Of a stretch of DNA of 64,000 nucleotides, positions 1 through 64,000 are shown in pieces; position 1 is the stretch's first letter; each line of letters opens with the position of its first letter. A model generated the notes under the pieces. The model had not been told where the DNA came from, made no database searches, and saw nothing but the letters and a program-made list of their open reading frames with translations. The position numbers were made by a program, and so were the translations under genes. Origin of the DNA: a virus; the IMG/VR virus record IMGVR_UViG_3300029454_000001, positions 14,344 through 78,343 of that record; one strand, 5' to 3'.

Positions 1-18
1 ACCTGTTCTTGGGGACAT
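1..18 (-). CDS. 5' end of a leftward gene (MSPRTG..., continues outside window)
   Basis: ATG at 18-16 preceded by AAGGAGGTG (33-25) with a 6-nt spacer; consensus promoter just upstream. Confidence 0.35.
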
Positions 19-53
19 TTTGTTCACCTCCTTATTTTGTCCTTGCATAATTC

Positions 54-82
54 ATTATAATTTATGGGCGTACAAAAGTCAA
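54..82 (-). promoter_or_regulatory. sigma-A type promoter of the leftward gene
   Basis: Minus strand TTGACT (82-77) - 17 nt - TATAAT (59-54), about 20 nt upstream of the SD. Confidence 0.6.
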
Positions 83-732
83 GAGCATTTTCTATTATTT
101 TAGAAAACGTATCAATCAAGGTTCTCGTCATTATGACGAACACCTTTTTTCTAAAATTTTAGTGAAACTAGCTTCCACAAAATAATGGAGCCGAAATTTC
201 GGCGGCTTGGGGTTCGACATGAACGTCAAGCCCCTGCTCCCCATTTTTGAGGTTCGCCACAATGGCAAACGTTAAAATTTACGGTTTGCTATAATCCTGG
301 CGTTTCGTGAAAATCACGATTTGAGCCTCGGACAATTTGACTGAAGTGCTAACCGTCATCAAATTGATGATAGTTCAAAATATCAATCATAGAAATAGGG
401 TGCATCAAATTAGAAGCACCCCTATTAAAAATAAAAGGTGTCGAAATTTCTACGCCTTTTCGCCATGTATGGCTAAAACCCATATAAGCTGCTCAAATTT
501 GTGCACCTTGTATGAATAAACAGTTTGCCATAGTAACGAAAGGTCAATTTGTCCGTTCGCTTCTCATGGCGAAAAACAGCTCCATAAATTTGTGGAACAG
601 CTATTAACCGTCTTGAAATTCACGACAGTTTTTTTTACTGACGAATCGTTATTTTTTTAAATTTCCTATTCCCTTATCCATTTTGGAGTGGTAAAATACA
701 GATATCATACTGATTTAGGGAGGAAAACGCAT

Positions 733-1629
733 ATGAAAAAATCAAAAAAGCTACTGGCAATTTTTACCATAATGTTACTGATTGTCTGTATGGCAGTTCC
801 AGTATCGGCGGCCGGTAAAATTAACAAGAAAGAAGCCACTTTAAAAGTCGGGCAAACATTACAATTAAAAGTGACTGGAACAAAAAGAAAAGTAAAATGG
901 ACAAGTAGCAAGAAGTCTGTTGCAACGGTATCTTCTAAAGGACGAGTAAAAGCTAAGAAAAAAGGATCCGCAACGATTACTGCAAAGGTCGGCAAAAAGA
1001 AATACACTTGTAAAGTTACCGTGAAAAAGGTTTCTAACGGCAATGGTGGTTTTGGAGGAAATCCTAGCACTAACAGTAGCGGTAAGAAGAATATTGTTAC
1101 ATATCATGCAGAATCTACACCGTATGGAGCGGTGGCAATTCTTGAAAATCATTATGATTATGCAGTACGTGTTAGAGTTGAGTTTGTTTATTTTTTGAAT
1201 GGTTCTATGATTGGAACAGATTCTGATAGTATATACGCTTTTGCTCCACATTCAAAATGTGCGCTTCAAGGTTGGAACGCTGACAAGACCTGGGATTCTT
1301 TCAAAGTTAATTTAAAAATTGAAAAAGCTTCTTCGAGCCTTATTTTGAACAATTCCGGAATACACTATTCAGCTAATTTTGGAGCTGGAAATGTTATGGT
1401 AAAAGTAACTAATAATGGAAAAAGAAACTCTTACACAACTATTGCAGTCGTATTTTACAAAGATGGAAGAATAGTTGGATATGATTATCAATTTGCTCAC
1501 GTTGAAAATCCTGGTTCAACTGCTTATCTTGAATTTAGATTCCCTCACGATAGGAATTACGATACAATAACGCCAGATAAATTTGAAGTATATGTTAATG
1601 ATTCTTACACATATAATTGGATGAACTAA
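733..1629 (+). CDS. secreted protein with bacterial Ig-like (Big_2-type) domain
   Basis: SD GGGAGGA at 717-723. Signal peptide MKKSKKLLAIFTIMLLIVCMAVPVSAAG. Big_2-like segment ATLKVGQTLQLKV..SSKKSVATVSSKGRVKAKKKGSATITAKV. ORF-track start 688 trimmed to ATG 733. Confidence 0.7.
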   Translation: MKKSKKLLAIFTIMLLIVCMAVPVSAAGKINKKEATLKVGQTLQLKVTGTKRKVKWTSSKKSVATVSSKGRVKAKKKGSATITAKVGKKKYTCKVTVKKVSNGNGGFGGNPSTNSSGKKNIVTYHAESTPYGAVAILENHYDYAVRVRVEFVYFLNGSMIGTDSDSIYAFAPHSKCALQGWNADKTWDSFKVNLKIEKASSSLILNNSGIHYSANFGAGNVMVKVTNNGKRNSYTTIAVVFYKDGRIVGYDYQFAHVENPGSTAYLEFRFPHDRNYDTITPDKFEVYVNDSYTYNWMN

Positions 1630-1635
1630 AATAAA

Positions 1636-1657
1636 GGCTAGGGAGAAATCCCTAGCC
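1636..1657. terminator. bidirectional stem-loop between convergent genes
   Basis: GGCTAGGGA-GAAA-TCCCTAGCC, perfect 9-bp stem with a tetraloop, between stop 1629 (+) and stop 1666 (-). Confidence 0.7.
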
Positions 1658-1665
1658 TAATCATT

Positions 1666-2592
1666 TTAATACCCTACTTGAGTGACCCCATACTCTGCCT
1701 GTTCAGAAGTAAAGCCATCAAATTCCAATTGCTGAATTAGCCCATCTCTTGAAAAACTTGTAATATCCAAATAACTTTTAGCAGATTTTTCAGCTTGTCT
1801 ATTCCAACTTGCGCCACAAAAGTCTGCTGCATATTTAGCTTCTTCATCTGTATATTGTGAAAATTTCAGTTGTTGAATTATTCCATTATAAGAAAACGAA
1901 TTTATATCTAAATAGTCTATAGCTTCTTTCAGCGCATTTTTCTTTCCAAGCGGTACTTGTGGTGCATCTTCGCATTTTGAGATAGCGCAATCATATATAT
2001 AATCTTGCGTAGAAATTGAATCTGGTTTTAAAAATATTCCCTCAACAGTAACGTAATCTCCCACCTGTAGTTTTAATACATTTGAGTTGTTGCTTCTTAC
2101 GAACATTGCAAATTCATCATATCCTGTATATGTTATAGAATTATCAATTGAAATTTCAACACGATATGCGCCAGCCTTATTAACACTATTTGCTTGCCAT
2201 TCTTGTTCTGTCGGAAGCTCTATGGTCTGTAACACATATCCATTTATTTTTACCTTGTCTCCCATTGAAAAGTCTGGATAATCATTAATTTTTTCTGAAT
2301 ATATTTCTTTGATTACATCTTCGTAGTGGATTTCTGTATCCGCAGAATCATCAGAATCTCCAAATATCTCTGAATGGCTCATTTTATAAGTTTTCAATTC
2401 CAAATCTTCCCACAAATCCTTGCATACAGAAAATACCGCTTCTGTTTCTTCTTCTGTTGCTGGTTCTATTTGTGTTGTTTCTTTAGTTTCTTCCTTCTGT
2501 CCGATTTCCCACTTAAACGCCATGACAGGTGTCGTAGTCACCAAACTCGCCATCACGGTTGCAGCAACAATAACTCTTTTTACTTTCTTCAT
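1666..2592 (-). CDS. secreted protein with two C-terminal Ltp-type repeats (phage superinfection-exclusion lipoprotein family)
   Basis: N-terminal signal peptide. Tandem repeats NALKEAIDYLDINSFSYNGIIQQLKFSQYTDEEAKYAA and SAKSYLDITSFSRDGLIQQLEFDGFTSEQAEYGV match the Ltp repeat pattern A..YL...FS..GLI.QL...GF....A.Y. SD GGGAGG. Confidence 0.7.
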   Translation of the reverse strand: MKKVKRVIVAATVMASLVTTTPVMAFKWEIGQKEETKETTQIEPATEEETEAVFSVCKDLWEDLELKTYKMSHSEIFGDSDDSADTEIHYEDVIKEIYSEKINDYPDFSMGDKVKINGYVLQTIELPTEQEWQANSVNKAGAYRVEISIDNSITYTGYDEFAMFVRSNNSNVLKLQVGDYVTVEGIFLKPDSISTQDYIYDCAISKCEDAPQVPLGKKNALKEAIDYLDINSFSYNGIIQQLKFSQYTDEEAKYAADFCGASWNRQAEKSAKSYLDITSFSRDGLIQQLEFDGFTSEQAEYGVTQVGY

Positions 2593-2655
2593 ACATACGT
2601 ACCTCCCAATAATTGATACCCATATTGTACCACCTTGGGACGTATTCTGGAAGTC

Positions 2656-2871
2656 CTATTTCGCTTTTCTATCAATTTCCGCAGTTACGGCAAACAAAAG
2701 AGCTTCGGCAAATTTCGCGCCGACCGAATCGGAGTATTTATCGTGAATCCGGCTTGCTTCCATGGTGAGATTTTCCCACTGCGGAATATCATCCTTTGAG
2801 ATAAAGGCGTACTTCTTGTGGAGATTCCATATATCTTGCCAGATGGAAAAATAAGTCTGCTTGAAATTCAT
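2656..2871 (-). CDS. hypothetical protein
   Basis: ORF-track 2656..2880 with start moved to ATG 2871, which overlaps the upstream TGA (TGATG). Confidence 0.4.
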   Translation of the reverse strand: MNFKQTYFSIWQDIWNLHKKYAFISKDDIPQWENLTMEASRIHDKYSDSVGAKFAEALLFAVTAEIDRKAK

Positions 2872-3203
2872 CAATACCACTTCTCCGTCAGTTGATTAAT
2901 CGGTGTTCCGGCAACTCCGGCACTTTCTCCGCTGTCTGTTGCCTTGAAGTATGCTCCTTGAATCTGCGGATACATAAACTCAAACATTAGATAATTAGCA
3001 GCGTCACAAAGATATTCTGTATTTCCGGTCTTTCTGTATTTTTCAATGCACAAATCATGTGATTCCAATGCATTAACCAGTTTCTCCCCGAAATTATCCT
3101 TTGCTGTGCCATATTTGTAAAAACTCATCTCAGCCCGATTTTGACGCAATTTATCAAAACGGTCTGAATATTCTGTTGGAAGTTCTGTTCCTATTTTGCT
3201 CAT
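2871..3203 (-). CDS. hypothetical protein (weak all-alpha NTP-pyrophosphohydrolase-like motif KYG...DAANYLMF)
   Basis: 110-aa ORF in a co-directional operon; the motif resemblance is only suggestive. Confidence 0.4.
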   Translation of the reverse strand: MSKIGTELPTEYSDRFDKLRQNRAEMSFYKYGTAKDNFGEKLVNALESHDLCIEKYRKTGNTEYLCDAANYLMFEFMYPQIQGAYFKATDSGESAGVAGTPINQLTEKWY

Positions 3204-3322
3204 ATGTTTTAATTCTCCACAATTAATTAATTTCTTGGCTCAAATTTCAATTTTCTTGGCTTGTGCCTATATTTTATCTGGCAAGAGGTTTTGAAACGTA
3301 TTTGGTTATTTTATCATGTCAA

Positions 3323-3766
3323 TTAATTACCCTCATATGTCTCATAATCAATCGTTCCAAGATCACCGTACACATCTGGATAATAAATTCCAATCCAGAA
3401 GTTATCTTCCATTGCTTTGTAGTAAGTTACTTTTACATTCCATCTCTGTACCTCGTCAATAATTTCTTTGTTGAGAAGTCCGAATTGATCTCGGCAAGCT
3501 TCACTTTCCAGTTTGTAAGTCAATGCTTTGTATTTCTCGGCATTTGCCTGTCTGGTGGCGGTAATATTGGTTTGAGTAAGTAGTAAAATCAATCCAGCTA
3601 CCAGGAACCATACTGCACCGATAAAAGAAATTACCACGCCAAAAGACAATATAAAGCCACTCACATTTGAATACTCATATTCGTAGCTTAAAGATTCGCC
3701 TATTCTATTTGCAATCAGAATAGCAACGCCGACCGCAAAAATGATTACTGATAGCCAAAATATCAT
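3323..3766 (-). CDS. membrane protein (two TM helices)
   Basis: MIFWLSVIIFAVGVAILIA and GFILSFGVVISFIGAVWFLVAGLILLL hydrophobic segments; start overlaps the upstream stop. Confidence 0.5.
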   Translation of the reverse strand: MIFWLSVIIFAVGVAILIANRIGESLSYEYEYSNVSGFILSFGVVISFIGAVWFLVAGLILLLTQTNITATRQANAEKYKALTYKLESEACRDQFGLLNKEIIDEVQRWNVKVTYYKAMEDNFWIGIYYPDVYGDLGTIDYETYEGN

Positions 3767-4827
3767 AGTGTGTCCTCCCTGTCCTCAACTTTCATTAACA
3801 AATTTTTCCGTATGTAGCCAGACATGAAATGCGAATAATGATGATCCGTGTACTCACTAAATGAAGTTCCAAAGTATTCATCAATCACTTTCATGTATGT
3901 TTCAATCTCAACATTCTGGAAATAATCTGGATTTGGCCCGAATCCAAACTTGTCCAGGATATTATCCAAAGCGTCTTGATTAATTTTTATGTGCGGTTTT
4001 CTGGTTCGTTCTTCGTACCTCTTGAAGAAATACTTTGATACTACCAGGAAGCGGTTGGTTGTATATGGGCTTGTCGTATATCCCAATTCTTCAATACGCA
4101 CTGCAACCTGGTTCTTGAATGCAGACCAATTAAAAGATTTACGGTCTATTGGAGTATACTGGATGCTTTCTTCTGTCAACATATTTTTGATATGTTGAGA
4201 ATTGAACCACTCGTTAGAGTGGTATGCATTTTTCTCTTCTTCTTTTAACTCCGTAGGAGATGTAGTATCTGGTTTATCATTAATATCTGAAATATAATCT
4301 CTGTTTGTAGTTTCTGGTATTGCTTGACGGTTTGAATCGTATTGATCGTTCATGAGTGCTTCATTCATTGCGCACTCATGCGCATTGGAAAAATCATCTG
4401 GCAAATTAATTTTGTAATCGCTTAAAGGATAACCTTTTTCTTTAAGTGCTTTTGCTATATTTACAAGGCTAACGCGATATTGTAAAGTTCTGTCCCATTT
4501 GTATTTTGGGTTATTTCTTTTTGAAATAAAGCCCATATTAACCAGTTCATTGATATACCGCCTTACTTGGCTCACAGATAAGCCAAGCATGATTTCATTG
4601 GATAGTTCTTCTGCTGTTTTGTATATCCAGCCATAAAATAATTCCTTTTCTTCTTCTCCATTTTTTCGTGCGATTTCATTTTCTTTTTCAATGAATTTAT
4701 CTGCATCGGAAACTCTTTCAGACCAATAAATAAATTGTTTTAATATGATTGCTTTACGAAAATCTCCTGTAATAGCAAGCAAATCTTCACGCAAAACTAC
4801 TTTTTTAATTTTCTCCATCTTATTCAC
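3763..4827 (-). CDS. winged-helix replication-organizer/initiator-like protein
   Basis: N-terminal wHTH (LSNEIMLGLSVSQVRRYINELVNMGFISKR); C-terminal region resembles DnaD/replication-protein C-termini (KPHIKINQDALDNI..IDEYFGTSF..DHHYSHFMSG). Confidence 0.45.
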   Translation of the reverse strand: MNKMEKIKKVVLREDLLAITGDFRKAIILKQFIYWSERVSDADKFIEKENEIARKNGEEEKELFYGWIYKTAEELSNEIMLGLSVSQVRRYINELVNMGFISKRNNPKYKWDRTLQYRVSLVNIAKALKEKGYPLSDYKINLPDDFSNAHECAMNEALMNDQYDSNRQAIPETTNRDYISDINDKPDTTSPTELKEEEKNAYHSNEWFNSQHIKNMLTEESIQYTPIDRKSFNWSAFKNQVAVRIEELGYTTSPYTTNRFLVVSKYFFKRYEERTRKPHIKINQDALDNILDKFGFGPNPDYFQNVEIETYMKVIDEYFGTSFSEYTDHHYSHFMSGYIRKNLLMKVEDREDTL

Positions 4828-5608
4828 CTGCCGCTCTGTCTAATTTATCGTGAAATTTTCTATGGCAATTTTCGCATAACACTATGAGATCGTTATCTGC
4901 AACTGATCTCATATGTTCTCGTCCGTGATTTTCATATGTTTTATGGTGGACATTAAGTTTTCCACTCTTTCCGCATAGCTGGCAACGGTAATTTGCGCTT
5001 TTTAATTTATAATTCCTAACGCCATCCCAATACGGTGTATGTAAAAAATCGTTATAATCCATATTGCTAATCTCTTTGCATATTTCGTCTTGATCTGGGT
5101 TAGTTCCATATTTTTGATACATGATATAGTTAATTTTGTCTTTTGCAGATACTCCATCTCTAAAGCAAGCTTTAGGATTTAAATACTCCTTGTATCTGAG
5201 AGTAAGATTTGCAAGTTCCTCTTTTCTTTCTTTTTCCCATTTTTCATGAGATATTGATTGTTTGATCTTTATTTGCTTCTGATATTCTGTCTCACATTCT
5301 TCGCATCTGAAATACTCGTTATTAGTGTCTTTATTATTGATACATTTAATCATATTTAAAATTCTAGTTTTAGAAATCATCCGAGTATATATTTTCCCGC
5401 AAATAGGACATTTTATTTGATATTCATATAAAACCTTATCTGTGGGAGTTAAGTTATCATATCTATAAAATGCATTAGTGATTTCTGTTGTTTTTGCATT
5501 CATCAGAATTTTTGTAAGTTCAAAGTCGATAAGATCTCCACGTTTTATTAAATTGTCATTTTTTCGGATATCAGAAAAGACTACATTTTTGATAAATTCT
5601 TTGTTCAT
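4820..5608 (-). CDS. HNH endonuclease with N-terminal zinc ribbons
   Basis: C-terminal YRCQLCGKSGKLNVHHKTYENHGREHMRSVADNDLIVLCENCHRKFH; CPICGK / CEECE ribbons. Confidence 0.75.
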   Translation of the reverse strand: MNKEFIKNVVFSDIRKNDNLIKRGDLIDFELTKILMNAKTTEITNAFYRYDNLTPTDKVLYEYQIKCPICGKIYTRMISKTRILNMIKCINNKDTNNEYFRCEECETEYQKQIKIKQSISHEKWEKERKEELANLTLRYKEYLNPKACFRDGVSAKDKINYIMYQKYGTNPDQDEICKEISNMDYNDFLHTPYWDGVRNYKLKSANYRCQLCGKSGKLNVHHKTYENHGREHMRSVADNDLIVLCENCHRKFHDKLDRAAGE

Positions 5609-5739
5609 ATAGATAACCTCCGTATTGGTTGTTGGCGTACCATGAACCGCCAGAATCCGTAATTATAAAACAGTGGACAGGCGTATTACGGTTTACGCTT
5701 TTCGGCGGCCAACCTAGCCCACTGGTTTTACCGAATTAA

Positions 5740-6036
5740 TTAATCAAACATTTTGAATGTTTCCTTGCAAAATTCCTCATAATCGGTTTTTCCGACCAGT
5801 GGCATTTTATTCCTCAGTTTTTCCATGGCTCTAAAAAACTTGCCTTGGTCTTTATTCCAGATTTTACAGGAAATTAGAAGATACTTCTCTTCTGTATGTC
5901 CAAATTCTTTTCCGAAATTCACTCTAATTTTCTCATTTTTAAAAAGTTGGTCTGCCAGATACTCTTCTGTATCTGCGAAAATGTATTCGCTACGGAATAA
6001 ATGTTTTTGAATTAAGATGTAATTTTTATATGACAT
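5740..6036 (-). CDS. hypothetical protein
   Basis: 98-aa ORF with SD GGGAGGAA, preceded by a terminator. Confidence 0.45.
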   Translation of the reverse strand: MSYKNYILIQKHLFRSEYIFADTEEYLADQLFKNEKIRVNFGKEFGHTEEKYLLISCKIWNKDQGKFFRAMEKLRNKMPLVGKTDYEEFCKETFKMFD

Positions 6037-6049
6037 GATATTCCTCCCT

Positions 6050-6081
6050 TTGAAAAAGGTTCCATTTTAAATCGAACCTTT
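6050..6081 (-). terminator. intrinsic terminator after the Rha gene
   Basis: Minus strand AAAGGTTC-loop-GAACCTTT followed by a T-run. Confidence 0.5.
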
Positions 6082-6122
6082 CCAGACCTCATTTTAAATG
6101 CGGGCTGTCTAAAAATTCAAAA

Positions 6123-6770
6123 TCATGCGGCAATTTTATTAATTCCTTTATTCAGAATAAATTCTTTAATTTCGTTATATCCCCAGCCGTATCCAACCAA
6201 TGCACTTACAAGCATTTCGGCGTTCTGGACTTTCACCAACTCTTCTTCTGAAAAATAATCTCTCATACTTTCTTTCTTGGAAATTCCAAATTCATCTCTC
6301 AGTTGCTTGGCGTTTTTGCCAAATATGGACTTGTAAATAACGTCCGTATATGTAGAATAGGCATGTCCGTGCATTCTTTCATTTTCAGAAGATTGCTGGA
6401 TTGCCTTGGTAAACGCTTGCCTTACTGCAATTCCTTTTTCACGTTCTTTGATTTTTCCAATAAGGAGCTTTTCCATTGCATTGAACTGCCGAATATAGCC
6501 CTCTTTGAATTTCATTGCTTTTTCGCCAGTATAGCCCATAGCTAAAAGTGTAAATCCATCTCTGGTTACATAGTACATTGGCTGTTTCTTATTTTGACAA
6601 TTGACGTAAGAGGACTGCACGAAATTGTGCCTTCTAAAATCCTCACTGCATTCAAGTTCTCTTATATCTTGCAAAACCCTTTTATGTTCTTTCTCAAATG
6701 TCTCCGCAATATCTAGGCTTGTTACAATACTGGTTTCTACTTTTCCAATCATCATAACTTCTACCAACAT
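6123..6770 (-). CDS. Rha-family phage regulatory protein (antirepressor-like)
   Basis: VTSLDIAETFEKEHKRVLQDIRELECSEDFRRHNF matches the Rha N-terminal domain. Start moved from 6818 (inside the tape-measure terminator hairpin) to ATG 6770, which has SD AAGGAGGAA. Confidence 0.7.
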   Translation of the reverse strand: MLVEVMMIGKVETSIVTSLDIAETFEKEHKRVLQDIRELECSEDFRRHNFVQSSYVNCQNKKQPMYYVTRDGFTLLAMGYTGEKAMKFKEGYIRQFNAMEKLLIGKIKEREKGIAVRQAFTKAIQQSSENERMHGHAYSTYTDVIYKSIFGKNAKQLRDEFGISKKESMRDYFSEEELVKVQNAEMLVSALVGYGWGYNEIKEFILNKGINKIAA

Positions 6771-6800
6771 TCTCCATTCCTCCTTATATTGATGGATAAA

Positions 6801-6871
6801 ATAAAAAAGAGCCGCCAAGTAAGATAAAAATTCCTCAAAATCGAGAAATATTAATTTCTTCTTAGCGGCTC
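6801..6871 (-). terminator. strong intrinsic terminator closing the late operon directly after the tape measure gene
   Basis: Minus strand GAGCCGCTAAGAAGA...TCTTACTTGGCGGCTC followed by TTTTTTATTTT; arms at 6857-6871 and 6809-6824. Confidence 0.75.
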
Positions 6872-6932
6872 AAAAATCAAGACCGTGTGTACTTCTTCAT
6901 TGAAGAAATTATACCACACAATCAGTCAAAAA

Positions 6933-9900
6933 TCAATATGCCGGGGACGGTTTGAAACGGCTATCCGTATCGTTCTGTGCTTTTGTTACTGCTTTTGCAA
7001 TCTCGCTTCCGTCCAGAATAATGCTGTTCATAATGTACTGCGGATTGTTATTTCCGCTGTTCATGCTCATTGCCATTGCAACTCCCTGGGCTACTGCTTT
7101 TGTCATTTCTTCTTTTGTAAGTCCCATGCTTCCGTCCGAACTGGAAACAATGCTGTCTGCAATCTTCTTCATGGTTCGTGGATTTTCCAAAGGAAGGACG
7201 GCTTCAGAACCAGCTTCACCGATACCAATTACCTGTGCGCCATTGAAAAGACCACCTTTGGCATACCAATTTGGATAATACCAATTAGGACTATATACAG
7301 GAGTGGAACTAGTCTTTCCTCCTCCAAGATTGTGTTTTTTCCACTCAGAAATTTTGTATGACAGCGTTGGAAAGCTAACGAGCTTCATCCCATTGACATA
7401 AGATTGTGCCGCTTGCTGACCAGCAGAGGTTAGATCAACACTAAATAAGCCTTTTATTTTATCGGAAATTCCAGATAGGTTATTTTCTGTATAGGTCTTC
7501 ATTTTTTGAGTCTCGGTGTCAACTTTACCAGAAGCCTTTTCCCAAATCTGGTTTGTATTGATAAGAACGGAAGACCAATAGCTTTGAATGGTTGTCATAA
7601 CTTTACCCATTACATCTTTTGTATCGGTGTCCATTGTTCCGAGGGCTGTCGATACAGCACTTGCGGAATTTCCCCAGTTTGTTTTTGAATCAGAACTAAT
7701 ATTTTCTGTGGAAGTTTTTACTTTTGTCTGTGCGGCAGACATAGCTTTCTCAGTTGCTGTTTGAATTCCAGACATTGCAGTTCCTGTAGCTTTGGATATG
7801 CTTCCCATTCCAGTTTTTACAAAAGTATTTGTACTGCTGATAGAGGTTTTCGTCTTAGTTTCCATCTCTTTCACGGAATCTGGGAATACTTGTGCAAAAA
7901 TCTTTGCTACAGATTCTGTATTGATTCCGAGTTCCTTGGCGCGCGCCATGATATTATCAAATGCATCCTGTGCAGTGCCACCAGAATTTTCAGCTTCCAT
8001 TAATGCTGTATCAAGAGAAACCATTTCATCTGCGCTAAGTCCTAACTGTGTTTGCAATTGTGGAAGAACAGTGTCATACAAATCATCAATCGACTGTTTA
8101 CTAAGGTCAATACTTCCAGACATATTTGTTGTTTTATCATCCAATGTTTTAATAGAATCAGACAATATTTTAAACATGTCGTCCGTAATAAGACCTTTCT
8201 GGTTTAATTGAGAAAATGCTTGCTCTGCCTGGTCAGATGTAACCCCCATTTCTCCCAACTTGTCAATCAATTTTTGTGTTGCTTTTGCCTTATCCTCGGC
8301 GGTCATCCCTTCTTGCTCAAGGCTTTCTTTTAACTGCCAAATTTCCTCTGCTGATCCAGAAAGAATATCACCTCTTCTCTGTAAAGTTTGAATGAAGTTA
8401 TTCATGGTATTGCCGAATGTGGTTCCAACACCATTACCGCCTTGCATGGTTTCAACAAGACCAGCCAATTGAGAGGTTGCGCCAGCTGCAGCTACTCCTA
8501 CTGCCACGATAAGTCCAGCTTCACCTACAAGAGGGCCAAGTGCTTTAGTAAGAGAGCCAAATTTACTGCTTGAAGAACCTGCCGCATCCCCTAAATCTTT
8601 TATTGCTTCTTTTGCTCCACTTGTGCCATCTCCAAGGACATCTGCTAATTTTTCAGCAATCATTTCAGCGTTTTTCTTTTCAGCTATTTTACTCGCAATA
8701 TGTCCCACAAGTGAACCAACAAGAGTACTGATACCTGTGATATTTGCTATTTTTACTGCAATAAAGGCTTTTCCAAGAATATCAACAAGACTTCCAACAA
8801 GCGGATGGTTTTCTTTTATTCCGTCCACTAATCCGTTAAATGCATCTGATAAACCACCAAGAATCAAATCAGCTGCTGTACTAAGGATTTCACCCCATGG
8901 CAATTCACCAAGGAATGTTCCAACTCCTTGTCCGAACTCATAGAATGTGTCTGTAGTGAGAGAATCTTTTAATGCGGTACACAGGTGAGATATAAAATCT
9001 CCAAGAGCCTGTCCATTTTCTTTCCAGTTTGTTTCTTTGATGAATTTAGCGATTCCATCTCTTATCTTGGTTGCGAGATCATCCCAATTAAATGTTTCGG
9101 TAAATGATTTTAAGCTTTCGAACGCTCCGTTTAATAAACCAGAAAGTGCATCTGCAATTGTGTTCATGTCTATCTTTTTTATTGCACCATTTAAGGCTTT
9201 TCCAATAGCAGTGCCAAGCTTACCCCATCCAGTAATTCCAGCACCATCCTTTTTAGACATATCCTTTACAAAGCCAGAAAGCATTTTCCAAGATGCCATA
9301 AAACTGTTCCCAATTAAGTTTCCAAGACCTGTCCAGTCAATTTCCTTTATAGCACCTTTTAAAAGTTGAGACAGTTTTGCCCCTATTCCGGAAAAATCTA
9401 TTCCTCCATCTCCAAGCAACAGGTTTAGAGTATTTACTGCTGTGTTAATTCCAGCTCCAAGCAATCTTCCCATTAAGTCAAAATCTATACCGCTAACCAT
9501 GGAATTGAATGCCGTGGTAAATGCATTTACAAATTCGGTTATTTTCGGGCCAACATTATTCCAATTAATAACTTCGTATATTTTTTGCATTCCAACATTT
9601 ATCATATCTGCAATAGTAAAGCCTAGTCCCTGCCAGTCTTTATTGATAAATGCTTTTCTGATTTTAGCAGCCCATTTATTGATTGGTGTTTCGTCAACAG
9701 TCAAAACTTCATCCAGTGAATCTTGTATTCCAGCAAAACTATCTGCTAAATCTCCAAGTCCAGAACCAAGACTTTTAGATTCAGTTCCAGAATTATCGGA
9801 ATTATCTGTAAGCTGATTTAATTGGTCGAATGGCAATACAGAAAGTGCCTTTTTTAATTTCTTGGCAGATGATGTAGCGTCATCAAGCCCGGAGGAGGCA

Positions 9901-11624
9901 TCGTCACCAGCTGTTTCTATACCGCCTAAGTTAGATACAATATCACTAACTCCACTCTGCGAGCCTTTTAGTTTCTTACCCATCAATACATACATGAAGT
10001 TGCGGAATGCATTTGCGGCTTGCATAAGCTTTGACATGAGCGCATTAAGTGCTTGAATAGCCGGAAGGATTCCAGCAATTAAGCCTTGCCCGATTACTGC
10101 GGAAAGTGACTGGAAATTCAGAGTGAGTAAACGAACCTGGTTCGCCCATGTGCCAGATGTCCTTGCGAAATCCCCTTGCACATCACCTGTAACTGACATT
10201 AAATAGTTATATCGAAGAGCTACTTTTTCAGCTTGAGACATTGCATTATAAGATGTTGTAATTCCCCTTGAAAGAGCATAAGCCTCCATATTTGCAACGG
10301 ATAAATTAATGCCCAATTGTCTTAAAGGCTCAATTTCCCCGGAAATTCCAGAACGTATTTTCTGAAAAGCAGTATCGGTATCAACATTGTAAAATGATGC
10401 AATATCCCCGGCTAATCCAGCAAGAGAAATTGACATTTTAGAAGCTGCATCTTGCGCAACACCAGATGATTTCATCATTGCCATCATGGTTCCAGAATAT
10501 TGCTTTGCTGCCAATTCTGATAATCCAAATTGTTCTTTGGCCGTAGAAGCAAATTTGTAGGCTTCATCTGCCATGCTTCCAAAGGAAACATCTACAACAT
10601 TTTCGATTTCTGTAATAGCAGAGCCAAAACCAATTGCACTTTTTCCTAAATTTGCCAGACCACGAATAGCCTTAAAACCGATAGCAGTTTTAAGCAAATT
10701 TCCGAGATTAAAAGAAGCGGTTTTAATTCCAGAACTACTATTCCCGAGACGTTGAAACCATCCAATAATGCCTTTTACCCCGGTTCCAATTATAGAAGAA
10801 GTTTTACTAACAATATTACCAAGGCTAGATGTTGCAGATGATAATTTAGAAAACGCACTGGATATAGAATTTGTAGCGGAATTCACTTTACCGCCAGAAT
10901 TTGCCAACTTTGCTAGTGCTTCCGTCATGCGGATTGTGTTATCACTGATTTTAGGTGCAGTTTTCATCACGTCAAAGAAAGATAATACTTCCTTTGCTAG
11001 TGTTCCAAGTTGGCTTGACGTTTGTCCGATTTTATTTCCAGAGCTTGCCAATTGTGCAATAGACTGAACTAACCTATTTACAGGTTCAGATATATCGCCA
11101 ACGCTCGTAAAACTCTCTACGATTGATTTAAGATTTCTTCCAAGCCCAGGCAATTCAGCAGATACATTCGCAATATATTCACCAGAATTGGCTAGTCTAG
11201 CCATTGAATTGACAAAACGATTAACACTGGTAGATACATCTGGAATCTCTGCCAAATTGCTTAATTGATGGATTATTTCTCCAAGTTTCCCAGAATCAAA
11301 TCCACTAACATCAACCTGGCTAAGCCTGTTGATTGAGTTGATAACTGCATTCAGACCAGAACCTTTATAATCTACTCCACCCATTGTCTTTATGGAATTT
11401 GAGAATTTTCCAATTCCATCAGCAATGCTTGTCATTTTCCCTATATCAAGTTCTTTTAGTTTTCCAAGTTCCCTTACACAACTACGTAATCCGTTTGTAT
11501 TAACTCCGCTTAATGCGGAATTAACTTCTGTGAGTTTGTTTGAAAGATTAGTCAGCGCACGTACTGCTTTTTCTGTGCTACTGCTAATCTGTATATCAAG
11601 GGTATCAATGGTATTTTCAGCCAT
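6933..11624 (-). CDS. tail tape measure protein
   Basis: 1563 aa, coiled/helical and Gly/Ala/Ser-rich, follows the chaperone pair; core region FGSMADEAYKFASTAKEQFGLSELAAKQYSGTMMAMMKS is typical of TP901-type tape measure proteins. Confidence 0.9.
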   Translation of the reverse strand: MAENTIDTLDIQISSSTEKAVRALTNLSNKLTEVNSALSGVNTNGLRSCVRELGKLKELDIGKMTSIADGIGKFSNSIKTMGGVDYKGSGLNAVINSINRLSQVDVSGFDSGKLGEIIHQLSNLAEIPDVSTSVNRFVNSMARLANSGEYIANVSAELPGLGRNLKSIVESFTSVGDISEPVNRLVQSIAQLASSGNKIGQTSSQLGTLAKEVLSFFDVMKTAPKISDNTIRMTEALAKLANSGGKVNSATNSISSAFSKLSSATSSLGNIVSKTSSIIGTGVKGIIGWFQRLGNSSSGIKTASFNLGNLLKTAIGFKAIRGLANLGKSAIGFGSAITEIENVVDVSFGSMADEAYKFASTAKEQFGLSELAAKQYSGTMMAMMKSSGVAQDAASKMSISLAGLAGDIASFYNVDTDTAFQKIRSGISGEIEPLRQLGINLSVANMEAYALSRGITTSYNAMSQAEKVALRYNYLMSVTGDVQGDFARTSGTWANQVRLLTLNFQSLSAVIGQGLIAGILPAIQALNALMSKLMQAANAFRNFMYVLMGKKLKGSQSGVSDIVSNLGGIETAGDDASSGLDDATSSAKKLKKALSVLPFDQLNQLTDNSDNSGTESKSLGSGLGDLADSFAGIQDSLDEVLTVDETPINKWAAKIRKAFINKDWQGLGFTIADMINVGMQKIYEVINWNNVGPKITEFVNAFTTAFNSMVSGIDFDLMGRLLGAGINTAVNTLNLLLGDGGIDFSGIGAKLSQLLKGAIKEIDWTGLGNLIGNSFMASWKMLSGFVKDMSKKDGAGITGWGKLGTAIGKALNGAIKKIDMNTIADALSGLLNGAFESLKSFTETFNWDDLATKIRDGIAKFIKETNWKENGQALGDFISHLCTALKDSLTTDTFYEFGQGVGTFLGELPWGEILSTAADLILGGLSDAFNGLVDGIKENHPLVGSLVDILGKAFIAVKIANITGISTLVGSLVGHIASKIAEKKNAEMIAEKLADVLGDGTSGAKEAIKDLGDAAGSSSSKFGSLTKALGPLVGEAGLIVAVGVAAAGATSQLAGLVETMQGGNGVGTTFGNTMNNFIQTLQRRGDILSGSAEEIWQLKESLEQEGMTAEDKAKATQKLIDKLGEMGVTSDQAEQAFSQLNQKGLITDDMFKILSDSIKTLDDKTTNMSGSIDLSKQSIDDLYDTVLPQLQTQLGLSADEMVSLDTALMEAENSGGTAQDAFDNIMARAKELGINTESVAKIFAQVFPDSVKEMETKTKTSISSTNTFVKTGMGSISKATGTAMSGIQTATEKAMSAAQTKVKTSTENISSDSKTNWGNSASAVSTALGTMDTDTKDVMGKVMTTIQSYWSSVLINTNQIWEKASGKVDTETQKMKTYTENNLSGISDKIKGLFSVDLTSAGQQAAQSYVNGMKLVSFPTLSYKISEWKKHNLGGGKTSSTPVYSPNWYYPNWYAKGGLFNGAQVIGIGEAGSEAVLPLENPRTMKKIADSIVSSSDGSMGLTKEEMTKAVAQGVAMAMSMNSGNNNPQYIMNSIILDGSEIAKAVTKAQNDTDSRFKPSPAY

Positions 11625-11671
11625 TTTATTTATCCCTCCTTTTTTACAAAAAAATAAAGGGCAGACAAGAC

Positions 11672-12085
11672 TTATTCATCCTGCCTGCCCTTTTCATGGT
11701 TAAGCTCAAAGCTCGCCTGCATGAGTTGCAAGCTTGCCAAAAGTGCGTTTCTCTGTTTTTTCTTTTCTTCTTCGGAAAGTATGCCTTCCTGTTTACGCTT
11801 TTCTTCCTCTGATGATTCAAGTAAAGGTTTCTTCAAATACTCTGCCTTGGATTTTTTTCCCATTAAAGCATTTGCAACAGCTGTGAATGTGGCTGATGTT
11901 TCATAAATGCCCGCTTGCCAAAGCTCAGCGTCTTTTCTTTTTTGCCGTATCTTTTCAGCTTCGAGATAAGGTTTTAATTCCGCTGGAGTAGAATCCATAA
12001 ATTCTTCTTTAGATACACCAATAGAGAGGTATAAAGGAAGAATCTCTTGGTAAACAGCTTCTCGAAAAGTTAATTTTTCTTTTTG
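11672..12085 (-). CDS. -1 frameshift extension of the tail assembly chaperone (T part of G-T)
   Basis: The -1 frame is open from at least 12100 through 11672 and crosses the G stop; an A-rich slippery run lies at 12085-12073. Confidence 0.6.
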   Translation of the reverse strand, partial: QKEKLTFREAVYQEILPLYLSIGVSKEEFMDSTPAELKPYLEAEKIRQKRKDAELWQAGIYETSATFTAVANALMGKKSKAEYLKKPLLESSEEEKRKQEGILSEEEKKKQRNALLASLQLMQASFELNHEKGRQDE

Positions 12086-12498
12086 TGATCCTGTGGGAGC
12101 TTCGTTGCATTCTTCTCTACTGCCTGTGCTTCTGCTACTGCATTCAGCAGACCGGATAAAAAACCATTTTTCTCCAATTCTTTATCAAGAAGTTGGTATA
12201 AATCAAATCCGCTTTTAGGATTTTCCTCGGTTCCTTCATCTTCGTAATCATCCAAAAGGTCACAGACTTTATCAAGAACAGCTTTTTTTTCAGAATCACT
12301 TTCATACCCAAACTCATCCTTGTGCTTCTTTTGAAGTCCGGCAAGAAGCAGTTCCGGAAGAAGAGAAATCATCTTCTGAAGGCTTCTCTCTTTTCCGTCT
12401 GTAATTCCCTGTACCTTGTCCAGCACATCTGTCTTTGTAAGAAGTCCATATCCAAATACAACCTTATACTCTTTTCCGTGTACATTAAAAGTTACCAT
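12070..12498 (-). CDS. tail assembly chaperone (G-like)
   Basis: 142-aa acidic protein between the major tail protein and the tape measure, ending in ..QDHKKKN on the slippery run. Confidence 0.7.
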   Translation of the reverse strand: MVTFNVHGKEYKVVFGYGLLTKTDVLDKVQGITDGKERSLQKMISLLPELLLAGLQKKHKDEFGYESDSEKKAVLDKVCDLLDDYEDEGTEENPKSGFDLYQLLDKELEKNGFLSGLLNAVAEAQAVEKNATKLPQDHKKKN

Positions 12499-12522
12499 TT
12501 TATAATCCTCCCGACATGTTTT

Positions 12523-13053
12523 TTAGTTAAGTGTCATTGCACCTGTGGAATCTGCTACTGCTTTTGCGGTATCTAAAGCCTGCGTAAGTTCGTCAGAAAC
12601 AACTTTTGTATCAAGGCCTTTATACTCTTGAATAATGAGGGACAGCGGAATTGTTGCTGCTTCATTCTGTCCAATATCAGACAATGGAATATTTTTTCCA
12701 GGGTCTGCGATAACAAAGAATGCATCAGCGAGGTCTGGAAATACAACTTCAAACCAAACTCTAAATCCTTTTGACTTTCCTGTTGCCGCATCAGTCATAA
12801 GCTTCTTTAGTGCCGTGATAACATCAGCGTTAAGATTGAAGGTTACATCCCAAGTACCACCAGTATCCTGTCTACCGGACGCATACTGTGTAATGAAGTC
12901 TTCGAGTGCGGATACGTCAATCTGCTCTGTGTCAAGAGAAATTCCACCGATGGAACTACATCTTTTTAACCATGTGAATGCAGTTGGCTTTGTTCCTTTA
13001 GCGGTTTCAACACCGTAATGAAAAGTTACGCCAAGTGTTGTTAAATCTGCCAT
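12523..13053 (-). CDS. major tail protein
   Basis: 176 aa; position and TFHYGVETAKGTKPTAFTWLKRCSSIGGISLDTEQIDVSALED resemble phi13/TP901-type major tail proteins. Confidence 0.75.
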   Translation of the reverse strand: MADLTTLGVTFHYGVETAKGTKPTAFTWLKRCSSIGGISLDTEQIDVSALEDFITQYASGRQDTGGTWDVTFNLNADVITALKKLMTDAATGKSKGFRVWFEVVFPDLADAFFVIADPGKNIPLSDIGQNEAATIPLSLIIQEYKGLDTKVVSDELTQALDTAKAVADSTGAMTLN

Positions 13054-13128
13054 TTTGATAGGCTCCTTTCTTTAATTCAAGTTTTATGCACGTAACCCTG
13101 TGCCGGGAGATAGCGGATCACCGCCTTT

Positions 13129-13341
13129 CTACTCTTCTTTGTCTGTTTTCAGTTCTGGTAATCCTGCTACAGATGTAAGCAGTGATAAAAAGCCGGAAAG
13201 TAAAGATGCGGATAAAACCATTTTCCAGTCGACACTGCCGATTACAGTTGCGGTTCCAATGGTTGCTATTGCTGTTTGTGCGACTGTTTTTACGGCTCTA
13301 ATTCCTGCTGCTTTCAGCCAAAGTAATTTGTCTGCTTTCAT
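13129..13341 (-). CDS. holin-like small membrane protein (LL-H-type pattern)
   Basis: AGIRAVKTVAQTAIATIGTATVIGSVDWKMVLSASLLSGFLSLLTSVAGLPE. Start moved to ATG 13341, behind SD AAAGGAGAA. Confidence 0.5.
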   Translation of the reverse strand: MKADKLLWLKAAGIRAVKTVAQTAIATIGTATVIGSVDWKMVLSASLLSGFLSLLTSVAGLPELKTDKEE

Positions 13342-13393
13342 TCGACATTCTCCTTTCATATTTTTGAATAAAAAAATAGAAGCATTTCTGCTC

Positions 13394-13798
13394 CTAATCT
13401 AATAAAGTTCCTGTATATATTCGGCTGTATCGGCTTACAAGCTTTTTGATTCCACTGTCACCAAAAAACATAGGTTCCGGTCCGTATGTGCGGCGGAATC
13501 CCATTCTCACCATAGTTATGTGACTTATCTCATCCAATTCATACAATCTGGTTAATGCTTTGCTCCCAGATGTGAAGCAATTTACTTGAAATGATGGCAT
13601 TGTTGCACATTCATCCCCTTCAAGGTCACCTCTTGTAATTGGATTACCAAGCATATAAAGCTGTGCATATGCTTTTTTACCGGAAGCATTTGTTTCACTA
13701 CCATCCATGGAATAATTGTCTGCGCCAGTAATCTTAGAAACAGCCGCTCCCCATTTTGAAAAAACTTCCAGTACAGGGGATTCTATTGTGTCCGGCAT
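13394..13798 (-). CDS. putative tail completion/terminator protein
   Basis: 134 aa immediately upstream of the major tail gene; start ATG 13798 behind GAGGTGA; assigned by position only. Confidence 0.4.
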   Translation of the reverse strand: MPDTIESPVLEVFSKWGAAVSKITGADNYSMDGSETNASGKKAYAQLYMLGNPITRGDLEGDECATMPSFQVNCFTSGSKALTRLYELDEISHITMVRMGFRRTYGPEPMFFGDSGIKKLVSRYSRIYTGTLLD

Positions 13799-13811
13799 AT
13801 CTGTCACCTCA

Positions 13812-13849
13812 CAATAAAAAAATGCACTCACCTTTATAGTGAATGCATT
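13812..13849 (-). terminator. intrinsic terminator inside the neck/tail gene row
   Basis: Minus strand AATGCATTCAC-loop-GTGAGTGCATT followed by TTTTTTAT, 14 nt before the start at 13798. Confidence 0.6.
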
Positions 13850-13876
13850 GCATGTTATACTACAATTTAACACTGT

Positions 13877-13904
13877 AATGATACCATAATTAATTGGTAT
13901 CATT
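13877..13904. promoter_or_regulatory. operator-like 10-bp inverted repeat
   Basis: AATGATACCA-TAATTAAT-TGGTATCATT, with a third half-site ATGGTATC at about 13913-13920. Confidence 0.4.
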
Positions 13905-13925
13905 CAGTATATTATGGTATCTTCT

Positions 13926-14441
13926 TTAGGAATAGAATACCTCTTTGGCAATTTTGCGGATATTCTGAATGATTTCTACGCTTGCCTTATACATTGGCAT
14001 TGTAGCTTCTGTACCGTAAGAACGTACCCATTCGCCGGAATCAGAAATATATACCCAGGAATCGTTTTTTCCTTTTCCTTGTCCGTAAGAACCGATTGTA
14101 TAACCAAATTCTTCTCCTTTTGGATGTGGGCTAGAACCGGCTGCACCATTGTGGTAAATACCAGCGCCGAATTCAATGAATAAAATGCTTTTGCCTTCGC
14201 ATATTAAATGGGCTTCTGCATAGTCCCCAAAACTGTTAATTTTGATGTAAGTATTGTGGTTCTTATCAGAATCGCCTTGTGCTGCCAAAATATTTTGGTC
14301 AATAACTGGAATCCCTAATTCACATAATCTTTTTATGAAAATTTCATTTTTGTTCCTTAAAGATTTTTGATAATTTTTTATTTCATCAATAGCTTTTTGG
14401 ATTGATTTCTGTGATAAGGTACACTTTATTGTCTTACCCAT
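13926..14441 (-). CDS. HK97 gp10-like head-tail joining protein
   Basis: FIEFGAGIYH...GTEATMPMYKA pattern; start ATG 14441 overlaps the upstream stop (ATGGGTAA) behind AGAGGAA. Confidence 0.5.
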   Translation of the reverse strand: MGKTIKCTLSQKSIQKAIDEIKNYQKSLRNKNEIFIKRLCELGIPVIDQNILAAQGDSDKNHNTYIKINSFGDYAEAHLICEGKSILFIEFGAGIYHNGAAGSSPHPKGEEFGYTIGSYGQGKGKNDSWVYISDSGEWVRSYGTEATMPMYKASVEIIQNIRKIAKEVFYS

Positions 14442-14826
14442 CTTCGTTTCCTCTTTTAGAAATTCCGTATCTGGCAATATTGCCTTTTTGTGTGTCTAAA
14501 ATCTTCTTTAGTGTGTAGTCTGGCAATACTGTGGGCTCTTCATCTTTGTTCAAAATAAGGCTTCCGTCCTCGCTTATTTGTGGAATTCTATCTATCCAAA
14601 ATATGTCCGCTTCCTGTGGGTGGAAATTTCGATTAAAGCTTGTAATGTATCTGTCATAATCTGGCACTATTCCAGCTGCAATTTCTTCTGGTGTTCCGGC
14701 TGTAGATGATACAGAAAAAGAGTATAGAACTGGTTTCTCATAAACTTTAATACGGTCTAATCCTTGCGTTTTTTCAGTAATTCGAGACCAATATACTTTT
14801 TGCTTTTGACGGACTAATCCTCTCAT
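14434..14826 (-). CDS. putative head-closure / head-tail adaptor protein
   Basis: 130 aa; assigned by position next to the gp10-like gene only. Confidence 0.35.
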   Translation of the reverse strand: MRGLVRQKQKVYWSRITEKTQGLDRIKVYEKPVLYSFSVSSTAGTPEEIAAGIVPDYDRYITSFNRNFHPQEADIFWIDRIPQISEDGSLILNKDEEPTVLPDYTLKKILDTQKGNIARYGISKRGNEDG

Positions 14827-14870
14827 ATTTCCTCTCTTTCTTAAATTTGGTTGCTTAACTAAAGCATACT

Positions 14871-16922
14871 TTAAGTAATTCCCACATTATCTGCATTAAG
14901 AGATGATGCTGTATTGCCATGAGATGTTTTAGAAAGTTTTGATTCACCGATGACATACTCAAACGAATCTAATCCCATCTCTTCTGAATAGCAAGTGTTA
15001 TTAATTGCTTCTATTTCAAAATTTACGCTGTCTCCAAGATTTCCTCGAATGCTACCGCTATATCCATAGTTACTTGTCATCACACAATTTCTAAGCACAA
15101 GGAGCTGGTTTGGAGCAGAATGATAATTCGATGAATGACACAGAAATGCGCCTTTCCAATTGTCTTTTTTGAAATACTCTTTGCTGCAATTTCTAATCAT
15201 TTCGCAATTTTCAAAAATTATTTTTTGATTCTGATTGACTCCCATTCCAACTGCTGGAAACGCTTCACTGTATAAGGTACAGTTGACGACTCTTCCAGTT
15301 GTTTTTTCGTTGACATCTTTCGAGTTTCCGTCGATGTGCAACGCATATCCGGGATATGTCGCCCATACATTATCTGTGTACTCCGGAACAAAACCTTGTT
15401 CCTCCATCCGAATTGTTAAATTGCGAAGCTCAAAATTTCCGGTTACCATTACGGGAGTATTAGCATATATTCCAGATGTATTTTTGATGATACACTGATC
15501 TCGATTAACTCCAATTATTGATATGTTGTGTTTGTTTCCGAGATACACAATTTCATCGTATACGCCTTCTTGGAGAACTATTGTTGTAGGCGAATCTACA
15601 TCGCCCGCATTCCGAACTGCGTCCATTATTGTTGAGTAATCCCCCGTTCCATCTTTTGAAACGTGAATGATTCCGCTTTTGTACTTTGGAATTTCCTCTT
15701 CCATGTATACATCAATGCACGGATATGTTTTGTTGGTTGATATATTGCCGCTCCAATAGTTTTGTGGCGGAATGTAATTATTGATTTCTACATTGAAATC
15801 TAAAAAATTTCCATACCATGTAAATGGTTCACCGTTAGAATACAGATACAACTGCCCGCTTTGGCTGGTGAATGCACCGCTGTCGTTGGAATAAATTGCA
15901 ATGCTTATATAATCATGTCCTTCAGATGGCGAAGAATCAAACATACTTTCGGAGATATCAATTTCAATTTCGTTTTTTCCTGCTGTTAGCACATACGATT
16001 TCTTAAAAACTAAAATCTGTGTGTACGTAGAGTCTGGTCTATATAAAAAAATCGTTCCGGTACCACCATTTGAGAGTATTGATAACTTCAATTTTTTTAC
16101 ATTTCGGAAAATTCTTGTCTTGTCTCCGAGAGTATATACATAATCGGCATTGATATTCATTGTTGGGGCATTTTTCAGATAATCGCATTTCAGCGATATT
16201 TTGACAGACTCTTCAATTCCCAAGACGTTTATATCTCCCTTTAGCGAACCAATAGCTTCTCCCGTTGCTTTTGCTTCTGCAAGCCCACCTTCTATAGTCA
16301 ATGTAGTGTCTGGCTGTGATACACTCTGGATATCCTTAATAGCTTGTTCTTTTGCGGAATTTACATTTTGAACAGCTTCCGCAGATGTGTTTTTAGTAAG
16401 CTCCAAAAGCTGATTTATAACATCTTTTTCTTCCTGTCCTATCTGTGGTTGATCAATCTCGATACCCTCTAGCACTGGTACTTCCGCTATTGCGGTATTC
16501 CATTCAACACTAATATTTGAATCGGAATCCGTTTTAACAGCGCAAACAATAAAACGTACCGTTCCCATATACCTTGCTGCATTTCTTCCAATCAACCAAG
16601 AAAAAGTTACATTTTCGCCATCTACAGCTACATCATCACAAATGTATTGGTCTTTGATAGAAACATTAAAATCCACACTGCTTACGTTTTCGAAGTTAAT
16701 TCTGACTGAAAATTTGGATAAATCAAGATTATCTCCTACAATTTTGGGACATGAAAATTTAATACGTTCTGCATTCTTGTCAGATTGTACCCCACCAACT
16801 ACGATTGTAGAGGGCACGAAAATAGCCCTTGTCTTATCGTCAATTGTGCATATATCGGATTCTTCAGAAAGCAAATTAACATCTTCTTTTGCGCTCATAA
16901 GTAAATCAAGTGCTGTTGCCAT
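14871..16922 (-). CDS. tail fibre / receptor-binding protein with C-terminal right-handed beta-helix (pectin-lyase fold, pectinesterase-like start)
   Basis: The N-terminal ~150 aa resemble BppU-type baseplate/fibre N-domains. IIHVSKDGTGDYSTIMDAVRNAGDVDSPTTIVLQEGVYDEIVYL..NISIIGVNRDQCIIKN resembles the start of pectinesterase-like beta-helices. Confidence 0.6.
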   Translation of the reverse strand: MATALDLLMSAKEDVNLLSEESDICTIDDKTRAIFVPSTIVVGGVQSDKNAERIKFSCPKIVGDNLDLSKFSVRINFENVSSVDFNVSIKDQYICDDVAVDGENVTFSWLIGRNAARYMGTVRFIVCAVKTDSDSNISVEWNTAIAEVPVLEGIEIDQPQIGQEEKDVINQLLELTKNTSAEAVQNVNSAKEQAIKDIQSVSQPDTTLTIEGGLAEAKATGEAIGSLKGDINVLGIEESVKISLKCDYLKNAPTMNINADYVYTLGDKTRIFRNVKKLKLSILSNGGTGTIFLYRPDSTYTQILVFKKSYVLTAGKNEIEIDISESMFDSSPSEGHDYISIAIYSNDSGAFTSQSGQLYLYSNGEPFTWYGNFLDFNVEINNYIPPQNYWSGNISTNKTYPCIDVYMEEEIPKYKSGIIHVSKDGTGDYSTIMDAVRNAGDVDSPTTIVLQEGVYDEIVYLGNKHNISIIGVNRDQCIIKNTSGIYANTPVMVTGNFELRNLTIRMEEQGFVPEYTDNVWATYPGYALHIDGNSKDVNEKTTGRVVNCTLYSEAFPAVGMGVNQNQKIIFENCEMIRNCSKEYFKKDNWKGAFLCHSSNYHSAPNQLLVLRNCVMTSNYGYSGSIRGNLGDSVNFEIEAINNTCYSEEMGLDSFEYVIGESKLSKTSHGNTASSLNADNVGIT

Positions 16923-16925
16923 GTT

Positions 16926-17243
16926 CTACCCCCTCTGTGATACTTTAGTTTTACCAGTGGTTATAATGTATTTTCCGTTATCTTTTACGCCAGTGACAGA
17001 TACAGAAAAATAATCCCAAGTAAGGGCTTCCGTTGGAATTTCACATTGATTGTTTTTCAGTATTACTGGGTATTCTTTTTCCATTCTCCAAAATGAAGCA
17101 GCTGTTTTACATCCGTTCCACTCTGGTGAAAAGATAAACAATGCTTTAAGATATCCAGTCGTGCCCTTTACCAGTCCAGAGAAATCACACTTGGGATCTG
17201 GATAAATTCTTTGATTATTTACAATAAATCTTAATACTCTCAT
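16926..17243 (-). CDS. small fibre-associated protein
   Basis: Start at ATG 17243 (ATGA overlap with the upstream stop); 105 aa directly upstream of the fibre gene. Confidence 0.4.
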   Translation of the reverse strand: MRVLRFIVNNQRIYPDPKCDFSGLVKGTTGYLKALFIFSPEWNGCKTAASFWRMEKEYPVILKNNQCEIPTEALTWDYFSVSVTGVKDNGKYIITTGKTKVSQRG

Positions 17244-17626
17244 GCAGTCATCCTTTCCATTCCAACAGGGGCTACATATGTGAATTGGTTTCCCAAAATA
17301 TCTCTGGCTGTGCCAATCACGAAATGGCTGTAGTCTGCCAGAATATTGCATATAAATTCCTCTGCGTCAACCCAATATCGTTTCTTGACCATGCGGTGGA
17401 GCTCTGGTAATAGACCATAGCTGAACATTACACAATGTCCTAACTCATGGATAAATACACGGTTTAGAAGTTCTCCATGTAGGTTGTTCGCAATCGAAAT
17501 AATATGGGTGGAATAATCCGATACTCCAAGTGTTCTGTTTCCTGTGCGGTCAATTAAAACATCATCTTGTGGTGGAACAAACTGCACTCTCCATAAATCT
17601 CCATTCATGTAGAATTGTCGTAGCAT
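17240..17626 (-). CDS. small zinc metallopeptidase-like protein (HExxH)
   Basis: FIHELGHCVMF motif in a 128-aa protein. Confidence 0.5.
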   Translation of the reverse strand: MLRQFYMNGDLWRVQFVPPQDDVLIDRTGNRTLGVSDYSTHIISIANNLHGELLNRVFIHELGHCVMFSYGLLPELHRMVKKRYWVDAEEFICNILADYSHFVIGTARDILGNQFTYVAPVGMERMTA

Positions 17627-17649
17627 GGTTTATTACCATCCTTTCTACG

Positions 17650-17685
17650 AAAAAAGCCCCTGCCGCATTAATTTGCGACAAGGAC
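17650..17685 (-). terminator. intrinsic terminator closing the low-complexity gene unit
   Basis: Minus strand GTCCTTGTCGCA-AATTAA-TGCGGCAGGGGC (12 bp including 3 G-U pairs) followed by TTTTTT. Confidence 0.6.
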
Positions 17686-17702
17686 TTAATTCATTTATTG
17701 CT

Positions 17703-18335
17703 TTAGTTCATCTGCTGTACAAGTCTGGTCAGGTCAGTTTTCATCTGCTGTCTGAGCGTTGCATCTGCATCCGACCACATTTCCGTGAGATTACGGATAA
17801 TATCAGATGTGTACTCCTTCATGGAATCATCCATTTTTCTTTTGGATTCCGTGTCTTTGGAATCATGATAATGCCTACGATTCTCATCGTATCTATCATA
17901 GGATTCGCCATATCTGGACTTCTTCCAATTCATATTCATACCATCATTTTCCATATCACTACGCTCTGGATGATATCCCATGCGGTACATATTGCGCTCA
18001 AATTCTGGATTGTTTAAATACTCATCCATCCAGTCATCATCCTGCATATACAGATACGGTCTATAGCCTTTTCTGGTTCCCCTACCTTTTGGAGCGAAAC
18101 GCCCATTTGAATAGCGGTAACGGTCATATCCCATGCGTCCAAGATACTTTTCTTCCTGTTCGCATTCGTCCATAGCTTCTACGATTCTGTAATCTTTATC
18201 TGCACAAATCGCGCACTTTACGGATTCCATGCAGTCTTTCAGATCGTCCCAGTCTTGAGCACTGAGATTATCAAAGCCATGTGTTTTGGCTTTTTCCATA
18301 GCCCATTTTCCCATTTCCATTGCAACTTTATGCAT
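17703..18335 (-). CDS. hypothetical R/Y/D/M-rich low-complexity protein
   Basis: 210 aa; GRMGYDRYRYSNGRFAPKGRGTRKGYRPYLYMQDDDWMDEY..; start overlaps the upstream stop. Confidence 0.5.
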   Translation of the reverse strand: MHKVAMEMGKWAMEKAKTHGFDNLSAQDWDDLKDCMESVKCAICADKDYRIVEAMDECEQEEKYLGRMGYDRYRYSNGRFAPKGRGTRKGYRPYLYMQDDDWMDEYLNNPEFERNMYRMGYHPERSDMENDGMNMNWKKSRYGESYDRYDENRRHYHDSKDTESKRKMDDSMKEYTSDIIRNLTEMWSDADATLRQQMKTDLTRLVQQMN

Positions 18336-18760
18336 TACAGTGCCCCCTTTCTAACAGCCTGCGTAACAGGTGCTTCTGTCGTTGGGGCTGTACCATTAAT
18401 TGCTTTCAAATTGTTGCTCGGACTACAAGCCGGATTTCCTAACATCTTGAATACTCCGCCAGTTGCACTTGTAGCTACTCTGGTTGCGTACTTCGTTCTG
18501 GTTCTTATCCCACAAGCCGTAATCTGTGCACAGCAACGATTTTCTAGCGGATACAAAGTTGTTCCTGTTCCTATCTGAATCATTACCGGAGCAGTAATTG
18601 TAGTGGCTTCTGGTATACTTTGTGCAACAACAATACAATATTTTTCTCCATTGTTGTAACTGCCTGCTGGGAGTGTGATTACAAGATTACCTCCTGTAAA
18701 CGCAACAGCTTGGCTTATTACAAGACGGTTGCAGAGCTTACAAACATTTTTACAACTCAT
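18335..18760 (-). CDS. hypothetical Cys-rich protein
   Basis: MSCKNVCKLCNRLV...RCCAQITACG; ATG 18760 behind GAGAGGTAG. Confidence 0.5.
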   Translation of the reverse strand: MSCKNVCKLCNRLVISQAVAFTGGNLVITLPAGSYNNGEKYCIVVAQSIPEATTITAPVMIQIGTGTTLYPLENRCCAQITACGIRTRTKYATRVATSATGGVFKMLGNPACSPSNNLKAINGTAPTTEAPVTQAVRKGAL

Positions 18761-18777
18761 ATTTCTACCTCTCAATC

Positions 18778-18808
18778 AAAATAAGAGGTGAGCCGTAACC
18801 CACCTCTT
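18778..18808 (-). terminator. intrinsic terminator after the Gly/Cys-rich gene
   Basis: Minus strand AAGAGGTG-10 nt-CACCTCTT followed by ATTTTG. Confidence 0.6.
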
Positions 18809-18838
18809 AGAATTAGTCAACCTCTAAGGGCGAGTTAC

Positions 18839-19639
18839 TTAGCAACAACCGTTACCATATGTATTACATCCTGCGTATGCATATGGAGCTGGAACCTGGA
18901 ATGCAGGAATCGGAGCCGGGTTGATTGCATTGATTAATCTCTGAGCCTGTGCGTACATCTCTGTTGTAAGCAATGCAGACTGGCGATCCTGGGATGCAGC
19001 ACGTTTCAGATCAGAGTTCTCTGCCTGTAATGTTGCAATCTTATCGTTAGTCAGGAAGTCAAGGATTGCTCTTGTGTTGCTGTTCTGGTTTTCCAGAAGG
19101 TCTCTGGTGTTGTTATTCATTGTGTTCTGGAGAGCACAAGTGTTGGTAGCAAGGTTGTAGTTGATACCTTGGATTGCTTCTCTTGTTTCACAGCAACAGT
19201 TTGCTAACTGAGACTGTAATGCGTTGGTATTCTGCATACCGGCTACAGTATCAGCATTGATTGCCTGCTGAACGCCGTTGAAGCCTTGAAGCATTCCGAC
19301 ATTCATACCATTAAAGCCACTCTGCATGGTATTGTTAAGAGAATATGTGCTGTCACAGATACCCTGCTGAATACCTCTGATACCATTCTGAATATCATTA
19401 AGGGCGAATTCCTCATTAATATCTGAACGGGTAGCCCATCCTTGGAAACCTGCACCATTTGTACCGTTTCCACCATTGCCACCCCAGCCGCCAAAGCCGC
19501 CGAAACCGCCCCAGCCGAAGATGAGCAATATAATAATCCACCATGCCCAGCCACCGCCAAAGCCATAGCCTTCATCGGCACGGTTATTAGAGCCGCTTAA
19601 TACAGCGACATCGCTTGCTGATAATCCACCATTCATCAT
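18839..19639 (-). CDS. hypothetical Gly/Asn/Gln/Cys-rich membrane-anchored protein
   Basis: GYGFGGGWAWWIIILLIFGWGGFGGFGGWGGNGGNG (TM segment in a Gly-rich context), CCCETRE, C-terminal AGCNTYGNGCC; SD AAGGAGG. Confidence 0.55.
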   Translation of the reverse strand: MMNGGLSASDVAVLSGSNNRADEGYGFGGGWAWWIIILLIFGWGGFGGFGGWGGNGGNGTNGAGFQGWATRSDINEEFALNDIQNGIRGIQQGICDSTYSLNNTMQSGFNGMNVGMLQGFNGVQQAINADTVAGMQNTNALQSQLANCCCETREAIQGINYNLATNTCALQNTMNNNTRDLLENQNSNTRAILDFLTNDKIATLQAENSDLKRAASQDRQSALLTTEMYAQAQRLINAINPAPIPAFQVPAPYAYAGCNTYGNGCC

Positions 19640-19716
19640 AGCGATTACCTCCTTATTGATTTTTGTAATTTATACAAAATCAAAAGACCGCGGCTCTTTT
19701 AATTATTGTAGCGAAT

Positions 19717-19956
19717 TTATTTTATTCCAAACTGGCTCTTAACCTGCGACAGTATATCGTCTGGATTAATATTTCTTTCTTTACAAAGATTTCTTGCAAG
19801 TTTTTCAATTCCTGCATTATCACCTTTTTCCATCATGTTAATTGCATTGTCAATTACAGGATTATTTCCAGACTGTTGTTTCATCATATTGATTATGGCT
19901 TGTTGAGGATTCCCTCCACCACGTATCATCTGCATAAGTTGCATTGGATTCATCAT
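19717..19956 (-). CDS. hypothetical Met/Asn/Gln-rich small protein
   Basis: 79 aa; start overlaps the upstream stop. Confidence 0.45.
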   Translation of the reverse strand: MMNPMQLMQMIRGGGNPQQAIINMMKQQSGNNPVIDNAINMMEKGDNAGIEKLARNLCKERNINPDDILSQVKSQFGIK

Positions 19957-20450
19957 CTCTGTTTACCTCCATTCTGCTTGGGTTCCGGTGTTCCAGACAT
20001 TTGTGTCGGGAACATACTCTTTATTTCGGAAATCTCAGAACAAACATCGTTCCGAAGCTGATTAAACATAGCTTCTATGTCAATCGGTTTTTCTTCTGCC
20101 TTTGGTTGCTGTTGTTCTTCCGGATTTATAAGTCGATAAACAAAAATTCTACTTCTTCCATCTGCCTGTAATTGTTTTCTATATATTTCTGTTCCATCTG
20201 TTTTTGGATAATAAACAGGGTTTCCAGACATATCTACGTCTTTTGCCTTTACGGTATCAATACCATCGACCATCTGTCCTTGCAACATGGGGATTTGTGG
20301 TACTTGTGGCATTTGTTGTATTGGTTGCTGAATCTGAGCCTGCCCGTATGGCATTGCCTGCTGATAACTATTCTGCAATTGTGCTAATCTATCTTGATAC
20401 GGTTGTATTTGTTGAAATGGTTGTGCAAAATACGGATTACCATACTGCAT
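19953..20450 (-). CDS. hypothetical Gln/Pro-rich protein
   Basis: N-terminal QPFQQIQPYQDRLAQLQNSYQQAMPYGQAQIQQPIQQMPQVPQIP; SD GGGAGG. Confidence 0.5.
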   Translation of the reverse strand: MQYGNPYFAQPFQQIQPYQDRLAQLQNSYQQAMPYGQAQIQQPIQQMPQVPQIPMLQGQMVDGIDTVKAKDVDMSGNPVYYPKTDGTEIYRKQLQADGRSRIFVYRLINPEEQQQPKAEEKPIDIEAMFNQLRNDVCSEISEIKSMFPTQMSGTPEPKQNGGKQR

Positions 20451-20508
20451 ATCTCAAACCTCCCTTGTTTTTATAACTATATTTTACAATAATAAGAGGT
20501 TAATTAAC

Positions 20509-20537
20509 ACGCCATGATAACGCCATAAATACGCCAC
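20509..20537 (-). promoter_or_regulatory. three helically phased direct repeats upstream of a TAAAAT -10 element
   Basis: Plus strand ACGCCAT/ACGCCAT/ACGCCAC starting at 20509, 20520 and 20531 (11-nt period); on the minus strand TGGCGT x3, then TAAAAT at 20486-20481. Confidence 0.45.
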
Positions 20538-20540
20538 ATT

Positions 20541-20780
20541 TTATGAATACAAAGAAAAGCCCCGACAATACATCGGGGCGACTTTCATAATTTTCTTCTT
20601 TAATTTTCTGTTTATGCGGTCTACTGTTCTTGTGCTGTAACCCATGATTTCTGAAGCTTCTGCAAGTGTTTTTTCTTCGTAAACACGCAATCGGAATAAC
20701 TCTTTTTCTCTGGAATCAAATCCAGCTTCACGCAAATAGAAGATTCTTTCATCTTCCGAAAAGTCTTTATAATTATCCAT
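20541..20780 (-). CDS. sigma-70 region-4-like HTH protein
   Basis: REKELFRLRVYEEKTLAEASEIMGYSTRTVDRINRKLKKKI; start ATG 20780 behind GGGAGGA (ORF-track start 20840 trimmed). Confidence 0.55.
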   Translation of the reverse strand: MDNYKDFSEDERIFYLREAGFDSREKELFRLRVYEEKTLAEASEIMGYSTRTVDRINRKLKKKIMKVAPMYCRGFSLYS

Positions 20781-20811
20781 TCCACCGTCCTCCCTGTTAG
20801 TGGAATCAATA

Positions 20812-21123
20812 TTACACCGGGAAAATGCCTTTAAGGGCAAAGCCTAAAATAATACCGATTATGCCAGTTATGACATAAGCAATAATTTTGTCCTGTAATT
20901 TTCCTGGTTTTTCCATGAGTGCTTTTAAATTGTCGTTCATTTCGTCAACTGTATCTTTGATGTGTCCCAGATCGTTGTTGTATAAAGCAATTTTCTGTTC
21001 TAGCGCATTGATACGATTAAAAAAGCCTTCATCCCTTTTGGAATGCTTTTCTTTCATCTCACGGACGGCATTTTCCAATTCTTCCAAGCGGTGTTCGTTG
21101 ATACACTCGTGTTCACATCCCAT
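20812..21123 (-). CDS. XhlA-like protein (coiled coil plus C-terminal TM)
   Basis: 103 aa; N-terminal coiled coil (LEELENAVREMKEKH..INALEQKIALYNNDLGHIKDTVDEMNDNLKAL) and C-terminal TM IIAYVITGIIGIILGFALKGIF. Confidence 0.55.
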   Translation of the reverse strand: MGCEHECINEHRLEELENAVREMKEKHSKRDEGFFNRINALEQKIALYNNDLGHIKDTVDEMNDNLKALMEKPGKLQDKIIAYVITGIIGIILGFALKGIFPV

Positions 21124-21230
21124 CGCTATTCCTTTCCATCACTCCCATTTTTAAGATATTGCTTCTACCCACCTAATTTGAAGCACCCCTGCGATACGTG
21201 GGAGGATTGACGTATCACGCACACACCATC

Positions 21231-21551
21231 TTAGAATCCGATAAATGGAAAAACACCATGATTTACATAGATTTCAGTTTCGGAATCCCAGCTTCTATTC
21301 ACAGAGGATTCGGAATGTGATCCTTGAAACTCAGCTCCCTGCTTTACTAGAAAGAAAAGAGCCAAATCAAATATGCAGTCATAGCATTTCTCCATATCGG
21401 AATTTATTTTCTCATCACTGTAAGATGAAGGATAATTCCTTTTCTTCTTAAATGAACGAATAGCCCTCTTTACTGAAAGAGGAATCATCCTCGCAGTTTC
21501 TTCATCATCTTCAAGATAATTTGTTAAGTCCTCTATAAGCTGTTCGTTCAT
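21231..21551 (-). CDS. gp6-like head-tail connector protein
   Basis: 106 aa; LIEDLTNYLEDDEETARMIPLSVKRAIRSFKKKRNY pattern; position after the capsid gene. Confidence 0.55.
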   Translation of the reverse strand: MNEQLIEDLTNYLEDDEETARMIPLSVKRAIRSFKKKRNYPSSYSDEKINSDMEKCYDCIFDLALFFLVKQGAEFQGSHSESSVNRSWDSETEIYVNHGVFPFIGF

Positions 21552-21559
21552 TTAATCAC

Positions 21560-21664
21560 CTACCTTTGCTGAGATAAAATCTCTGATATTATTCCAGCCT
21601 TATTCGTTGCTGTCAGGGCATAGCCGTTGTCACTTGCGAGTTGTCTTAACTGAGATACAGTCAT
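21560..21664 (-). CDS. small Rho-N/SAP(HeH)-like protein (34 aa, below the ORF-track cutoff)
   Basis: MTVSQLRQLASDNGYALTATNKAGIISEILSQQR; its stop lies 6 nt before the next ATG. Confidence 0.5.
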   Translation of the reverse strand: MTVSQLRQLASDNGYALTATNKAGIISEILSQQR

Positions 21665-21759
21665 ATTAGACAACTCGCTTTCTGTATACTTGTGTGTTGA
21701 TGTATCATTCACACTTGCTACAGATGGTGACTGGCTGTTTTCGTCGAGACTATGCCCGG

Positions 21760-22797
21760 TTATTCCCCCGCTTTGGTACCGATTACGATACCGCCGTTAG
21801 CTTTCGGTGCGACCGGAACGAACATGCCGGATGCTTTTGTCCATACTGCAACTGGGTCTGGTGTAGCCCACATGGAAAGAGTAACAAAGGAACGATTCTC
21901 TTCCTGTATAAACTGTCTGTATTCAAGCTCTTCTGGTGTCACACCCCATAGGCCAACACCGAAAGAACCGTTAGCATCTGCTTCATACAGAGTAAATACA
22001 TCCTCTTTGAGGTATCTGGCCGTTTTCAGGGTTCCATCTGCTTTTCTGAAATTAAAGTTCTCATCACAACGATCAATTGTGATTCCATATTCCTGCATAA
22101 GCAGATTGGCAAGCTCCTGCTTTGTGAGAAGCCTTTTATTTGCAGCACCCAGAACAGCTGTCTGCATTGCAGTGTTGTTCCGCATGTAGTTAATCATTTT
22201 AAGAGAAGTAACAGCTTTGTTTACTACATAGCCATTGCCTTCTGCTACAGCTACCATTTTCTGGATATCGCCCATGATATCTGCATCTGGCTTAGACCAA
22301 TCAGTAAGCGTTACTTTTGCACTTGCTGGAACGCCATAGTCAATTCCCATGTCAACATGGTTCTCTTTGATTGTTACAGCACCAGTGGAAAGGAACTGTC
22401 CTTTCATAACATTTGCTCTTGTAACAACGCCCTCGAACAGTCTGGCTGCATCATCAAATACAAAGTTTTTCAGTGCTTCATTATCCGGCACACCGTTTTC
22501 AATTGCCTGCCGTAAGTTTTCGGACTGATTGATTTTTCTCTTAATGAAGAGTTTTTCAGTCAGGACTTTTTCAAATCCAGGTCTTGTGCCGATTTCTGCT
22601 TCGCTATCAAGAGCGTGGACGAATGCAACTTCCGGTAGATTCTGTCCAGCCATAAGTCTGTAATACTCTGCTTTCAGATACTGGGTTTTTGTATCTGGGA
22701 AAATGGTATCGAGGATACCTGGTCTTTTAACACTGAAATTCTGAGAGAAATTAAGTCTTTCTTCTTGGGTAATTGATTCCAAAATATTAAATGGCAT
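21760..22797 (-). CDS. major capsid protein (lambda gpE-like, HK97 fold)
   Basis: 345 aa after the scaffold and decoration genes; sequence resembles the phage major capsid protein E family. Confidence 0.8.
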   Translation of the reverse strand: MPFNILESITQEERLNFSQNFSVKRPGILDTIFPDTKTQYLKAEYYRLMAGQNLPEVAFVHALDSEAEIGTRPGFEKVLTEKLFIKRKINQSENLRQAIENGVPDNEALKNFVFDDAARLFEGVVTRANVMKGQFLSTGAVTIKENHVDMGIDYGVPASAKVTLTDWSKPDADIMGDIQKMVAVAEGNGYVVNKAVTSLKMINYMRNNTAMQTAVLGAANKRLLTKQELANLLMQEYGITIDRCDENFNFRKADGTLKTARYLKEDVFTLYEADANGSFGVGLWGVTPEELEYRQFIQEENRSFVTLSMWATPDPVAVWTKASGMFVPVAPKANGGIVIGTKAGE

Positions 22798-22810
22798 TTG
22801 TCATACCTCC

Positions 22811-23155
22811 TTAAAATACTGGGTCTTCTGTGACTACAAAAACAATTCCGGCTTTTTCAAGCTCTGTTTTTGCAGTAGTGTCAACTGTTACTGGAAGTCT
22901 TTTTTCGAGAACACGGCCTGCGACGATCACGGAAATTGGTCTCTTGGTATCATCTGTCATATCAACATCTTCAAATACAATGCCGATTGCGCCTGTCGCA
23001 TTTGTTGGATATACGGAACCTGCTTTGATAATTTTCTTAGTTCCAACTGTTTCAGCATTTGTCTGGTCTGCTGTGTAGGTTTTGAGTACAAGTCCGACCT
23101 CGGATTCAAGAATATTTGGAGTGGACTCATACTGCTCTGTTTTCATAAAAGCCAT
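22811..23155 (-). CDS. head decoration-like protein
   Basis: 114 aa directly upstream of the capsid gene; GAIGIVFEDVDMTDDTKRPISVIVAGRV pattern. Confidence 0.45.
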   Translation of the reverse strand: MAFMKTEQYESTPNILESEVGLVLKTYTADQTNAETVGTKKIIKAGSVYPTNATGAIGIVFEDVDMTDDTKRPISVIVAGRVLEKRLPVTVDTTAKTELEKAGIVFVVTEDPVF

Positions 23156-23173
23156 TATTTATATCTCCTTTAC

Positions 23174-23821
23174 TTAAATATTTACAGGGGCGTTACCGTC
23201 CACTGATTTAGTTTCCTGGTTCTTTTTTGCTGAGTAAGCTTTTGCAAATTCAGCAGCATCACTTTTTACTGTAGCTTTCCCACCGCTACCACCGCCCGGA
23301 TTCGGAGTGTTTTCCAATGCTTCCTTCTCCCAAGCTGCTTTTGCGTTATCAAGTGCTGTTTTATTTGCTTCGGAAACTCCCTTAACAAAAGTTTCGACTT
23401 CTTTCATTGCATCTTCTGGTTTCTCATACGGTGCAGATGCGTATGCTTTAATAGCACTCGCGTATGTTTCGGTTGAAAGTCCTGCATTTGCGAACATAGA
23501 AGTAATTTCACTGGTAAGGGCTTTTTTGTTGGATTCTGCAAGCGCAGCTTTCAAATCAGCTAACTCCTTATCCACTGCTTCCTTTTCTTTCTTGCGTTCA
23601 GCTTCTAGCCGTTCTGCTTCGGTCATGTTCTGCTTTTTCAACTCTTCCAACTCTTTTTCCAGGGAATCTGCTTTTTCAGCTTTTTCCTTCAGAGAAACAT
23701 TTTTGTCTTTCTCTTTCTTAGTTTCAGCAGAAATAGAATCAAGAAGCTTAGAAACCTGTTCCTCGGAAGGTTCTGCAACTCCCATACCGATAAGTGCCTG
23801 TTTTGCCTGTTCTCTTGTCAT
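23174..23821 (-). CDS. scaffolding protein
   Basis: Ala/Lys/Glu-rich coiled coil between portal and capsid; start ATG 23821 behind AAAGGAGA. Confidence 0.6.
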   Translation of the reverse strand: MTREQAKQALIGMGVAEPSEEQVSKLLDSISAETKKEKDKNVSLKEKAEKADSLEKELEELKKQNMTEAERLEAERKKEKEAVDKELADLKAALAESNKKALTSEITSMFANAGLSTETYASAIKAYASAPYEKPEDAMKEVETFVKGVSEANKTALDNAKAAWEKEALENTPNPGGGSGGKATVKSDAAEFAKAYSAKKNQETKSVDGNAPVNI

Positions 23822-23986
23822 TGAAATCTCCTTTCTTCCAGTCCAATACGCTTTTTCAACACGGTTCGCTCCGCACATGGTCTGTACCCGATTTACGCTC
23901 ACGGGCTGTTGCAATTTATTTGATTTTGGGTATTAAAAAAGAAGCCTTAGATTTCTCTAAAACTCCTTAAATAATCGAAATTTGGT

Positions 23987-25480
23987 TCATTCTTCGTTAG
24001 ATGGAGAATTTGCCATTGGTTCTGTTTTGGACGGATTTTGAAACTTTCCGTCAAGTAATTGCTGTGCTTTCTGCATTTCCGCTTCCGGGTCTGCCAGTTC
24101 CGGGTAAATAGTTCCCAGATACGGTAAACTCATTTCGTAGACTTTCTGCGGATCACTAAATAAACCGCAAGTAATCAGTGCAATAAGCGGATGAATTTTA
24201 TTTTTAAACAGATAATCAAGTGCCTGTGCTTTTACAAGCATATTGTCTGTTGGGTTTCTGGTTATCTTCACATCGAAATCTCGTGTTGAGATATTAACAT
24301 CATTTGATGTACCACGGATAATATTCAGAATAATTCTGGCAGATTCCTTTTCAGCTTCCTTGGTGAATGCTTCTACCAATTTTGCATCTCTCTCTGCGAA
24401 ATCCCATCCATTACGAAGGTATACGGCATTTCCTGTATCTCCTCCGCTGTTGCTCTGTCGGTTTGGCATTGCTTCCACAATCAGCATGTTATTGTAGATA
24501 TCATCCTTTGCAACCTGGCTCTCTGATTGATTCAGTTCAGCGGTCATCAGTTCAACATCCGACTGACAGCCATTTCCAGTATCTTTTACAGAGATGGCAC
24601 CAAGTTTTACCATTTTCAAAAACTCGTTTTCATCTACCTCGCAGTTCTTGAACTTCATAAAGGCTTGCACAAACTGTTCAACGCCATTTAATCTATCAGA
24701 CTGGTATTTGTTAATTGCATCAAATAAGGTGATTGCAATTTCAACATCTGAAAGCCTGTCATGATTATTCGGGCATTCAACAATAGGAATTCCTCCAAAA
24801 CCGTTGATGCCATATTCGGTTACTTTTCCATTCGTGATTTTGAAAAACTGGTTCTTTGAATAGCATAAGTAGTATTGTTGCTCATCTTCATCCTTCAAAA
24901 TCTGAACGGACAGCATTGGTTTTCCGTTCCTCTGCGAATATACAATGTAACAATCACCAGGATACGGAATGAAGATTCTAAACGGTGGTAAATCTCCGTT
25001 TTTTGTCCAATCCTCTTCTTTCAGTATGGCCTTATAAGAAGTTCCTGTTGCACTTTGGTATATTGCCCTTTGGATGTTTCTTGCATCTGCATTGGCTTCA
25101 TCCAGATAATCATTCAACAAATCAACTTGCTCATTTATTTTTTTGTCTGCATTTTTTTTGCATACATACTGGATTGGTTCTCCACAAATCTGTCCAGCTT
25201 TAAATTTTACAGTTTCAAATGCGTGATTTTCTACCACTCTGTTATTAACTTCTGGACGGACTATTTTATTTCGGTATAATATCGGCTGATCGCCTTTCAT
25301 GTACCGATACAAGTAATCAATCAATGTTCGGTTTCTATTATGTATGCCAATTGTATCTGATACTACTTTTACTACATTTTGTGGAGTGATTCGGTCAACA
25401 CCTGTGTAGGCTACTTTTCGCCCGAACTCACCTCGGCATAAATCTACAAAATTCATTGTGTTTCTCACGAGCCGAACCAT
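23987..25480 (-). CDS. portal protein (SPP1 gp6-like)
   Basis: 497 aa downstream of terL; YLYRYMKGDQPILYRNKIVRPEVNNRVVENHAFE region is typical of this family; exact start uncertain. Confidence 0.8.
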   Translation of the reverse strand: MVRLVRNTMNFVDLCRGEFGRKVAYTGVDRITPQNVVKVVSDTIGIHNRNRTLIDYLYRYMKGDQPILYRNKIVRPEVNNRVVENHAFETVKFKAGQICGEPIQYVCKKNADKKINEQVDLLNDYLDEANADARNIQRAIYQSATGTSYKAILKEEDWTKNGDLPPFRIFIPYPGDCYIVYSQRNGKPMLSVQILKDEDEQQYYLCYSKNQFFKITNGKVTEYGINGFGGIPIVECPNNHDRLSDVEIAITLFDAINKYQSDRLNGVEQFVQAFMKFKNCEVDENEFLKMVKLGAISVKDTGNGCQSDVELMTAELNQSESQVAKDDIYNNMLIVEAMPNRQSNSGGDTGNAVYLRNGWDFAERDAKLVEAFTKEAEKESARIILNIIRGTSNDVNISTRDFDVKITRNPTDNMLVKAQALDYLFKNKIHPLIALITCGLFSDPQKVYEMSLPYLGTIYPELADPEAEMQKAQQLLDGKFQNPSKTEPMANSPSNEE

Positions 25481-25490
25481 CCTTTCTGCA

Positions 25491-25524
25491 AAATAAAAAG
25501 CACTGGATATTTTAATCCAATGCT
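25491..25524 (-). terminator. intrinsic terminator immediately upstream of the portal gene
   Basis: Minus strand AGCATTGGAT-loop-ATCCAGTGCT followed by TTTTATTT. Confidence 0.55.
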
Positions 25525-25574
25525 CTACTTTATATTTTACACATATTAAAAGTATATTTCAGTATACTTCAGTA

Positions 25575-25997
25575 TCATCTTTCAAAACCTTTTATCTTTT
25601 TTATTTCTGCTATGGCTTTTAAATGCTTTTTTTTAATGTGAATCTCTGAATAACCCATCTCGTCTGCAATGCGAACCAAAGATTTGTACTCAACATAATG
25701 CTTAAATAGTATGTCGTATAGCAACGGGTCTTCAACCTGTTCTATAGTTCGAACTATTTCTTGTCTTTTTTGTATAAATTCAGATATCATTTTTGAAATC
25801 TCTTCTCGCAGATCAAATATCTTTGCAACCATATCTCCCATCGGATCACGTTTTACAGAAGTTTGTACCTTTTCTCCAACAGGGATTGCAGATACACTTG
25901 TGGAAAGAGAACTGAGCTGTTCTTCTTCGATAAGCTTGTTTTTGATTCTGTTATCATAATTTTCAATCTGTCGTAAATATTGAGTTGCAGTCATCAT
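25575..25997 (-). CDS. sigma-r4/DUF1492-like phage transcriptional regulator
   Basis: 140 aa; C-terminal ILFKHYVEYKSLVRIADEMGYSEIHIKKKHLKAIAEI HTH; unusual position between terL and portal. Confidence 0.45.
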   Translation of the reverse strand: MMTATQYLRQIENYDNRIKNKLIEEEQLSSLSTSVSAIPVGEKVQTSVKRDPMGDMVAKIFDLREEISKMISEFIQKRQEIVRTIEQVEDPLLYDILFKHYVEYKSLVRIADEMGYSEIHIKKKHLKAIAEIKKIKGFER

Positions 25998-26000
25998 ATT

Positions 26001-27695
26001 CTATCTCCTTCCCCACATAAAATTTTTGGTTGCTTTTACTTCTGCAAATCTTTTGCCGGCAAGCGTTATTGCAAGCTGCGTAACTCCATCGGCAGCGTCA
26101 TCATGTTCATTATCGCCAATATAGACGAATGTAGTTAATTCATCCATAGCCTTTTGATACTGTTTATCTTGATATTTCGGAGCCAAAAATATAAAATTTT
26201 GCTTAACATCCCCGGAATATTGATTTATTTTTTCTTTTTTTGCTTGTTTTGAAGGTGCTTTTGTACTTGTCGTGCTGCAAGCGTATTTATGTTCTTTCAA
26301 GCGTTCGTTTACATAATAGGCATACATATCTCCACCATTATTTGCTTCAAAATTGATAGATTGAATATTATTTCCCATGATTCTTCCAACAACTAATGGC
26401 AATGTTCCTTCTTTTGGTGCTGTGCTAAAAATCCAATCATAAATATATACATCTCCATTTTCGTATTCTGCACCCACTGGCATTGATAAGCTATCGCCAC
26501 CACCCCACGCAACATCACAGGCAGAAACATTTTTAACAAATCCACCTTCTGGGAGAATGCCGTTATAATATCTCAATTCGTCAGCTGCAAACACAATTCC
26601 TTCACGTAAGAAGGGCTTTTGCTGATATTTGGCTTCCCATTCGTTAGCATCTAACCTAGCTTTCATATCGACATAATATTTTGTTGAAAATCCAACGCCA
26701 TACTCATAATCGAAATTCGATTTACCCTCATCATTCAAAGCTGGAATTTTTCTAAACCGATACATTGGATTATCCCGATTTAGCTTCTCAATTTTCCCAA
26801 GAGGATCATATAAATTCCATCTGGTTCCAACCATAAGCTCTCTTGCGCCATCAATCTTACGGTCAACCATCTTATTCAGATATTCTTGATATGTATTTTC
26901 TAATCGGGTAGGGCTTAATGAATGTTGTCTATCTCTTACAAGGTCATCCACGTACAAATACCCATCAGAAGAAATATCAACGGCACCCGTCCAAGTTCCT
27001 TCAATACCACGGCAAGTCATTGTTGCAAATCTATCTGGCTTGTCCAGGTTTATTTCAAAATCATCAGCACTCTGTTTTTGAAGTTTCGACTGTGGAAAAA
27101 TTTCACTGTAGTTGTATTCCTGTGTATTAATGAGATTAAGAAGTTCTCCGTAAAATCCTTTTGCCAGTTTTCCAGAATGACCGCCCATTGCACTGTGACT
27201 ATTCGGTCTTTTACCCATTATCCAAGACATAAAGAAAATACACATAGTGGATTTTCCAACACGGCTTGGAAGCGATAAACCATAAAACTCTATTTTTCTT
27301 TCTTCCAAATCCTGTAAGTCTTGGGCTACCACATGTAGTGTTTTTCTTCGTGGAATATAAAATTTCTTGCTGTCTGGTCTGTTTTTTTCCATATAAAGCA
27401 AGTAACTTTCAAATAAATGTGGTGCTTCCAGTAACAAATACTGCCAATAGATATCATCAAAGTCACCACTACCAGTTAATGCAGCACACTTCTCTGCTAT
27501 GTTATGTGAGTATTGACTTACTTTCATAGCCATTTTCCGTGCTTCTTGGTTATTGTCGAAAGGAAGGTCAATATTCATGTTCAAGAGCAAATCAAGGCAA
27601 TCTTTTTGGTTCTGATAGATTGTCATATCACTACTGATAATTTGATTCAGTACTGCCCGATACCATTCAAGCGAACCTTCTGTAATTTTTCCCAT
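26001..27695 (-). CDS. terL: terminase large subunit
   Basis: 564 aa; Walker A LPSRVGKST; C-terminal nuclease region; followed by the portal gene. Confidence 0.85.
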   Translation of the reverse strand: MGKITEGSLEWYRAVLNQIISSDMTIYQNQKDCLDLLLNMNIDLPFDNNQEARKMAMKVSQYSHNIAEKCAALTGSGDFDDIYWQYLLLEAPHLFESYLLYMEKNRPDSKKFYIPRRKTLHVVAQDLQDLEERKIEFYGLSLPSRVGKSTMCIFFMSWIMGKRPNSHSAMGGHSGKLAKGFYGELLNLINTQEYNYSEIFPQSKLQKQSADDFEINLDKPDRFATMTCRGIEGTWTGAVDISSDGYLYVDDLVRDRQHSLSPTRLENTYQEYLNKMVDRKIDGARELMVGTRWNLYDPLGKIEKLNRDNPMYRFRKIPALNDEGKSNFDYEYGVGFSTKYYVDMKARLDANEWEAKYQQKPFLREGIVFAADELRYYNGILPEGGFVKNVSACDVAWGGGDSLSMPVGAEYENGDVYIYDWIFSTAPKEGTLPLVVGRIMGNNIQSINFEANNGGDMYAYYVNERLKEHKYACSTTSTKAPSKQAKKEKINQYSGDVKQNFIFLAPKYQDKQYQKAMDELTTFVYIGDNEHDDAADGVTQLAITLAGKRFAEVKATKNFMWGRR

Positions 27696-27742
27696 AAAAA
27701 TAGAGCCAGACCTCCTTTCTTTTTAGGATTTAGTCTGGCTCT
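27696..27742 (-). promoter_or_regulatory. hairpin enclosing the terL SD, followed by a U-run and the start codon
   Basis: Arms AGAGCCAGAC (27742-27733 on minus) and GTCTGGCTCT (27711-27702); GGAGG at 27715-27711; then ATTTTT-ATG. Confidence 0.45.
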
Positions 27743-27885
27743 CGTGTGGCTCTCTTGACTTTTCTTTTTATTTTTTTGTATTCTAAATATTTTTAAAAAC
27801 TATATTTTTCACAATATCTACAATTTTCTAATCCATCCAGTTCTGGATGGATACACGGAATGTTCCTTAATTTGCACCATACCAT

Positions 27886-28089
27886 TTAATCACTTGACTT
27901 TCTGCAAATTTCAATAAAATCTGGCTTACTAAGTTCTTTCAGCTTATTAGCATATTTTGGAAATTCATGTGTATATATCGGATGACCTAAAAGCTTTTCC
28001 GCATATTCATATGCAAGTTTTCGGTCATCCCCTGTAAGCATACAAATTCCTGTGTAGGTTTCAACTACTACGGCTTCTTGTTTTGTCAT
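27886..28089 (-). CDS. hypothetical protein
   Basis: 67-aa ORF in a co-directional row. Confidence 0.4.
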   Translation of the reverse strand: MTKQEAVVVETYTGICMLTGDDRKLAYEYAEKLLGHPIYTHEFPKYANKLKELSKPDFIEICRKSSD

Positions 28090-28110
28090 ACATATCCTTT
28101 CTTGATAAAA

Positions 28111-28305
28111 TCATATTTTTAATTCCGTAAAAATATTTTCAATTACTTTCCACTCTGCGAATACTGCCATTGTTAATAATGGTATTGCTGAAAGTCCCCA
28201 ATTATTTTCAATCATCATTTGTATTGTGGCTATCAAATAATCTGCTACCCATTTGAATATTATGAAATTCGCAATTATCCAACATATTTTTCTGATTTTG
28301 TTCAT
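28111..28305 (-). CDS. small membrane protein
   Basis: Two hydrophobic helices; start at ATG 28305 avoids overlap with the upstream gene. Confidence 0.4.
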   Translation of the reverse strand: MNKIRKICWIIANFIIFKWVADYLIATIQMMIENNWGLSAIPLLTMAVFAEWKVIENIFTELKI

Positions 28306-28309
28306 TTTG

Positions 28310-28897
28310 TCACGCTTTCTTGACTGGCCATTCAAAGCCAAAATCTGAACGTTTGATTTTGCATTGTGGGCTTCCGTCCTTCCAGAAAACTAATCCCTCT
28401 ATCTCGTGTTCGGAAAGATATTTCTTGATTCCATAAAATGTACGCTCGACTTCAACGATATTGTTGCCATGTCTTACTAAAGAATCATCATCGTCATAAT
28501 ATGGATTGCCTTGAAAATGCTTTCCGACAGCTTCATATGTGCCATCTGGTAATTTACAACCTTGATTTGTCCACATTGAAGTTACATAATACGCTTCTAC
28601 AAACCACTTATCAGACGGATTATTCTCATCAACCTTTACCCATCCCGGCCAATGACCTGTAATCGCATCTGGTTCGCAACAGGGAATAAATCCCTCTGGT
28701 GGTATTTTGCCCTTCTTGCAGTCGTATCGTTTATAAAATTTTCCGTCAATTACTGCACAGCAAGAGCCGTCGTATTTGACTGTTGCAATTCCTTCTCCTT
28801 CAAGTACCCATTCCATACCCGGATGCGCTTTCGGTAGAGTCTTTACAATCTTGTGGTCTTTGAATTCTCGCTCAAATAATGTTGGTATCTTTTTCAT
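28310..28897 (-). CDS. minimal ATP-dependent ligase-like nucleotidyltransferase (RNA-ligase-like)
   Basis: Motif I ATVKYDGSC (KxDG), motif IV EGLVFW, motif V CKIKRSDFG; at 195 aa it is too short to carry an OB domain. Confidence 0.55.
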   Translation of the reverse strand: MKKIPTLFEREFKDHKIVKTLPKAHPGMEWVLEGEGIATVKYDGSCCAVIDGKFYKRYDCKKGKIPPEGFIPCCEPDAITGHWPGWVKVDENNPSDKWFVEAYYVTSMWTNQGCKLPDGTYEAVGKHFQGNPYYDDDDSLVRHGNNIVEVERTFYGIKKYLSEHEIEGLVFWKDGSPQCKIKRSDFGFEWPVKKA

Positions 28898-29178
28898 TTC
28901 CTCACCATCTTTCTTTTTGATTTCAAGTATTTTCTGTATTTGCGACTGTATTTACGAAGAATTAAATCGAGCATAATGCTATTTGTCTGTTCTACGTTTT
29001 CTGACATAGTTGTGAGATATGGATAATCTTCTCTATCATCTACTAATGTCTTGAAGATCAAGTCTAAAGCAAACTGAGCACTGACAGGTGGGTCGCACAG
29101 TTCAAAGTCTTTATCCTTGTACCACTCATCAATCTTATTTTGGAATCCATCAAAGGATATTTCTTCGTTCCATATCAT
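28894..29178 (-). CDS. hypothetical protein
   Basis: 94 aa; overlaps the neighbouring gene ends. Confidence 0.4.
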   Translation of the reverse strand: MIWNEEISFDGFQNKIDEWYKDKDFELCDPPVSAQFALDLIFKTLVDDREDYPYLTTMSENVEQTNSIMLDLILRKYSRKYRKYLKSKRKMVRK

Positions 29179-29202
29179 ACATTCACCTCAAATAAATTTA
29201 CA

Positions 29203-29838
29203 TTATTTTCTAAACCACCAAATATGTTTATCAAGAATATCCGCTTTTACATCACCATCAAAATAATATTCACACCCATCATCTGCAAATTCTGCTGGTG
29301 TTGTAAATTGTGGTATTCCATCTGGTTCCAATATGACACACGCCTGTCCAGAAATATAACTTGTTACAACGGCTGGTTCGCTACGCCACCAAACTTTTCT
29401 TCCGATAACATTTTTGTCAAAATCTATTTTGTTTAAGTCCATTGGATGTTCGGAAAAATCATCAATCATGCACTTCGCACGTTCAATACCACCTCTTACA
29501 TCACAGAATTTTTCGCCGTTTCTGGTTATAAACACATTTCCAATTGTTCTTGCTTCAAATTCATCGTGTCTGTATCTTGCATGATTGTACGGCGCATAAT
29601 TTATGCCCCAACATACAGGCTCTCCGTCGAATTGAACCAGATTCTCAAAACTTGGTTTTTCTTCTCTTGGGTAAGCCCATAAGTTATTATCTCCGTATTT
29701 TCCACCAATCGTATGTATATAGTCTTCTATTAGAACAACAAAATAAGGTTTTCCATTAATCACTGTGTCCCAGTGCATTTGATGCATTTTTAATTTGGAA
29801 ATGTCTGTATCTCTATCAATTAGTCTAATACTTTGCAT
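29203..29838 (-). CDS. hypothetical protein
   Basis: 211 aa; no motif recognised. Confidence 0.45.
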   Translation of the reverse strand: MQSIRLIDRDTDISKLKMHQMHWDTVINGKPYFVVLIEDYIHTIGGKYGDNNLWAYPREEKPSFENLVQFDGEPVCWGINYAPYNHARYRHDEFEARTIGNVFITRNGEKFCDVRGGIERAKCMIDDFSEHPMDLNKIDFDKNVIGRKVWWRSEPAVVTSYISGQACVILEPDGIPQFTTPAEFADDGCEYYFDGDVKADILDKHIWWFRK

Positions 29839-29857
29839 TTAATATTTCCTCCAAGTT

Positions 29858-30091
29858 TTATACGTTCACCTCGAACTCTTTCTTGCAGTTGCTACCCTTG
29901 CATTTCAATTTAAGATGCTGAATCTTTGTGTTTGGGCTAATCAAAAGTGCTTTCTTCTGGCAAAAAGGGCAACAGGCGTATTTCACTCCATTGATATTCC
30001 TCAATAATGCCTGTCCATTCCACGGCTCGGGTGGGTTCATGTATTCAGAAAAATCTATTCCTTCGGATTCTAATGCTGACTTAATGCTCAT
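29858..30091 (-). CDS. zinc-ribbon protein (Com-like)
   Basis: CPFCQKK...CKGSNCKKEF. Confidence 0.35.
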   Translation of the reverse strand: MSIKSALESEGIDFSEYMNPPEPWNGQALLRNINGVKYACCPFCQKKALLISPNTKIQHLKLKCKGSNCKKEFEVNV

Positions 30092-30318
30092 TTATTTACC
30101 TTTCTATTTCTTTTATGCTTTATTGGTCTTCCCTCTTTGGCTGCCCTTTTTATCATTCGTCGCACAACAGATTTAAAAACATTATCAAATTTCCGTTTCC
30201 CTTTTCTTCCAGCAATTTGTCTAAATTTTGGCTTTTTATTCATTTTTAAGCAGTTATTTGGTATTTGCCCAAAACCAGTTTTCATGACTTCTTCAATGCT
30301 TATTTTTTCTTGATCCAT
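30088..30318 (-). CDS. small basic protein
   Basis: 76 aa, Lys/Arg-rich C-terminus. Confidence 0.35.
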   Translation of the reverse strand: MDQEKISIEEVMKTGFGQIPNNCLKMNKKPKFRQIAGRKGKRKFDNVFKSVVRRMIKRAAKEGRPIKHKRNRKVNK

Positions 30319-30370
30319 TAAATTTTCCTCCGCTTCGGAATGCCATGCATTTTTCGGAAATTGTTCTGTT

Positions 30371-30556
30371 TTATTCGATCTGGAAAAGCAAAGAGCAAAG
30401 CATTTTCTTTACAGATTCAATCATTACTGATGGTTTACTGTGTTCAATCCACTCTGCTACATCTTTTGCTAAAAACAGTGGTTTCTCTGCTTTTCCATAA
30501 ACACGAAACTGTTTTCCCAACACTTCTTGTTCATTTAATACTTTCAGTTCATTCAT
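30371..30556 (-). CDS. truncated Bro-N/antirepressor N-terminal domain protein
   Basis: FRVYGKAEKPLFLAKDVAEWIEH matches the Bro-N core, but the protein is only 61 aa. Confidence 0.45.
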   Translation of the reverse strand: MNELKVLNEQEVLGKQFRVYGKAEKPLFLAKDVAEWIEHSKPSVMIESVKKMLCSLLFQIE

Positions 30557-30723
30557 TTCTCTCTTTTCTCCCTATGCTTCATCTGACAGGCAATCATTTT
30601 AGCTATGTTTTCACGTTCCTGTTTTATTCCATGCCCCTGCCGGAACAATTCACATTCCAGAATCTGTCCACATTTGGAACATTCGTCTTTGATTTCTTTA
30701 CCGCATACTTCAATCATTTTCAT
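30553..30723 (-). CDS. small Cys-containing protein (56 aa, below the ORF-track cutoff)
   Basis: ATG 30723 overlaps the upstream stop and TGA 30555-30553 overlaps the next ATG; MKMIEVCGKEIKDECSKCGQILECE. Confidence 0.45.
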   Translation of the reverse strand: MKMIEVCGKEIKDECSKCGQILECELFRQGHGIKQERENIAKMIACQMKHREKREK

Positions 30724-31087
30724 CACCACAGTAAATCAATAAGTAATTTGCAATTTTTCTAAGATCATTTTTCCCATACAGACGAATTCCATCTTGCAAT
30801 CCTCTGTCAATCAGCCAATCAGCTAACTTTATTGGTTGTGTAGGTGGTTCATCTTTGGATTTTTCTATCTTAAAATCATCTATTAAACCACCTCTATTTA
30901 TAAGTTCAGAAAGTTCGCTCATCGGTACTATGCCTCCTTGTTTTCCATCTTCTTTTCCCGCCCTAAACTCGCAACAACACCCTGGCTCAGTAAAGTCTGC
31001 ACAATATTCACTATCGCCATTGAAGCAAACACATGTGAAGTTATCATGTTTTCTACAATTCTTGCAACATTTTTCTTCCATAAACAC
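30710..31087 (-). CDS. Cys-rich hypothetical protein
   Basis: 125 aa; CCKNCRKH..CVCFNGDSEYCADFTEPGCCCEF. Confidence 0.45.
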   Translation of the reverse strand: MFMEEKCCKNCRKHDNFTCVCFNGDSEYCADFTEPGCCCEFRAGKEDGKQGGIVPMSELSELINRGGLIDDFKIEKSKDEPPTQPIKLADWLIDRGLQDGIRLYGKNDLRKIANYLLIYCGDEND

Positions 31088-31198
31088 CTCTTGTTAAAAA
31101 AGTCCAGTGCGCCGACTTGAACGGCATAAATCTCCCAACGAGAAACACTGGAACTTTAAGGGGGAAAATGCAACTTCTGGCAATGGCAATTTTCCAGA

Positions 31199-31270
31199 TA
31201 GAAACAACAGGAATCGAACCTGTGTCACATGATATTCAATATCATTGCTCTACCACTGAGCTATGTTTCA
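31199..31270 (-). tRNA. anomalous class-I tRNA with anticodon UGA (Ser codon UCA) and a U1-U72 mismatch
   Basis: Minus strand TGAAACA-TA-GCTC-AGTGGTA-GAGC-A-ATGAT-ATTGAAT-ATCAT-GTGAC-ACAGG-TTCGATT-CCTGT-TGTTTCT-A; short variable loop, no encoded CCA. Confidence 0.6.
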
Positions 31271-31329
31271 TATCCCGCCTGTCACGGACAGTTCTTTTCA
31301 AAGGAACTGGGATGGGTTTCACTTTTGCT

Positions 31330-32781
31330 TCATTCGACAGTAATACAAGCGTATCTTTCTGAATTGATTGTGTTTTCCATAGCTTCAATCGGATTGTATC
31401 CAAGATTCTGTAAGATTTGTTTAAAAACTGTTACAGATTGACCACTTGCAAGTTGTACGCCTTTTCTCTTGGAATCTGCATGGAATACATCATGTCTGCT
31501 GTTTACATTCCAGAAGATAACGTTTGGAATAACATATCCAGATTTATGAAACTTGTTTGCCATCTTATCATAAAATGACCAATCTCGATTTCCACAATAA
31601 TCAATTTCCATATCAGAAATTACGACAATAGCTTTTGGCATTTCTTCCTGTGAAATATTATTTTTTTCTGCGATATCAAGCACCTTTTTAAATGCAGCTT
31701 TAAGGTTTGTACTACCGCCCCAATCTGCCCCTTTAGCATTATTGATTTTCTGTGAAAGGGTTTCACCCTTTAAAACAACTGTTTCTGGATTGCTCGAAAA
31801 TGTCATAAACAAATTGTGGTATGCCCCAACATTTCTTTCGGCAAAGTATATTGCCAATCCGATTGACGTTGCCATTGGTCTTCCGGTCATCGAACCGGAT
31901 ACATCAGCCATAATCAAAGCATTTGTTCCCTGTTCTATGTAATTTGGGAGTGCTTTCCATTGTGCTTCAAGAACTTTATTGTTCTCTCGTCCGTAAATGA
32001 TTTTTTCAACGATGTCATAAGGATACAAAGTTGAAGCGTTGATTTTAACTTCTCCTTTATCAGCCTTATTAATAAAATCATTAAATCCATCTGGATCATG
32101 TTTTGCAAAAGCTCTGCGATAAATCATCATTGCACGGCTCGGAACTTCTGGATATTTAATCTCATTCCATTTACCGGCAGACATAAGGCTTTCAACAACA
32201 CCGATCTGTTTTCTCATACTACGAACAATCCTTTTGAAGTTGTAGACTGGATAACCCAACTTCTGTGCAGTCAAGATTCCTAACTTCCTAGTTTCTCTGC
32301 TACTTGCATCAGCAGTCTTAATCCATTTAGCAAGTAAAGAAATCGCTTTTCCCTCATTAAGATTCTTCAAATCTTCCTCGAACTGAATCTTCATGGTTTT
32401 CCACATATCGTCTTCCATTGGTGTTCCAATCAGTTCATACAGATCATCGTATCTCCCGAATACTCCAATCAAGTCAAGATTCGGTCTAAGTGCTCCTGGA
32501 TGATGTTCAGCCATGTAACGGATAATGGTTCGGAAAGTTTTTCTCTCTCCAAGCCCGTAACGAATATCTCTTGCATAAAAAGCAATCTTTGTGGCAAAGA
32601 GTTTATCCTGTTCAAATGCTTCTGAGAATAAAGTGGTGATTCTATTTTCATCAGCTTCTCTCAATGCGCCAATAGTTCCGAACAGGTCAAGTCTTGCATC
32701 GCTTGTAGTATTCAGCGCAACTGCTCCGTTTTCGGTTCTTGTAAACTTGCTTTCTTCTTTCATTGCATTTGCAAAATCCAT
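31330..32781 (-). CDS. Ro60-like architecture protein: helical N-domain plus MIDAS vWA domain (DUF2828-type)
   Basis: 483 aa; MIDAS residues ADVSGSMTG, GGSTN, VISDMEID; I recognise the N-terminal helical region as DUF2828-like; SD AAAGGAGAA. Confidence 0.6.
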   Translation of the reverse strand: MDFANAMKEESKFTRTENGAVALNTTSDARLDLFGTIGALREADENRITTLFSEAFEQDKLFATKIAFYARDIRYGLGERKTFRTIIRYMAEHHPGALRPNLDLIGVFGRYDDLYELIGTPMEDDMWKTMKIQFEEDLKNLNEGKAISLLAKWIKTADASSRETRKLGILTAQKLGYPVYNFKRIVRSMRKQIGVVESLMSAGKWNEIKYPEVPSRAMMIYRRAFAKHDPDGFNDFINKADKGEVKINASTLYPYDIVEKIIYGRENNKVLEAQWKALPNYIEQGTNALIMADVSGSMTGRPMATSIGLAIYFAERNVGAYHNLFMTFSSNPETVVLKGETLSQKINNAKGADWGGSTNLKAAFKKVLDIAEKNNISQEEMPKAIVVISDMEIDYCGNRDWSFYDKMANKFHKSGYVIPNVIFWNVNSRHDVFHADSKRKGVQLASGQSVTVFKQILQNLGYNPIEAMENTINSERYACITVE

Positions 32782-32934
32782 GTTTCTTCTCCTTTCAGGA
32801 CACGAAAAATATAAAATATACGAATTAGATTTTATTTAAGTGAGTTGCTGTAAGCGTCCCATAAATTTCATGATGCTTTTGTGTTTCATAATTAAAAGTT
32901 ATGCCCAAAATGATTGCTGTAAGCATCACATAAT

Positions 32935-33023
32935 TGCCCCGACAGGATTTGAACCTATAAAATTATTTGCAGTGAAGAACACAAACATGTTCTAATCGGT
33001 TTTCCGTAACCGATAACCGGGGC
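32935..33023 (-). ncRNA. tRNA-like RNA A (89 nt, non-canonical)
   Basis: GCCCCGG acceptor arm, D-like arm ATCGG/CCGAT with a GG loop, T arm ATAGG-TTCAAAT-CCTGT. The anticodon-position hairpin AGAACA-TGTTTG-TGTTCT has a 6- or 8-nt loop. The acceptor plus T stack is one bp short. Confidence 0.45.
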
Positions 33024-33025
33024 AG

Positions 33026-33139
33026 TGACGAGGGATGGGTTCGAACCACCAACCTATGCCTTGTAATGGAGTAAATTGCTGTTATAGTCACAAACATGAC
33101 TAATATTCTCATTGCTCTGTCCAATTGAGCTACCTCGTC
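33026..33139 (-). ncRNA. tRNA-like RNA B (114 nt, extended anticodon-position arm)
   Basis: Canonical GACGAGG/CCTCGTC acceptor, GCTC-AATTGGACA-GAGC D arm and GGTGG-TTCGAAC-CCATC T arm. A 62-nt insert between them ends in hairpin TAGTCA-TGTTTG-TGACTA. It lies 2 nt from RNA A. Confidence 0.45.
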
Positions 33140-33198
33140 TAAAAACCAACAATAGCTATGCTAAAGTCAGATTTCCTATCTACACTTGGTAGATGGAA

Positions 33199-33270
33199 TA
33201 GCAGGAGACGGATTCGAACCGCCGTTTCCATGGATATGAGCCATGTGAGATTCCGCTTCTCTATCCTGCT
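33199..33270 (-). tRNA. tRNA with CAU anticodon (Met-type; could be Ile2)
   Basis: AGCAGGA-TA-GAGA-AGCGGAA-TCTC-A-CATGG-CTCATAT-CCATG-GAAAC-GGCGG-TTCGAAT-CCGTC-TCCTGCT-A. Confidence 0.8.
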
Positions 33271-33429
33271 ATGTACATGTTTGGAAGAACCATTTCAGCA
33301 CGTTCACTTATTGACTACTAGAGGAAGTCACTATATCACCGATAAACAGTACGTATTCGGAACTCGGTTATACATTCCTACGCACTGCTCTGTGCTTTTC
33401 CTACCACCAAACTTTCAGTCTCCAAACAA

Positions 33430-33498
33430 TCGGAAAGGATGGATTCGAACCATCAAGACCTAGTCGACTAGCCCGTTCCCAGTTACTTGCACTTTCCG
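33430..33498 (-). ncRNA. tRNA-like minihelix element D (acceptor plus T arm only)
   Basis: CGGAAAG/CTTTCCG acceptor and GATGG-TTCGAAT-CCATC T arm. The D and anticodon arms are replaced by CAAG...CTTG enclosing the palindrome CTAGTCGACTAG. Confidence 0.4.
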
Positions 33499-33789
33499 AA
33501 TAACCCGGTTCTTCCGGGTTAGCAATAGGTTTATCGTGTTATGCTTTCCACTATCTACAAGTTTTAGTGCTGTAGATTCACTGGATATTTTTATGCGTCT
33601 TAGAACGGCATCTCTTGAAAACTCCTTTTATTAACGTGCGCTGCGTTAATGTTTTTAACTCCGAGACATACCAGCCGGGAAATCAGATCCATTTAAGCTA
33701 CGCCGTATCGCACATAAATTTACCTAATCCACACACTCAACTGGAAGTTTTTTCCACCCATATTACGGATGAATGGCATTTAGAAGAAA

Positions 33790-33862
33790 TGGAAGCTCTG
33801 GGATTCGAACCCAGGACTTACGGCTTATGAGGCCGTTGCTCTTACCGCTGAACTAAGCTTCC
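33790..33862 (-). tRNA. tRNA with CAU anticodon (Met/fMet/Ile2-type)
   Basis: GGAAGCT-TA-GTTC-AGCGGTAA-GAGC-A-ACGGC-CTCATAA-GCCGT-AAGTC-CTGGG-TTCGAAT-CCCAG-AGCTTCC-A. Confidence 0.8.
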
Positions 33863-34011
33863 TGAGATACCAGAAATAAGCCCGCCATAGATTTATTTCT
33901 GGCACTGTTGCAGTTCTTGACCACCAACCGCAACAAAGGTTTTCTGAAACACTTTTAGATTTCAGAAAAGAGTGTTATAAAATGAACTTGCGGCATTAGC
34001 GAAACCGCAAA

Positions 34012-34084
34012 CTGGGCTAACTGGATTCGAACCAGCAAATGCAGCAGTCAAAGTGCTGTGCCTTAACCGTTTGGCGATAGCCCA
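34012..34084 (-). tRNA. tRNA-Gln (UUG)
   Basis: TGGGCTA acceptor with U1-A72 and G73, anticodon arm CAGCA-CTTTGAC-TGCTG, T arm GCTGG-TTCGAAT-CCAGT. Confidence 0.8.
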
Positions 34085-34300
34085 TCAACCCCGGCGCACC
34101 ATTAAAACCGGGGAAGTCGTGATATTAAGCTAAACAAGTATATAAAATAAGAGTTTCCGCTACTCTGGATGCCTCGACTTATCACTTTCATAGGCTTTCC
34201 CGAGCCTACATGGATTAAGTCGAAGCTGCGCTTTTATGAATTTAACCCTTTCGATTAACTCGATCGGGATAATTCCAATTGGAATCGGTAAATACATTTG

Positions 34301-34477
34301 TCACCTCGTGCAAATTAAGAAAATATTCAGTGCAAAACATATTTCTAAACAAATACAGAATAAAATCTGTATTACGCTTGTCTTTCCTTCTTCGTTCAGT
34401 ATTGCTAAAGTGCCAGCTAGAACCAGAACAAAAAATGCAAGATTTACAGCTGTTCCAATTACATTAAGTGCATTCAT
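34301..34477 (-). CDS. small membrane protein (58 aa, below the ORF-track cutoff)
   Basis: MNALNVIGTAVNLAFFVLVLAGTLAIL...; SD GGGAGGA 8 nt upstream of ATG 34477. Confidence 0.4.
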   Translation of the reverse strand: MNALNVIGTAVNLAFFVLVLAGTLAILNEEGKTSVIQILFCICLEICFALNIFLICTR

Positions 34478-34862
34478 TGTCTTTTTCCTCCCCGATTAAG
34501 AAGTCCAGAATTTTTTCTGCAATCTCTTCCTCTGGCTCAAATGGCATTCCACAGTAATTGTAGGATTCTAAAGCCGATTTTAGGCTTGATTTGAAACCAT
34601 TGTAAATCTCTCCATGTTGTAGTAATTCGTGCCTTAAAACACAAATTGCATCAGTAATTGATTGAGAAGTGACACTAATTTGTGCTAGGCACTCCATTTC
34701 AATGTCTGGAACAGCCATCATTTCAAACTCAAATACTGGAATTTCATCTACTGCGGTGTGGAAATCAACTGAGCGTACATTCGGAACTTTATTTCCATCA
34801 ATAAAACATTTTGTTCCACGCCAATCATAGGGGTTGGGGTTTGTGATCTTCACTATCGGCAT
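34464..34862 (-). CDS. hypothetical protein
   Basis: Start moved to ATG 34862 (MPIVKITNPN) behind AAAGGGG. Confidence 0.45.
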   Translation of the reverse strand: MPIVKITNPNPYDWRGTKCFIDGNKVPNVRSVDFHTAVDEIPVFEFEMMAVPDIEMECLAQISVTSQSITDAICVLRHELLQHGEIYNGFKSSLKSALESYNYCGMPFEPEEEIAEKILDFLIGEEKDNECT

Positions 34863-35241
34863 CTTCGTACCCCTTTCTTTTAGTTTCACAGTAGAGAAGA
34901 AGGTGTTTCGCAATCTCTTCCAACTGTAGAATGTTGTATTTTGGAATTTCCCATGTTTTTTGTTTCAATAGTGGGGAAAGTGGAATACCTTCATTTGGTA
35001 GTTCGCAAGTTACTGTGGCATTGATAATCATGGACGCTGTATCAATGGGAGATTCTGGAAAACTATCCTTATTATCACTTATTGGTACGTATAGCATGGA
35101 TAACTTTTTCCATTCTCCGTTTTCCTTTGAAAATATTTCTCCGTTTTGTACTTTAAGTGTTCTAATAGCTTCTCTTGAAATATCTTCTTCTTTTTCACAT
35201 TTACGAACATCATTCCCAATGATGTATAAAAAACAATTCAT
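34825..35241 (-). CDS. hypothetical protein
   Basis: 138-aa ORF; start overlaps the upstream stop. Confidence 0.45.
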   Translation of the reverse strand: MNCFLYIIGNDVRKCEKEEDISREAIRTLKVQNGEIFSKENGEWKKLSMLYVPISDNKDSFPESPIDTASMIINATVTCELPNEGIPLSPLLKQKTWEIPKYNILQLEEIAKHLLLYCETKRKGYEDADSEDHKPQPL

Positions 35242-35663
35242 CCCTCTTCCGCCTCCCCGAAATATTTCTTGTAAAGCTTATGGCTGCAATACCACAGATG
35301 CTGCATCACAAAAATTTTATCAATACATTCCAAGTCATAATACATCACTCTGTACTCGGCGGTTCTGTCTCCGTTTTCATCAACACTATAACCAGTTAAT
35401 TCAGATTTTGATTTTGCGCCAAACCATCTACCGTTCTTTGTAACAAACAAAGAAAGATTCCCATATTCACAAACATATGTGGCGGTTTGAGTATCATACA
35501 ATCTGCCATCAGCTAATATTGCTTTTGCGTGAATTGGCTTCACCAGTTTCCGAATTGCCGGGGATTCCTGTCCAACATTTTCATATGCTTGGTTTGTTTC
35601 CGAAACACCTTTTTTATTTTTTAAGAAAAATTTAAGCACGTCTTTTCCTCCAGAAATATTCAT
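35238..35663 (-). CDS. hypothetical protein
   Basis: 141 aa; ATG 35663; its 5' end overlaps the RHH ORF by about 30 nt. Confidence 0.45.
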   Translation of the reverse strand: MNISGGKDVLKFFLKNKKGVSETNQAYENVGQESPAIRKLVKPIHAKAILADGRLYDTQTATYVCEYGNLSLFVTKNGRWFGAKSKSELTGYSVDENGDRTAEYRVMYYDLECIDKIFVMQHLWYCSHKLYKKYFGEAEEG

Positions 35664-35790
35664 CAACCGCCTGTCTTACAATATCCGATACGCTCCTGTC
35701 TGTTCGGTTCTTCTCTTCCAGGAGCCTTTTTTTCTGTTTTTCGGAAAATCGGATGCGGATGGATTCGGATTGCGGGTTATGCTTTTTCAT
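35632..35790 (-). CDS. ribbon-helix-helix (CopG/MobC-like) protein (52 aa, below the ORF-track cutoff)
   Basis: MKKHNPQSESIRIRFSEKQKKRLLEEKNRTDRSVSDIVRQAVDEYFWRKRRA; beta-strand IRIRFSE followed by two helices; verified codon by codon. Confidence 0.55.
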   Translation of the reverse strand: MKKHNPQSESIRIRFSEKQKKRLLEEKNRTDRSVSDIVRQAVDEYFWRKRRA

Positions 35791-35989
35791 AGGCAGTATC
35801 CATCTTTACGGAAAGAATCGGTTTCTCATCGGCTTTAGCCAGAAGCGTAATACCTTTCCCATTCTCCCAAGATGATGTCATGAGTTGAATATTTGAATTT
35901 CCGGTTTCGTTACAAATATTCAAAAGCTGTTGTGTTACATCCATCAACCTTGACCGAAGGTATCCGTCATTGCTTACTATTTTTTCCAT
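35777..35989 (-). CDS. hypothetical protein
   Basis: 70-aa ORF. Confidence 0.4.
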   Translation of the reverse strand: MEKIVSNDGYLRSRLMDVTQQLLNICNETGNSNIQLMTSSWENGKGITLLAKADEKPILSVKMDTAYEKA

Positions 35990-36023
35990 CTTGTGCCTAC
36001 CTTTCTGCGAATGTTATCAGTTA

Positions 36024-36413
36024 TCACAAATCGTTTATTGCTTTTAATTTCTGATTAGCAATTTCGACCTGAGAAGCAAGTACGCTACGTGTCACATCTC
36101 TTATAAACGATTGTTCTAGTGTCATGCTTTCACTGTAAAACAACGTCGGAGCTGTGAGTACATAGATTTCAATATCCAAATCACAAAGCCGTCTCCATAT
36201 TTCTTCGATTTCATTCTTGGTATTTCCAATATCATCAACTCCGCAAATAATTAATGAATCACCCTTTTTCATGTTTTCACAAAGAAGTCTAAAATTATTA
36301 TTTTCATCTGCCAAATCGAAAATAAACGAGTCAATTTCTTCGTTCAAAAGTATCTTTTTCTTTGCTTCCAACGGGAACCATAATCCAGATTCTCTTGCGT
36401 ATCCTATCTTCAT
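36024..36413 (-). CDS. degenerate serine-recombinase (resolvase) catalytic-domain protein without a DNA-binding domain
   Basis: MKIGYARES.. keeps the Y-x-R-x-S start. GDSLIICGVDDIGNT replaces the conserved DRLGR arginines. There is no C-terminal HTH. Confidence 0.45.
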   Translation of the reverse strand: MKIGYARESGLWFPLEAKKKILLNEEIDSFIFDLADENNNFRLLCENMKKGDSLIICGVDDIGNTKNEIEEIWRRLCDLDIEIYVLTAPTLFYSESMTLEQSFIRDVTRSVLASQVEIANQKLKAINDL

Positions 36414-36880
36414 GTTTTATACCTGCCTTTCTTGGTACTGCCTTATTTAGTGTTGGCAGAGAAACAGTTAAGGCTTACTGCTTTCGTGTTGCAATCACTA
36501 TCCCTGCCATGTTAAGGAGAGCTTTTTTGTTTTTTCGGGCGGTTTCGGTGGTAACTACCGCTGACTGGGGTTTTATATATACCCCCTCCCCGGTCATCCA
36601 GTGCGGACGCTGGCAAGTCAGCCCGCCGCCCCATGGGACCCGCTGCCCTTGCCTGGTCGCTGTCTATCGGATGCCTTCGGCAGTGGTCAAGGGAATGTCA
36701 ATGTCTTTAATATTTTATCTATACGACAAACACAGATTTGTCTTATAGATCTATTTATTTTTCTATACATAATGCACAAATATAATCGTCATTATTGTGC
36801 ATATTGTATGATTCCATGCGTTTACTGCCTTTTGTCCGTCCATCATGTACATTTTTACCGATTCTGTACTCTTCCAGACT

Positions 36881-37471
36881 TTAAAGCTCCGGTTTTTCCA
36901 TCTCTGGAAGTTGTAAAGCGGCTTTGTGCTTCTCTGCGATCTGCTGCGCGGTCTGCTGTGGTACGCCATACTGTTGTGTAGCTTGCACCGGTGCAGTTTC
37001 TGCCATGCCGTATGCGGCTTTTGCAACAAATATCAAATTCGCATTTGTTCCGGTCTGATTATGCAATCTATTGATTGCGCAGTTTTTACAAATATCAAAC
37101 CATTTTTTAGCCGTGTCACCATGTGACGAGTTTGTTCTATACACTCCATTCATCCAGTCAGTAAACGTTGTACGATTAATCCCAACTAAAAAACTAAATA
37201 CCTCCAATGTTGGCAATACATGATATTTACTGCATAATCTCACATAAGTATTAAACATTTTATCTAATAGCTCTATATCATCATTACTTGGTTTTTGTAT
37301 ATGATCTGCAATATAAAAAATCATATCTACAAAGCTGTCTGATACTTCTTTCTTATAATTTTCGTTATCTGGTGATATACATAATACAGTATTTATATAT
37401 TCATCAGCATATATATTAATATTATCTAAATAGATATCTACGTCTTGTATATTTACCGTATTATCTTTCAT
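36881..37471 (-). CDS. terminase small-subunit-like HTH protein
   Basis: PTLEVFSFLVGINRTTFTDWMNG HTH; first gene after a terminator at the head of the late region; the family call is tentative. Confidence 0.35.
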   Translation of the reverse strand: MKDNTVNIQDVDIYLDNINIYADEYINTVLCISPDNENYKKEVSDSFVDMIFYIADHIQKPSNDDIELLDKMFNTYVRLCSKYHVLPTLEVFSFLVGINRTTFTDWMNGVYRTNSSHGDTAKKWFDICKNCAINRLHNQTGTNANLIFVAKAAYGMAETAPVQATQQYGVPQQTAQQIAEKHKAALQLPEMEKPEL

Positions 37472-37502
37472 GTTATCACCTCACTTTAGCACGTTAATTT
37501 GT

Positions 37503-37572
37503 AAATAAAAAAGAGAATGTCACCAGGTAAAGCTTATCCCCGGAAAACTTCCGGGTGTTCGGGTACATTCTC
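37503..37572 (-). terminator. intrinsic terminator 32 nt upstream of the terS-like start
   Basis: Minus strand GAGAATGT...(inner hairpin CCCGGAA-GTT-TTCCGGG)...ACATTCTC followed by TTTTTTATTT. Confidence 0.7.
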
Positions 37573-38051
37573 TAAAACTTAAAATAAAATATTCTGTTTT
37601 CTTTGTTGCTGATACCTTAACACAGTTTTTAATATCTTGTCAAATTTAATTTTGCATAAAATAAAACCCTTTATTTTGTCAGTAATTAATAAATAATATT
37701 TGTGGTATTATATTATAATCTTCATTTATATTTATATTATATATATTATTATACGGTACTGTATAGCATATCTTTTAATAAACTCTAGCTTTAGGAATCT
37801 AGGAAGGGCAGAGAATAATTATATAATTATATATAATATAAGGGCGGCTACATTTTCGCAGATTTGCATAATAAAAGCCAGACCTTCCAGGAGTTTCTAT
37901 CCGGCGTGATCTGGCTTGTTATGCGTGTTATTTAATTAACGATTCTGTGTACTTTCAGCCTCTGCCCTTCCTGAGTTCCGTCAGCTCTCGTTATCTGATA
38001 GCCTAAAGAAGTTTTAGAAAAATGTCAAGCGGTATTTAAAAAAAATTTCTC

Positions 38052-38081
38052 TTGACAATTTGTGAAAAACTGTGTTATTAA
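38052..38081 (+). promoter_or_regulatory. strong sigma-A promoter (extended -10)
   Basis: TTGACA (38052-57) - 18 nt - TGtTATTAA (38073-81). Confidence 0.55.
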
Positions 38082-38087
38082 AATATT

Positions 38088-38205
38088 AACAGGCTCGGCG
38101 GCGGTCTGTACTCTGTCCATAGCCGCCACAAATAAGCATTTTAAAAGCCCCGGGATGATTTCCAAGGGCTTTTTCTTTTGGGTGGGGCGATTGTTCGCCC
38201 CTTTT
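38088..38205 (+). ncRNA. candidate small RNA between a promoter and tandem terminators
   Basis: No SD or ATG. Hairpin GGCGGC...GCCGCC (38097-38127), then AAAAGCCC...GGGCTTTTT (38143-38176), then GGGGCG-ATTGTT-CGCCCC-TTTT (38184-38205). Confidence 0.35.
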
Positions 38206-38207
38206 GG

Positions 38208-38366
38208 TTATTCGTTTTCCTTCGTGGTTTCTTTGAGCAGTCCGGCTGAGTGTTTACGGATTTCGTTGTTCATTTCTCGGACTTCCTCAATGGTTTCGCA
38301 TTTGTCTGTCGCTGTTGTGATCAACCAAGCAATAAACTGTAACTGTTTGTCTGTCATGTTCTCCAT
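38208..38366 (-). CDS. small hypothetical protein
   Basis: Start moved to ATG 38366 (MENMTDKQ) behind AAAGGAGAA; 52 aa. Confidence 0.4.
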   Translation of the reverse strand: MENMTDKQLQFIAWLITTATDKCETIEEVREMNNEIRKHSAGLLKETTKENE

Positions 38367-38430
38367 TTTTTCTCCTTTCTGTGGTTTATAAGGTTCTTTG
38401 TTCCTTACAAGTATTATTATATCTCTATTT

Positions 38431-38694
38431 TTAGTGATTGTCAATATTTTGTTCACATATTTTAGAGATTATTTTTTCTCTATCGTTGTCTGTTTCAACA
38501 TATTTTATAATATCTCTAGGTTGCATTTCAAGAACGGCACAAAGTCTATTCAAATTGTCTAAAGAAATCGTTGTGTCTCCTTTTTTAAATTTTTGCATTG
38601 TAGCTTGTCCGAAAAGCCCTGTATTTTTAGCTTTTGTGGTATTTATACCGACTTTTGCAAGCTCTTCTATAACATTAATTTTATATTGTAGCAT
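38431..38694 (-). CDS. XRE/Cro-CI-type HTH regulator
   Basis: GQATMQKFKKGDTTISLDNLNRLCAVLEMQPRDII HTH pattern; divergent from the plus-strand operon. Confidence 0.6.
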   Translation of the reverse strand: MLQYKINVIEELAKVGINTTKAKNTGLFGQATMQKFKKGDTTISLDNLNRLCAVLEMQPRDIIKYVETDNDREKIISKICEQNIDNH

Positions 38695-38788
38695 TTGTTT
38701 TCCTCCTAATCTTTTACTTTATATATAATGTAGCTTTTTTAATGCTGATTGTCAAGAATATTTTTCTCTATTTTTTGTGAATTATATG

Positions 38789-38817
38789 TTGACATTCTCT
38801 AATTTTAGTGATATTAT
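38789..38817 (+). promoter_or_regulatory. consensus extended -10 promoter of the plus-strand operon
   Basis: TTGACA (38789-94) - 17 nt - TGaTATTAT (38809-17). Confidence 0.6.
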
Positions 38818-39024
38818 AATTACATCAACAAAGGAACAAAAGAAACAAACAACCGGAACCGCCCGAACCACTCAAGCCAATGAGGACATAAGGAAAACGG
38901 ACTGATTAATTGAAAAATTCTAGTTCCCAGAAAATAAAAAAGCCCGGCGATCTTCCAAACCAAACCGGGCACCAAACTAAAAAGAAAGGCAACCCTATTA
39001 TAACAGGGGTAAAGGTGAAAAACA

Positions 39025-39303
39025 ATGAAAAAAATCGAAACATTAGTAATTAGAGGCCGCAGATGGTTTCAAAAATTATATGGAAATACTTATCACACAG
39101 TAACGATTGTCGTAAATGGCCATATTTTAAAAAGTAGTATTCAGTATGGCTATGGAAATCAGTATCTTGTTACCGCCGCTGATCTCCTTCGTGAAAATGG
39201 TTATGATATTCCAGAGAATACCATGGAAGCATTGAGAATGTTAAAGGATCTTTCTGAAAACGATTATGAAGTCATTGACGTTAAGAGAAAGAAAGATCTG
39301 TAG
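39025..39303 (+). CDS. hypothetical protein
   Basis: 92 aa; SD GGTGAAA; RGRRWFQKLYGNTYHTVTIVVNG motif, family not identified. Confidence 0.5.
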   Translation: MKKIETLVIRGRRWFQKLYGNTYHTVTIVVNGHILKSSIQYGYGNQYLVTAADLLRENGYDIPENTMEALRMLKDLSENDYEVIDVKRKKDL

Positions 39304-39314
39304 GAGGTGCGTAA

Positions 39315-39692
39315 ATGGTAACAATCAAGAAAGCAACACAAGCACAGACAATCGCTGCCATAAAAAGCGGCGATTTCTCCGTAATTGATACGATCAATAA
39401 AAAAGCCAGAAAAGAAGCAATAGAAATTTTTGCGTCTGTTGCTGGCGGCGTTATTAAATTAGCTTACTGGGATATGTCCCCGGTAAAGCGCCGGGACGGT
39501 AAAAAGTCTGTAATGCGGTACGCCTTGCACAGATCAACGAAAAAAGAAGACTGTTTACAACTCTCCTGTATGGAGCTTATCGGCGGCGCGATCATCCCAA
39601 CAAGCGACCAACAATTTAAAACAAATGATGATTACGACCGCCGGGAATTTTTCCGCAGTCTTCCGATCGTTACAAAAATGACTTTAAAATAA
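39315..39692 (+). CDS. hypothetical protein
   Basis: 125 aa; SD GGAGGTG 5 nt upstream. Confidence 0.5.
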   Translation: MVTIKKATQAQTIAAIKSGDFSVIDTINKKARKEAIEIFASVAGGVIKLAYWDMSPVKRRDGKKSVMRYALHRSTKKEDCLQLSCMELIGGAIIPTSDQQFKTNDDYDRREFFRSLPIVTKMTLK

Positions 39693-39780
39693 TAAGGGGC
39701 TTAAGATTCCTGGCAAGTTTTTGTACTGTTTATTTTTGGCTTAGCGTATGATATAATAACATAAAATGGGGGTAATACAT

Positions 39781-40209
39781 ATGATAATGTTAAAAATGGA
39801 AAAATGGGAAAATATTGTAAATGAAACTATTAAACATTTTTTTGATAATTATAAAATATTTGATGATAATAACAAGGATTTAGAAAATAAAAGCCTGTAT
39901 CAATATATTAATGATTTTTACGAAGAAGACCCGGAAACAGAAATTCTGCACTTTTTATTTACTGGTGAAAGCGAATATATCCAATTTGCTGGAAAGTACA
40001 ATATTTCTTTGTACGATGAATTTTCACAAGAACTTGAAAACAAATTGATTGATGAATTTTATTCCCTTAATAAAAAGCAATTTTGCGAAGATCTCGAAAA
40101 TTTTACAGATTATTTTTTAAGTGAACACACAATTTTATTGAAAACATATATTTATGATATTCTTGATAGTTTTACGGCTGAAAAGTTAAAAAACCTTATT
40201 TTCAAATAG
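39781..40209 (+). CDS. strongly acidic hypothetical protein
   Basis: 142 aa from ATG 39781; hand count gives 30 D/E, 14 K and no R. Confidence 0.5.
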   Translation: MIMLKMEKWENIVNETIKHFFDNYKIFDDNNKDLENKSLYQYINDFYEEDPETEILHFLFTGESEYIQFAGKYNISLYDEFSQELENKLIDEFYSLNKKQFCEDLENFTDYFLSEHTILLKTYIYDILDSFTAEKLKNLIFK

Positions 40210-40214
40210 TTTTC

Positions 40215-40270
40215 ACCGCTTCCCGGTATCCAGCCCGGCGGCACGTTCACGGCGTGCAAGCGGTTTTTTG
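40215..40270 (+). terminator. intrinsic terminator of the plus-strand operon
   Basis: ACCGCTT...(inner GCACG-TTCACGG-CGTGC)...AAGCGGT followed by TTTTTT. Confidence 0.55.
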
Positions 40271-41251
40271 GCATTCTGCCAGATGCACCTTGCAAAGTTA
40301 ATATAATAAGTCAATCAATTAATGCGCTTTTTTATCCGTAAATGGCTTTTTATGCTGTTAATGTGGATTTATGCCACATTTGCATTATAAGCCGTTTATG
40401 AGCCTTTAAAACGATTTGTAGTGCGTTACATGGTTTATTGACTGTCTGTTGCTATGGGTGTATAATAGCCTTGTATAGCTATGTGCAGCTATGCTTTATT
40501 TGCGTACCGTGTAAATGTGCGTATTATGTCCGCTTATGTGCGTAGCTTGTCCAGTCTTCCCGGTGATCTGTCGCAGTTGACCTGGCTATATATCAATTAG
40601 GGCTATACAACTATATTGTGATATGCTTGTATAACGCCGTATTTGCCTTTTTAAGGCGTTTTATAATCGTAGTCAATAAAATATAGGATAAATACGTTAC
40701 AAGCCATTTAAGAATTATTTTGCAAGAGTATTATTGTATTTTTAATCACTGCATTATATGCTGTTTGATGCTACGATCTATTATCTGTGGGCTTTTGGTT
40801 CTGATCTGCCAGGGCTACGGCTGACGGTCGGCTTTGTTGGTATTCAATTGTTCCCGGCAGATTCCCGGCTTCATCGGTTCGGCGTGGTATCGGTTCCCGG
40901 TGCTGTCCCTTGTTGGTTTGTAGCAACGGAAAAACCGCAGCTGTTAAAGGCTTCAATAGTTGCAACTAACTTGTGGATGATTCCTAAATTCTAACATTAT
41001 TTTGGAAGCCGAAAATCAAGGAAATCTAGAAAAAAAGTGGCAACCAGAAAAATTCTCGCATTTTCTAGCTACCACTTAATTTTTAATTTTGCACAAATAT
41101 TTCTATAGCGTAAAGTTTTAAATGATTCAAAATTCACAATTTATTTAATCCTTCTTTCTTCCGTGTTCCATATCTTCTGTGGGATGATTTCTCTAAACGT
41201 TCAGTCCGCTTCGTTTGGGACTTGGAAAGTTTCTTCTTTCTCTGGTAATTA

Positions 41252-41917
41252 TCAGTCGTTGTTCCCATTCACGCCCTCCTTGTTAATCTTCTGATTCCTG
41301 GTTTCAAAGTTTATAATTTCCGTGTCTGTTTCCAATTCTTCCGGGATTCTTCCAACAATTATAACTCGCAGCGGCTTCAATCTGCGCTCCATTTCCTTGA
41401 AACCAACGCAAAACTCCAACCGTGCTGCCTTGCTCTTTACTCTTCCATTGGTGCAACAGGCAACTGTGCTTCCCTCCGGCAGTCCATCAAAGCACCAGTC
41501 CCAACAGTATTCTGGTAATATGCTTACGTTCGGAATTACTGGAATATCATTCAGGACCATGTAGTGAGCCAGTGCATGATTGCGATATTTGTTCCACAGG
41601 CACATTACCAGTGGCATTCCATTCTTGCCAACTGATATGCTGAAATCCGGCATAATGACTGCATGAAAACATTTTAAATGCTTAATATACTTGTCTGGCT
41701 GATTCCACAATCTTTGAAACTGTACATCGTCCACATAGAAATTTACATCCAGTTCCCGGTGGTTCTTAATCTTCCGGCTAAAGCTCTCCGCAAAGTCTAC
41801 AGTATCTTTTCCAGGATGGATAAAAGTCTTTGGGATTTTCGGGATTTCGTACTTACCATCAAGGTCTGCATCCGTGATTAAAAATTCTTTCATTACGTCA
41901 TAAGCTGTATGTATCAT
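41252..41917 (-). CDS. DUF4417-like protein
   Basis: FYVDDVQFQRLWNQP..VIMPDFS..WNKYRNHALAHYMVLNDIPVIPNV pattern I associate with DUF4417; start ATG 41917 behind GGGAGTGGA. Confidence 0.45.
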   Translation of the reverse strand: MIHTAYDVMKEFLITDADLDGKYEIPKIPKTFIHPGKDTVDFAESFSRKIKNHRELDVNFYVDDVQFQRLWNQPDKYIKHLKCFHAVIMPDFSISVGKNGMPLVMCLWNKYRNHALAHYMVLNDIPVIPNVSILPEYCWDWCFDGLPEGSTVACCTNGRVKSKAARLEFCVGFKEMERRLKPLRVIIVGRIPEELETDTEIINFETRNQKINKEGVNGNND

Positions 41918-41941
41918 TGATTCCACTCCCATTTTTTTCTC

Positions 41942-43654
41942 TTATAGTGCTAAAAGGTACTTATATTTGAAAAATACCATATCTTGTGTCTTAATGCAAG
42001 TTTTCCTACTAAATATCTTGTGTTGTTCTGAATGTAGAGTAAAAATCATATCGTCAGAACGGCGCAAGGGAAACCCCCATTTTTCAAGGCTTCCAGACCT
42101 CAATTGAAATGTCAGTGTTGCACATGTAACCGCCAACGGTTCAACGGTAATCTTCTCAAAAAGTTCATTAACAATCTGCCTGTTAATGTCTTTTTGAGTA
42201 ACGCCTTTGAACTTTTTTAACTGCTCTTTAATAGCATTTAATTGTATTTCTACTGGTTCTGGACTTTTGGTGTTTTGTAGCTCTCGAATATGGCTCTCTG
42301 TCTGTTTTATCTGTTTTACATATTCTTTGTTTCTTGAAACAAATTCATCATCAGATATTTTGCCATCCAGATTATATTCCAGTATTTTTTCACGCTTTTG
42401 TTTTAACAGGTCGATCTGTTTTTCAAGTCTCGTGATTTCGTTTATATTGTCTGGAATGTTTTTAATTGAGGACTGTAAAATTTCAAAATATTCCTCCAAA
42501 ATGCTGTCAATATTTTCAGAAGATTTATTAATCAATTCTGCAATTACTTCTTTTAGCTCTGATTCTGCCAGCCCGAACGAATTGCAAGAAGCTGCTCCAT
42601 TTTTTATTTTATAGCTGCATACCCATCGAACATCTTCTTTTCCTCTGATGTAATGTTGCTTCATCCAGTATGGCGCTCCGTCATTTGCGCAGAAAAGTTT
42701 TCCGGTGAAAATATTTTCATTCTTAAAAGACGTTCTTCTCGATTTTATAGCTTCTCCTCGTTCTCTTAAATATGCATTTGCCTTTTCCCAAGTGGCCTCG
42801 TCAATGATCTGCGGCACTCTGGAGCCATCATCTTTAAACATTACCCATTCTGACTGCGGAAGAAATTCTTGTTTCTTGGTGAACATATCGACAACCTTTA
42901 CTTTTCCTCCACAATAGTATCCTTTGTATTTTGGATTCCGAATAATATTTTTTATGACATCCCGGTTGATTTTCCCACCTTTGAAACTTCTGTATCCCAT
43001 ATCCCAGAGTTTTTTTTCTATTCTTGGCGTAGATATTCCGGAAGCGTAATCTTGAAAAATCATTCGAACCATGTCCGCTTCTTCTGGAACCAGTTCGAGT
43101 TTTCCTTGATTGTTTGAGTATCCATACATTCTGTGCCCGAGAACAACACCATTTTTGATTGACTGTGCGTGTCCAAATTTTACTCTTGAAGAAAGCTTGC
43201 GGATTTCGTCCTGCGCTACCCCAGCCATAATAGTAAGTCTGAACTCACTATCATCATCAATAGTGTTAATTCCATCATTTTGGAACCACACGCATACGCC
43301 GTAAGATAACAATTCCCTGGTATATTGGATGCTGTCAAGAGTATTTCGCGCAAATCTTGAAATTTCTTTCGTAATAATCATGTCAATTTTTCCGAGCTTT
43401 GCATCTCTGAGCATTCTTTGAAATTCTTCTCTTTTATCCGCATGTATTCCAGAAATACCATCATCAATGTAAGAACCAGCAAACTTCCATCTGTTGTTAG
43501 AATGTATCAGCTCTTCAAAATGTTCCTCCTGGTGCTTAATGGATGCTTGCTGTTCAACTTTTTCAGTAGAAACCCTGGCATAATAAGCAACATTTAGTTC
43601 AATGTCGTAAATAGAGCAATTTCTTAATTTTTCTCTGACATAATAAATATTCAT
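41942..43654 (-). CDS. large serine recombinase (integrase)
   Basis: VAYYARVSTEKVEQQ catalytic motif, recombinase domain, zinc ribbon (CANDG..WVCSYKIKNGAASC), coiled coil; start ATG 43654 behind AAGGGAGAA. Confidence 0.9.
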   Translation of the reverse strand: MNIYYVREKLRNCSIYDIELNVAYYARVSTEKVEQQASIKHQEEHFEELIHSNNRWKFAGSYIDDGISGIHADKREEFQRMLRDAKLGKIDMIITKEISRFARNTLDSIQYTRELLSYGVCVWFQNDGINTIDDDSEFRLTIMAGVAQDEIRKLSSRVKFGHAQSIKNGVVLGHRMYGYSNNQGKLELVPEEADMVRMIFQDYASGISTPRIEKKLWDMGYRSFKGGKINRDVIKNIIRNPKYKGYYCGGKVKVVDMFTKKQEFLPQSEWVMFKDDGSRVPQIIDEATWEKANAYLRERGEAIKSRRTSFKNENIFTGKLFCANDGAPYWMKQHYIRGKEDVRWVCSYKIKNGAASCNSFGLAESELKEVIAELINKSSENIDSILEEYFEILQSSIKNIPDNINEITRLEKQIDLLKQKREKILEYNLDGKISDDEFVSRNKEYVKQIKQTESHIRELQNTKSPEPVEIQLNAIKEQLKKFKGVTQKDINRQIVNELFEKITVEPLAVTCATLTFQLRSGSLEKWGFPLRRSDDMIFTLHSEQHKIFSRKTCIKTQDMVFFKYKYLLAL

Positions 43655-43735
43655 AGTGCATTTCTCCCTTAATAAACAGGGAGTGGAATCATATAAAGTA
43701 TAACACCTCATATAACTCCACTCAATACATTTTCG

Positions 43736-43921
43736 TTACTTTCTAATGCTGATTTCAGCTTTAATTTTATCTCTTGTTTTCTCATCTATCAGACCAAGTG
43801 AGAACATTCTTTCGTTTATGGCATACAATATAGCTTTTTCCATTAATTGTCCCTCCATATAATTATCTCGTTTTAAGCGCTGTTTTTCTTTATCTTTTGT
43901 ATGCCCTATAATTTCTACCAT
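43736..43921 (-). CDS. hypothetical protein
   Basis: 61 aa directly upstream of the recombinase gene. Confidence 0.4.
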   Translation of the reverse strand: MVEIIGHTKDKEKQRLKRDNYMEGQLMEKAILYAINERMFSLGLIDEKTRDKIKAEISIRK

Positions 43922-43972
43922 TATTCTCTTTTGAACGATTCTGCACTATTTTAAGTACACAATTATCACGTT

Positions 43973-44185
43973 TCACAACAAATCAAATATATTGACCTGT
44001 CCATCAATCTGAGATTCTTCCAGATTGTAAAATTTGCAAGCTATATAATCTGGGTTCCAATCAATTTCCAGTTCGTATTGTAAACACCGCGGATGCTTAC
44101 CACCACGGAAGAATCTGCATTCCGAACAGGTATGCTGATAAGCTGTACCGCCAGATCGCTTATACATTTCGCTTATCTTCCTCAT
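43973..44185 (-). CDS. Cys-containing hypothetical protein
   Basis: 70 aa; CSECRFF..HPRC. Confidence 0.4.
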   Translation of the reverse strand: MRKISEMYKRSGGTAYQHTCSECRFFRGGKHPRCLQYELEIDWNPDYIACKFYNLEESQIDGQVNIFDLL

Positions 44186-44424
44186 AGAATCACTCGCTTT
44201 ACTCTTGACTTTCCTCTCACTTTCTTCTTGAAGATACCATTTTTAACACAATCCCTCGGATCACATCCTCTGCTATGTTCTTCGATCAAGATATAATCAC
44301 AGGTTGCATTTGTACTCCATGCATTTTCGCTCTTGCTGTAATAGTCGCATTTTGAGCATTGTCTCCGCTTTAAGCCTATAATTTCAGTGCTTTTTAATTC
44401 TCTCCATGGTTTTCTATCTGGCAT
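44182..44424 (-). CDS. Cys-rich hypothetical protein
   Basis: Start moved to ATG 44424 (MPDRKPW) behind GGGAGGTG; the longer ORF-track version overlaps the loader gene. Confidence 0.45.
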   Translation of the reverse strand: MPDRKPWRELKSTEIIGLKRRQCSKCDYYSKSENAWSTNATCDYILIEEHSRGCDPRDCVKNGIFKKKVRGKSRVKRVIL

Positions 44425-44954
44425 TTTTCCGCACCTCCCAATCTGGCAGTATCTATAATTTTTAAAAGGTCTGGACTTAGTTTTCTTCGTTCCTGTTCTC
44501 TCTGCACTTCTGCCCGATACGTCCTTTGAAAATTTGACTGAACTACACTCCACCATGTACCATCCACATTTTCAGATACCGCCCATTCTCTAAGTTGTGC
44601 CGGACTTGATACTGCTTTCTGAATGATTTTTGGAAGCTTATCAAACTCTGCTTCTGCATATAATGCAGAGCTTTGAATGGCTCTGCGTACCTTTTCCCAT
44701 GCTTCCGTTTCATTCAGCTCTTCTTTTTGTGTCTGAAGGCTCTGCGCGCATTGCCGTAATGCAGCTATTGTAGGTTCTTTCCATTCAGTTTGCATATATT
44801 TCTTCAACCCAAAACTTAAAAGCTTGTAATCTATGTCTTTCAAAAGTCCATACCATGTATCAAAAGCATTCTGATCTGGCAGAAATGATGGAGAAGTGTA
44901 CACAGCTTTCATTGCCTTTACCAGTACCGCCCATTCTTCCCTTGTCATACCCAA
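44394..44954 (-). CDS. G39P-like helicase loader/inhibitor
   Basis: EEWAVLVKAMKAVYTSPSFLPDQNAFDTWYGLLKDIDYKLLSFGLKKY resembles the phage G40P loader family; follows the replisome organizer. Confidence 0.5.
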   Translation of the reverse strand: MGMTREEWAVLVKAMKAVYTSPSFLPDQNAFDTWYGLLKDIDYKLLSFGLKKYMQTEWKEPTIAALRQCAQSLQTQKEELNETEAWEKVRRAIQSSALYAEAEFDKLPKIIQKAVSSPAQLREWAVSENVDGTWWSVVQSNFQRTYRAEVQREQERRKLSPDLLKIIDTARLGGAEKCQIENHGEN

Positions 44955-45874
44955 TTATCTACCTCGCTTACCCTGTTTTGAATTTTCTCCATGTAGCTGC
45001 ACGGTCTATTCGTAGACTTGTCTGCGTATTGCCCTTCAAATACTTTTGCGAAATTTCCAGGCTTTAAGAACCAGTCAAACGTAACCATCCAGCCATTTTT
45101 ATTCTGCCCTTGCAAGAAACTACTATGGCGAATGTTCTCAATGGCTTCTAAGATATCATCTATATGGTTCTGACGGATTCTGGCTTTCACCGCTTGTTCT
45201 CGTTTTGGTGTCATTCTTTTTACAGGAGTGATACCAAATTCTTCCAGAGTATTCCATTCATCAATGATTCGTTGGACGTCAGTCTGACGAATAGTATCTT
45301 TAGATACTATTAAATCATTTATATCTTTTTCTTTATCTTTATCTAATTCTGTATCTAAATCTAATTCTAAATCTTTATCTTTATTCTTATTCTGTTCCGT
45401 TACAGTAATGTTACTGTAACGTTTCTGTAACGTTACATCATCTTTCTTGCAAAGCAATGCGGCCTTATTTTTTTGACGTTCACGATATTCTGCAACCCTT
45501 TTTCTGTTTTGATCTCGTATTTTCTCCAATTCGTCTGCACTTTGATGCTCTTCCCAGCCGGGAATAGAAAGCAATTCAGAATCTCTGGTAATCATCCCGA
45601 ACTTTTCCAGAACTGTTAATGCTAATTGAATAATGCTTTCCTCAAAATCCAATTCATCTGCAAGCATTTTTGTTGTGTATGGAATATTTTCAGTGAGGAA
45701 AATAATTCCGTTTGAATTGCATCTGCCAGCCATTGTCAAAAGCATTACCCAAATAAGAACAATATTGTTTCCCTCTGGCATTTTCCTTATTTGCTTAATT
45801 TTTCGGTTGCTAAACATTTCAATCTCAATTTTAATCCAGCTTACTTTAGCCATTAATGTAATTGCCTCCTCCAA
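44945..45874 (-). CDS. phage replisome organizer (N-domain) with DnaD-like C-terminus
   Basis: WIKIEIEMFSNRKIKQIRKMPEGNNIVLIWVMLLTMAGRCNSNGIIFL is typical of the replisome-organizer N-domain. Confidence 0.7.
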   Translation of the reverse strand: MEEAITLMAKVSWIKIEIEMFSNRKIKQIRKMPEGNNIVLIWVMLLTMAGRCNSNGIIFLTENIPYTTKMLADELDFEESIIQLALTVLEKFGMITRDSELLSIPGWEEHQSADELEKIRDQNRKRVAEYRERQKNKAALLCKKDDVTLQKRYSNITVTEQNKNKDKDLELDLDTELDKDKEKDINDLIVSKDTIRQTDVQRIIDEWNTLEEFGITPVKRMTPKREQAVKARIRQNHIDDILEAIENIRHSSFLQGQNKNGWMVTFDWFLKPGNFAKVFEGQYADKSTNRPCSYMEKIQNRVSEVDNWV

Positions 45875-45896
45875 TTCCTGGATTTTTCAAAAGTGT

Positions 45897-47018
45897 TTAT
45901 CTCAATTCAACTTCAATTCCATTGATTTTCAGTTCTCCATTTACCGGAATTACAAGAGATGGAACGCCGTTTATTTCTTTCAGTTCAATCAGAGCAATTT
46001 TATCTGGCTGGATGCAGATTGTTGCATCTGGTGTTACAATTTTTGCAGTTTTTGAATTGTGGATATTGTCAAGGGAAACAGGCTCATTACTGAAATACAT
46101 TTCCCAGTTTTCTTTAAAATCCGATAATTTCTCGCCTGGAATTCCGCAATATCCAAAAATCTGTTCCATTTCATCACATGATACGGTTATCATCTCCGGG
46201 CTATCTTTCTTCTGTTCTCTTACTTCCTGTAATGATTCAATCAGACTTTCCGTGAAATTGAATGTTGTATTTCCTTCGAAATTATTCATGATAAAATCTG
46301 AAAAGACATTGATCTCATTTCCCGGTATACGTGGAATTGGTGTGCCAAGAACATTTTCGATGAAGTCTGGATGAATATTCTTTATGTTTTTGTTGAAATA
46401 CAAGGTTCCATGAATATCAGTGCTTCTATCATTGAATACAGGGAATAAGAATCCTGTTTCTGGTCTTGAGACTACCCAATCACGAATTCTGTCTTTGATG
46501 TTATTTTCAGTCACATCATAGCTAAGACCTGCCTTTGAAAGATTCACCGGACAAATGCTGCACAGAATGTGTTCATAGATTTCTTCTGAAGAATCGTGCA
46601 TTTCAGTTCCATCAGAAGCCTTTCCAGGAATGTCATATACTGCATGAATGAGAACTATATAGTAATTTTCCGGATAATCATAATTTTCAATCACTTTATC
46701 ATAAAATTCATCCAAAAGCTCATCATCTTTAAGCTTACTTGCTCTGATTCGCATAAGAAATTCCTGTGTTCCACCCTCTTTTTCCTGTGCTAATGGAAAA
46801 TCAAAGTTCATAAGGTTCTTTCCAAGTCTGCCAGACATGGTTTTCTTGAAAATGTCAAAATACTTAAACATTTCTTCCTCTGGAAGGGAAAGGAAAGCTT
46901 CTTTAATTTTGGTTTTCTTATTTTTTTCTGCATCCACATAACAACCACAAATACGTGTAATGGAACAATTTGCTGGTGTAAACTGTTTCTTGATCTCTGC
47001 GATTTCTTTCTTATTCAT
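45897..47018 (-). CDS. DUF4317-like protein
   Basis: MNKKEIAEIKKQFTPANCSITRICGCYVD... pattern recognised as DUF4317. Confidence 0.55.
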   Translation of the reverse strand: MNKKEIAEIKKQFTPANCSITRICGCYVDAEKNKKTKIKEAFLSLPEEEMFKYFDIFKKTMSGRLGKNLMNFDFPLAQEKEGGTQEFLMRIRASKLKDDELLDEFYDKVIENYDYPENYYIVLIHAVYDIPGKASDGTEMHDSSEEIYEHILCSICPVNLSKAGLSYDVTENNIKDRIRDWVVSRPETGFLFPVFNDRSTDIHGTLYFNKNIKNIHPDFIENVLGTPIPRIPGNEINVFSDFIMNNFEGNTTFNFTESLIESLQEVREQKKDSPEMITVSCDEMEQIFGYCGIPGEKLSDFKENWEMYFSNEPVSLDNIHNSKTAKIVTPDATICIQPDKIALIELKEINGVPSLVIPVNGELKINGIEVELR

Positions 47019-47020
47019 GA

Positions 47021-47194
47021 TTAGTCCTCCGCTCCAAATATTTTTCTTAAATTGTTCTGGTAATTCTTCACTGTTTGTTCGATAGTGTTATAAGTTTGTC
47101 TTAATCTGCATCTTTCTTTGTAACCATCGCATATTGTTCCAAAAAGAATGGCATTCCGACATATCCCATCTTGACTAGCACAACATTTATTCAT
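47021..47194 (-). CDS. small Cys-rich protein (57 aa, below the ORF-track cutoff)
   Basis: MNKCCASQDGICRNAILFGTICDGYKERC..; ATGA overlap upstream; SD GGAGGAG. Confidence 0.45.
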   Translation of the reverse strand: MNKCCASQDGICRNAILFGTICDGYKERCRLRQTYNTIEQTVKNYQNNLRKIFGAED

Positions 47195-47406
47195 TTCTTC
47201 ATCTCCTCCAACTTCTTCTCTATCGGATTAATAATCTCTTCCAATGCCTGTTGCTCATAATTTTCTTTCCAGATTTTTTCTCTTTTCCAAAATGGAACTT
47301 TTTTAACCTTGTCGATTAAATCAATACACGCCATAGCTGTCAGTGTTCCCCAGCATCCGTCACATGCTCTTTCATTGCACCAGTTTACAAATTCTTTAAA
47401 TTTCAT
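47191..47406 (-). CDS. hypothetical protein
   Basis: 71-aa ORF in the tightly packed early operon. Confidence 0.4.
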   Translation of the reverse strand: MKFKEFVNWCNERACDGCWGTLTAMACIDLIDKVKKVPFWKREKIWKENYEQQALEEIINPIEKKLEEMKK

Positions 47407-47818
47407 TTTTGAACTCCTCCAACTTCTTCTCAGCTTCTTCGCGGGTGAGGAATACTAAAACATTTAATTCTCCGATCCATTCATCATGGTTTGCCCACAA
47501 AAACTGTTTACCATCTTTGCCGCATTCAATTCCGCTTACCACGTTTTCTCGAATATCCATTCCGTATATATCCCATACAGTTGTGCCAATAGGACACGGC
47601 AATCTCACAAGCAAGCCCTGTTCTTCTAAGTCTTTATAAGATTTCAGTTCCTCTAACCATTTCGCAAGCTGTTCGTGTTCTTCTGCACATTTTATACAAT
47701 TAGCCTTCATATAATTTTCTACAGAATCATTTGAGTCAAATTTTTCTGCGTCATTATAATTCATATCTGCTACTTCTTTTGCGTGTTTAATAGCTTCATC
47801 AAGTGTTAATCTCTCCAT
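47396..47818 (-). CDS. hypothetical protein
   Basis: 140-aa ORF in the early operon. Confidence 0.45.
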   Translation of the reverse strand: MERLTLDEAIKHAKEVADMNYNDAEKFDSNDSVENYMKANCIKCAEEHEQLAKWLEELKSYKDLEEQGLLVRLPCPIGTTVWDIYGMDIRENVVSGIECGKDGKQFLWANHDEWIGELNVLVFLTREEAEKKLEEFKNEI

Positions 47819-47823
47819 CTACT

Positions 47824-48036
47824 TCACCTCTTATATACAACCCACTTATCAGAACCTTTGAACTTTACCCTTATCTTTATCGGATGTCCATCACCAACCA
47901 TTCCATTTGGCTTATATTCACCAACAAATGCTGCTCCTTCCAATGACTTATGGCTTTTCTCGCATGCAATAGCCTTTTCTTTATCCGCATAGTTAGTATT
48001 ACAGATTTGACATGTATATAATATTTTCTTAATCAT
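47824..48036 (-). CDS. zinc-ribbon hypothetical protein
   Basis: CQICNTNY...ACEKSH. Confidence 0.4.
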   Translation of the reverse strand: MIKKILYTCQICNTNYADKEKAIACEKSHKSLEGAAFVGEYKPNGMVGDGHPIKIRVKFKGSDKWVVYKR

Positions 48037-48399
48037 CTACTTCACCTCTTCCATCTGACTTTCTACAGTATCTGCAAGTAATAGCATTGATTCAATAACT
48101 TTATCTGTTAATGACATTCTATATTTATTGTCAGCAAAATACTTAACGTGAGCTATTGCTTCCTTAATCTTTTCTTCGCACGCAACAATTTCGGATGTTT
48201 CATACAAGGGCTTATCATCACTGTAATAAGTTACATTTTTGCCATTGTAAAATTTTAACATATTCGGAATCGGAATATTCAGTGCATTTAAATGATTTCC
48301 TCCTTCCCACTTAAATCCCTGTAATTTTGCTATTTTCAGAACTTTCAAATACTCTTCCCGCGTTCTTACAAATATGTTTTTTCCTGTTAAATCAATCAT
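48037..48399 (-). CDS. hypothetical protein
   Basis: Start moved to ATG 48399 (ATGATTGA overlap, SD AGGAGGAA). Confidence 0.45.
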   Translation of the reverse strand: MIDLTGKNIFVRTREEYLKVLKIAKLQGFKWEGGNHLNALNIPIPNMLKFYNGKNVTYYSDDKPLYETSEIVACEEKIKEAIAHVKYFADNKYRMSLTDKVIESMLLLADTVESQMEEVK

Positions 48400-48652
48400 C
48401 AGAATTTCCTCCTGTAATCTCAGCCAAGCACTTATCATATCCATCTTTATATCCAAGGTCATAACCGCTTGTAATTTTTGGTGTTTTGATTTTGTCTGGT
48501 AACGGTCGCATTGGGCACCGCTCAGGTCTATCAGTTGAATTTTCAATTGTTTTACCAGTTATTAAACACTGAAATCTGTGATAGGTATAGCAAAACATAC
48601 AGCAACCCTCACAAGATTCTGGCGTATCAATCACCAATACTGATTTACTCAT
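48392..48652 (-). CDS. Cys-rich hypothetical protein
   Basis: 86 aa; CEGCCMFC. Confidence 0.4.
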   Translation of the reverse strand: MSKSVLVIDTPESCEGCCMFCYTYHRFQCLITGKTIENSTDRPERCPMRPLPDKIKTPKITSGYDLGYKDGYDKCLAEITGGNSDD

Positions 48653-48906
48653 TCAACTCCACCGCCTTTCACGATTCCTACCGCCCTGCTTAGTCCAGCA
48701 TTGTATCCTTGATGTACATCAGATAAGATACATTCGGATTCGATGAATTTATCTCTTTTCAATTCGCCAATAACCTTGTCCACATCAAAAGCTGTCGGCT
48801 GTTCGTCAACAGCTTCACATATAATTTCCGGGCTAAATGTTTCTCTCCCTGTGTTTAAAGAACTATTAATTGCTTCTTTCAGTTTATCTGCATTAATCAA
48901 CCTCAT
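48649..48906 (-). CDS. hypothetical protein
   Basis: Start moved to ATG 48906 (MRLINADKL) behind GGAGGAG. Confidence 0.4.
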   Translation of the reverse strand: MRLINADKLKEAINSSLNTGRETFSPEIICEAVDEQPTAFDVDKVIGELKRDKFIESECILSDVHQGYNAGLSRAVGIVKGGGVE

Positions 48907-49036
48907 AATCTTCACACTCCTCCGCATATTCATAACTGTCCATATCATCACATCTGCACTGGCAGGAATCCTGCTTAGTACAGCAGATGCAGCACTCTGT
49001 TTCACCGTCCGGGCGCTCTAATTTACATCTTCCCAT
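48893..49036 (-). CDS. small Cys-rich acidic protein
   Basis: MGRCKLERPDGETECCICCTKQDSCQCRCDD..; it fills the gap between neighbours, with overlapping start and stop. Confidence 0.4.
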   Translation of the reverse strand: MGRCKLERPDGETECCICCTKQDSCQCRCDDMDSYEYAEECEDYEVD

Positions 49037-49208
49037 TAATCCAGTCGCCCTCTTCTTCGAAATAAATGTATCTGCTGTTTTTCTTGACCGGCTTTGATGT
49101 ATCAATGCCATACTTTATCAGCAGACCTTTCCAAGATTTAAACTCTTTTAGCGTGACCTTGAATCTGGTGTAGGTCTTCCCGTCCTTTTTGAAAATTGAC
49201 ATTTCCAT
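49023..49208 (-). CDS. hypothetical protein
   Basis: Start ATG 49208 behind AAGGAGGA. Confidence 0.4.
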   Translation of the reverse strand: MEMSIFKKDGKTYTRFKVTLKEFKSWKGLLIKYGIDTSKPVKKNSRYIYFEEEGDWINGKM

Positions 49209-49210
49209 GT

Positions 49211-49531
49211 TTAATCCTCCTTGTATGGTTTCGGAAGAGGCTGCCATGCCGTGACGCCTTCACAGTTTAAATGCCACGAACCGTCTATACAATACCCAGT
49301 GCGAACGAATGTTGTTCCCCTTCTGGTTTTGCATGATACAAGAACCGTCGTATCACCTTCCGGCAATCTCTCACTGACAGGAATCCATCCGTTTTCTTTC
49401 TCGTCCTGTTCAAAATCATTTAGAAGAGTATTCACAATATCCAGCGCACTCCCTGGAAGCCCATGCTTATACTGTGATTTCTTTTCTATCTCAGCTTTGT
49501 ATTGTTCTAATCTGGTTCGTACTCTGCTCAT
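49211..49531 (-). CDS. DUF551-like protein
   Basis: GWIPVSERLPEGDTTVLVS...VTAWQPLPKPY. Confidence 0.5.
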   Translation of the reverse strand: MSRVRTRLEQYKAEIEKKSQYKHGLPGSALDIVNTLLNDFEQDEKENGWIPVSERLPEGDTTVLVSCKTRRGTTFVRTGYCIDGSWHLNCEGVTAWQPLPKPYKED

Positions 49532-49746
49532 ACAACCACCTCTTCAAAATGCTCATTTAGTATTTCTTGTGATATCTCAATCCATCTGTTAACATTTACT
49601 CCGTCAAGATGGATTTCTCCATCAATAATTTTTTCATTTCCTACTTCGTAAACTTCGCCAACCTCAATTTCCATGTATCCGTCAACGTAAAATCCATCAC
49701 CATCGTATGTATCTAACGTGAACGCTTTCACGCATTTATACTTCAT
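49528..49746 (-). CDS. hypothetical protein
   Basis: 72-aa ORF; overlapping start and stop. Confidence 0.4.
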   Translation of the reverse strand: MKYKCVKAFTLDTYDGDGFYVDGYMEIEVGEVYEVGNEKIIDGEIHLDGVNVNRWIEISQEILNEHFEEVVV

Positions 49747-50102
49747 GCTTCCACCTCGCTATCCTCTGGCATCTGGAACGTCATTCCTTTTTTGAGCATT
49801 TCTCCAAGTTCTCCCGCATGTGCTTTGTTTTCTTCCGTTTTTGGCTTCATACTTAATATCCTACATACTTCTGGAATTACATATTTTGTGTATTCCGAAT
49901 CTCCATAGGCTTCCTGAATCATATTCAGTACCTTCATGGCTTTTGCTTTGGTGGAATATTTTCCTAAAATAAAATATCCTCCACTTCTCTGTGCATCCTG
50001 CAAACTCCAACATATAACATTCAATGAATCTGATAGTTTTAGATTAACTACAATGTTTTCAAACTTTACCAATGCTGTTTTATCTTGACTTCTAATTAGC
50101 AT
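49743..50102 (-). CDS. hypothetical protein
   Basis: 119-aa ORF. Confidence 0.4.
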   Translation of the reverse strand: MLIRSQDKTALVKFENIVVNLKLSDSLNVICWSLQDAQRSGGYFILGKYSTKAKAMKVLNMIQEAYGDSEYTKYVIPEVCRILSMKPKTEENKAHAGELGEMLKKGMTFQMPEDSEVEA

Positions 50103-50473
50103 TCCGTGTCCTCCTGTTTCTTAAAATCCATCTTCAAATCATAAACAAACTGGCAAAGTTTCTCTGCCACCTCATCGGCGTTTTCTACATTTGCAAGCTG
50201 TCTAACATACTGCTTACCGCAGATAACACAAGCCAACTTTCTGATTGTTTCCCAGACCTGCCATGAGATAATGGAAGAATCAAAAGCAACCGTCATTAGA
50301 GAGCCTCTTCCGTTTCCTTTCTCATCTCTAAACCACTTTTCTCTCGGTGCTTTTAATGTGGTTGCAACATCTTCTCTGGTAAGACAACCTTTGTATTTCT
50401 CGTCCATGCGCTTTTCCAGTTCGTCCAGAAGTTCTTTCTTTTCCTGCTCTGTCATTTCGTCCTCACTTTCCAT
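50096..50473 (-). CDS. hypothetical protein
   Basis: 125-aa ORF. Confidence 0.4.
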   Translation of the reverse strand: MESEDEMTEQEKKELLDELEKRMDEKYKGCLTREDVATTLKAPREKWFRDEKGNGRGSLMTVAFDSSIISWQVWETIRKLACVICGKQYVRQLANVENADEVAEKLCQFVYDLKMDFKKQEDTEC

Positions 50474-50858
50474 ACCTTTTTAAAATCTCAGTAACTGTAT
50501 TAATGTGCTCTGACAGTGTATCTAAATCTTCATCTTTAATTACTCTCAGCCCACGTCTCGACTTAAAATCTTCAATGGCATATACACCATCTCTAATTTC
50601 ATTAAATTTCTTTGCCATTTTGCTTTCTTTTATAGCTTCGGAATCGTATTTGTAAAATGTCTCATATTTATCGTGCTCTCCGAACTTGTCGGTTACGATT
50701 TTGGTTCGTTTAGGAGTTATGCGAATAATTTTTGCCGGATACACCATGACGTGTCTAAAACTTGCTCCCCATCCGCACCGTACTTCTCTTGCAATTCCAA
50801 CCACATCTCCGACTTTTAAATCATCTTTATTTATCGGGTTTAATTTTCCTATTACCAT
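50463..50858 (-). CDS. hypothetical protein
   Basis: 131-aa ORF. Confidence 0.4.
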   Translation of the reverse strand: MVIGKLNPINKDDLKVGDVVGIAREVRCGWGASFRHVMVYPAKIIRITPKRTKIVTDKFGEHDKYETFYKYDSEAIKESKMAKKFNEIRDGVYAIEDFKSRRGLRVIKDEDLDTLSEHINTVTEILKRYGK

Positions 50859-50924
50859 CCTCTTATCATCCTCACTTTCCCCATGTAAGTAACTGACATG
50901 CTATTGTGCAGTTGGTACATGATT

Positions 50925-51815
50925 TTAATACTCAATAAAATCAGATAATTCCATCTGACCAACTATATTATTGTCTTGCATCCACCATAGATATACTTCT
51001 TCGCCACAACTCCACTTTGTATCTTTCCCACGCTGCTTGCGTTCTTCAATCATTCTGTCAAAAGAACGTATATATGCTTGCTTGTACTTTGGAAAATCAT
51101 ACATTTCCTTTTCTCTTTGTTTCTTTGAAGCAAGCGGACAGCCTAAACAACCTAATCGGTCATATCCGCATTGATATAGCTCACATACCTTAATATCTTT
51201 CTCACCAATGAACTGTCAGATATTCTGATCTGTCCAATCAATAATTGGATTGACTACTGTTTTTTCTTTCATCTGACAATTTTCGAATAACCTTCTAGTG
51301 TTATCATTGTCAGTGGTAAGCATTTTCTCATCAGAAACACCGATGCTTTTACTTGCTGTCTGCCCCAATACTTCAAATTGGCTTCTGTTACTTCTTTTTT
51401 TGCTTTCTGCCCATCGAACACCTGTTGCAATCAACCTGTTCGGATTACCGCCCTCTTTTAATTCTGAACAACAATACCGAACGATTCTAGTCGGTGGCAT
51501 TAGTTTTCTGGGAATGAGATTCCACATTGTAAGGCATTTTCCGTTTTTCTGAAGGTGATAGTCGATCTCGCATCTAATTCCATCTGCTGATAATTTATTG
51601 AAAGTGTCTTTGATATGTCTTACTGTCTGCGGCGCATCCACTGTGGTATGAGAATTATGTACCTCGAACGGGATTCCAGACATTTTGAACAGCCTAAGAA
51701 GCACATCTGAATCCTTTCCACCGGAATACTCACATACAAGTGGTTTGTTATAATGTTTCAACGAGAGATCAGACGCAAGCCGGATTCTTTCAATTGCTTT
51801 TTGTTCTAAATCCAT
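50925..51815 (-). pseudogene. PAPS-reductase/PP-loop family gene interrupted by a single in-frame TGA (read-through, recoded or recently inactivated)
   Basis: N-part (ORF track 51216..51815) carries the PP-loop EYSGGKDS. After TGA 51218-51216 the same frame runs 96 more codons (QFIGEKDIKVCELYQCGYDRLGCLGCPLA...) to TAA 50927-50925. Confidence 0.6.
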
Positions 51816-51820
51816 AATAT

Positions 51821-52207
51821 TTACACTCCAAATCTTCTAACTAATTCTTTATTCAAATCTGGGATTCTTACATCTGTTTCAGATTCCAATTCCTCAATCA
51901 TGCTCATAAAGCTTCTTTCGCCACGGTTCGCTTGTCCCACAAACTCATTTGCACAATTGATTACATCCAAAAGTCTTTTGGTTGAAAAGCCATGCAATTC
52001 CCGTAATGCCAACATAGTTGTTACCGTGTTAATTGTATTCGCCCAGTCATCACCAGTATTGAATCCATCGTTATAGGCTTGATCTTGCATGATTTCCAAC
52101 TCTTTACGTGAGTTCTGCATGGCTCTGGCGAATGCCTGTGACATTTGATTATCGCATTCCAACACCCTATTTTTCTTTGGTGCTTTCATCTTTAATTTGC
52201 TTCCCAT
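51821..52207 (-). CDS. hypothetical protein
   Basis: 128-aa ORF. Confidence 0.4.
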   Translation of the reverse strand: MGSKLKMKAPKKNRVLECDNQMSQAFARAMQNSRKELEIMQDQAYNDGFNTGDDWANTINTVTTMLALRELHGFSTKRLLDVINCANEFVGQANRGERSFMSMIEELESETDVRIPDLNKELVRRFGV

Positions 52208-52466
52208 ATTTTTTCCTTTCGTATCTGTATTCCGTCAAACGGTATGCTCTTGATACTCCCGGATGTTCTGTGGCAATCAGAGAATCCATCTCCAATTGCC
52301 GCATATGTCTCTGTACGGTACACTTTGTGAGGTCTGTTCCATCCATGATTTCTTCGTAAGAAGGCATGTATCCGTGTTTCTCAAAATACTTGACAAGAAA
52401 TCCGTAAATATCATTTCTTGCAGATTGTCCCTCATTATATTTCCTCTGACGGTAATTCATAGGCAA
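52167..52466 (-). CDS. LexA-N-like winged-helix DNA-binding protein (no peptidase domain)
   Basis: YGFLVKYFEKHGYMPSYEEIMDGTDLTKCTVQRHMRQLEMDSLI. Confidence 0.4.
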   Translation of the reverse strand: MPMNYRQRKYNEGQSARNDIYGFLVKYFEKHGYMPSYEEIMDGTDLTKCTVQRHMRQLEMDSLIATEHPGVSRAYRLTEYRYERKKYGKQIKDESTKEK

Positions 52467-52774
52467 AACGGATTTTCTTCCGCAGTATTGCTTTTTTCTG
52501 CACGCATTTTATTTAATCTTTCCGCAGCTTTCTTTTTCGCTTCATCGGAATATTTCCTTGGTGGATTGATTTTAATGTAGGAATACGGCAAGTGAGCGAA
52601 AATAGATCCATCATTATTTCTGGCAAAAATTTTCACATCATCTGGAAATTCCTTTTCTAATTCCTCACATCTGTTCTTCCAGGTACTCCCATTCTTAGCA
52701 GTAAGCCCTACATAATCTCTTCTTGGAATCCACTCAATTACGCATTCGTTTGTGTTTTCTGACACAAAACTCAC
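52457..52774 (-). CDS. hypothetical protein
   Basis: GTG start 6 nt after AGAGGTGA. Confidence 0.4.
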   Translation of the reverse strand: MSFVSENTNECVIEWIPRRDYVGLTAKNGSTWKNRCEELEKEFPDDVKIFARNNDGSIFAHLPYSYIKINPPRKYSDEAKKKAAERLNKMRAEKSNTAEENPFCL

Positions 52775-52838
52775 CTCTATTCATTTTTTTATTTTTTATC
52801 TTTGGAATTTAGCCAGTAGAACTACTGGTGTGTTAGAA

Positions 52839-53426
52839 TCAGTGATAGTTTTCTTCATTGAGTAAGTCGTTGAATTTTTCCAACGCCTTAATAGATACTT
52901 TGTTATTTGCTTTTTCTGGTTTGATTGATACTTTTAAGTGAGTATCAATGATGTGTTTTAGCTCTCTTGCAAGTGTTTTCTTGCCTTGCTGAAGTCCCTG
53001 TCTGTATGTCTTGGGCTGTTTATATTGCCCTGTTACTTGCTTTCCAGCTAACTGGCCACCAGCTGTAATGTTGTACATCTGGAAGCCTTTATCTGCAAAA
53101 GCCTTGATTGTTTCAATTTCTTTCTGGTCAAGTTCATCCTTTCTACATGTTCTATATGAAAGTTTCCATCCAGTAGGATTACTTTCACTGTAAAACTTAT
53201 GCTTTTTAAGGCTTAATGCTATATGGTCATATTCTGCTAAATGGCTCGCACATCTCTCACGAAGTCTAAGCGCTTGTCCCACGTAGCTGCGTCGAATCCC
53301 TGCTTCGTCTATCCTATAAAAAGCATATATGCCACTTGTATTTGGTATCGAAGGGCATATTGATTCAATCATTTTTTCTCTCGCATTTTTCATTGCATAT
53401 ATTTTTTTATAATTTACTTTTTGCAT
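52839..53426 (-). CDS. GIY-YIG endonuclease
   Basis: GIYAFYRIDEAGIRRSYVGQALRLRERCASH. Confidence 0.6.
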   Translation of the reverse strand: MQKVNYKKIYAMKNAREKMIESICPSIPNTSGIYAFYRIDEAGIRRSYVGQALRLRERCASHLAEYDHIALSLKKHKFYSESNPTGWKLSYRTCRKDELDQKEIETIKAFADKGFQMYNITAGGQLAGKQVTGQYKQPKTYRQGLQQGKKTLARELKHIIDTHLKVSIKPEKANNKVSIKALEKFNDLLNEENYH

Positions 53427-54345
53427 TTCTCCTGCCCCTTAACGGTGTGGTTAGTATTTCTTCGATAGACCATCCTAATTCTTTTCTATGATATAAACAG
53501 TGTGCGTTTATGCCTATAATTTCAGCCCATTCAAGAACTCTATGCTTTTCTCCATTGTATTCCCATATTGCAGATTCAGATAAATTCTTACATCTCTTGC
53601 TACAATAAACAGCGTCATTGAAATGTCCACCTCTCTTGGCATTAAAAGGTTTGTTACAAATTGGGCATATTTTTGTATAATCTTTAATAGTTGGGTGATC
53701 TTTGTAATAAAGAATTTTACCGCATCTTGGACTGCACGTCTTTTGCCCTTTTCTTTGCTTTAGTTCAAATTGTTTTCCACAAACAGGACATATTAAATAC
53801 TTGTTTTCTTTTGGTATAGAGTTTCTTTTATTTTGTGCCTGCTCAGCATTTGTAATAAAACGGCAGTTATCTGGTTCATAATTTCCGTTTACGTCTATTC
53901 GGTCAATGGTTAAGATATTTATTCCATTACTTGTTTTTTCTTCCTTATATCCATTCTCAATTGCCCATTTGTAAAATAATGTGAAATTATTTTTCCATTC
54001 ATCACACATTACTATTCCACGCCCGCCGTAATTTTTGTACGATTTACATGTTTTACAATAGCAACGATATTTAATACTCTTCCAAAGTGGGTACAGCCTT
54101 CCACAGTTATTAGATAGCCCATGTTTTCTGCTCATATTGCCAATAATTTCTCTATGCAGACATCCACATGACTTCGTTGTTCCTCTTTGTAACCCTGCTT
54201 GTCTTACAATAGTTTTATTTCCACAATCACAAATGCATTCCCAGCGCTTTGTTCTAACCCCTTTGTCTGAAATAGTATCTTCTGCTCTTTTTATGACGGT
54301 GAGTCTCCCGAATTTCTTGCCTGTCAAATCAATATTTTTACGCAT
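53407..54345 (-). CDS. homing-endonuclease-like DNA-binding protein (HNH_3/AP2-type) with zinc ribbons
   Basis: LTGKKFGRLTV..WECICDCGN..SCGC and TIDRIDVNGNYEPDNCRFITNAEQAQNK. Confidence 0.5.
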   Translation of the reverse strand: MRKNIDLTGKKFGRLTVIKRAEDTISDKGVRTKRWECICDCGNKTIVRQAGLQRGTTKSCGCLHREIIGNMSRKHGLSNNCGRLYPLWKSIKYRCYCKTCKSYKNYGGRGIVMCDEWKNNFTLFYKWAIENGYKEEKTSNGINILTIDRIDVNGNYEPDNCRFITNAEQAQNKRNSIPKENKYLICPVCGKQFELKQRKGQKTCSPRCGKILYYKDHPTIKDYTKICPICNKPFNAKRGGHFNDAVYCSKRCKNLSESAIWEYNGEKHRVLEWAEIIGINAHCLYHRKELGWSIEEILTTPLRGRRNAKSKL

Positions 54346-54389
54346 TAAAAACTCCTTTTTCTGCACACTTCCTCATCACGAAAACTTTT

Positions 54390-54833
54390 CTATAATTCCT
54401 CTAACATCCCCCCTTTTTCAATCTGGTCAATTAGTTTCTTGCATTCATCTTTAACATAGGCAAGTGAACGAATTTTGCAATCTGGATCTTTATTTAATTC
54501 TCGCCAGCAATCTCCCATTATTTTAAGCATTTTTTTGAAGCCTGGTTCTTCCCCGAAATACTGTTCTGCTGTCTCAATATCATAACCATCGAAACAATGA
54601 GCGCAGTCAAATCCAATCCACCATATATCATCATCGTCACAATCGTGTAAAAATGGTTCTGAATAAGTAACTCCACCATGGCAGTCAAGATAACCTAAAT
54701 CATCAACACTTTTCTTTGCTAGCTTATGGCTGTTAGGTATTCCAACGTATCCGCATCTGTATGCTCCTGGCATAAACAGAACCACATATGGATAACCTTT
54801 GTATGTAGACTTTGTTTCTAAAACTGGTTTCAT
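54390..54833 (-). CDS. hypothetical protein
   Basis: 147 aa; CHGGVTYSE..WWIGFDCAHCFDGYD motif, family not identified. Confidence 0.45.
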   Translation of the reverse strand: MKPVLETKSTYKGYPYVVLFMPGAYRCGYVGIPNSHKLAKKSVDDLGYLDCHGGVTYSEPFLHDCDDDDIWWIGFDCAHCFDGYDIETAEQYFGEEPGFKKMLKIMGDCWRELNKDPDCKIRSLAYVKDECKKLIDQIEKGGMLEEL

Positions 54834-54837
54834 TTAA

Positions 54838-55254
54838 TCACTCCCATTCACTCTCGTATTCATCTTCGCCCTCATCATAGTAACCATTTTCCATGATTTC
54901 TTTAAATGTAGCGATTGCTTTTCTAAACCTGTCGCGTAGAACCTCTTCTTTTTGCTCAAGATTTGCAATTACCTTTTTACGTTCTTCGATTTCTTTAAGC
55001 AGCGCTGCGTTCTCTTCTTCAAGATTGTATCTGGCAATACGTTTCATGGTTGTTGGGTCAAGTTTTACAAGTTCCTTTCCAGTGACAATAAGAGTTGTTG
55101 GATTCATCATTGCCGGTACATATGTTCTTGTTTCACCATAAACCGGTGTAGTTTCTATTTGTTCTGGTGGTTCAGTAATATCCTCAATGGATTCAACATC
55201 AAAGCACATTATTTTCTGATTGCTGAAATAAATAATCTGTCCTGTTTGTACCAT
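54838..55254 (-). CDS. hypothetical protein
   Basis: 138-aa ORF with a C-terminal coiled coil. Confidence 0.4.
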   Translation of the reverse strand: MVQTGQIIYFSNQKIMCFDVESIEDITEPPEQIETTPVYGETRTYVPAMMNPTTLIVTGKELVKLDPTTMKRIARYNLEEENAALLKEIEERKKVIANLEQKEEVLRDRFRKAIATFKEIMENGYYDEGEDEYESEWE

Positions 55255-55265
55255 TTCATTACTCC

Positions 55266-55688
55266 TTAATTAAACGGAAGTTCATCGTCCATAATTGACG
55301 GCATATCCATAAATCCACTTGTGCCCTGTTCTGGACTTGGAACTGGTGGCTGCAACTGTTCTTCTGGCTGGCTCTTCTTGTTCTCCGCAAACTCATGTGT
55401 TTCCACAAGGCAATCATTTGTGTAGACTTTCCTTCCGTCCTTGTCAGTGTAATTTCCAGTCTTCCAAGTTCCGATAACTGCAATCTTCATTCCTTTATAC
55501 AGATATTTTTCGGCAAACTCACCATTCTTTCCAAGTGCAACACAATTTATGAAGTCTGATGTGCGTTCATTGTTTTTGCGATACTGTCTCTCAACTGCAA
55601 GTGTGTATCTGGCAATCGTTGTATTGTTTGTTCCCATTCGGATGTCTGGGTCTTTTGCCAAACGTCCGATCAAAATTACTTTATTCAT
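55266..55688 (-). CDS. ssb: single-stranded DNA-binding protein
   Basis: MNKVILIGRLAKDPDIR... OB fold and acidic tail ending DDELPF; start moved to ATG 55688. Confidence 0.85.
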   Translation of the reverse strand: MNKVILIGRLAKDPDIRMGTNNTTIARYTLAVERQYRKNNERTSDFINCVALGKNGEFAEKYLYKGMKIAVIGTWKTGNYTDKDGRKVYTNDCLVETHEFAENKKSQPEEQLQPPVPSPEQGTSGFMDMPSIMDDELPFN

Positions 55689-56055
55689 GTTTGTTCTCCT
55701 TGTACGGTTCTGGCATAGCTGGCAAAGGCATCCATGCAATTACTTTCAATTTTTCGAAACCGTCTGTAAAATATTCTCCATTCCACATTGCTCTGAATGG
55801 AATTGTTCCTTTTTCGGCAGCAATCAAATATATGTCTCCTTTAAAATTATGATTAGGTTTTGGTTCCGGCGGCAATTTCACATCTACTGGAATCCACATA
55901 TCCGATAAGCTATAGGAATTAATCAGTTTCTCAACCTTCTCTATTGCATCATTCCAGCCCTTATTGTACCGACAGAACAACGGGTCAATGTCTTCTGGAT
56001 TACTGTGAGTTGACGGCTTCTTTAATTTGCTCAACATTTTCAAGAAAACTTTCAT
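55681..56055 (-). CDS. DUF551-like protein
   Basis: MWIPVDVKLPPEP...VIAWMPLPAMPEPY. Confidence 0.5.
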   Translation of the reverse strand: MKVFLKMLSKLKKPSTHSNPEDIDPLFCRYNKGWNDAIEKVEKLINSYSLSDMWIPVDVKLPPEPKPNHNFKGDIYLIAAEKGTIPFRAMWNGEYFTDGFEKLKVIAWMPLPAMPEPYKENKHE

Positions 56056-56450
56056 GTTTCATCCTCCCTCTTTTTATCTTCAAAGAAGCTTTCATAATCA
56101 AACCAATCATCTTTGATAAAATTTCCAATGATTTTTACACTATTTCCCCATCCTTTTGTAGCAACCCTAACATGTTTTCCTTTGAGATTAATCAAATCAT
56201 CGACTCCAACTATGTCCATAATTCGCATGATTGCTTCAAGCCCAGATGCATAACCTTTAAATTCTCTTGCACCGAGATAACCATTTCCAAGTGCATATCC
56301 GCCGTATACGCATCCCCATCCACCACCGGAAAGAGATAAGTCAAGTGTAAGTACTCCGTGGTCTCTGAAGTTCAATGATACACATGTGATTTCGGCATTC
56401 ATAAGTTTATATCCCTCTGCGGCAAGAGATTTTTCTGACCATTCTTTCAT
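56052..56450 (-). CDS. hypothetical protein
   Basis: 132-aa ORF. Confidence 0.4.
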   Translation of the reverse strand: MKEWSEKSLAAEGYKLMNAEITCVSLNFRDHGVLTLDLSLSGGGWGCVYGGYALGNGYLGAREFKGYASGLEAIMRIMDIVGVDDLINLKGKHVRVATKGWGNSVKIIGNFIKDDWFDYESFFEDKKREDET

Positions 56451-56551
56451 ATATCTTCCTCCTCATAATCGTTACAGTAAAGTGAACCGTAATCCCATGC
56501 TAACGTACAGCAATTACGGAATCTACATTTGTCACAATCGGTCATTTCCAT
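56447..56551 (-). CDS. small Cys-rich protein (34 aa)
   Basis: MEMTDCDKCRFRNCCTLAWDYGSLYCNDYEEEDI; SD AAAGGAGAA; its stop overlaps the next ATG. Confidence 0.4.
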   Translation of the reverse strand: MEMTDCDKCRFRNCCTLAWDYGSLYCNDYEEEDI

Positions 56552-56564
56552 GAAAATTCTCCTT

Positions 56565-57332
56565 TCAGAACGGGCATAAATTCAAGTCAACTTCCAGTCC
56601 AGCCCGTCCAATCTGAACCAGAACATCATCCCCAACAGTTTCTTTGATTTCTTTGAGCATTTTTTTAGCATCCGATGCTTTACCGCTCAAATGTACCAGT
56701 GTTACTGTTCGAAGCGATTCTGTGCGGTTTTGCTTAATGAATTGCTTACAAGTTAGCAAAGAACAATGTCCTTTTATTCGGTGCCTGTAGTTAGCTTCTG
56801 TCATGTCTACCAATTCTTCACAGTAGTTACACTCAATTACCATATGCTCAACTTGCATCTTTTGGAAACTATATATGCAGTACTCAAAATCCGTCATGTA
56901 CAGAAGCTTTCCCATTTCTTCATATTCCACGATATAGCCATAGTTGAAGCACGGAATAAGTTGCCCTGTGTCCTTGTCCCTTGTAGTATGTGGCAAATAA
57001 AACGGTATTACTGTGAATGAGCCAACACGAAACGGTCTTTTTTCTGGAACGCCTTTCATCAATTCACCAGTGATGATTTGCAGATGCTCCACTGTTTCAT
57101 CATTGGTGTAAATCTGAATGCCTAAATTCATCAGATTTTTAAATGATTCACGGTGATCACCGTGTTCATGCGTCAGAAGCACACCAGAAACATCACTTGT
57201 CCTGTAGTCAATAGCTTTCAGAATGTCTTTGTATTTGCATCCGCAGTCCAGAAGAAGCATTTCTCCGCTGTTCGATTTCAAAACATAGCAGTTTCCGTGT
57301 TGGCTTCCTGTGTTTACTACTCGCATGAACAT
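56565..57332 (-). CDS. metallo-beta-lactamase-fold hydrolase
   Basis: LLTHEHGDHRES (HxHxDH) and downstream His/Asp positions. Confidence 0.7.
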   Translation of the reverse strand: MFMRVVNTGSQHGNCYVLKSNSGEMLLLDCGCKYKDILKAIDYRTSDVSGVLLTHEHGDHRESFKNLMNLGIQIYTNDETVEHLQIITGELMKGVPEKRPFRVGSFTVIPFYLPHTTRDKDTGQLIPCFNYGYIVEYEEMGKLLYMTDFEYCIYSFQKMQVEHMVIECNYCEELVDMTEANYRHRIKGHCSLLTCKQFIKQNRTESLRTVTLVHLSGKASDAKKMLKEIKETVGDDVLVQIGRAGLEVDLNLCPF

Positions 57333-57354
57333 TTTTTGTCACCTCGCTTTCTGT

Positions 57355-57564
57355 TTATTTGTAGCTATTTAAAATTGAAGAAGCAGTTTCTCCAATCATA
57401 TTTTTATCGTCCTGCTGATATGGAGGAGCTCCGCGCCATAATTCTTTCATATCTTTTAAATCTGTAGCCACCATTGCGTCCCTTATTAATTGAAGCTCTT
57501 TAAGCGATAATTCCACAGTCACAATAGAATCCCAATTAATTCTCTTTCTTCCTATCTCTTTCAT
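57355..57564 (-). CDS. hypothetical protein
   Basis: 69-aa ORF. Confidence 0.4.
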   Translation of the reverse strand: MKEIGRKRINWDSIVTVELSLKELQLIRDAMVATDLKDMKELWRGAPPYQQDDKNMIGETASSILNSYK

Positions 57565-57800
57565 ACTTCATCATCCTTTGGAAATTGAAATGTGGTAATA
57601 TTTTTTAAATTAATACTTATGTTGTATGCTTCGTGTAACTGGTTCATAACCTGTTCTACTTTTTGCCTTGAAGAGTATGTTGCTAAAGTCCACGCTCCAA
57701 GCCCTACTACTTTTGCAATAATTCTATTATCGTCTGTCTTTACTACGGTGCATTCATCATATGGGATATCAAGCAATCCACTCTGACTTGCTAATCTCAT
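57561..57800 (-). CDS. hypothetical protein
   Basis: 79-aa ORF. Confidence 0.4.
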   Translation of the reverse strand: MRLASQSGLLDIPYDECTVVKTDDNRIIAKVVGLGAWTLATYSSRQKVEQVMNQLHEAYNISINLKNITTFQFPKDDEV

Positions 57801-57846
57801 TCCTACTCACCTCCGAAAAAAGTTTTCTCTTATATTGTTACTTATG

Positions 57847-58131
57847 TCAGTTTTCCTCATTTACGACAATACCGCCATGGATAATAACTCTTTTTCCGTC
57901 CGAATCGTCAAAGTAAACTTCATTCTCGGATTCAGAAACATCAAACTTTCCAGACCAGGACTTTATTTTACCGCCATTGTAATCGTAAACAGTTACGGTA
58001 CGGTTCAGACCACCGTCAATATCACTGGATAGCGATTTTAATAATCTACTACAGCAAAAACAAGCATTAAACATTATGATTGCTATAGCCACTGTGACTA
58101 ATACTGCTGTCTTAATACATTTATGCTTCAT
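57847..58131 (-). CDS. membrane-anchored/secreted small protein
   Basis: N-terminal hydrophobic helix TAVLVTVAIAIIMFNACFCC. Confidence 0.4.
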   Translation of the reverse strand: MKHKCIKTAVLVTVAIAIIMFNACFCCSRLLKSLSSDIDGGLNRTVTVYDYNGGKIKSWSGKFDVSESENEVYFDDSDGKRVIIHGGIVVNEEN

Positions 58132-58144
58132 TTTGACTCTCCTT

Positions 58145-58306
58145 TTACATTGTAAGTCGGATTATAATGAGTACAACAAATATAATAACATTTAAAAGAA
58201 TAATTAAATTGGTTCGATTGTATTCATTTTTTCGAATAAAAGTTACTATCCATCCCAAAAGTGCTATTGAAAGCAAAATAATAAGCACAATTGTGGAAGT
58301 TTCCAT
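58145..58306 (-). CDS. small membrane protein (53 aa, below the ORF-track cutoff)
   Basis: METSTIVLIILLSIALLGWIVTFI...; SD AGGAGGAA. Confidence 0.4.
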   Translation of the reverse strand: METSTIVLIILLSIALLGWIVTFIRKNEYNRTNLIILLNVIIFVVLIIIRLTM

Positions 58307-58307
58307 C

Positions 58308-59414
58308 CTACATTTCCTCCTGGCTCATAAATGACGGAATCTCTGTTTCAGCCGGCTCTGCTACCGGGATTGGTTCTTTTTCTGCTGTTTTTACGTCTTC
58401 AGCTACGGTTGGCTGATTAGGCTTTTCTTCGATTGCTTCTGGTTCTGGAATGAATTCCTCTTTGTTGGCATTCTGTTCGATTTCTTCCTGCACTTCTCTG
58501 TATGTAGCATCCATCGTGTTATATTCATAAGCCTGCACCGGATTATCCCATTTCTTAGGAATGGACTTCATAATGTTGTTACGCATTTTACGAACAATCA
58601 TAGATTCTCTCGACTGTGTTTCGTAGTATGACGGGGAAATGTACGGTCTTAATTCTTCGCAATCAATAATTGCTTCCAGTTCCCCAATATCAGCAACCTT
58701 TTTCATAACTTCTTTTTTCTTTGTTTCAATCTGAGCTTTCTGTGCATCTGTAGCTTTATATCTGTCTGTACAGATACCGAATGTTTCGTTCTGTAGATTA
58801 TTCTTGATGTGCGCTGCAAGATTCTTCAGTACATCTGCTCTTTCACAAGAAAGGTATTCAATATGTCCGTCCTTATACTGAATCGGATATACGATACGGA
58901 CTACCTTACCTACACCAGATTCTTCCCATTCTGGCGGTGTGATTTCCACACCTTTATGTCTTGGTGGGATATACTTATCACCTTCTCTGACTTTCCAGTA
59001 CGGGAATACTTTAGCTACATCGACACCATATCTACTTACAAGAGCGTCATTTCCATCACCCTCAATCGCAAACTCGATTTTCTTCTCCCACTGTGCCGGC
59101 TTCCCTTTTCCTGCTACGTTTACGTTTCTGATCTGGAAATAGCATTCTCTTGGCTGCGCATTTGCATTCAGTTTTAATGCTGCTACTTTACTCAGAATGA
59201 ATTTAAGGTTAGAGCCATTGATTGCTTCAAAACTTGTGCCGCTCTCATGTACCATCTGAAAAATAGATCCCATTGCTGCCACTACGCAATCCTTTGAATA
59301 GGAATCAAATTCCATTCCTCTTGAAGTTAAATCTCTTTCCATTAAATCAACATACCGATTTGTGTAATAAGAAAGCTGTGTGTTAAAATTTGCTACCTGT
59401 GTTGTTTCTGCCAT
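58308..59414 (-). CDS. putative single-strand annealing protein (RecT-like)
   Basis: 368 aa between the SbcC-like ATPase and the SSB region; acidic C-terminal tail; weak resemblance to RecT-type cores. Confidence 0.4.
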   Translation of the reverse strand: MAETTQVANFNTQLSYYTNRYVDLMERDLTSRGMEFDSYSKDCVVAAMGSIFQMVHESGTSFEAINGSNLKFILSKVAALKLNANAQPRECYFQIRNVNVAGKGKPAQWEKKIEFAIEGDGNDALVSRYGVDVAKVFPYWKVREGDKYIPPRHKGVEITPPEWEESGVGKVVRIVYPIQYKDGHIEYLSCERADVLKNLAAHIKNNLQNETFGICTDRYKATDAQKAQIETKKKEVMKKVADIGELEAIIDCEELRPYISPSYYETQSRESMIVRKMRNNIMKSIPKKWDNPVQAYEYNTMDATYREVQEEIEQNANKEEFIPEPEAIEEKPNQPTVAEDVKTAEKEPIPVAEPAETEIPSFMSQEEM

Positions 59415-59432
59415 ATCAATTCTCCTTTTCTA

Positions 59433-59669
59433 TTAATCACAATAAGTTCTATTACAAAATGGACATCCTGTAATTAATTCCTTTGATGCTCTCTCAACAG
59501 AAATTCCATTCCGTTCTTTTCCGCTTCTTGTTCGTCCTTTTTCAGAATAGATATTCTGTTTACAACTGAAACATTTTCCGTTATGTGGTGCAAAATGCGG
59601 ATAACCTTTTTCGGCACAATATTTTTCTTGTGCTTTTGTTGCTTTTGAAATGTCGTAAGTTTCTGCCAT
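59433..59669 (-). CDS. zinc-binding hypothetical protein
   Basis: CFSCKQ...CPFCNRTYC. Confidence 0.4.
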   Translation of the reverse strand: MAETYDISKATKAQEKYCAEKGYPHFAPHNGKCFSCKQNIYSEKGRTRSGKERNGISVERASKELITGCPFCNRTYCD

Positions 59670-59955
59670 TTTAATTCTCCTTTTCTTTTTTTATATTTGC
59701 TAACACGCTGTTGCGTGATTGTATGTTTTGTACCTATGTAGATTTGCAGATATCTCAAACCTCAATTTCCAATATTCGGTTTTACATAGGTTCTTGTGAG
59801 TGAAATATCCTCCTCACATTCCAGGTGCAAAATCACCTGTGACTTGATTAAGCCAATTATTTCTGTTATTCTAATAATAAATATAGTTTGTTCTATATTT
59901 CATATGGAGCAGCCAGTTTGTTGCCAAACAAGTTACTGGCTGTTCCTTTCTTTTT

Positions 59956-61983
59956 TTAAAGCTCTTTCGCCGTCAAATCTCTGTCCGTCACTCTTAGTAC
60001 AATCATCTGCCTGTCTAAAATAGGGATTCTGCTTTTGTCAATGCTCTCCGAATCATCAATCCAAATCGGCAGATTCAGACCATTCATTTCCTGTAATCCA
60101 TTCAGTAAATCAACCTCGCAAAGAATTTTGTCGGAATGATTTAATCCGCTATTGTAGTCGATTCCATTACAGATCATCTTGCAAGTTTCCACTGGATTTC
60201 CCTCAATCGTGTAATCAAGGAAACTGAACTGGAAATGATGGAAAAATGGATTGATTTTCTCTGCCAGTGCCTTATTCTTCTGGATTGAGAAGTTAAGAAC
60301 GGTATCAATGTTCTTTTCAATATCAGCTTGAACCTGTCCAAGGCTTTTCAGTTCCTCATTCAGTTCGGCTACTCGCTTTTCTTTTTCTGTGACTGCTGCC
60401 TGTGCAATCTTAATGTCTGCATCCACATTGGAAATCTGTTTCATAACATTGCTGATCTGCATTCTTAATTCCTGTTTCTTTCCAGGAACATCATCAAATG
60501 ATTTCAGTTTCTCTTCAAGTTCTGCAATTCTCGCTGTAACCGCAAGATATTCTTCATCATTTGTCATATCTACAGATTCTGGAAGCTCCGTAAATTTGGA
60601 CTGTTCTTCCTCAATCTGCTTAGTGAGTTCAGCAACTTCATCCTGTGCTACGCCGATTTCTGACTGTAATTTGCTGATTTCCTCGTTAGTTTTCTTTAAT
60701 TTTGCAGAAGCAGAATTTCCAAGGTCGCAAGTTCCTTTTAACTGGTTCTGTTTTGCTGATTCCCAGTTTTGCTTTTTGGTTAATTCATTTTCAATTCTGA
60801 ACTTCTTCTTTTCTTCAAAGGAAACTCTCAATTCGGCAACCTGTTCTTCTGGCAATTCCTGTCCACAAGTCGGGCAAATAGTATCAGAATCATTGAATGT
60901 TTCAGCTTCAATAGTTTTCAGTCCAGAATCATCCCACTCCATTTCTTTGATTCTCGGATAGTCCTGTCTGGCTCTATCCAAGTCAGCTTTTGCCTGTTGT
61001 GCTTCCCTTATGTGGTTGTCCAGTTCCATTCCAATAATACGAACGCTTGATTCCTTTTCTGATTTTTTTAACCTAAGTTCGGAAACTGTATCAGAAATGA
61101 ATTTTTGTCTGGCTCTTAACCATTCATTCGCCTTGCTAACAAGTCCATCCTTGGAAGATTTCAGTCCTCGGATTTCATATGAAAGACTGTCATAGCCTTT
61201 TGCTGAATCTTCAAGAATCTTTTCCTGTTCTTCCAGTTTGGAAAGCTCCGCATTAAGCTCCTGTTTTTTGGATTCTAGGGAGGAAGTATCTTCTGCTTCA
61301 ATGCTTCGATTGGTTTCATATGCAATCTCCGTGTTTTTGGCATCCACCTTTTTCTTCTGTGCATTCAGTTCCTTTCGGAGCTTCTTCAAGGTATCCTCTA
61401 CGGAATGCCCTTTTGTGATTTCTTCCACATGAGCGTACTGTGGATTTTCTTCCATAAACTGTGCAATATCAAAACCAGACATCTTTTCCAGTACCTTTCT
61501 GGATTCTGCTGTTGACTTCTGCAATGTGTCCAGAAATGGTTTTGGGTTACTGCACATCAGAAGCGTTGAAGGTTCTGCTATTGACTGGATGAACTCGGTA
61601 TAATCCTTTGATTTAGCCGGGAATCCGTCAATTTCATAAGAAGTTTCATTTCCATCGAACACCTCTTCGGATTGTCCCCTCGGTTTTCTCCACTTCTGTT
61701 TTGTGATTTTGCGGATCACTTTTTCTTTTCCATCAATCGCAAGCGTAAGCTCTCTTATAACATCAACTTTTGGCACTTCCAAGCCATTTTCTTTTCTTCT
61801 AATAGAAGTCGGTTCTGTACCATTTGCCATCTTTCCTGTCAGAACGTCCAAATATGCGTCCTGCAATGTGGATTTCCCTTCTCTGTTTCTGCCAGAAATC
61901 TCTGTTCTCGGAAACAAATCTACAGACTTACTCGGAAACTTCTTGTAATTCTCCAACGAAATCTTTTTTACTTCCACTTTCAT
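59956..61983 (-). CDS. SbcC/Rad50-like AAA ATPase with long coiled coil and zinc hook
   Basis: Walker A GRNREGKST, about 350 aa of coiled coil with a central CPTCGQ hook, C-terminal IWIDDSESID (Walker B/D-loop). Confidence 0.6.
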   Translation of the reverse strand: MKVEVKKISLENYKKFPSKSVDLFPRTEISGRNREGKSTLQDAYLDVLTGKMANGTEPTSIRRKENGLEVPKVDVIRELTLAIDGKEKVIRKITKQKWRKPRGQSEEVFDGNETSYEIDGFPAKSKDYTEFIQSIAEPSTLLMCSNPKPFLDTLQKSTAESRKVLEKMSGFDIAQFMEENPQYAHVEEITKGHSVEDTLKKLRKELNAQKKKVDAKNTEIAYETNRSIEAEDTSSLESKKQELNAELSKLEEQEKILEDSAKGYDSLSYEIRGLKSSKDGLVSKANEWLRARQKFISDTVSELRLKKSEKESSVRIIGMELDNHIREAQQAKADLDRARQDYPRIKEMEWDDSGLKTIEAETFNDSDTICPTCGQELPEEQVAELRVSFEEKKKFRIENELTKKQNWESAKQNQLKGTCDLGNSASAKLKKTNEEISKLQSEIGVAQDEVAELTKQIEEEQSKFTELPESVDMTNDEEYLAVTARIAELEEKLKSFDDVPGKKQELRMQISNVMKQISNVDADIKIAQAAVTEKEKRVAELNEELKSLGQVQADIEKNIDTVLNFSIQKNKALAEKINPFFHHFQFSFLDYTIEGNPVETCKMICNGIDYNSGLNHSDKILCEVDLLNGLQEMNGLNLPIWIDDSESIDKSRIPILDRQMIVLRVTDRDLTAKEL

Positions 61984-62590
61984 GCTCGATTATCCTCCCT
62001 ATTGATACCTCATATGCAGTTCTAATCTCTATTTCATCACCAGATAATTTTTTCTGATAAATTCGGCTCTGGATTCTTCCGATTATTTTTACGAAATCTC
62101 CAACCTTGAAATCAGCAGCTTCTCTGGCTTCTTTCCACCATGCTATACATGGGATATAATCTGTTCTTCGCAAGTCATATTCATTGCAAGCAATCATCAA
62201 ATCACAGATTTCTTTTCCTCTTGGTGTTCTGCGGTAAATAGGAGGCTTGCAAAGATAACCTTCCAGAATGATTTTGTTTTCACCTTCTGCACTCCCATCA
62301 CCATCTCCACACCAGATTGTTTCCGCTTTGATTTTAAGAATCAAATGTGACTTTCCACTTTCATGTTTGTTTGAAGAACTGTATCTTCCTTCAACATAGA
62401 CGTGTTTTCCAATCTTTAAGCCTTCCGTCTGCTTTTCTTCAACAATTACTGGAAGCAAATCTACGTTCCCACTGGTACGCTTTGCACCAATATAGAATCT
62501 TACGAATTTTTCTCCGTCCTTGAAAAACGTTCCTGGCTGAATATCCATTATTACGCCATATATCTGAACTTCATTCTTATTATTCTTCAT
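61928..62590 (-). CDS. double OB-fold SSB-like protein (paralogue 2)
   Basis: LEGYLCKPPIYRRTPRGKEICDLMIACNE..DYIPCIAWWKEAREAADFKVGDFVKIIGRIQSRIY. Confidence 0.5.
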   Translation of the reverse strand: MKNNKNEVQIYGVIMDIQPGTFFKDGEKFVRFYIGAKRTSGNVDLLPVIVEEKQTEGLKIGKHVYVEGRYSSSNKHESGKSHLILKIKAETIWCGDGDGSAEGENKIILEGYLCKPPIYRRTPRGKEICDLMIACNEYDLRRTDYIPCIAWWKEAREAADFKVGDFVKIIGRIQSRIYQKKLSGDEIEIRTAYEVSIGRIIEHESGSKKDFVGELQEVSE

Positions 62591-63197
62591 TCTCCAATTT
62601 CTCCATTTCTTTTACGGAAATCTCATATACACTTTCCGTTTCTTCCCCATTAACATAAACATCACGGCTCATTAACCTGCCAGTTACTTTAATGTAATCA
62701 TTTCTTTTAACCTCTACCGCCAGATCAGCACCTTTTCCCCATAAAGTACAGCGAATAAAATCCGCTCTTTCTGAATACTCTCTTGGAATTGCTACAAAAA
62801 GATTTGAAACTTTTCTGTGCGTTACTGATGTAAGTTTTGCATATGGCTCTTTCGTGCAACTTCTGGCAATAAACTCTACTTTGTTTATATCGCCATCTGG
62901 AACCTGTTCATCCAGGATTTCCACCTCGTCAGCTGCGATATAATTAACATTGTGGTGCTTATTTGGATTTTTAGAAGTGTCCATGCTTCTGATTGCTCCT
63001 GTTACCACAACTTCTTTTCCGTTATAATCATTGTCACGCACAACGGAATCTTCTATAACTATTAGAAACATATCTACTGCACCGCTTTTACGAATGACTG
63101 TCAGCATGAATTTGTAATAGTATCTTCCGTAATGTTCGTGGCTAAATACTATTTCCCCGGCTCTGCCGGATAATTTTACTTTATTTAATCTTTGCAT
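62580..63197 (-). CDS. double OB-fold SSB-like protein (paralogue 1)
   Basis: NKVKLSGRAGEIVFSH..VVVTGAIRS and ADFIRCTLWGKGADLAVEVKRNDYIKVTGRLMSRDV. Confidence 0.5.
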   Translation of the reverse strand: MQRLNKVKLSGRAGEIVFSHEHYGRYYYKFMLTVIRKSGAVDMFLIVIEDSVVRDNDYNGKEVVVTGAIRSMDTSKNPNKHHNVNYIAADEVEILDEQVPDGDINKVEFIARSCTKEPYAKLTSVTHRKVSNLFVAIPREYSERADFIRCTLWGKGADLAVEVKRNDYIKVTGRLMSRDVYVNGEETESVYEISVKEMEKLENEE

Positions 63198-63374
63198 TTA
63201 CTTTTCCTCCATTTCTAATATAATAGGAAGAAACACCATTAAGAATAAGACTGTTGATACGAAGAACACCCCGATAACATCAAATGATGTAAGCATCCAT
63301 GTGATTGAGAAGATTACTGTAAACATCCCTATCCCTACAAATATTTCTCCTATTGTCTTTACCACCTCTTTCAT
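63198..63374 (-). CDS. small two-TM protein (58 aa)
   Basis: MKEVVKTIGEIFVGIGMFTVIFSITWMLTSFDVIGVFFVSTVLFLMVFLPIILEMEEK; its stop abuts the next ATG. Confidence 0.45.
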   Translation of the reverse strand: MKEVVKTIGEIFVGIGMFTVIFSITWMLTSFDVIGVFFVSTVLFLMVFLPIILEMEEK

Positions 63375-63381
63375 TTTGCCC

Positions 63382-63513
63382 TCACTTTCTTCTGGAAGTT
63401 ACTACAAGCGCAGTTGCCAGAATAGCGATAATTATATTTCTTGCCATCAGCTTTTCTTCCAGATCAGCAATGATTTCACTGGAAAGTGGCTGATTTTCGC
63501 CATTTTTTTGCAT
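63382..63513 (-). CDS. small single-TM protein (43 aa)
   Basis: SD AGGAGGA; ...NIIIAILATALVVTS. Confidence 0.4.
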   Translation of the reverse strand: MQKNGENQPLSSEIIADLEEKLMARNIIIAILATALVVTSRRK

Positions 63514-63641
63514 AAAAAGTCCTCCTGTTATATTTTTGTTTGTCAAATACAGGAGGTTGTGTTATAATAATCCTGTATTTAACTAACTCATTCTTAGTTA
63601 GATACCGTCCTGGTTGGTGTGACCGCACCTTCCAGGGCAAC

Positions 63642-64000
63642 TTAATCTGCTTCTACAAATTTTCCATCTTTCAGCGTATAGAAAGTATCTTCCTTGATAT
63701 TTTCCCCATCTACTTTTGCGGACTTAACGTCTACAATATGATATTCATTATCAATTTCTTTCCACTCTGCTAAAACAATAAAACATCCAATTTTTCCTTT
63801 AGCTTTTGAATCAATTCCTGTAGCTAATGCAATACTTTCTTTTCCTTCTACAATTGCCGCTGACCGATATCCGGTATTGGTTGCCGCTGACTGATTTCCG
63901 GTATTGGTTGCCGCTGACTGATCTCCGGTATTGGTTGCCGCTGACTGATATCCGGTATTGGTTGCCGCTGACCGATATCCGGTATTGGTTGCCGCTGACT
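63642..64000 (-). CDS. 3' part of a gene encoding 9-aa tandem repeats (SAATNTGxx) plus a C-terminal domain; the 5' part lies outside the window
   Basis: Open minus-strand frame from the window edge to TAA 63644-63642; the repeats resemble YadA-head/Hep_Hag-like fibre repeats. Confidence 0.55.
   Translation of the reverse strand, partial: SAATNTGYRSAATNTGYQSAATNTGDQSAATNTGNQSAATNTGYRSAAIVEGKESIALATGIDSKAKGKIGCFIVLAEWKEIDNEYHIVDVKSAKVDGENIKEDTFYTLKDGKFVEAD
63855..64000 (-). repeat. 27-nt in-frame tandem repeat, at least 5.4 copies, running off the window
   Basis: TGCCGCTGAC[CT]GAT[ATC]TCCGGTATTGGT with units starting at 63855, 63882, 63909, 63936, 63963 and 63990. Confidence 0.9.

Follow-up and report, generated by a model that had tools for sequence, protein, structure and literature searches.

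In phiEf11, whose major capsid protein (MCP) is 32% identical to that of the phage described here, the MCP gene is followed by four small genes and then the tail tube gene, with no insert, and MT835513, with 45% MCP identity and a homologous decoration protein, has the same arrangement. The source phage of our sequence is a ~80-kb human-gut siphophage in which a 6-kb block (14,871-21,123 of the window, meaning the whole 64-kb stretch of DNA analysed) lies between the head and neck genes. Because these distant relatives keep an uninterrupted MCP-adaptor-neck order, they support the original prediction that the block interrupts the structural genes. All of the block's open reading frames were present on the minus strand at the coordinates first given (Table 1), and they number ten, not the eleven first claimed. 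The block had also been called foreign-looking, but its GC content (0.36-0.44) falls in the same range as its flanks (0.39-0.42; whole window, 0.31-0.44). The flanking genes had been labelled gp6-like connector, head closure, gp10-like and tail terminator. PHROGs, Pfam and PDB sequences returned none of these assignments, and HMMs of the flanking genes found no match to the neck proteins of phiEf11, whose MCP is homologous; the labels reflect position and size only.

Comparison with relatives indicated, with a probability that we put at roughly 85%, that the block is two adjacent, separable units: a gene cassette (17,240/17,703-21,123) and a fibre slot (14,871-17,243). The analysis establishes that the block is composite, that the cassette is distributed horizontally, that its regulatory architecture holds at the consensus level, that the slot varies and that a separate tail-tip gene is retained; this composite anatomy taken together with the cassette function proposed below falls somewhat short of an even chance.

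Table 1. Features of the block, in order along the minus strand.
Feature	Coordinates	Strand	Description
Xhl103	20812..21123	-	XhlA-like, first cassette gene; phrog_937 'hemolysin' 3.2e-14
sig99	20541..20840	-	Sigma70_r4, 29.1 bits (cut-off 24.1)
Intrinsic terminator	20549..20579	-	Overlaps 3' end of sig99; stem of 9 pairs, 6 G-C, then T run
Regulatory region	20476..20536	-	Three TGGCGT copies, 11-bp period (20509-20536), then promoter-like site
Q165	19953..20450	-	Gln/Pro-rich N-terminus, small conserved C-terminal domain; phrog_21718 6.6e-18
p79	19717..19956	-	79-aa Gln/Met/Asn-rich helical protein; two alleles in lineage
G266	18839..19639	-	Cassette signature protein, 266 aa; phrog_16490 6e-69
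Intrinsic terminator	18772..18809	-	3' of G266; RBS of next gene directly after, no promoter
Cys146	18335..18760	-	Cys-rich, beta-rich, highly conserved; N-terminal CxxxCxxC, internal CC pair
p210	17703..18335	-	Helical ends, central Tyr/Arg/Asp/Gly-rich low-complexity region
Intrinsic terminator	17644..17687	-	3' of p210, 14-pair stem; RBS of peptidase gene directly after
HEx128	17240..17626	-	HELGH (HExxH); phrog_1233 1e-11, phrog_13742 'peptidase' 1.4e-4
p105	16926..17243	-	Listed as 141-aa ORF; phrog_19695 5.9e-19 over residues 37-135
F683	14871..16922	-	Accessory fibre, 683 aa: ~230-aa conserved N-terminal domain, linker, C-terminal right-handed beta-helix of pectinesterase type

The position of the block is fixed within this phage lineage. 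All 92 distinct relatives carry it here, at 2.4-9.4 kb. Neither a transposase nor an inverted repeat or target duplication was found. All seven core families occur in 90 of the 92; the gene order is near-universal, in a lineage that is uncultured and whose products are uncharacterised. The dispensability of the cassette rests on two metagenomic contigs, possibly defective: L015, in which a single GDSL-esterase ORF replaces the stretch from p79 to the fibre, and L123, which lacks Cys146 and p210.

The first two cassette genes encode a probable membrane protein and a small sigma-like protein. The early description of Xhl103 as an XhlA-like membrane protein stands as regards its PHROG match and a C-terminal transmembrane segment, which accompanies an N-terminal coiled coil, but its Pfam XhlA score (19 bits) is under the cut-off of 34.7. 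Homologues head the cassettes of Dulem virus 35 (8.7e-10) and MT835513 (1e-16). sig99 is, as predicted, a protein with sigma region 4 only: Sigma70_r4 passes its cut-off, no other Pfam domain was found, and NCBIfam sigma-70 models match in the C-terminal part only. It likely starts at ATG 20780, giving 79 aa, and is a small DNA-binding protein presumed to serve as a dedicated cassette regulator. Homologues of 65-110 aa lie before the cassette in many loci, and two sequence clusters of this type, c11 and c13, are related (hhalign P = 5.6e-6).

The signature of the cassette is G266, which has at least 7,885 homologues; the family resolves into 2,661 clusters at 50% identity. None of the homologues has a Pfam domain, and Pfam, PDB and PADLOC gave no informative match. 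Alignment revealed a conserved N-terminal motif and a hydrophobic segment between Gly-rich runs, which at 13-17 residues is short for a membrane anchor, followed by a ~160-residue Asn/Gln-rich helical region with an invariant CCC motif, a PxPIPA(Y/F) motif and, at the C-terminus, a GC(G)C cluster. An AF2 model of low confidence (pLDDT 47) placed helices at residues 81-119 and 131-239. Among the diverse loci that were clustered, 40 have a member of the Q165 family beside the G266 homologue. In other lineages the place of p79 is taken by an analogous ~70-aa family, c7, which matches p79 weakly (hhalign P = 2.9e-4 over 11 columns).

Cys146 begins at ATG 18760 and has 141 aa, as do nearly all of the 4,904 homologues, among which no Pfam domain was found. 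Its AF2 model (pLDDT 48) has strands in residues 12-71 only. Other cassettes carry in its position a ~140-aa beta-rich family, c4 (phrog_20016), which is mutually exclusive with Cys146 and shows no similarity to it by hhalign. Among diverse loci, 28 have a p210-family gene after that of the beta-rich protein, and p210 matches a Dulem virus 35 homologue at 1e-6; searches of four libraries gave nothing above cut-off, only a chance-level NCBIfam match (E = 0.1). The prediction of an HExxH peptidase was supported by the HELGH motif and the phrog_1233 match of HEx128, a small metallopeptidase-like protein that may be either the last cassette gene or part of the backbone. Members of its family (c12) come immediately after p210 in several loci of Lachnospiraceae and Clostridia, and at a greater distance downstream in L169 and Bacteroides phage C3_41T2LP, while in a 43-kb lineage a similar protein comes after the connector instead.

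The cassette also carries its own transcription signals, as had been predicted. A promoter scan identified a promoter-like site with -35 TTAACC (20498-20503) and -10 TATAGT (20476-20481) beside the TGGCGT array, which is unique in the window (none expected in 100 shuffles). Across the lineage the array has 3-4 copies, a diverged branch has two copies of ATGGCGA, and other lineages have direct repeats of their own at the equivalent place. Three strong intrinsic terminators were found, at 20579-20559, 18809-18782 and 17687-17654; the region has 17 terminator-like sites, compared with 9.0 +/- 3.1 after shuffling. The one overlapping sig99 is kept in relatives, and the one after G266 probably acts as an attenuator, because the next ribosome-binding site follows directly without a promoter. 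If all three work, the downstream neck and tail genes would require read-through or antitermination.

The fibre slot differs among close relatives. The start of p105 is most likely ATG 17243, giving 105 aa, since its PHROG match is confined to residues 37-135 of the listed ORF and fibreless relatives keep only the overlap with the peptidase gene. Found only together with an F683-type fibre, p105 is the small fibre-associated protein predicted, and it resembles part of a 708-aa tail-region protein of Butyrivibrio phage Ceridwen. The predicted beta-helix fibre was likewise supported: residues 419-494 of F683 match Pfam Pectinesterase at 32.3 bits (cut-off 27), covering only positions 2-79 of the 298 in the model, and PDB pectinesterases match as well (1xg2 at 1.7e-3). 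F683 is shared with relatives only in its N-terminal third (85-98% identity), the C-terminus being swapped; blastn showed the C-terminal two-thirds replaced in L005 and L017, and the fibre pair absent from L008-type genomes, where the stop codon of the peptidase gene directly adjoins the head-closure-like gene. Among 92 relatives the slot was empty in 28, <1 kb in 8, 1-2 kb in 2, 2-3.5 kb in 48 and >3.5 kb in 5. L096 has a fibre and a reverse transcriptase here, with VR/TR mismatches all at TR adenines, and this fibre is diversified by a diversity-generating retroelement (DGR). p105 and F683 form an accessory-fibre cassette that is optional and can be swapped, and the slot that holds it is hypervariable. 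F683 was rejected as the primary receptor-binding protein, since the close relative L211 keeps a large tail-tip protein (1509 aa; phrog_6616 3e-203) downstream of the tape measure, with a second island in between.

The cassette proper is a self-regulated accessory ('moron-like') module passed horizontally among gut phages. The syntenic set Xhl-sig-Q165-p79-G266-Cys146-p210(-HExxH) recurs in unrelated gut phages and prophages of Clostridia, Bacteroidales and Crassvirales, and G266 keeps 60% identity (E = 6e-101) across lineages that show no BLASTP similarity in MCP, portal, scaffold or connector. At least five genomic contexts were found, the most frequent being a place behind the endolysin or the end of a prophage. 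The same families in the same order lie between a MuF-like minor head protein and the scaffold in Dulem virus 35 and the 43-kb lineage, after the lysin in Ceridwen and the tail genes in MT835513, and, in C. perfringens phage XP41-N3, after lysis genes plus an antirepressor. Cassettes adjoin the endolysin in four further loci (L181, L195, L189, L190), a serine integrase in L170 and an element/chromosome junction in Lachnospira; partial cassettes occur in crAss-like cr52_1, inside the late region, and in C3_41T2LP. Homing endonucleases have inserted repeatedly within the cassette. Against a role at the envelope, no lysis enzyme was found near it within this window, and a place beside lysis genes tells little, as unrelated cargo also collects in that region. 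Of the two readings in the original prediction, each was half right. Unknown mobile cargo fits these data, but an island targeting the structural operon does not, given that the cassette most commonly sits behind lysis genes or at the end of a prophage; nor do they support a relocated host-recognition module as first worded, the large tail-tip protein being kept in place in a close relative and the fibre pair being optional.

As for what the cassette does, we tentatively favour, at low confidence, a late, envelope-acting, non-virion cargo over a virion component. Each cassette encodes two membrane-type proteins (an XhlA-like, c8 or LysB/FtsL-like protein, plus G266 with its hydrophobic segment) and mostly stands next to lysis genes or the ends of prophages, which argues for action at the envelope. 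The less favoured alternative, that the products are virion or head-internal proteins, draws on three lineages with the cassette among head genes (that of the source phage, the 43-kb lineage and Dulem virus 35) and on cr52_1, where it lies among structural genes with TAG recoding typical of crAss late genes. The cassette, however, spans siphophages and crAss-like phages, a podovirus group, with unrelated capsids, and the natural variants L015 and L123 lack most of it or two of its genes, both of which argue for a non-virion role, although 90 of 92 relatives retain the cassette whole. Against an envelope role, no signal peptide or lipobox was seen on inspection in the cassette proteins, and it is unusual for envelope proteins of strict anaerobes to carry conserved Cys clusters.

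In the explanation that we favour, late transcription from the head genes would yield Xhl103 and sig99, with the strong terminator behind sig99 blocking read-through. sig99 may bind the three phased TGGCGT repeats and switch on the adjacent promoter, which would drive Q165, p79 and G266 at high level, and the two later terminators would lower expression of Cys146 and p210 and then of the HExxH peptidase. The glycine-flanked hydrophobic segment of G266 could fix the protein in the infected cell's cytoplasmic membrane, from which it would extend a long helical rod with a cysteine cluster at its end; the Q-rich, Cys-rich and Tyr/Arg/Asp-rich partners might assemble on G266, possibly trimmed by the peptidase. 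Such an assembly would target the host envelope late in infection, as an egress or lysis accessory or in surface remodelling or exclusion.

The fibre slot is a recombination hot spot, sister phages being empty there or carrying other ligand-binding fibres, and the small partner with its carbohydrate-esterase-like beta-helix fibre may add optional adhesion or host-surface specificity. The cassette matters more widely, as thousands of gut phages carry these uncharacterised genes, in different places.

The ten ORFs that separate a 106-aa connector-like gene, which follows the gene for the major capsid protein (MCP), from a 130-aa head-closure-like gene are well explained as a horizontally exchanged, self-regulated accessory cassette lying beside a hypervariable fibre slot, both of them in the head-neck junction. 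The original prediction had offered a relocated host-recognition module fused to an unknown cargo, or a mobile island; a mobile cargo stands, and a displaced main receptor-binding module and a transposon-like island do not. Eleven intervening genes had been counted where we find ten, and two of the start codons as first read need moving. Four domain-level calls held up, namely an XhlA-like membrane protein (Xhl103), a protein with sigma-70 region 4 only (sig99), an HExxH protein (HEx128) and a beta-helix fibre (F683), and the five proteins described as low-complexity are genuine ORFs with strong ribosome-binding sites, three of which fall in PHROG families of unknown function. The GC content of the block is not deviant, contrary to the foreign look ascribed to it. 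The names of neck genes given to its neighbors found no confirmation in any profile or PDB search: there were no PHROG, Pfam or PDB-sequence matches to the adaptor, head-closure, gp10-like or tail-terminator proteins of an SPP1/HK97-type module, and HMMs of the flanking genes did not match the neck proteins of phages phiEf11 and MT835513. Their assignment to the neck follows from position and size between the verified MCP and a weakly matching tail tube.

Coordinates of features in the window and in other genomes compared with it
Feature	Genome or locus	Position	Match or remark
Ig-domain ORF	window	688-1629	strand exception
Island 3' of tape-measure gene	window	1-6818 and past left edge	second interruption of structural operon
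int-alpA sRNA motif	window	5657-5724, minus strand	Rfam, 49 bits; gathering score 35.8
Presumed tape measure, 1563 aa	window	6933-11624	Dulem virus 35 'minor tail protein', 7.7e-64
Tail tube, weak match	window	12523-13053	phrog_158, 3.5e-5
Two-TM protein, 76 aa	window	13129-13359	phrog_443 'holin', 1e-14
Head-closure-like gene, 130 aa	window	14434-14826	
Block, ten ORFs	window	14871-21123	
Fibre slot (p105, F683)	window	14871-17243	
Stretch missing in L008-type genomes	window	14827-17231	105-aa + 683-aa pair
Cassette (Xhl103 to HEx128)	window	17240-21123	
-35/-10-like pair	window	20503/20476	
Terminator at end of sig99	window	20579-20559	strong
Inverted repeat	window	~21188-21220	
Connector-like gene, 106 aa	window	21231-21551	
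MCP	window	21760-22797	phrog_29, 2.6e-41
Regulator-like gene, 140 aa	window	25575-25997	DUF1492, 5e-6; phrog_36, 2e-19
Large terminase	window	26001-27695	PHROGs
tRNA cluster	window	28310-34084	ARAGORN, four genes
Fifth tRNA match, 114 nt	window	33026-33139	Rfam
Large serine recombinase	window	41942-43711	
Second interruption of structural operon	L211	5824-19608	
ORF of 352 aa	L015	12817-13875	
Fibre slot	L096	9632-13287	
Reverse transcriptase (YMDD)	L096	12061-13287	
Variable repeat (VR)	L096	11532-11643	112-nt pair
Template repeat (TR)	L096	11741-11852	112-nt pair
HNH/AP2-type homing endonuclease, 279 aa	L116	7878-8717	
G266-HExxH fusion	L123	7001-8002	
Truncated sporulation sigma gene	L169	6200-6800	
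G266 region	cr52_1 (L084)	3376-6640	

Nearly all annotated ORFs of at least 90 aa in the window are on the minus strand, the exceptions including the Ig-domain ORF and small ORFs at 38-40 kb. The gene for the holin-matching two-TM protein separates that of the presumed tail terminator from that of the tail tube, and Dulem virus 35 has an annotated 'holin' at a comparable site, after the connector. The tRNA cluster comprises Ser-tga, two Met-cat and Gln-ttg; an RNA ligase (phrog_14301) and a 483-aa 'RNA-binding protein' (phrog_850) adjoin it, and the region is possibly a tRNA repair or supply module. A large serine recombinase gene also sits amid phage genes. An integrated copy was sought through this integrase, and the 24 contigs read that encode exactly the same protein are all shorter than 200 kb; the four examined (L239-L242, 28-83 kb) have phage genes on both sides, none of them reaching a bacterial chromosome, which suggests that assemblies of the lineage are mostly of a free ~80-kb genome.

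Two phages with a homologous capsid have an uninterrupted structural order. In Enterococcus phage phiEf11 (capsid 32% identity) the capsid gene is followed directly by genes for an adaptor, a minor head protein, a gp10-like protein, a tail terminator and the tail tube, and in the metagenomic phage MT835513 (capsid 45%, with a homologous decoration protein) small genes come after it, then a 711-aa tape-measure-like gene and the tail genes, with no extras. The intact order in both indicates that the block interrupts an arrangement kept by relatives, in agreement with what had been predicted. Inside the window's own lineage, which consists of ~80-kb contigs from human gut metagenomes with MCPs 92-100% identical among those fetched, the block is not a recent arrival: it occupies the connector-to-head-closure interval in all 92 distinct relatives (2.4-9.4 kb, median 6.4 kb), and all seven core families are present in 90 of them. 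As for a mobile island of the transposon or IS type, none of the ten ORFs matched a transposase or recombinase in Pfam, PHROGs or NCBIfam, and searches of the block borders for target-site duplications and terminal inverted repeats returned only short, chance-level repeats; we rejected this candidate on these grounds.

The structural operon is interrupted a second time. What lies 3' of the tape-measure gene is an island rather than distal tail genes, encoding a Rha/antirepressor-like regulator, an HNH endonuclease, a DnaD-like replication protein, a membrane protein, a superinfection-exclusion-like lipoprotein and the opposite-strand Ig-domain protein. An int-alpA sRNA motif sits between the HNH endonuclease gene and a 98-aa ORF. 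In the sister contig L211 this island is followed by two further antirepressors, then by phrog_1194 and a 1509-aa tail protein.

The prediction that the block has its own promoter-like region and several terminators was borne out at the consensus level. The end of the sig99 ORF is itself a strong terminator, 3' of which are three TGGCGT repeats at 11-bp spacing that are unique in the window (0 expected), then a -35/-10-like pair, and then the start of Q165, a Gln/Pro-rich protein. The array is conserved in the lineage, some genomes having a fourth copy and a diverged branch two copies of ATGGCGA, and other repeats occupy the same site elsewhere: four direct repeats of AGTCATAGAA in L134, two of TTTGACACTTTT in L183, and a pair of the GGCATTATCATGACGT type in a Bacteroidales locus. 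After the terminators that follow G266 and p210 the next ribosome-binding site comes directly, with no promoter-like sequence, and for this reason we read these two as attenuators. No Rfam families were found in the block. The 107-nt spacer between the connector-like and Xhl-like genes holds an inverted repeat, GCGTGATACGT ... ACGTATCGC, without a T run. Upstream, in the unusual location between the large terminase and portal genes, is a 140-aa regulator-like gene that also matches, less strongly, antiterminator Q and sigma region 4, and that may be relevant to read-through of the block terminators.

The proteins of the cassette belong to large families. At least 7,885 homologues of the 266-aa protein G266 were retrieved, and the family has 2,661 clusters at 50% identity (E <= 1e-3), or 1,434 at 1e-10; it matches phrog_16490 at 6e-69, and its best 150 representatives are mostly 170-300 aa long (range 118-399) and include no informative domain fusions. 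G266 has a conserved N-terminal motif, a hydrophobic stretch of 13-17 residues between glycine runs, an Asn/Gln-rich region with an invariant CCC, a PxPIPA(Y/F) motif and a terminal GC(G)C cluster. Cys146, with at least 4,904 relatives, is unusually conserved and has an N-terminal CxxxCxxC, a CC pair and predicted strands. AlphaFold2 models built on alignments that were shallow at 60-97% identity (53 sequences for Cys146, 49 for G266) had a mean pLDDT of 47-48 in both cases, and for G266 predicted, at low confidence, two helices over residues 81-239. The protein p79 is rich in Gln and Met, and p210 in Tyr, Arg, Asp and Gly. Inspection of the cassette proteins revealed no signal peptide or lipobox. 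Searches of the ten block proteins against Pfam, NCBIfam, PHROGs and PADLOC gave no functional lead for the five core proteins, which by these profiles appear to belong to no characterized family, and Pfam and PHROGs found nothing functional in the alternative families c3, c4, c8 and c10 that occur in cassettes of other genomes. PDB sequence and profile searches with G266, Cys146, c4, c3, F683 and the two flanking neck genes were significant only for the match to the N-terminus of pectinesterase. PADLOC-DB 2.0 returned only weak coiled-coil matches (E >= 1e-3) to block proteins, and a known anti-phage defence system was dismissed on that basis; a radical-SAM reading of the Cys146 CxxxCxxC was likewise dismissed, the protein being too small and without a profile match.

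Three of the cassette proteins resemble described families more closely. Xhl103 scores 19 bits against Pfam XhlA (PF10779, cut-off 34.7) and matches phrog_937 'hemolysin' over its whole length (3.2e-14), and is XhlA-like rather than a demonstrated member of the family. It has a coiled coil and a single C-terminal membrane segment; holin or endolysin genes are adjacent in MT835513 and other phages, and within the window none adjoins it. The match of sig99 (79-99 aa) to PF04545 region 4 (29.1 bits, cut-off 24.1) covers residues 42-79, NCBIfam matches cover only the C-terminal end of sigma models, and sigma region 2 is absent, so sig99 is not a sigma factor but a DNA-binding protein with region 4 only. 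HEx128 has an HELGH motif and matches phrog_1233 (1e-11) and the 'peptidase' family phrog_13742 (1.4e-4); its best Pfam match, to the 'putative metallopeptidase' DUF6782 (E = 0.031), is below the cut-off of that family.

A tblastn search with G266 found 33 phage records, and pairwise phmmer comparison of their surroundings recovered the same families in the same order. Between a minor capsid (MuF-like) gene and the scaffold/capsid genes, Dulem virus 35 has Xhl-like, sig, Q165, G266 and p210 genes. Clostridium perfringens phage XP41-N3 encodes Q165, p79, G266 and Cys146 after lysis genes and an antirepressor, Butyrivibrio phage Ceridwen has the cassette after its endolysin, and MT835513 has Xhl-like, sig, c3, Q165, c7 and G266 genes after the tail genes, with c4 at the start of the permuted record. 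A 43-kb human-gut lineage (e.g., L134) encodes, between MuF and scaffold genes, an Xhl-like protein, sig, a Q-rich protein, a ~70-aa protein, G266, a 140-aa beta-rich protein and a Tyr/Arg/Asp-rich protein, and also has a fibre-like 563-aa gene within the head module. By BLASTP, G266 of the window is 60% identical over its whole length to that of the 43-kb lineage (E = 6e-101), and capsid, portal, scaffold and connector proteins of the two have no similarity (E > 0.2). A literature search on the cassette, its annotations and its hosts found nothing relevant.

A scan of one genome per prokaryotic species identified 44 loci, mostly in Lachnospiraceae, Oscillospiraceae, Ruminococcus and other Clostridia, with some in bins labelled Collinsella, Bacilli, Mollicutes, Bacteroidales and others. 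Clustering of the ORFs of the loci gave a consensus order that begins with a small membrane protein (Xhl-like or c8) and a region-4 protein (c11/c13), continues through c3 (~126 aa, with invariant Cys, His and Asp; many loci), Q165 (40 loci), p79 or c7, G266 (43 loci), c4 or Cys146, and p210 (28 loci), and ends with c12 (HExxH), c10 or c3. When alternative families at the same position were compared with hhalign only the two regulator clusters were convincingly related; no similarity was found between Cys146 and c4, p210 and c24, or c10 and c12, and we therefore treat these as analogous occupants rather than homologues. Endolysins flank the cassette in L181 and L195 (PHROGs) and in L189 and L190 (by clustering), and other flanking genes identified with PHROGs were a serine integrase (L170), a helicase (L184) and an XRE regulator (L178). 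HNH/AP2 homing endonucleases are often inserted in the cassette and recur in unrelated prophages (clusters c5 and c14). One such gene lies between G266 and Cys146 in L116, and likewise in L118, L122, L124, L125, L127 and L131; in L116 the neighboring end of G266, its C-terminal ~70 residues, differs in sequence, which is what co-conversion in the course of homing should produce. In L123, an in-frame fusion joins G266 to the HExxH protein, with Cys146 and p210 lost.

In Lachnospira intestinalis the cassette starts ~70 nt from a junction at which a SigG/SigF-like gene is cut short, with ordinary chromosomal genes beyond. On this 485,898-bp contig (strain CLA-AA-H89B, L169) the sporulation sigma homology begins ...IPMIIGEIKRYLRD, with stop codons just upstream, exactly at the edge of the cassette-bearing element, and pyrI, pyrB, trpS and a ymxH-like gene lie on the opposite side. 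As read at one end, the arrangement resembles that of skin in sigK, where an element intervenes in a sporulation sigma gene. Phages of Bacteroidales also have versions of the cassette. In the crAss-like phage cr52_1 a c24-family protein (1.9e-35) and a membrane protein that the depositors likened to LysB/FtsL come before the G266 homologue, and two to three of the five translated genes contain in-frame TAG codons (two in the G266 homologue, seven in each of two neighbors), which is consistent with TAG-to-Gln recoding of late genes. Just upstream, an Mtd-like tail protein and a reverse transcriptase form a DGR-like pair. Bacteroides phage C3_41T2LP encodes a c12-type HExxH protein a few genes downstream.

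The fibre slot is far less constant in content. In L008-type genomes, blastn shows the HExxH stop codon abutting the 130-aa gene, with the pair p105 and F683 missing, and in L005 and L017 the part shared with F683 is only the first ~230 residues, the remainder being a different sequence. In L015 a single 352-aa ORF takes the place of p79, the fibre and all that lies between them; it shows a GDSL motif (GDSL/SGNH-esterase-like) and a C-terminus that matches tail-fibre PHROGs. The slot of L096 contains a different 681-aa fibre followed by a reverse transcriptase, with one copy of a repeat pair (VR) at the 3' end of the fibre gene and the other (TR) downstream of it; all mismatches between the two are at adenines of TR, which together with the reverse transcriptase indicates a diversity-generating retroelement (DGR) aimed at the C-terminus of the fibre. 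The window itself has no reverse transcriptase and no long repeat. Slot length is measured from the HExxH gene, which L015 lacks. Of the other 91 relatives among the 92, 28 have an empty slot, 8 have one shorter than 1 kb, 2 have one of 1-2 kb, 48 one of 2-3.5 kb and 5 one longer than 3.5 kb. An F683-type N-terminus occurs in 37 relatives, and the C-terminal beta-helix of the window in none of those fetched. This variability shows the fibre part to be an optional, interchangeable accessory-fibre cassette. Residues 419-494 of F683 match the start of a pectinesterase beta-helix (PF01095, 32.3 bits, cut-off 27), but the match spans only model positions 2-79 of 298, the NCBIfam PemA score is 18 bits against a cut-off of 700, and the QDTL and DFIFG catalytic motifs were not found by eye; the likeness to carbohydrate esterase family 8/pectinesterase is at the level of fold only. 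The notion of a relocated host-recognition module was abandoned, because L211, whose Sie-like protein is 100% identical to that of the window, still encodes the tail-tip-type 1509-aa protein (phrog_6616, 3e-203) downstream of its tape measure, and because the fibre pair is optional and swappable.

By its position the slot may be likened to the genes of collar, whisker and neck-passage fibres (T4 wac, lactococcal NPS, phi29 appendages), as an optional fibre gene by presumed neck genes, although in sequence it resembles neither wac, NPS nor gp12. T4 wac adjoins neck genes 13 and 14. The conserved N-terminal anchoring domain and exchangeable distal domain are also features of accessory fibres and of fibres of the BPP-1 Mtd type, and while the allele in the window has no reverse transcriptase, a bona fide DGR-diversified fibre occupies the same slot in the sister phage L096.

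For the cassette itself the closest known counterparts in kind are morons and lysogenic-conversion cassettes, and for its first two genes the late/lysis modules of the PBSX type. Morons, a concept credited to Hendrix and colleagues, are autonomous promoter-gene-terminator units between late genes or between lysin and attR. Similarly, the cassette appears to be an extra transcription unit between conserved structural genes, bracketed by terminators and with its own promoter-like site; judged by consensus matches only, it has the promoter and terminator around extra genes by which morons are recognized. Like morons it lies at differing places in related genomes, most often behind lysis genes or at the end of a prophage, and the canonical gene order does not depend on it. 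Unlike morons, which are one or two genes, it is a conserved set of seven to eight with its own regulator, its base composition is not deviant, and it is found in virulent crAss-like phages as well. With the PBSX module of Bacillus (xpf; xhlA-xhlB-xlyA) it shares an XhlA-like coiled-coil protein with one membrane segment (phrog_937, 3e-14), a small sigma-related regulator and, often in other phages, adjacent holin-like or endolysin genes, but the XhlA score is below the Pfam gathering threshold, no holin or lysin is in or by the cassette of the window, the regulator has region 4 only, and five cargo proteins have no PBSX counterpart. In outline, the predicted N-terminal membrane anchor and long helical region of G266 would resemble an i-spanin, and the cassette-side neighbor in cr52_1 that its depositor likened to LysB/FtsL recalls lysis accessories; unlike spanins there is no lipoprotein partner (no lipobox on inspection), members of the family are common where the phage infects Gram-positive Clostridia, hosts without an outer membrane, and G266 and its neighbors matched no PHROG of the spanin or lysis categories. 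The UviA/UviB-bcn locus of C. perfringens and TcdR/TcdE in the C. difficile PaLoc also place a sigma-related regulator and a holin-like gene before signal-peptide-free proteins and also have an evolutionary link to phage lysis modules, whereas here the regulator has no region 2, the cargo is unrelated, and the cassette occurs in Bacteroidales phages too.

We tentatively favor a late, host-envelope-directed, non-virion role for the cassette, because each version encodes two membrane-type proteins, the cassette has its own regulator, lysis genes and prophage ends are its commonest neighbors, it is common to phages with unrelated capsids and tail types, and two natural variants are without most or part of it. 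The main rival, doubtful as we judge it, is an accessory structure on the virion, for instance fibres of the head or neck or a decoration of the capsid, in which G266 would be a trimeric helical stalk with its hydrophobic N-terminus plugged in the particle, Cys146 or c4 the distal knob, the low-complexity proteins cement or assembly factors, the peptidase a maturation enzyme, and F683 part of the same ornament. It would account for the placement of the cassette within head-gene clusters in three lineages and amid structural genes with late-gene TAG recoding in cr52_1, for the depositors' annotations of crAss/Bacteroides homologues ('spike protein/glycoprotein', 'outer capsid protein/viral fiber'), for the long helical rod that is predicted, for the retention of the cassette in 90 of 92 relatives and for the 563-aa fibre-like gene in the head module of the 43-kb lineage, and the stepwise terminators would give a stoichiometric gradient. 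However, a protein that docks on capsid or neck is expected to co-vary with the lattice, and the 60% identity of G266 across lineages with unrelated head proteins, together with its presence in siphophages and crAss-like phages, counts against such a structure, as do the location of most independent contexts outside virion modules (after the lysin, at prophage ends), the regulator and promoter within the cassette, the missing parts in L015 and L123, and the lack of any structural-category PHROG match among the cassette proteins.

Three further readings are less likely than either the envelope role or the virion ornament. It is quite unlikely that these are head-internal proteins packaged and ejected with the DNA, the hydrophobic segment of G266 entering the membrane of the next host to aid DNA entry and the other proteins, processed by the small peptidase, acting inside the new cell, e.g., in anti-defence. 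PolyVal-type peptidases are thought to process polyvalent proteins, and the T4 internal proteins are comparable. The MuF-like/scaffold position in two lineages and the connector-adjacent one here are sites that encode head-internal proteins, a small peptidase (HExxH c12 or Cys-His-Asp c3) accompanies the cassette, that of C3_41T2LP being annotated 'PolyVal metallopeptidase' by its depositor, and the conserved N-terminal ~25 residues of G266 are a possible targeting or cleavage signal; yet the position relative to portal and scaffold is inconsistent across lineages, there were no matches to PADLOC, known anti-defence or ejection-protein families, siphophages normally penetrate the membrane with the tape measure, and the dedicated promoter and regulator and the XhlA-like membrane protein would be unexplained. 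A holin-assisted export or release locus, by analogy with the clostridial UviA/UviB-bacteriocin and TcdR/TcdE-toxin loci, seems very unlikely. Cargo without signal peptides would leave through the phage lysis machinery to become a bacteriocin-like agent or a cross-linkable matrix outside, as the regulator and small membrane protein (Xhl103, c8) ahead of such cargo, the endolysin adjacency in several phages, the peptidase-like c3 (Cys-His-Asp) in many cassettes and the Gly-Gly-containing N-termini of ~70-aa proteins might suggest, but sig99 has region 4 only against regions 2 and 4 in TcdR and UviA, no bacteriocin, toxin or RiPP family was matched, G266 looks anchored rather than released, and the cassette is kept in virulent crAss-like phages of Bacteroidales besides clostridial prophages. 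Least probable, and by our reckoning far-fetched, is a sporulation-directed module, equipped with a GerE-sized regulator, in which Gln-, Cys- and Tyr/Arg/Asp-rich proteins would mimic the spore coat or exosporium and let phages of spore-forming Clostridia modify spores or hitch-hike in them. The likeness to coat proteins is one of composition only, the bacterial hosts are mostly Lachnospiraceae, Oscillospiraceae and other Clostridia, and in Lachnospira intestinalis the cassette is at the end of the element inserted in the sporulation sigma gene; against this, G266 homologues occur in non-spore-formers (Bacteroides/crAss-like phages, Bacteroidales and Collinsella bins), and neither the window proteins (Pfam E <= 0.01, NCBIfam E <= 0.1) nor the alternative cassette proteins of other lineages (E <= 0.1) matched spore coat or exosporium models, among them GerQ, CotZ/ExsY, DUF3992/Ena and the BclA C-terminal domain.

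By kind, then, this is a phage accessory cassette, with an envelope-directed role as the favored reading, and its function could possibly be of an undescribed kind. A rather unlikely elaboration is that it provides a new late function common to gut phages from Crassvirales to clostridial siphophages, in which a membrane-anchored G266 rod nucleates a self-assembling structure, cross-linkable through Cys, Tyr and Gln and matured by the peptidase, on or in the dying host; it would take the form of, e.g., a coat, lattice or occlusion-like matrix. We know of no equivalent in tailed phages. If this were true, the structure might serve to shield progeny virions or keep them in the gut, or to remodel the envelope for release.

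In this abundant ~80-kb lineage, recombination has a hot spot at the head-neck junction, where interchangeable fibres, some of them DGR-diversified, are stored; this bears on host range and gut adhesion. Despite the size of their families, G266 and Cys146 have no Pfam domain, no solved relative and no name, and the set to which they belong travels as a unit, regulator included, among phages that infect Clostridia and Bacteroidales, crAss-like ones among them, which rank with the most abundant human-gut viruses. At least three cultured phages, Ceridwen, XP41-N3 and C3_41T2LP among them, have a version of this module, and being conserved, exchanged horizontally, multi-gene and so large and widespread, it makes a concrete experimental target.

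Follow-up and report, generated by a model that had tools for sequence, protein, structure and literature searches.

A widespread phage accessory module with a putative regulator-operator pair and a possible rod-and-cap assembly

Five compositionally unusual proteins are encoded in a compact minus-strand block within the phage DNA analysed here (64 kb, hereafter the window), raising the question of what such a block does for the phage that carries it. The sequence-only reading described this locus as a separate transcription unit of five orphan proteins with a dedicated regulator gene, and likened the proteins to spore-coat and YjcZ-like products. An ORF scan of the interval identified five minus-strand ORFs, p1 to p5, in agreement with that description (Table 1). 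Their compositions were also as described: p1 is rich in Q/P, p2 in M/N/Q, p3 in G with Cys clusters, p4 in Cys and p5 in R/Y/D/M. An alternative TTG start at 18775 would extend p4 to 146 aa, the p5 start overlaps the p4 stop, and the regulator ORF is open back to a TTG at 20840 (99 aa; 20541-20840).

Table 1. Coordinates of the unit and its flanking features in the window.
Feature	Position	Strand	Remark
HExxH metallopeptidase-like protein gene (small)	17240-17626	-	128 aa, HELGH; 3' of unit-end terminator
Strong intrinsic terminator at unit end, 3' of p5	17654-17687	-	folding
p5	17703-18335	-	210 aa ORF
p4	18335-18760	-	141 aa from ATG
Terminator-like hairpin 3' of p3	18782-18809	-	folding
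p3	18839-19639	-	266 aa ORF
Weak AU-rich hairpin and U-run, p2/p3 spacer	19675-19710	-	folding
p2	19717-19956	-	79 aa ORF
p1	19953-20450	-	165 aa ORF
Promoter-like region	20476-20503	-	weak -35 TTAACC and -10 candidates
Candidate operator, 3 direct TGGCGT	20509-20536	-	11-bp phase
Regulator gene	20541-20780	-	probable ATG start 20780, 79 aa; Pfam Sigma70_r4
Hairpin and U-run in regulator gene 3' end	20559-20579	-	folding
XhlA-like protein gene	20812-21123	-	just upstream of regulator; N-terminal coiled coil, C-terminal transmembrane helix

Control region and transcript architecture

The regulator product matched Pfam Sigma70_r4 (29.1 bits; cutoff 24.1) and, at model positions 110-163 only, the NCBIfam sigma70-ECF superfamily (9.6e-9). 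Judged from its sequence and position, it is a small sigma-70 region-4-type HTH protein dedicated to the cassette. In 53 of 87 diverse loci the gene immediately 5' of the cassette encodes a homologue, and the window gene showed a dN/dS of 0.09. The phased TGGCGT repeats and TAAAAT element that had been proposed at the start of the unit were both located. The three repeat copies (20536-20531, 20525-20520 and 20514-20509) are spaced at exactly 11 bp, and a zero-mismatch search for TGGCGT-N5-TGGCGT recovered this array alone within the 64 kb window. Close relatives keep 3-4 copies, and a diverged group of relatives carries ATGGCGA twice together with GTGTCGT. When the DNA 3' of the regulator gene was compared with itself, 11 bp was the best-matching lag for 25 of 46 diverse loci and for 20 of 230 shuffled sequences; the repeat words differed by lineage. 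This 11-bp repetition with lineage-specific words points to cognate regulator-operator pairs, of which the window regulator and its array would be one putative example, with binding deduced from adjacency. Candidate -10 elements are TAAAAT (20486-20481) or the overlapping TATAGT (20481-20476), followed by a GGGAGG Shine-Dalgarno sequence (~20464-20459) 3' of the promoter-like region, and a TAAAAT/GATAAT-type -10 recurs 3' of the repeats in diverse loci.

Folding located all three hairpins that had been claimed within and after the unit. The terminator 3' of p5 (17687-17654; 14-bp stem and U6, -27.7 kcal/mol, z = -8.2) is conserved in relatives with compensatory stem changes. The hairpin after p3 (18809-18782; 12-bp stem, -17.4 kcal/mol, then a U-run) is one of a set of mutually exclusive hairpins predicted in the p3-p4 spacer (18761-18838), a member of which sequesters the p4 Shine-Dalgarno sequence. 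The hairpin before p3 (~19675-19710) was indeed weak (-11.4 kcal/mol, z = -2.9) and is conserved in the p2 type-A lineage only. The regulator gene itself contains a further terminator-like hairpin within its 3' end (20579-20559; -16.8 kcal/mol, z = -4.4), predicted to isolate the cassette from upstream late transcription. The order of regulator gene, terminator, phased repeats and operon is repeated across many unrelated phage backbones, which supports the original claim of a separately transcribed unit with a dedicated regulator.

Distribution, selection and flanking genes

Nearly all of the 87 diverse loci followed the module order regulator-(~125 aa)-p1-p2-p3-position 4-p5-(~100-128 aa), and ~85 diverse loci, from (pro)phages of Clostridia and other gut (pro)phages, shared the order regulator-p1-p2-p3-position 4-p5-small peptidase. 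Clostridium phage CPD1 and Butyrivibrio phage Ceridwen, both cultured, are among them. Homologues of p1 and p5 were found in 72 and 71 of the 87 loci, respectively; 63 of 65 position 2 proteins fell into one cluster and position 4 proteins formed one main cluster. The orphan status given to these proteins did not hold, as p1 belongs to phrog_21718 (6.6e-18) and p3 to phrog_16490 (6e-69), both PHROGs of unknown function, and homologue clusters number in the thousands for both p3 (>7,800 at 90% identity and 2,639 at 50% identity) and p4 (4,904). The profile and structure searches that had been suggested thus yielded families for p1 and p3, whereas p4 matched no Pfam, PHROG or PDB entry.

The p3 family extends to crAss-like phages and to phages of Bacteroides and E. 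coli; KarlJaspers (Drexlerviridae) and Bacteroides phage C3_41T2LP are cultured examples. The neighbours of p3 at these loci were not matched by HMMs of p1, p2, p4 or p5, and the demonstrable homologues outside Clostridia-type loci are p3 and the metallopeptidase only. Sequence comparison indicates that the locus is one copy of a phage accessory module that is widespread and moves horizontally. Its placement varies accordingly, from between head and tail genes in the window to behind holin and amidase genes in Vescimonas fastidiosa MM35 and behind the lysis genes of CPD1 and Ceridwen.

All five genes are under purifying selection in comparisons with close relatives, with dN/dS values of 0.06-0.18 (p1 0.06, p5 0.065, p4 0.10) and 0.40 for p2, and the capsid gene value (0.067) was comparable to those of the cassette. 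The cassette was kept in 71 of 72 capsid-matched relatives. In the single exception, L182, a GDSL-like ORF replaces p2-p5, the peptidase and a fibre-like gene; this variant, a single metagenomic contig that may be defective, is a hint that the cassette may be dispensable.

These features resemble those of morons at the lysis-attachment site end of temperate siphophages, which likewise have their own promoter and terminators, occur sporadically and move between backbones. A lysogenic-conversion cassette, expressed from the prophage and altering the host envelope, for example as a superinfection exclusion or DNA-entry-blocking membrane complex, would fit the autonomous promoter-terminator unit with its own regulator, the predicted membrane insertion of p3, and the serine-recombinase integrase and other lysogeny-type genes of the window phage. 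It would also fit Vescimonas fastidiosa MM35, where the module is the last prophage block after holin and amidase genes, with the amidase gene on one side and host genes on the other. Morons differ from this module, however, in that 5-7 genes are co-conserved here with a putative cognate regulator-operator pair, a large number for known exclusion systems, and the cassette of the window lineage is embedded in a late structural operon, 3' of late genes. In addition, PADLOC defence models gave no match, and p3 homologues occur in Drexlerviridae and crAss-like phages, groups that are taken to be virulent. We consider this explanation unlikely.

Two flanking genes bear on the extent of the module. 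The HELGH protein matched phrog_1233 (1e-11) and phrog_13742 'peptidase' (1.4e-4), with Pfam matches far below threshold (DUF6782, 0.031; Peptidase_M78, 0.16). It is homologous to C3_41T2LP 00031 (3.3e-5), annotated 'PolyVal metallopeptidase' in OR296439. Single-domain 'PolyVal'-type Zn metallopeptidases are reportedly encoded by phages and conjugative elements, and the window protein resembles them in this homology and in its weak matches to phage peptidase PHROGs, but differs in its subthreshold Pfam matches and in its replacement at many loci by an unrelated protein. An HExxH-type gene lies 3' of p5 in 20 loci; other loci have, in its stead or 5' of p1, a ~120-aa protein in which Cys and His are invariant and an Asp nearly so. 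A peptidase of the HExxH or the Cys/His/Asp type is always nearby, and the HExxH protein is probably an accessory of the module.

The XhlA-like protein matched phrog_937 'hemolysin' (3e-14), and Pfam XhlA at 19 bits, below the cutoff of 34.7, with a hydropathy maximum (KD19) of 2.24 at residue 80. Its gene lies 5' of the regulator in all 72 capsid-chosen close relatives and in 8 of 86 other diverse loci, and is possibly an associated gene outside the core module. This neighbour would fit a lysis accessory system, in which p3 would be a single-pass holin, antiholin or spanin-like regulator acting with XhlA and soluble partners. Consistent with such a role, holin/endolysin genes immediately precede the cassette in CPD1, Ceridwen and Vescimonas, crAss-like cr52_1 has a LysB/FtsL-like gene two genes 5' of its p3 homologue, and p3 recalls T4 holin T and the i-spanin Rz in architecture only. 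Nevertheless, these phages already possess canonical holins and endolysins, no holin or spanin family was matched in Pfam or PHROG, a spanin is needless in monoderm hosts, and adjacency to lysis genes is expected for anything that ends a late operon. A lysis function appears quite improbable.

The p3 rod and its partner proteins

Protein p3 (G 14%, N 13%, 8 Cys) is the anchor protein of the module. It begins with an acidic tail of ~30 aa, followed by a hydrophobic segment rich in Gly and Trp (~28-55). Next comes an N/Q-rich helical rod of ~150 residues, which would span ~22 nm if helical throughout, and a Pro-rich linker then leads to a tail rich in Cys and Gly. The hydrophobic segment is conserved in the family as G..G.W.W.IILF..FGWGG (median KD15 2.11; 74 members), NTRD is invariant and Cys-rich tails are present throughout. 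The Cys clusters comprise CCCETRE at 148-154, whose CCC (148-150) is 95-100% conserved, and a C-terminal GCNTYGNGCC. The rod has a periodicity of 3.64 residues (signal 93.6 vs 67.9, above all 300 shuffles) that was shared by homologues C3_36 (76.4 vs 67.2, above all 300 shuffles) and, barely above shuffles, cr52_gp23 (104.0 vs 103.8). Neither side of the hydrophobic segment is flanked by positive charges, which is atypical for a stable transmembrane anchor; its flanks are acidic rather than basic.

An N-terminal membrane segment followed by a rod is known from the phiX174 DNA pilot protein H, i-spanin Rz, T4 holin T and class I viral fusion proteins. In all of these a hydrophobic, Gly-rich, N-proximal segment precedes a long oligomeric helical rod, and p3, whose rod is N/Q-rich with Cys, recalls them in architecture only. 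The periodicity of p3 is 3.64 residues rather than heptad, and sequence and profile searches gave no similarity to these proteins. As in fusion proteins that are primed by proteolysis, the module peptidase could prime p3.

This architecture is also compatible with an accessory virion component, in which p3 is a virion-borne fibre or a membrane-penetrating, pilot- or spike-like protein. In that case the Gly/Trp-rich segment would behave as a fusion peptide does at the membrane of the target cell, the knob or anchor would be p4 or its TNF-like counterpart, p2 would chaperone the hydrophobic segment, and p3 would be primed by the peptidase. Acidic flanks as in fusion peptides, the lack of a detected signal peptide-like N-terminus in any of the five proteins, and the location of the window cassette between head and tail genes agree with this idea. 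So do the lateral tail fibre genes that adjoin the p3-homologue locus in E. coli Hanrivervirus, the tail genes near it in cr52_1, the carriage of homologues by KarlJaspers, C3_41T2LP and crAss-like genomes, taken to be virulent, and the depositor labels 'spike protein/glycoprotein' or 'viral fiber' on crAss/Bacteroides homologues.

A helical shaft bearing a C1q/TNF-like knob is known from fibres such as the phi29 head fibre gp8.5 and T4 fibritin. The long helical rod of p3 together with the small TNF-like protein of relatives is reminiscent of these, the module often adjoins tail-fibre genes, and TNF/C1q-like knobs are typical of fibre tips, with fold-search matches to the phi812 spike knob, the cyanophage A-1(L) fibre CBD and collagen-like fibres. 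In the module, by contrast, rod and knob are separate polypeptides, and the rod has a hydrophobic Gly/Trp segment N-terminally, together with a CCC ring and a Cys/Gly tail. A unit with its own regulator, promoter and terminators, its position in classical temperate genomes, where it lies at the prophage end behind the lysis genes, its sporadic occurrence within phage groups (only 3-4 Clostridium phage records), the low-complexity Q/P-, M/N/Q- and R/Y/D-rich proteins, unusual for virions, and the natural variant without p2-p5 all weigh against a virion role. Virion proteomics was cited by none of the depositor annotations seen for the homologues. A virion component is a possible but somewhat doubtful explanation.

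The window p4 is basic (pI 9.4) and beta-rich. A C-x3-C-x2-C motif marks its N-terminus, its Pro/Thr/Ala tail is disordered, and its eight Cys residues (3, 7, 10, 42, 76, 77, 83 and 112) are invariant or near-invariant among homologues; its AF2 model reached a pLDDT of 48.7. In most relatives, position 4 is occupied by a stand-alone TNF/C1q-like jelly roll of ~140 aa (AF2 pLDDT 92.4), for which Foldseek returned F-BclA, ExsFA, BxpB, BclA and the TNF family (E = 4e-7 to 1e-5, TM ~0.7), and one such protein matched Pfam BclA_C below threshold. No homology was detectable by hhalign between these proteins and the window p4 (probability <=1%), and the sole BLAST link had E = 7e-4 over 40 aa.

The resemblance of most position 4 proteins to exosporium folds bears on the suggestion that the module supplies coat, exosporium or tiny sporulation-membrane proteins that remodel the spore of a lysogen. 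The Cys-, Gly- and Tyr/Arg/Asp-rich compositions and the lack of detected signal peptide-like N-termini would fit mother-cell assembly, the regulator is similar to SigF and SigG in region 4 (1e-4), and many hosts are Clostridia. Cys-rich proteins, partners without detectable signal peptides and a nearby sigma-type regulator are likewise shared with the Bacillus exosporium and endospore-appendage proteins, namely the C-terminal domain of BclA and F-BclA, ExsFA/BxpB and the Cys-rich ExsY/CotY. The module differs from these in its low identity (<=16%), the absence of collagen-like repeats and its carriage by phages, including those of non-sporulating hosts, and the window p4 is a different Cys-rich sequence type, unlinked to the BclA-like fold. 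Pfam and NCBIfam scans matched no window protein to any sporulation family, be it YjcZ, coat or exosporium, ExsY/CotY included, and the operator words vary by lineage instead of forming one common host box such as that of Spo0A. The full cassette is carried by a phage of Butyrivibrio fibrisolvens, a non-sporulating host, and p3 homologues in crAss-like, Bacteroides and E. coli phages make a spore-specific role unlikely. The proposed spore-coat and YjcZ-like likeness was consequently not borne out, and spore remodelling is the least credible of the explanations considered.

Protein p1 (Q 18%, P 10%) has a Q/P-rich N-terminus, a conserved core of ~60 residues (family consensus WVQG..AKA..V..G..V.LPDS....IY.KS.D..G.P) and a C-terminal helix. 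Two allele types of p2 (N 14%, M 11%, Q 10%), ~31% identical, occur among close relatives. Protein p5 (D 12%, M 9%, R 9%, Y 8%) has a helical N-terminal domain with four Cys, an R/Y/D/M-rich low-complexity middle and a conserved C-terminal helix.

A proposed assembly and its target membrane

Our preferred interpretation, held tentatively at a probability of roughly 0.4, is a non-essential, late, self-regulated module whose products form a p3-centred, membrane-inserting, Cys-linked rod-and-cap assembly that is not spore-specific. The regulator gene would be co-transcribed with upstream late genes and end in its own terminator, and its product would bind the three TGGCGT repeats, which lie one helical turn apart on the same DNA face, and activate the -35-poor promoter. 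Transcription would proceed through p1-p2-p3, be attenuated at the p3 terminator and alternative hairpins, and continue through p4-p5 to halt at the strong terminator.

Sequence inspection and hydropathy detected no signal peptide-like N-terminus in any of the five products, from which we infer that they assemble in the cytoplasm. Protein p3 would organise this assembly, inserting its hydrophobic segment into a membrane while its Cys clusters may join chains or partners through metal or disulfide bonds. The rod may be capped or cross-linked by p4, a place that a TNF/C1q-like trimer would take in most relatives. Proteins p1, p2 and p5 would act as low-complexity adaptors, of which the Met-rich p2 may cover the hydrophobic segment of p3. 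Maturation of some component may fall to the small peptidase. The membrane targeted by such an assembly may be that of the producer cell, reached from inside, or that of the target cell, reached from the virion.

Gene organization and genomic surroundings

Our analysis of the window showed a tailed-phage genome with nearly every gene on one strand, whose nearest relatives were ~80 kb contigs from human gut metagenomes. The five ORFs of the sequence-only reading (p1 to p5) were found on the minus strand at the places described, and their compositions (Gln/Pro-rich in p1, Met/Asn/Gln-rich in p2, Cys-clustered in p3, Cys-rich in p4 and Arg/Tyr/Asp/Met-rich in p5) matched that account. Together with a regulator gene and a repeat array upstream of p1 and a small peptidase gene, they are referred to here as the cassette or module. 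The capsid, XhlA-like, regulator, peptidase, pectin-lyase-like, major tail and distal genes were named from family scans, while the portal and terminase labels came from gene order and, in close relatives, from Pfam annotations precomputed for the equivalent genes.

Features of the window, with the basis or properties recorded for each
Feature	Position	Strand	Basis or property
Superinfection-exclusion or lipoprotein-like protein	1666-2592	minus	
Anti-repressor	6123-6818	minus	immediately after tape-measure-like gene
Tape-measure-like gene	6933-11624		1563 aa; label from size and position only
Major tail gene	12523-13053		family scans
Holin-like ORF	13129-13359	minus	76 aa; between major tail and tail-completion genes
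Tail-completion gene	13394-13903		
Slot after HExxH gene	14871-17243	minus	hypervariable among close relatives
Pectin-lyase-like protein	14871-16922		683 aa; family scans
HExxH protein	17240-17626		family scans
Hairpin and U-run after p5	17654-17687		-27.7 kcal/mol, z = -8.2
p5	17703-18335	minus	210 aa ORF
p4	18335-18760	minus	141 aa ORF
p3-p4 spacer	18761-18838	minus	three mutually exclusive hairpins possible
Hairpin and U-run after p3	18782-18809		-17.4 kcal/mol, significant against shuffles
p3	18839-19639	minus	266 aa ORF
Hairpin and U-run before p3			weak, -11.4 kcal/mol
p2	19717-19956	minus	79 aa ORF
p1	19953-20450	minus	165 aa ORF
-10 region, TAAAAT/TATAGT	20486-20476		3' of repeats
Three TGGCGT repeats	20536-20509		exact 11-bp spacing
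Regulator gene	20541-20840, probable start 20780	minus	passes Pfam Sigma70_r4
Hairpin and U-run in 3' end of regulator gene	20559-20579		-16.8 kcal/mol, z = -4.4
XhlA-like membrane protein	20812-21123		family scans
E-type major capsid protein	21760-22797		family scans
Portal	23987-25480		gene order; Pfam mark SPP1_portal in close relatives' equivalent gene
Large terminase	26001-27695		gene order; faint terminase match in close relatives' equivalent gene
tRNA-repair-looking block	28310-34084	minus	
RNA ligase (in block)	28310-28897		phrog_14301
RtcB-like 'RNA-binding protein' (in block)	31330-32781		phrog_850
Four tRNA genes (in block)	31199-34084		Ser-TGA, Met, Met, Gln-TTG
Large serine recombinase	41942-43711	minus	phrog_95, 3e-111

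The XhlA-like gene next to the regulator scored 19 bits against Pfam PF10779 (XhlA; cutoff 34.7) and matched phrog_937 at 3e-14, and the coiled coil and C-terminal transmembrane segment of its product are compatible with XhlA. The large serine recombinase, RecT, the tRNA cluster and the RNA ligase lie farther from the cassette. The recombinase, the exclusion or lipoprotein-like protein and the anti-repressor indicate that the phage is probably temperate. Among the subset of ORFs scanned, none beyond the tape-measure-like gene was recognised as a distal-tail gene. In three relatives (L167-L169) a PF16079 Phage_holin_5_2 gene occupies the same slot as the holin-like ORF, which is an atypical site for a holin. 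A ~105-aa protein (real start probably 17243) and the pectin-lyase-like protein, the latter absent from many close relatives, occupy the slot that follows the HExxH gene, and this slot has the look of a swap site for receptor-binding or depolymerase functions.

Regulator, repeat array and terminators

A dedicated regulator gene directly upstream of p1, three phased TGGCGT repeats with a TAAAAT -10 element, terminators at the end of the unit and after p3, and a weaker hairpin before p3 had all been proposed from the sequence, and each was borne out by family or sequence scans or, for the hairpins, by predicted stability against shuffled controls. In the regulator (79-99 aa), PF04545 aligned with residues 42-79, and the TIGR02937 match was confined to model positions 110-163. 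Region 2, which a sigma-70 factor has in addition to region 4, was not found by Pfam/NCBIfam scans, and because only region 4 is present the product was regarded as a region-4-type helix-turn-helix (HTH) protein and not as a complete sigma factor.

In the whole 64-kb window, this array was the one place with an exact match to the arrangement TGGCGT-N5-TGGCGT. Close relatives retained an [A/G]TGGCGT array of 3-4 copies, and a diverged subgroup carried ATGGCGA, ATGGCGA and GTGTCGT in the same phase, followed by TATAAT. When the 130 nt after the regulator gene were compared with themselves in 46 diverse loci, a lag of exactly 11 bp gave the best self-similarity in 25 of them and in 20 of 230 shuffles, and the repeat word was lineage-specific (TTGACG, TTTGCG, CACTTT, GATAG, GTAAGTT and others). 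The repeats had also been considered as Spo0A '0A boxes' (TGNCGAA), an idea that was dropped as a general account because unrelated, lineage-specific words at the same 11-bp phase do not fit a shared host factor. At the sequence level the phase, the -35-poor promoter and the co-varying words are those of an activator with a tandem direct-repeat operator. Phased, lineage-specific repeats of this kind are read as the signature of putative cognate regulator-operator pairs, in which the regulator product would bind the repeats and activate the promoter; expression of the cassette would be late and regulator-dependent.

The hairpins after p5, after p3 and in the regulator gene, each a predicted stem-loop with a U-run that is significantly more stable than shuffles, qualify as Rho-independent terminators, and the one after p5 is kept in relatives with compensatory stem changes. 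In the p3-p4 spacer, the alternative structures (a 5' hairpin, the terminator and a hairpin sequestering the p4 Shine-Dalgarno) are conserved in relatives, which suggests a candidate attenuator of p4-p5 that would set the ratio of p1-p3 to p4-p5.

Distribution, mobility and selection

The view of p1-p5 as orphans did not survive database searching. p1 matched phrog_21718 (7e-18) and p3 matched phrog_16490 (6e-69), both families in the PHROG category 'unknown function', while p2, p4 and p5 had no PHROG match. p3 had >7,800 clusters at 90% identity and, in an exhaustive library of 1.84 billion proteins, 2,639 at 50% identity (E <= 1e-3); p4 had 4,904 homologue clusters. Selection by p3 yielded 80 IMG/VR loci with the block from the XhlA-like gene through regulator and p1-p5 to the peptidase intact in order, and an independent selection by the capsid gene yielded it in 71 of 72 loci. 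dN/dS values for cassette genes were 0.06-0.18, with 0.40 for p2, which has two allele types, and 0.067 for the capsid gene; all five genes are under purifying selection.

A scan of one genome per species yielded 80 loci in Lachnospiraceae, Ruminococcus, Oscillospiraceae, Bacilli and other bins. Iterative local HMMs run on all ORFs of 87 loci detected p1 in 72, p5 in 71 and the regulator in 53, with a constant order of regulator, (~125 aa), p1, p2, p3, position 4 (the slot of p4), p5 and (~100-128 aa), and 63 of 65 position-2 proteins formed one cluster. Among cultured phages, tblastn located adjacent p3 and p4 homologues in the Clostridium perfringens phage CPD1 and a p3 homologue in the Butyrivibrio phage Ceridwen. 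The surrounding genes follow the cassette order in CPD1 (p1-like, p2-like, HNH insert, p3, p4) and in Ceridwen (regulator, terminator, ~125-aa Cys/His protein, p1, p2, p3, position-4 protein, HNH insert, p5). The two HNH-type endonuclease genes, CPD1_038 between p2 and p3 (L082 6125-6748) and QHJ73770 between position 4 and p5 (L084 7109-7903), are related to each other, and homing elements appear to target the cassette.

Vescimonas fastidiosa MM35, a cultured lysogen, has the cassette at the very end of its prophage, after the tail, holin and amidase genes and ahead of host lactate permease, LDH, miaB and mutL genes. The cassettes of CPD1 and Ceridwen likewise come after the lysis genes, and in the lineage of the window it lies between head and tail genes. 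These differing positions indicate that the block moves as a unit between phage backbones. A plasmid search turned up nothing beyond a prophage carried by the 861-kb replicon of Vescimonas and a Parabacteroides fragment. One relative matched by its capsid (L182) has lost p2-p5, the peptidase and the fibre-like gene to a single 352-aa GDSL/SGNH-like ORF (L182 11817-12875) that spans p2 through the post-HExxH slot, which hints that the cassette is dispensable. In autonomy and position the module recalls phage morons: a promoter and terminators are present at the sequence level, the Vescimonas copy sits at the prophage end, and this one natural deletion variant exists. An envelope or exclusion cassette expressed from the prophage is considered distinctly unlikely, and no defence model was matched in PADLOC.

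Beyond the Clostridia-type loci, the p3 HMM detected gp23 of the crAss-like phage cr52_1 (6e-65), gene 00036 of the Bacteroides uniformis phage C3_41T2LP (4.5e-58) and bas06_0034 of the E. coli phage KarlJaspers (1e-21), all with the Gly-rich hydrophobic segment, the CCC and the Cys/Gly C-terminus, and C3_41T2LP has a metallopeptidase homologous to the HExxH protein (3.3e-5). The p1-, p4- and p5-like neighbours of p3 in these phages resemble the cassette proteins in composition (for example R/Y/D-rich) and were HMM-negative, so conservation across phyla is claimed for p3 and the peptidase only. Several annotated genes of cr52_1 (L085 2751-8449) contain in-frame TAG or TAA under table 11, and gp23 itself has two in-frame stop codons, consistent with stop-codon recoding in the crAss-like lineage. 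A 557 kb scaffold labelled Prevotella sp. (L141) had ~28-36% GC over 20 kb around the cassette, low for Prevotella, and because of this (~31% GC) the doubtful label was left out as host evidence. Overall, this is a conserved, mobile and selectively constrained module with a cognate regulator-operator architecture, and it was classed as an autonomously regulated phage accessory operon.

Component proteins and readings of function

Alignment of 77 diverse p3 members showed a conserved G..G.W.W.IILF..FGWGG.GGFGG segment, CCC at 148-150 (conserved 95-100%), an invariant NTRD, AASQ..QNA, a P.PAY.V..P linker and C-terminal tails dense in GC, CC and NC, with 8-18 Cys per chain. The hydrophobic core (median KD15 2.11, 74 members) has acidic flanks with almost no basic residues on either side and could either anchor stably or act as an inserting segment of the fusion-peptide type. 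Residues 70-240 had a hydrophobic periodicity of 3.64 residues (power 93.6; shuffle maximum 67.9) and none at 3.5, and the rod was accordingly assigned to an 11-residue-repeat (hendecad-type) helix instead of a heptad coiled coil. The Bacteroides homologue scored higher than every one of 300 shuffles (76.4 v 67.2), and that of the crAss-like phage lay barely above them (104.0 v 103.8).

Scans of p1-p5 against Pfam, NCBIfam and PADLOC gave nothing above threshold. The sole PADLOC-DB 2.0 match was of p3 to the ZorA coiled-coil tail (E = 0.0056, 13.5 bits), and no known or candidate anti-phage defence system was identified. No significant match was returned by PDB sequence and profile searches with p1, p3, p4, p5, the position-4 family and the Cys/His/Asp family described below, and the papers searched, by identifier and by keyword, contained nothing on the module genes. 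Judged by sequence, a characterised family could be assigned to the region-4 HTH and, less securely, to the peptidase and the neighbouring XhlA-like gene, and to no other component. That the module is a lysis accessory is very unlikely, as p1-p5 matched no holin or spanin family in Pfam or PHROGs and the phage has its separate holin-like ORF.

p1 has a conserved ~60-residue core and a C-terminal helix, p2 contains 11% Met, and p5 combines a helical N-domain with Cys, an R/Y/G-rich centre and a conserved C-terminal helix. p4 is basic and beta-rich with eight conserved Cys and no Pfam match; its AF2 model from a shallow alignment had a pLDDT of 48.7, and the fold matches were meaningless. Of 67 position-4 proteins compared (110-185 aa), 44 belong to another sequence type, for which AF2 (pLDDT 92.4) predicted a TNF/C1q-like jelly roll (Foldseek E = 4e-7). 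Its best fold matches were F-BclA, ExsFA, BxpB and BclA, TNF ligands and phage fibre or spike knobs, the BclA_C/TNF-C1q-like comparison set being Pfam PF18573 and the ten-strand jelly rolls 1wck, 7r1m and 8d02; L127, a relative, matched BclA_C at 3.8e-5 (24 bits; cutoff 38). Homology between p4 and this type is not claimed, since the single-linkage BLAST cluster that joins them hangs on one weak 40-aa link and hhalign gave a probability <= 1%; p4 may be an analogous replacement.

A small peptidase-type protein almost always lies beside the cassette, either the HExxH type (20 loci) or a ~120-aa family (34 ORFs over the position-A and position-6 slots) with an invariant D-C..R...W...H and a near-invariant D, in a papain-like triad pattern. 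This Cys/His/Asp family, which had no Pfam or PDB match, was observed before p1 or after p5 at L084 4665-5039 (Ceridwen) and 33 other loci, alternating with the HExxH peptidase.

The fold of the relatives' position-4 protein and its Cys-rich partners recall the exosporium proteins BclA/ExsFA/ExsY, and the compositions had earlier been likened to spore-coat and YjcZ-like proteins. The YjcZ likeness fails for p3, which has no match to TIGR01732 (an NCBIfam scan at E <= 1 gave only StbC, 0.34) and which at 266 aa with a ~150-residue helical rod differs from the single Gly-rich transmembrane helix of ~50 aa in YjcZ-like proteins. A spore-specific function is given very little credence, because homologues occur in phages of Gram-negative hosts and in Ceridwen, whose host is not known to form spores. 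Fibres with TNF-like knobs offer another analogy, and phiX174 H, Rz and class I fusion proteins share, in architecture only, the combination of membrane segment and rod. An accessory virion fibre or pilot device is considered unlikely. The depositor annotations and papers searched contained no virion-proteomics evidence.

The analysis shows that p3 proteins share a hydrophobic segment, Cys clusters and a rod of the hendecad type, and that a TNF-like partner accompanies them in most relatives. Our preferred reading, with a probability of about 0.4, is a non-essential, self-regulated module that builds a p3-centred, membrane-inserting assembly. Its products would form one assembly in which p3 inserts into a membrane, the cysteines form cross-links or coordinate metal, p2 acts as a chaperone for the hydrophobic segment and the peptidase matures a component. 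A bolder proposal, tentative and rather doubtful, is that the p3 family and its partners are a previously unrecognised, categorically new phage-encoded structural system across bacterial phyla. Its core would be a Gly/Trp 'fusion-peptide-like' segment, a ~22-nm rod of 11-residue periodicity, an invariant CCC ring and a Cys/Gly tail. A TNF/C1q-like or Cys-rich beta protein would form its cap, and it would be embedded among low-complexity Q/P-, Met- and R/Y/D-rich proteins, with a small maturing peptidase and a cognate regulator-operator switch. It might act as a cross-linked device that penetrates membranes, or form a phage-made matrix of exosporium/keratin-like type in gut bacteria; if real, it would be unlike any virion, lysis, exclusion or defence system so far described.

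The module is abundant and found in a very common group of ~80-kb human-gut phages, and it is unusual among multi-gene phage cassettes in travelling with its own regulator-operator pair, which makes it directly testable by reporters and inducible expression. Homologues occur in cultured, tractable phages (KarlJaspers (Bas06), Ceridwen and CPD1), and lysogens with homologues include Vescimonas fastidiosa MM35 and Lachnospira intestinalis CLA-AA-H89B. Once known, its role would annotate thousands of gut-virome genes together and might expose a new way in which phages build cross-linked or membrane-active assemblies.
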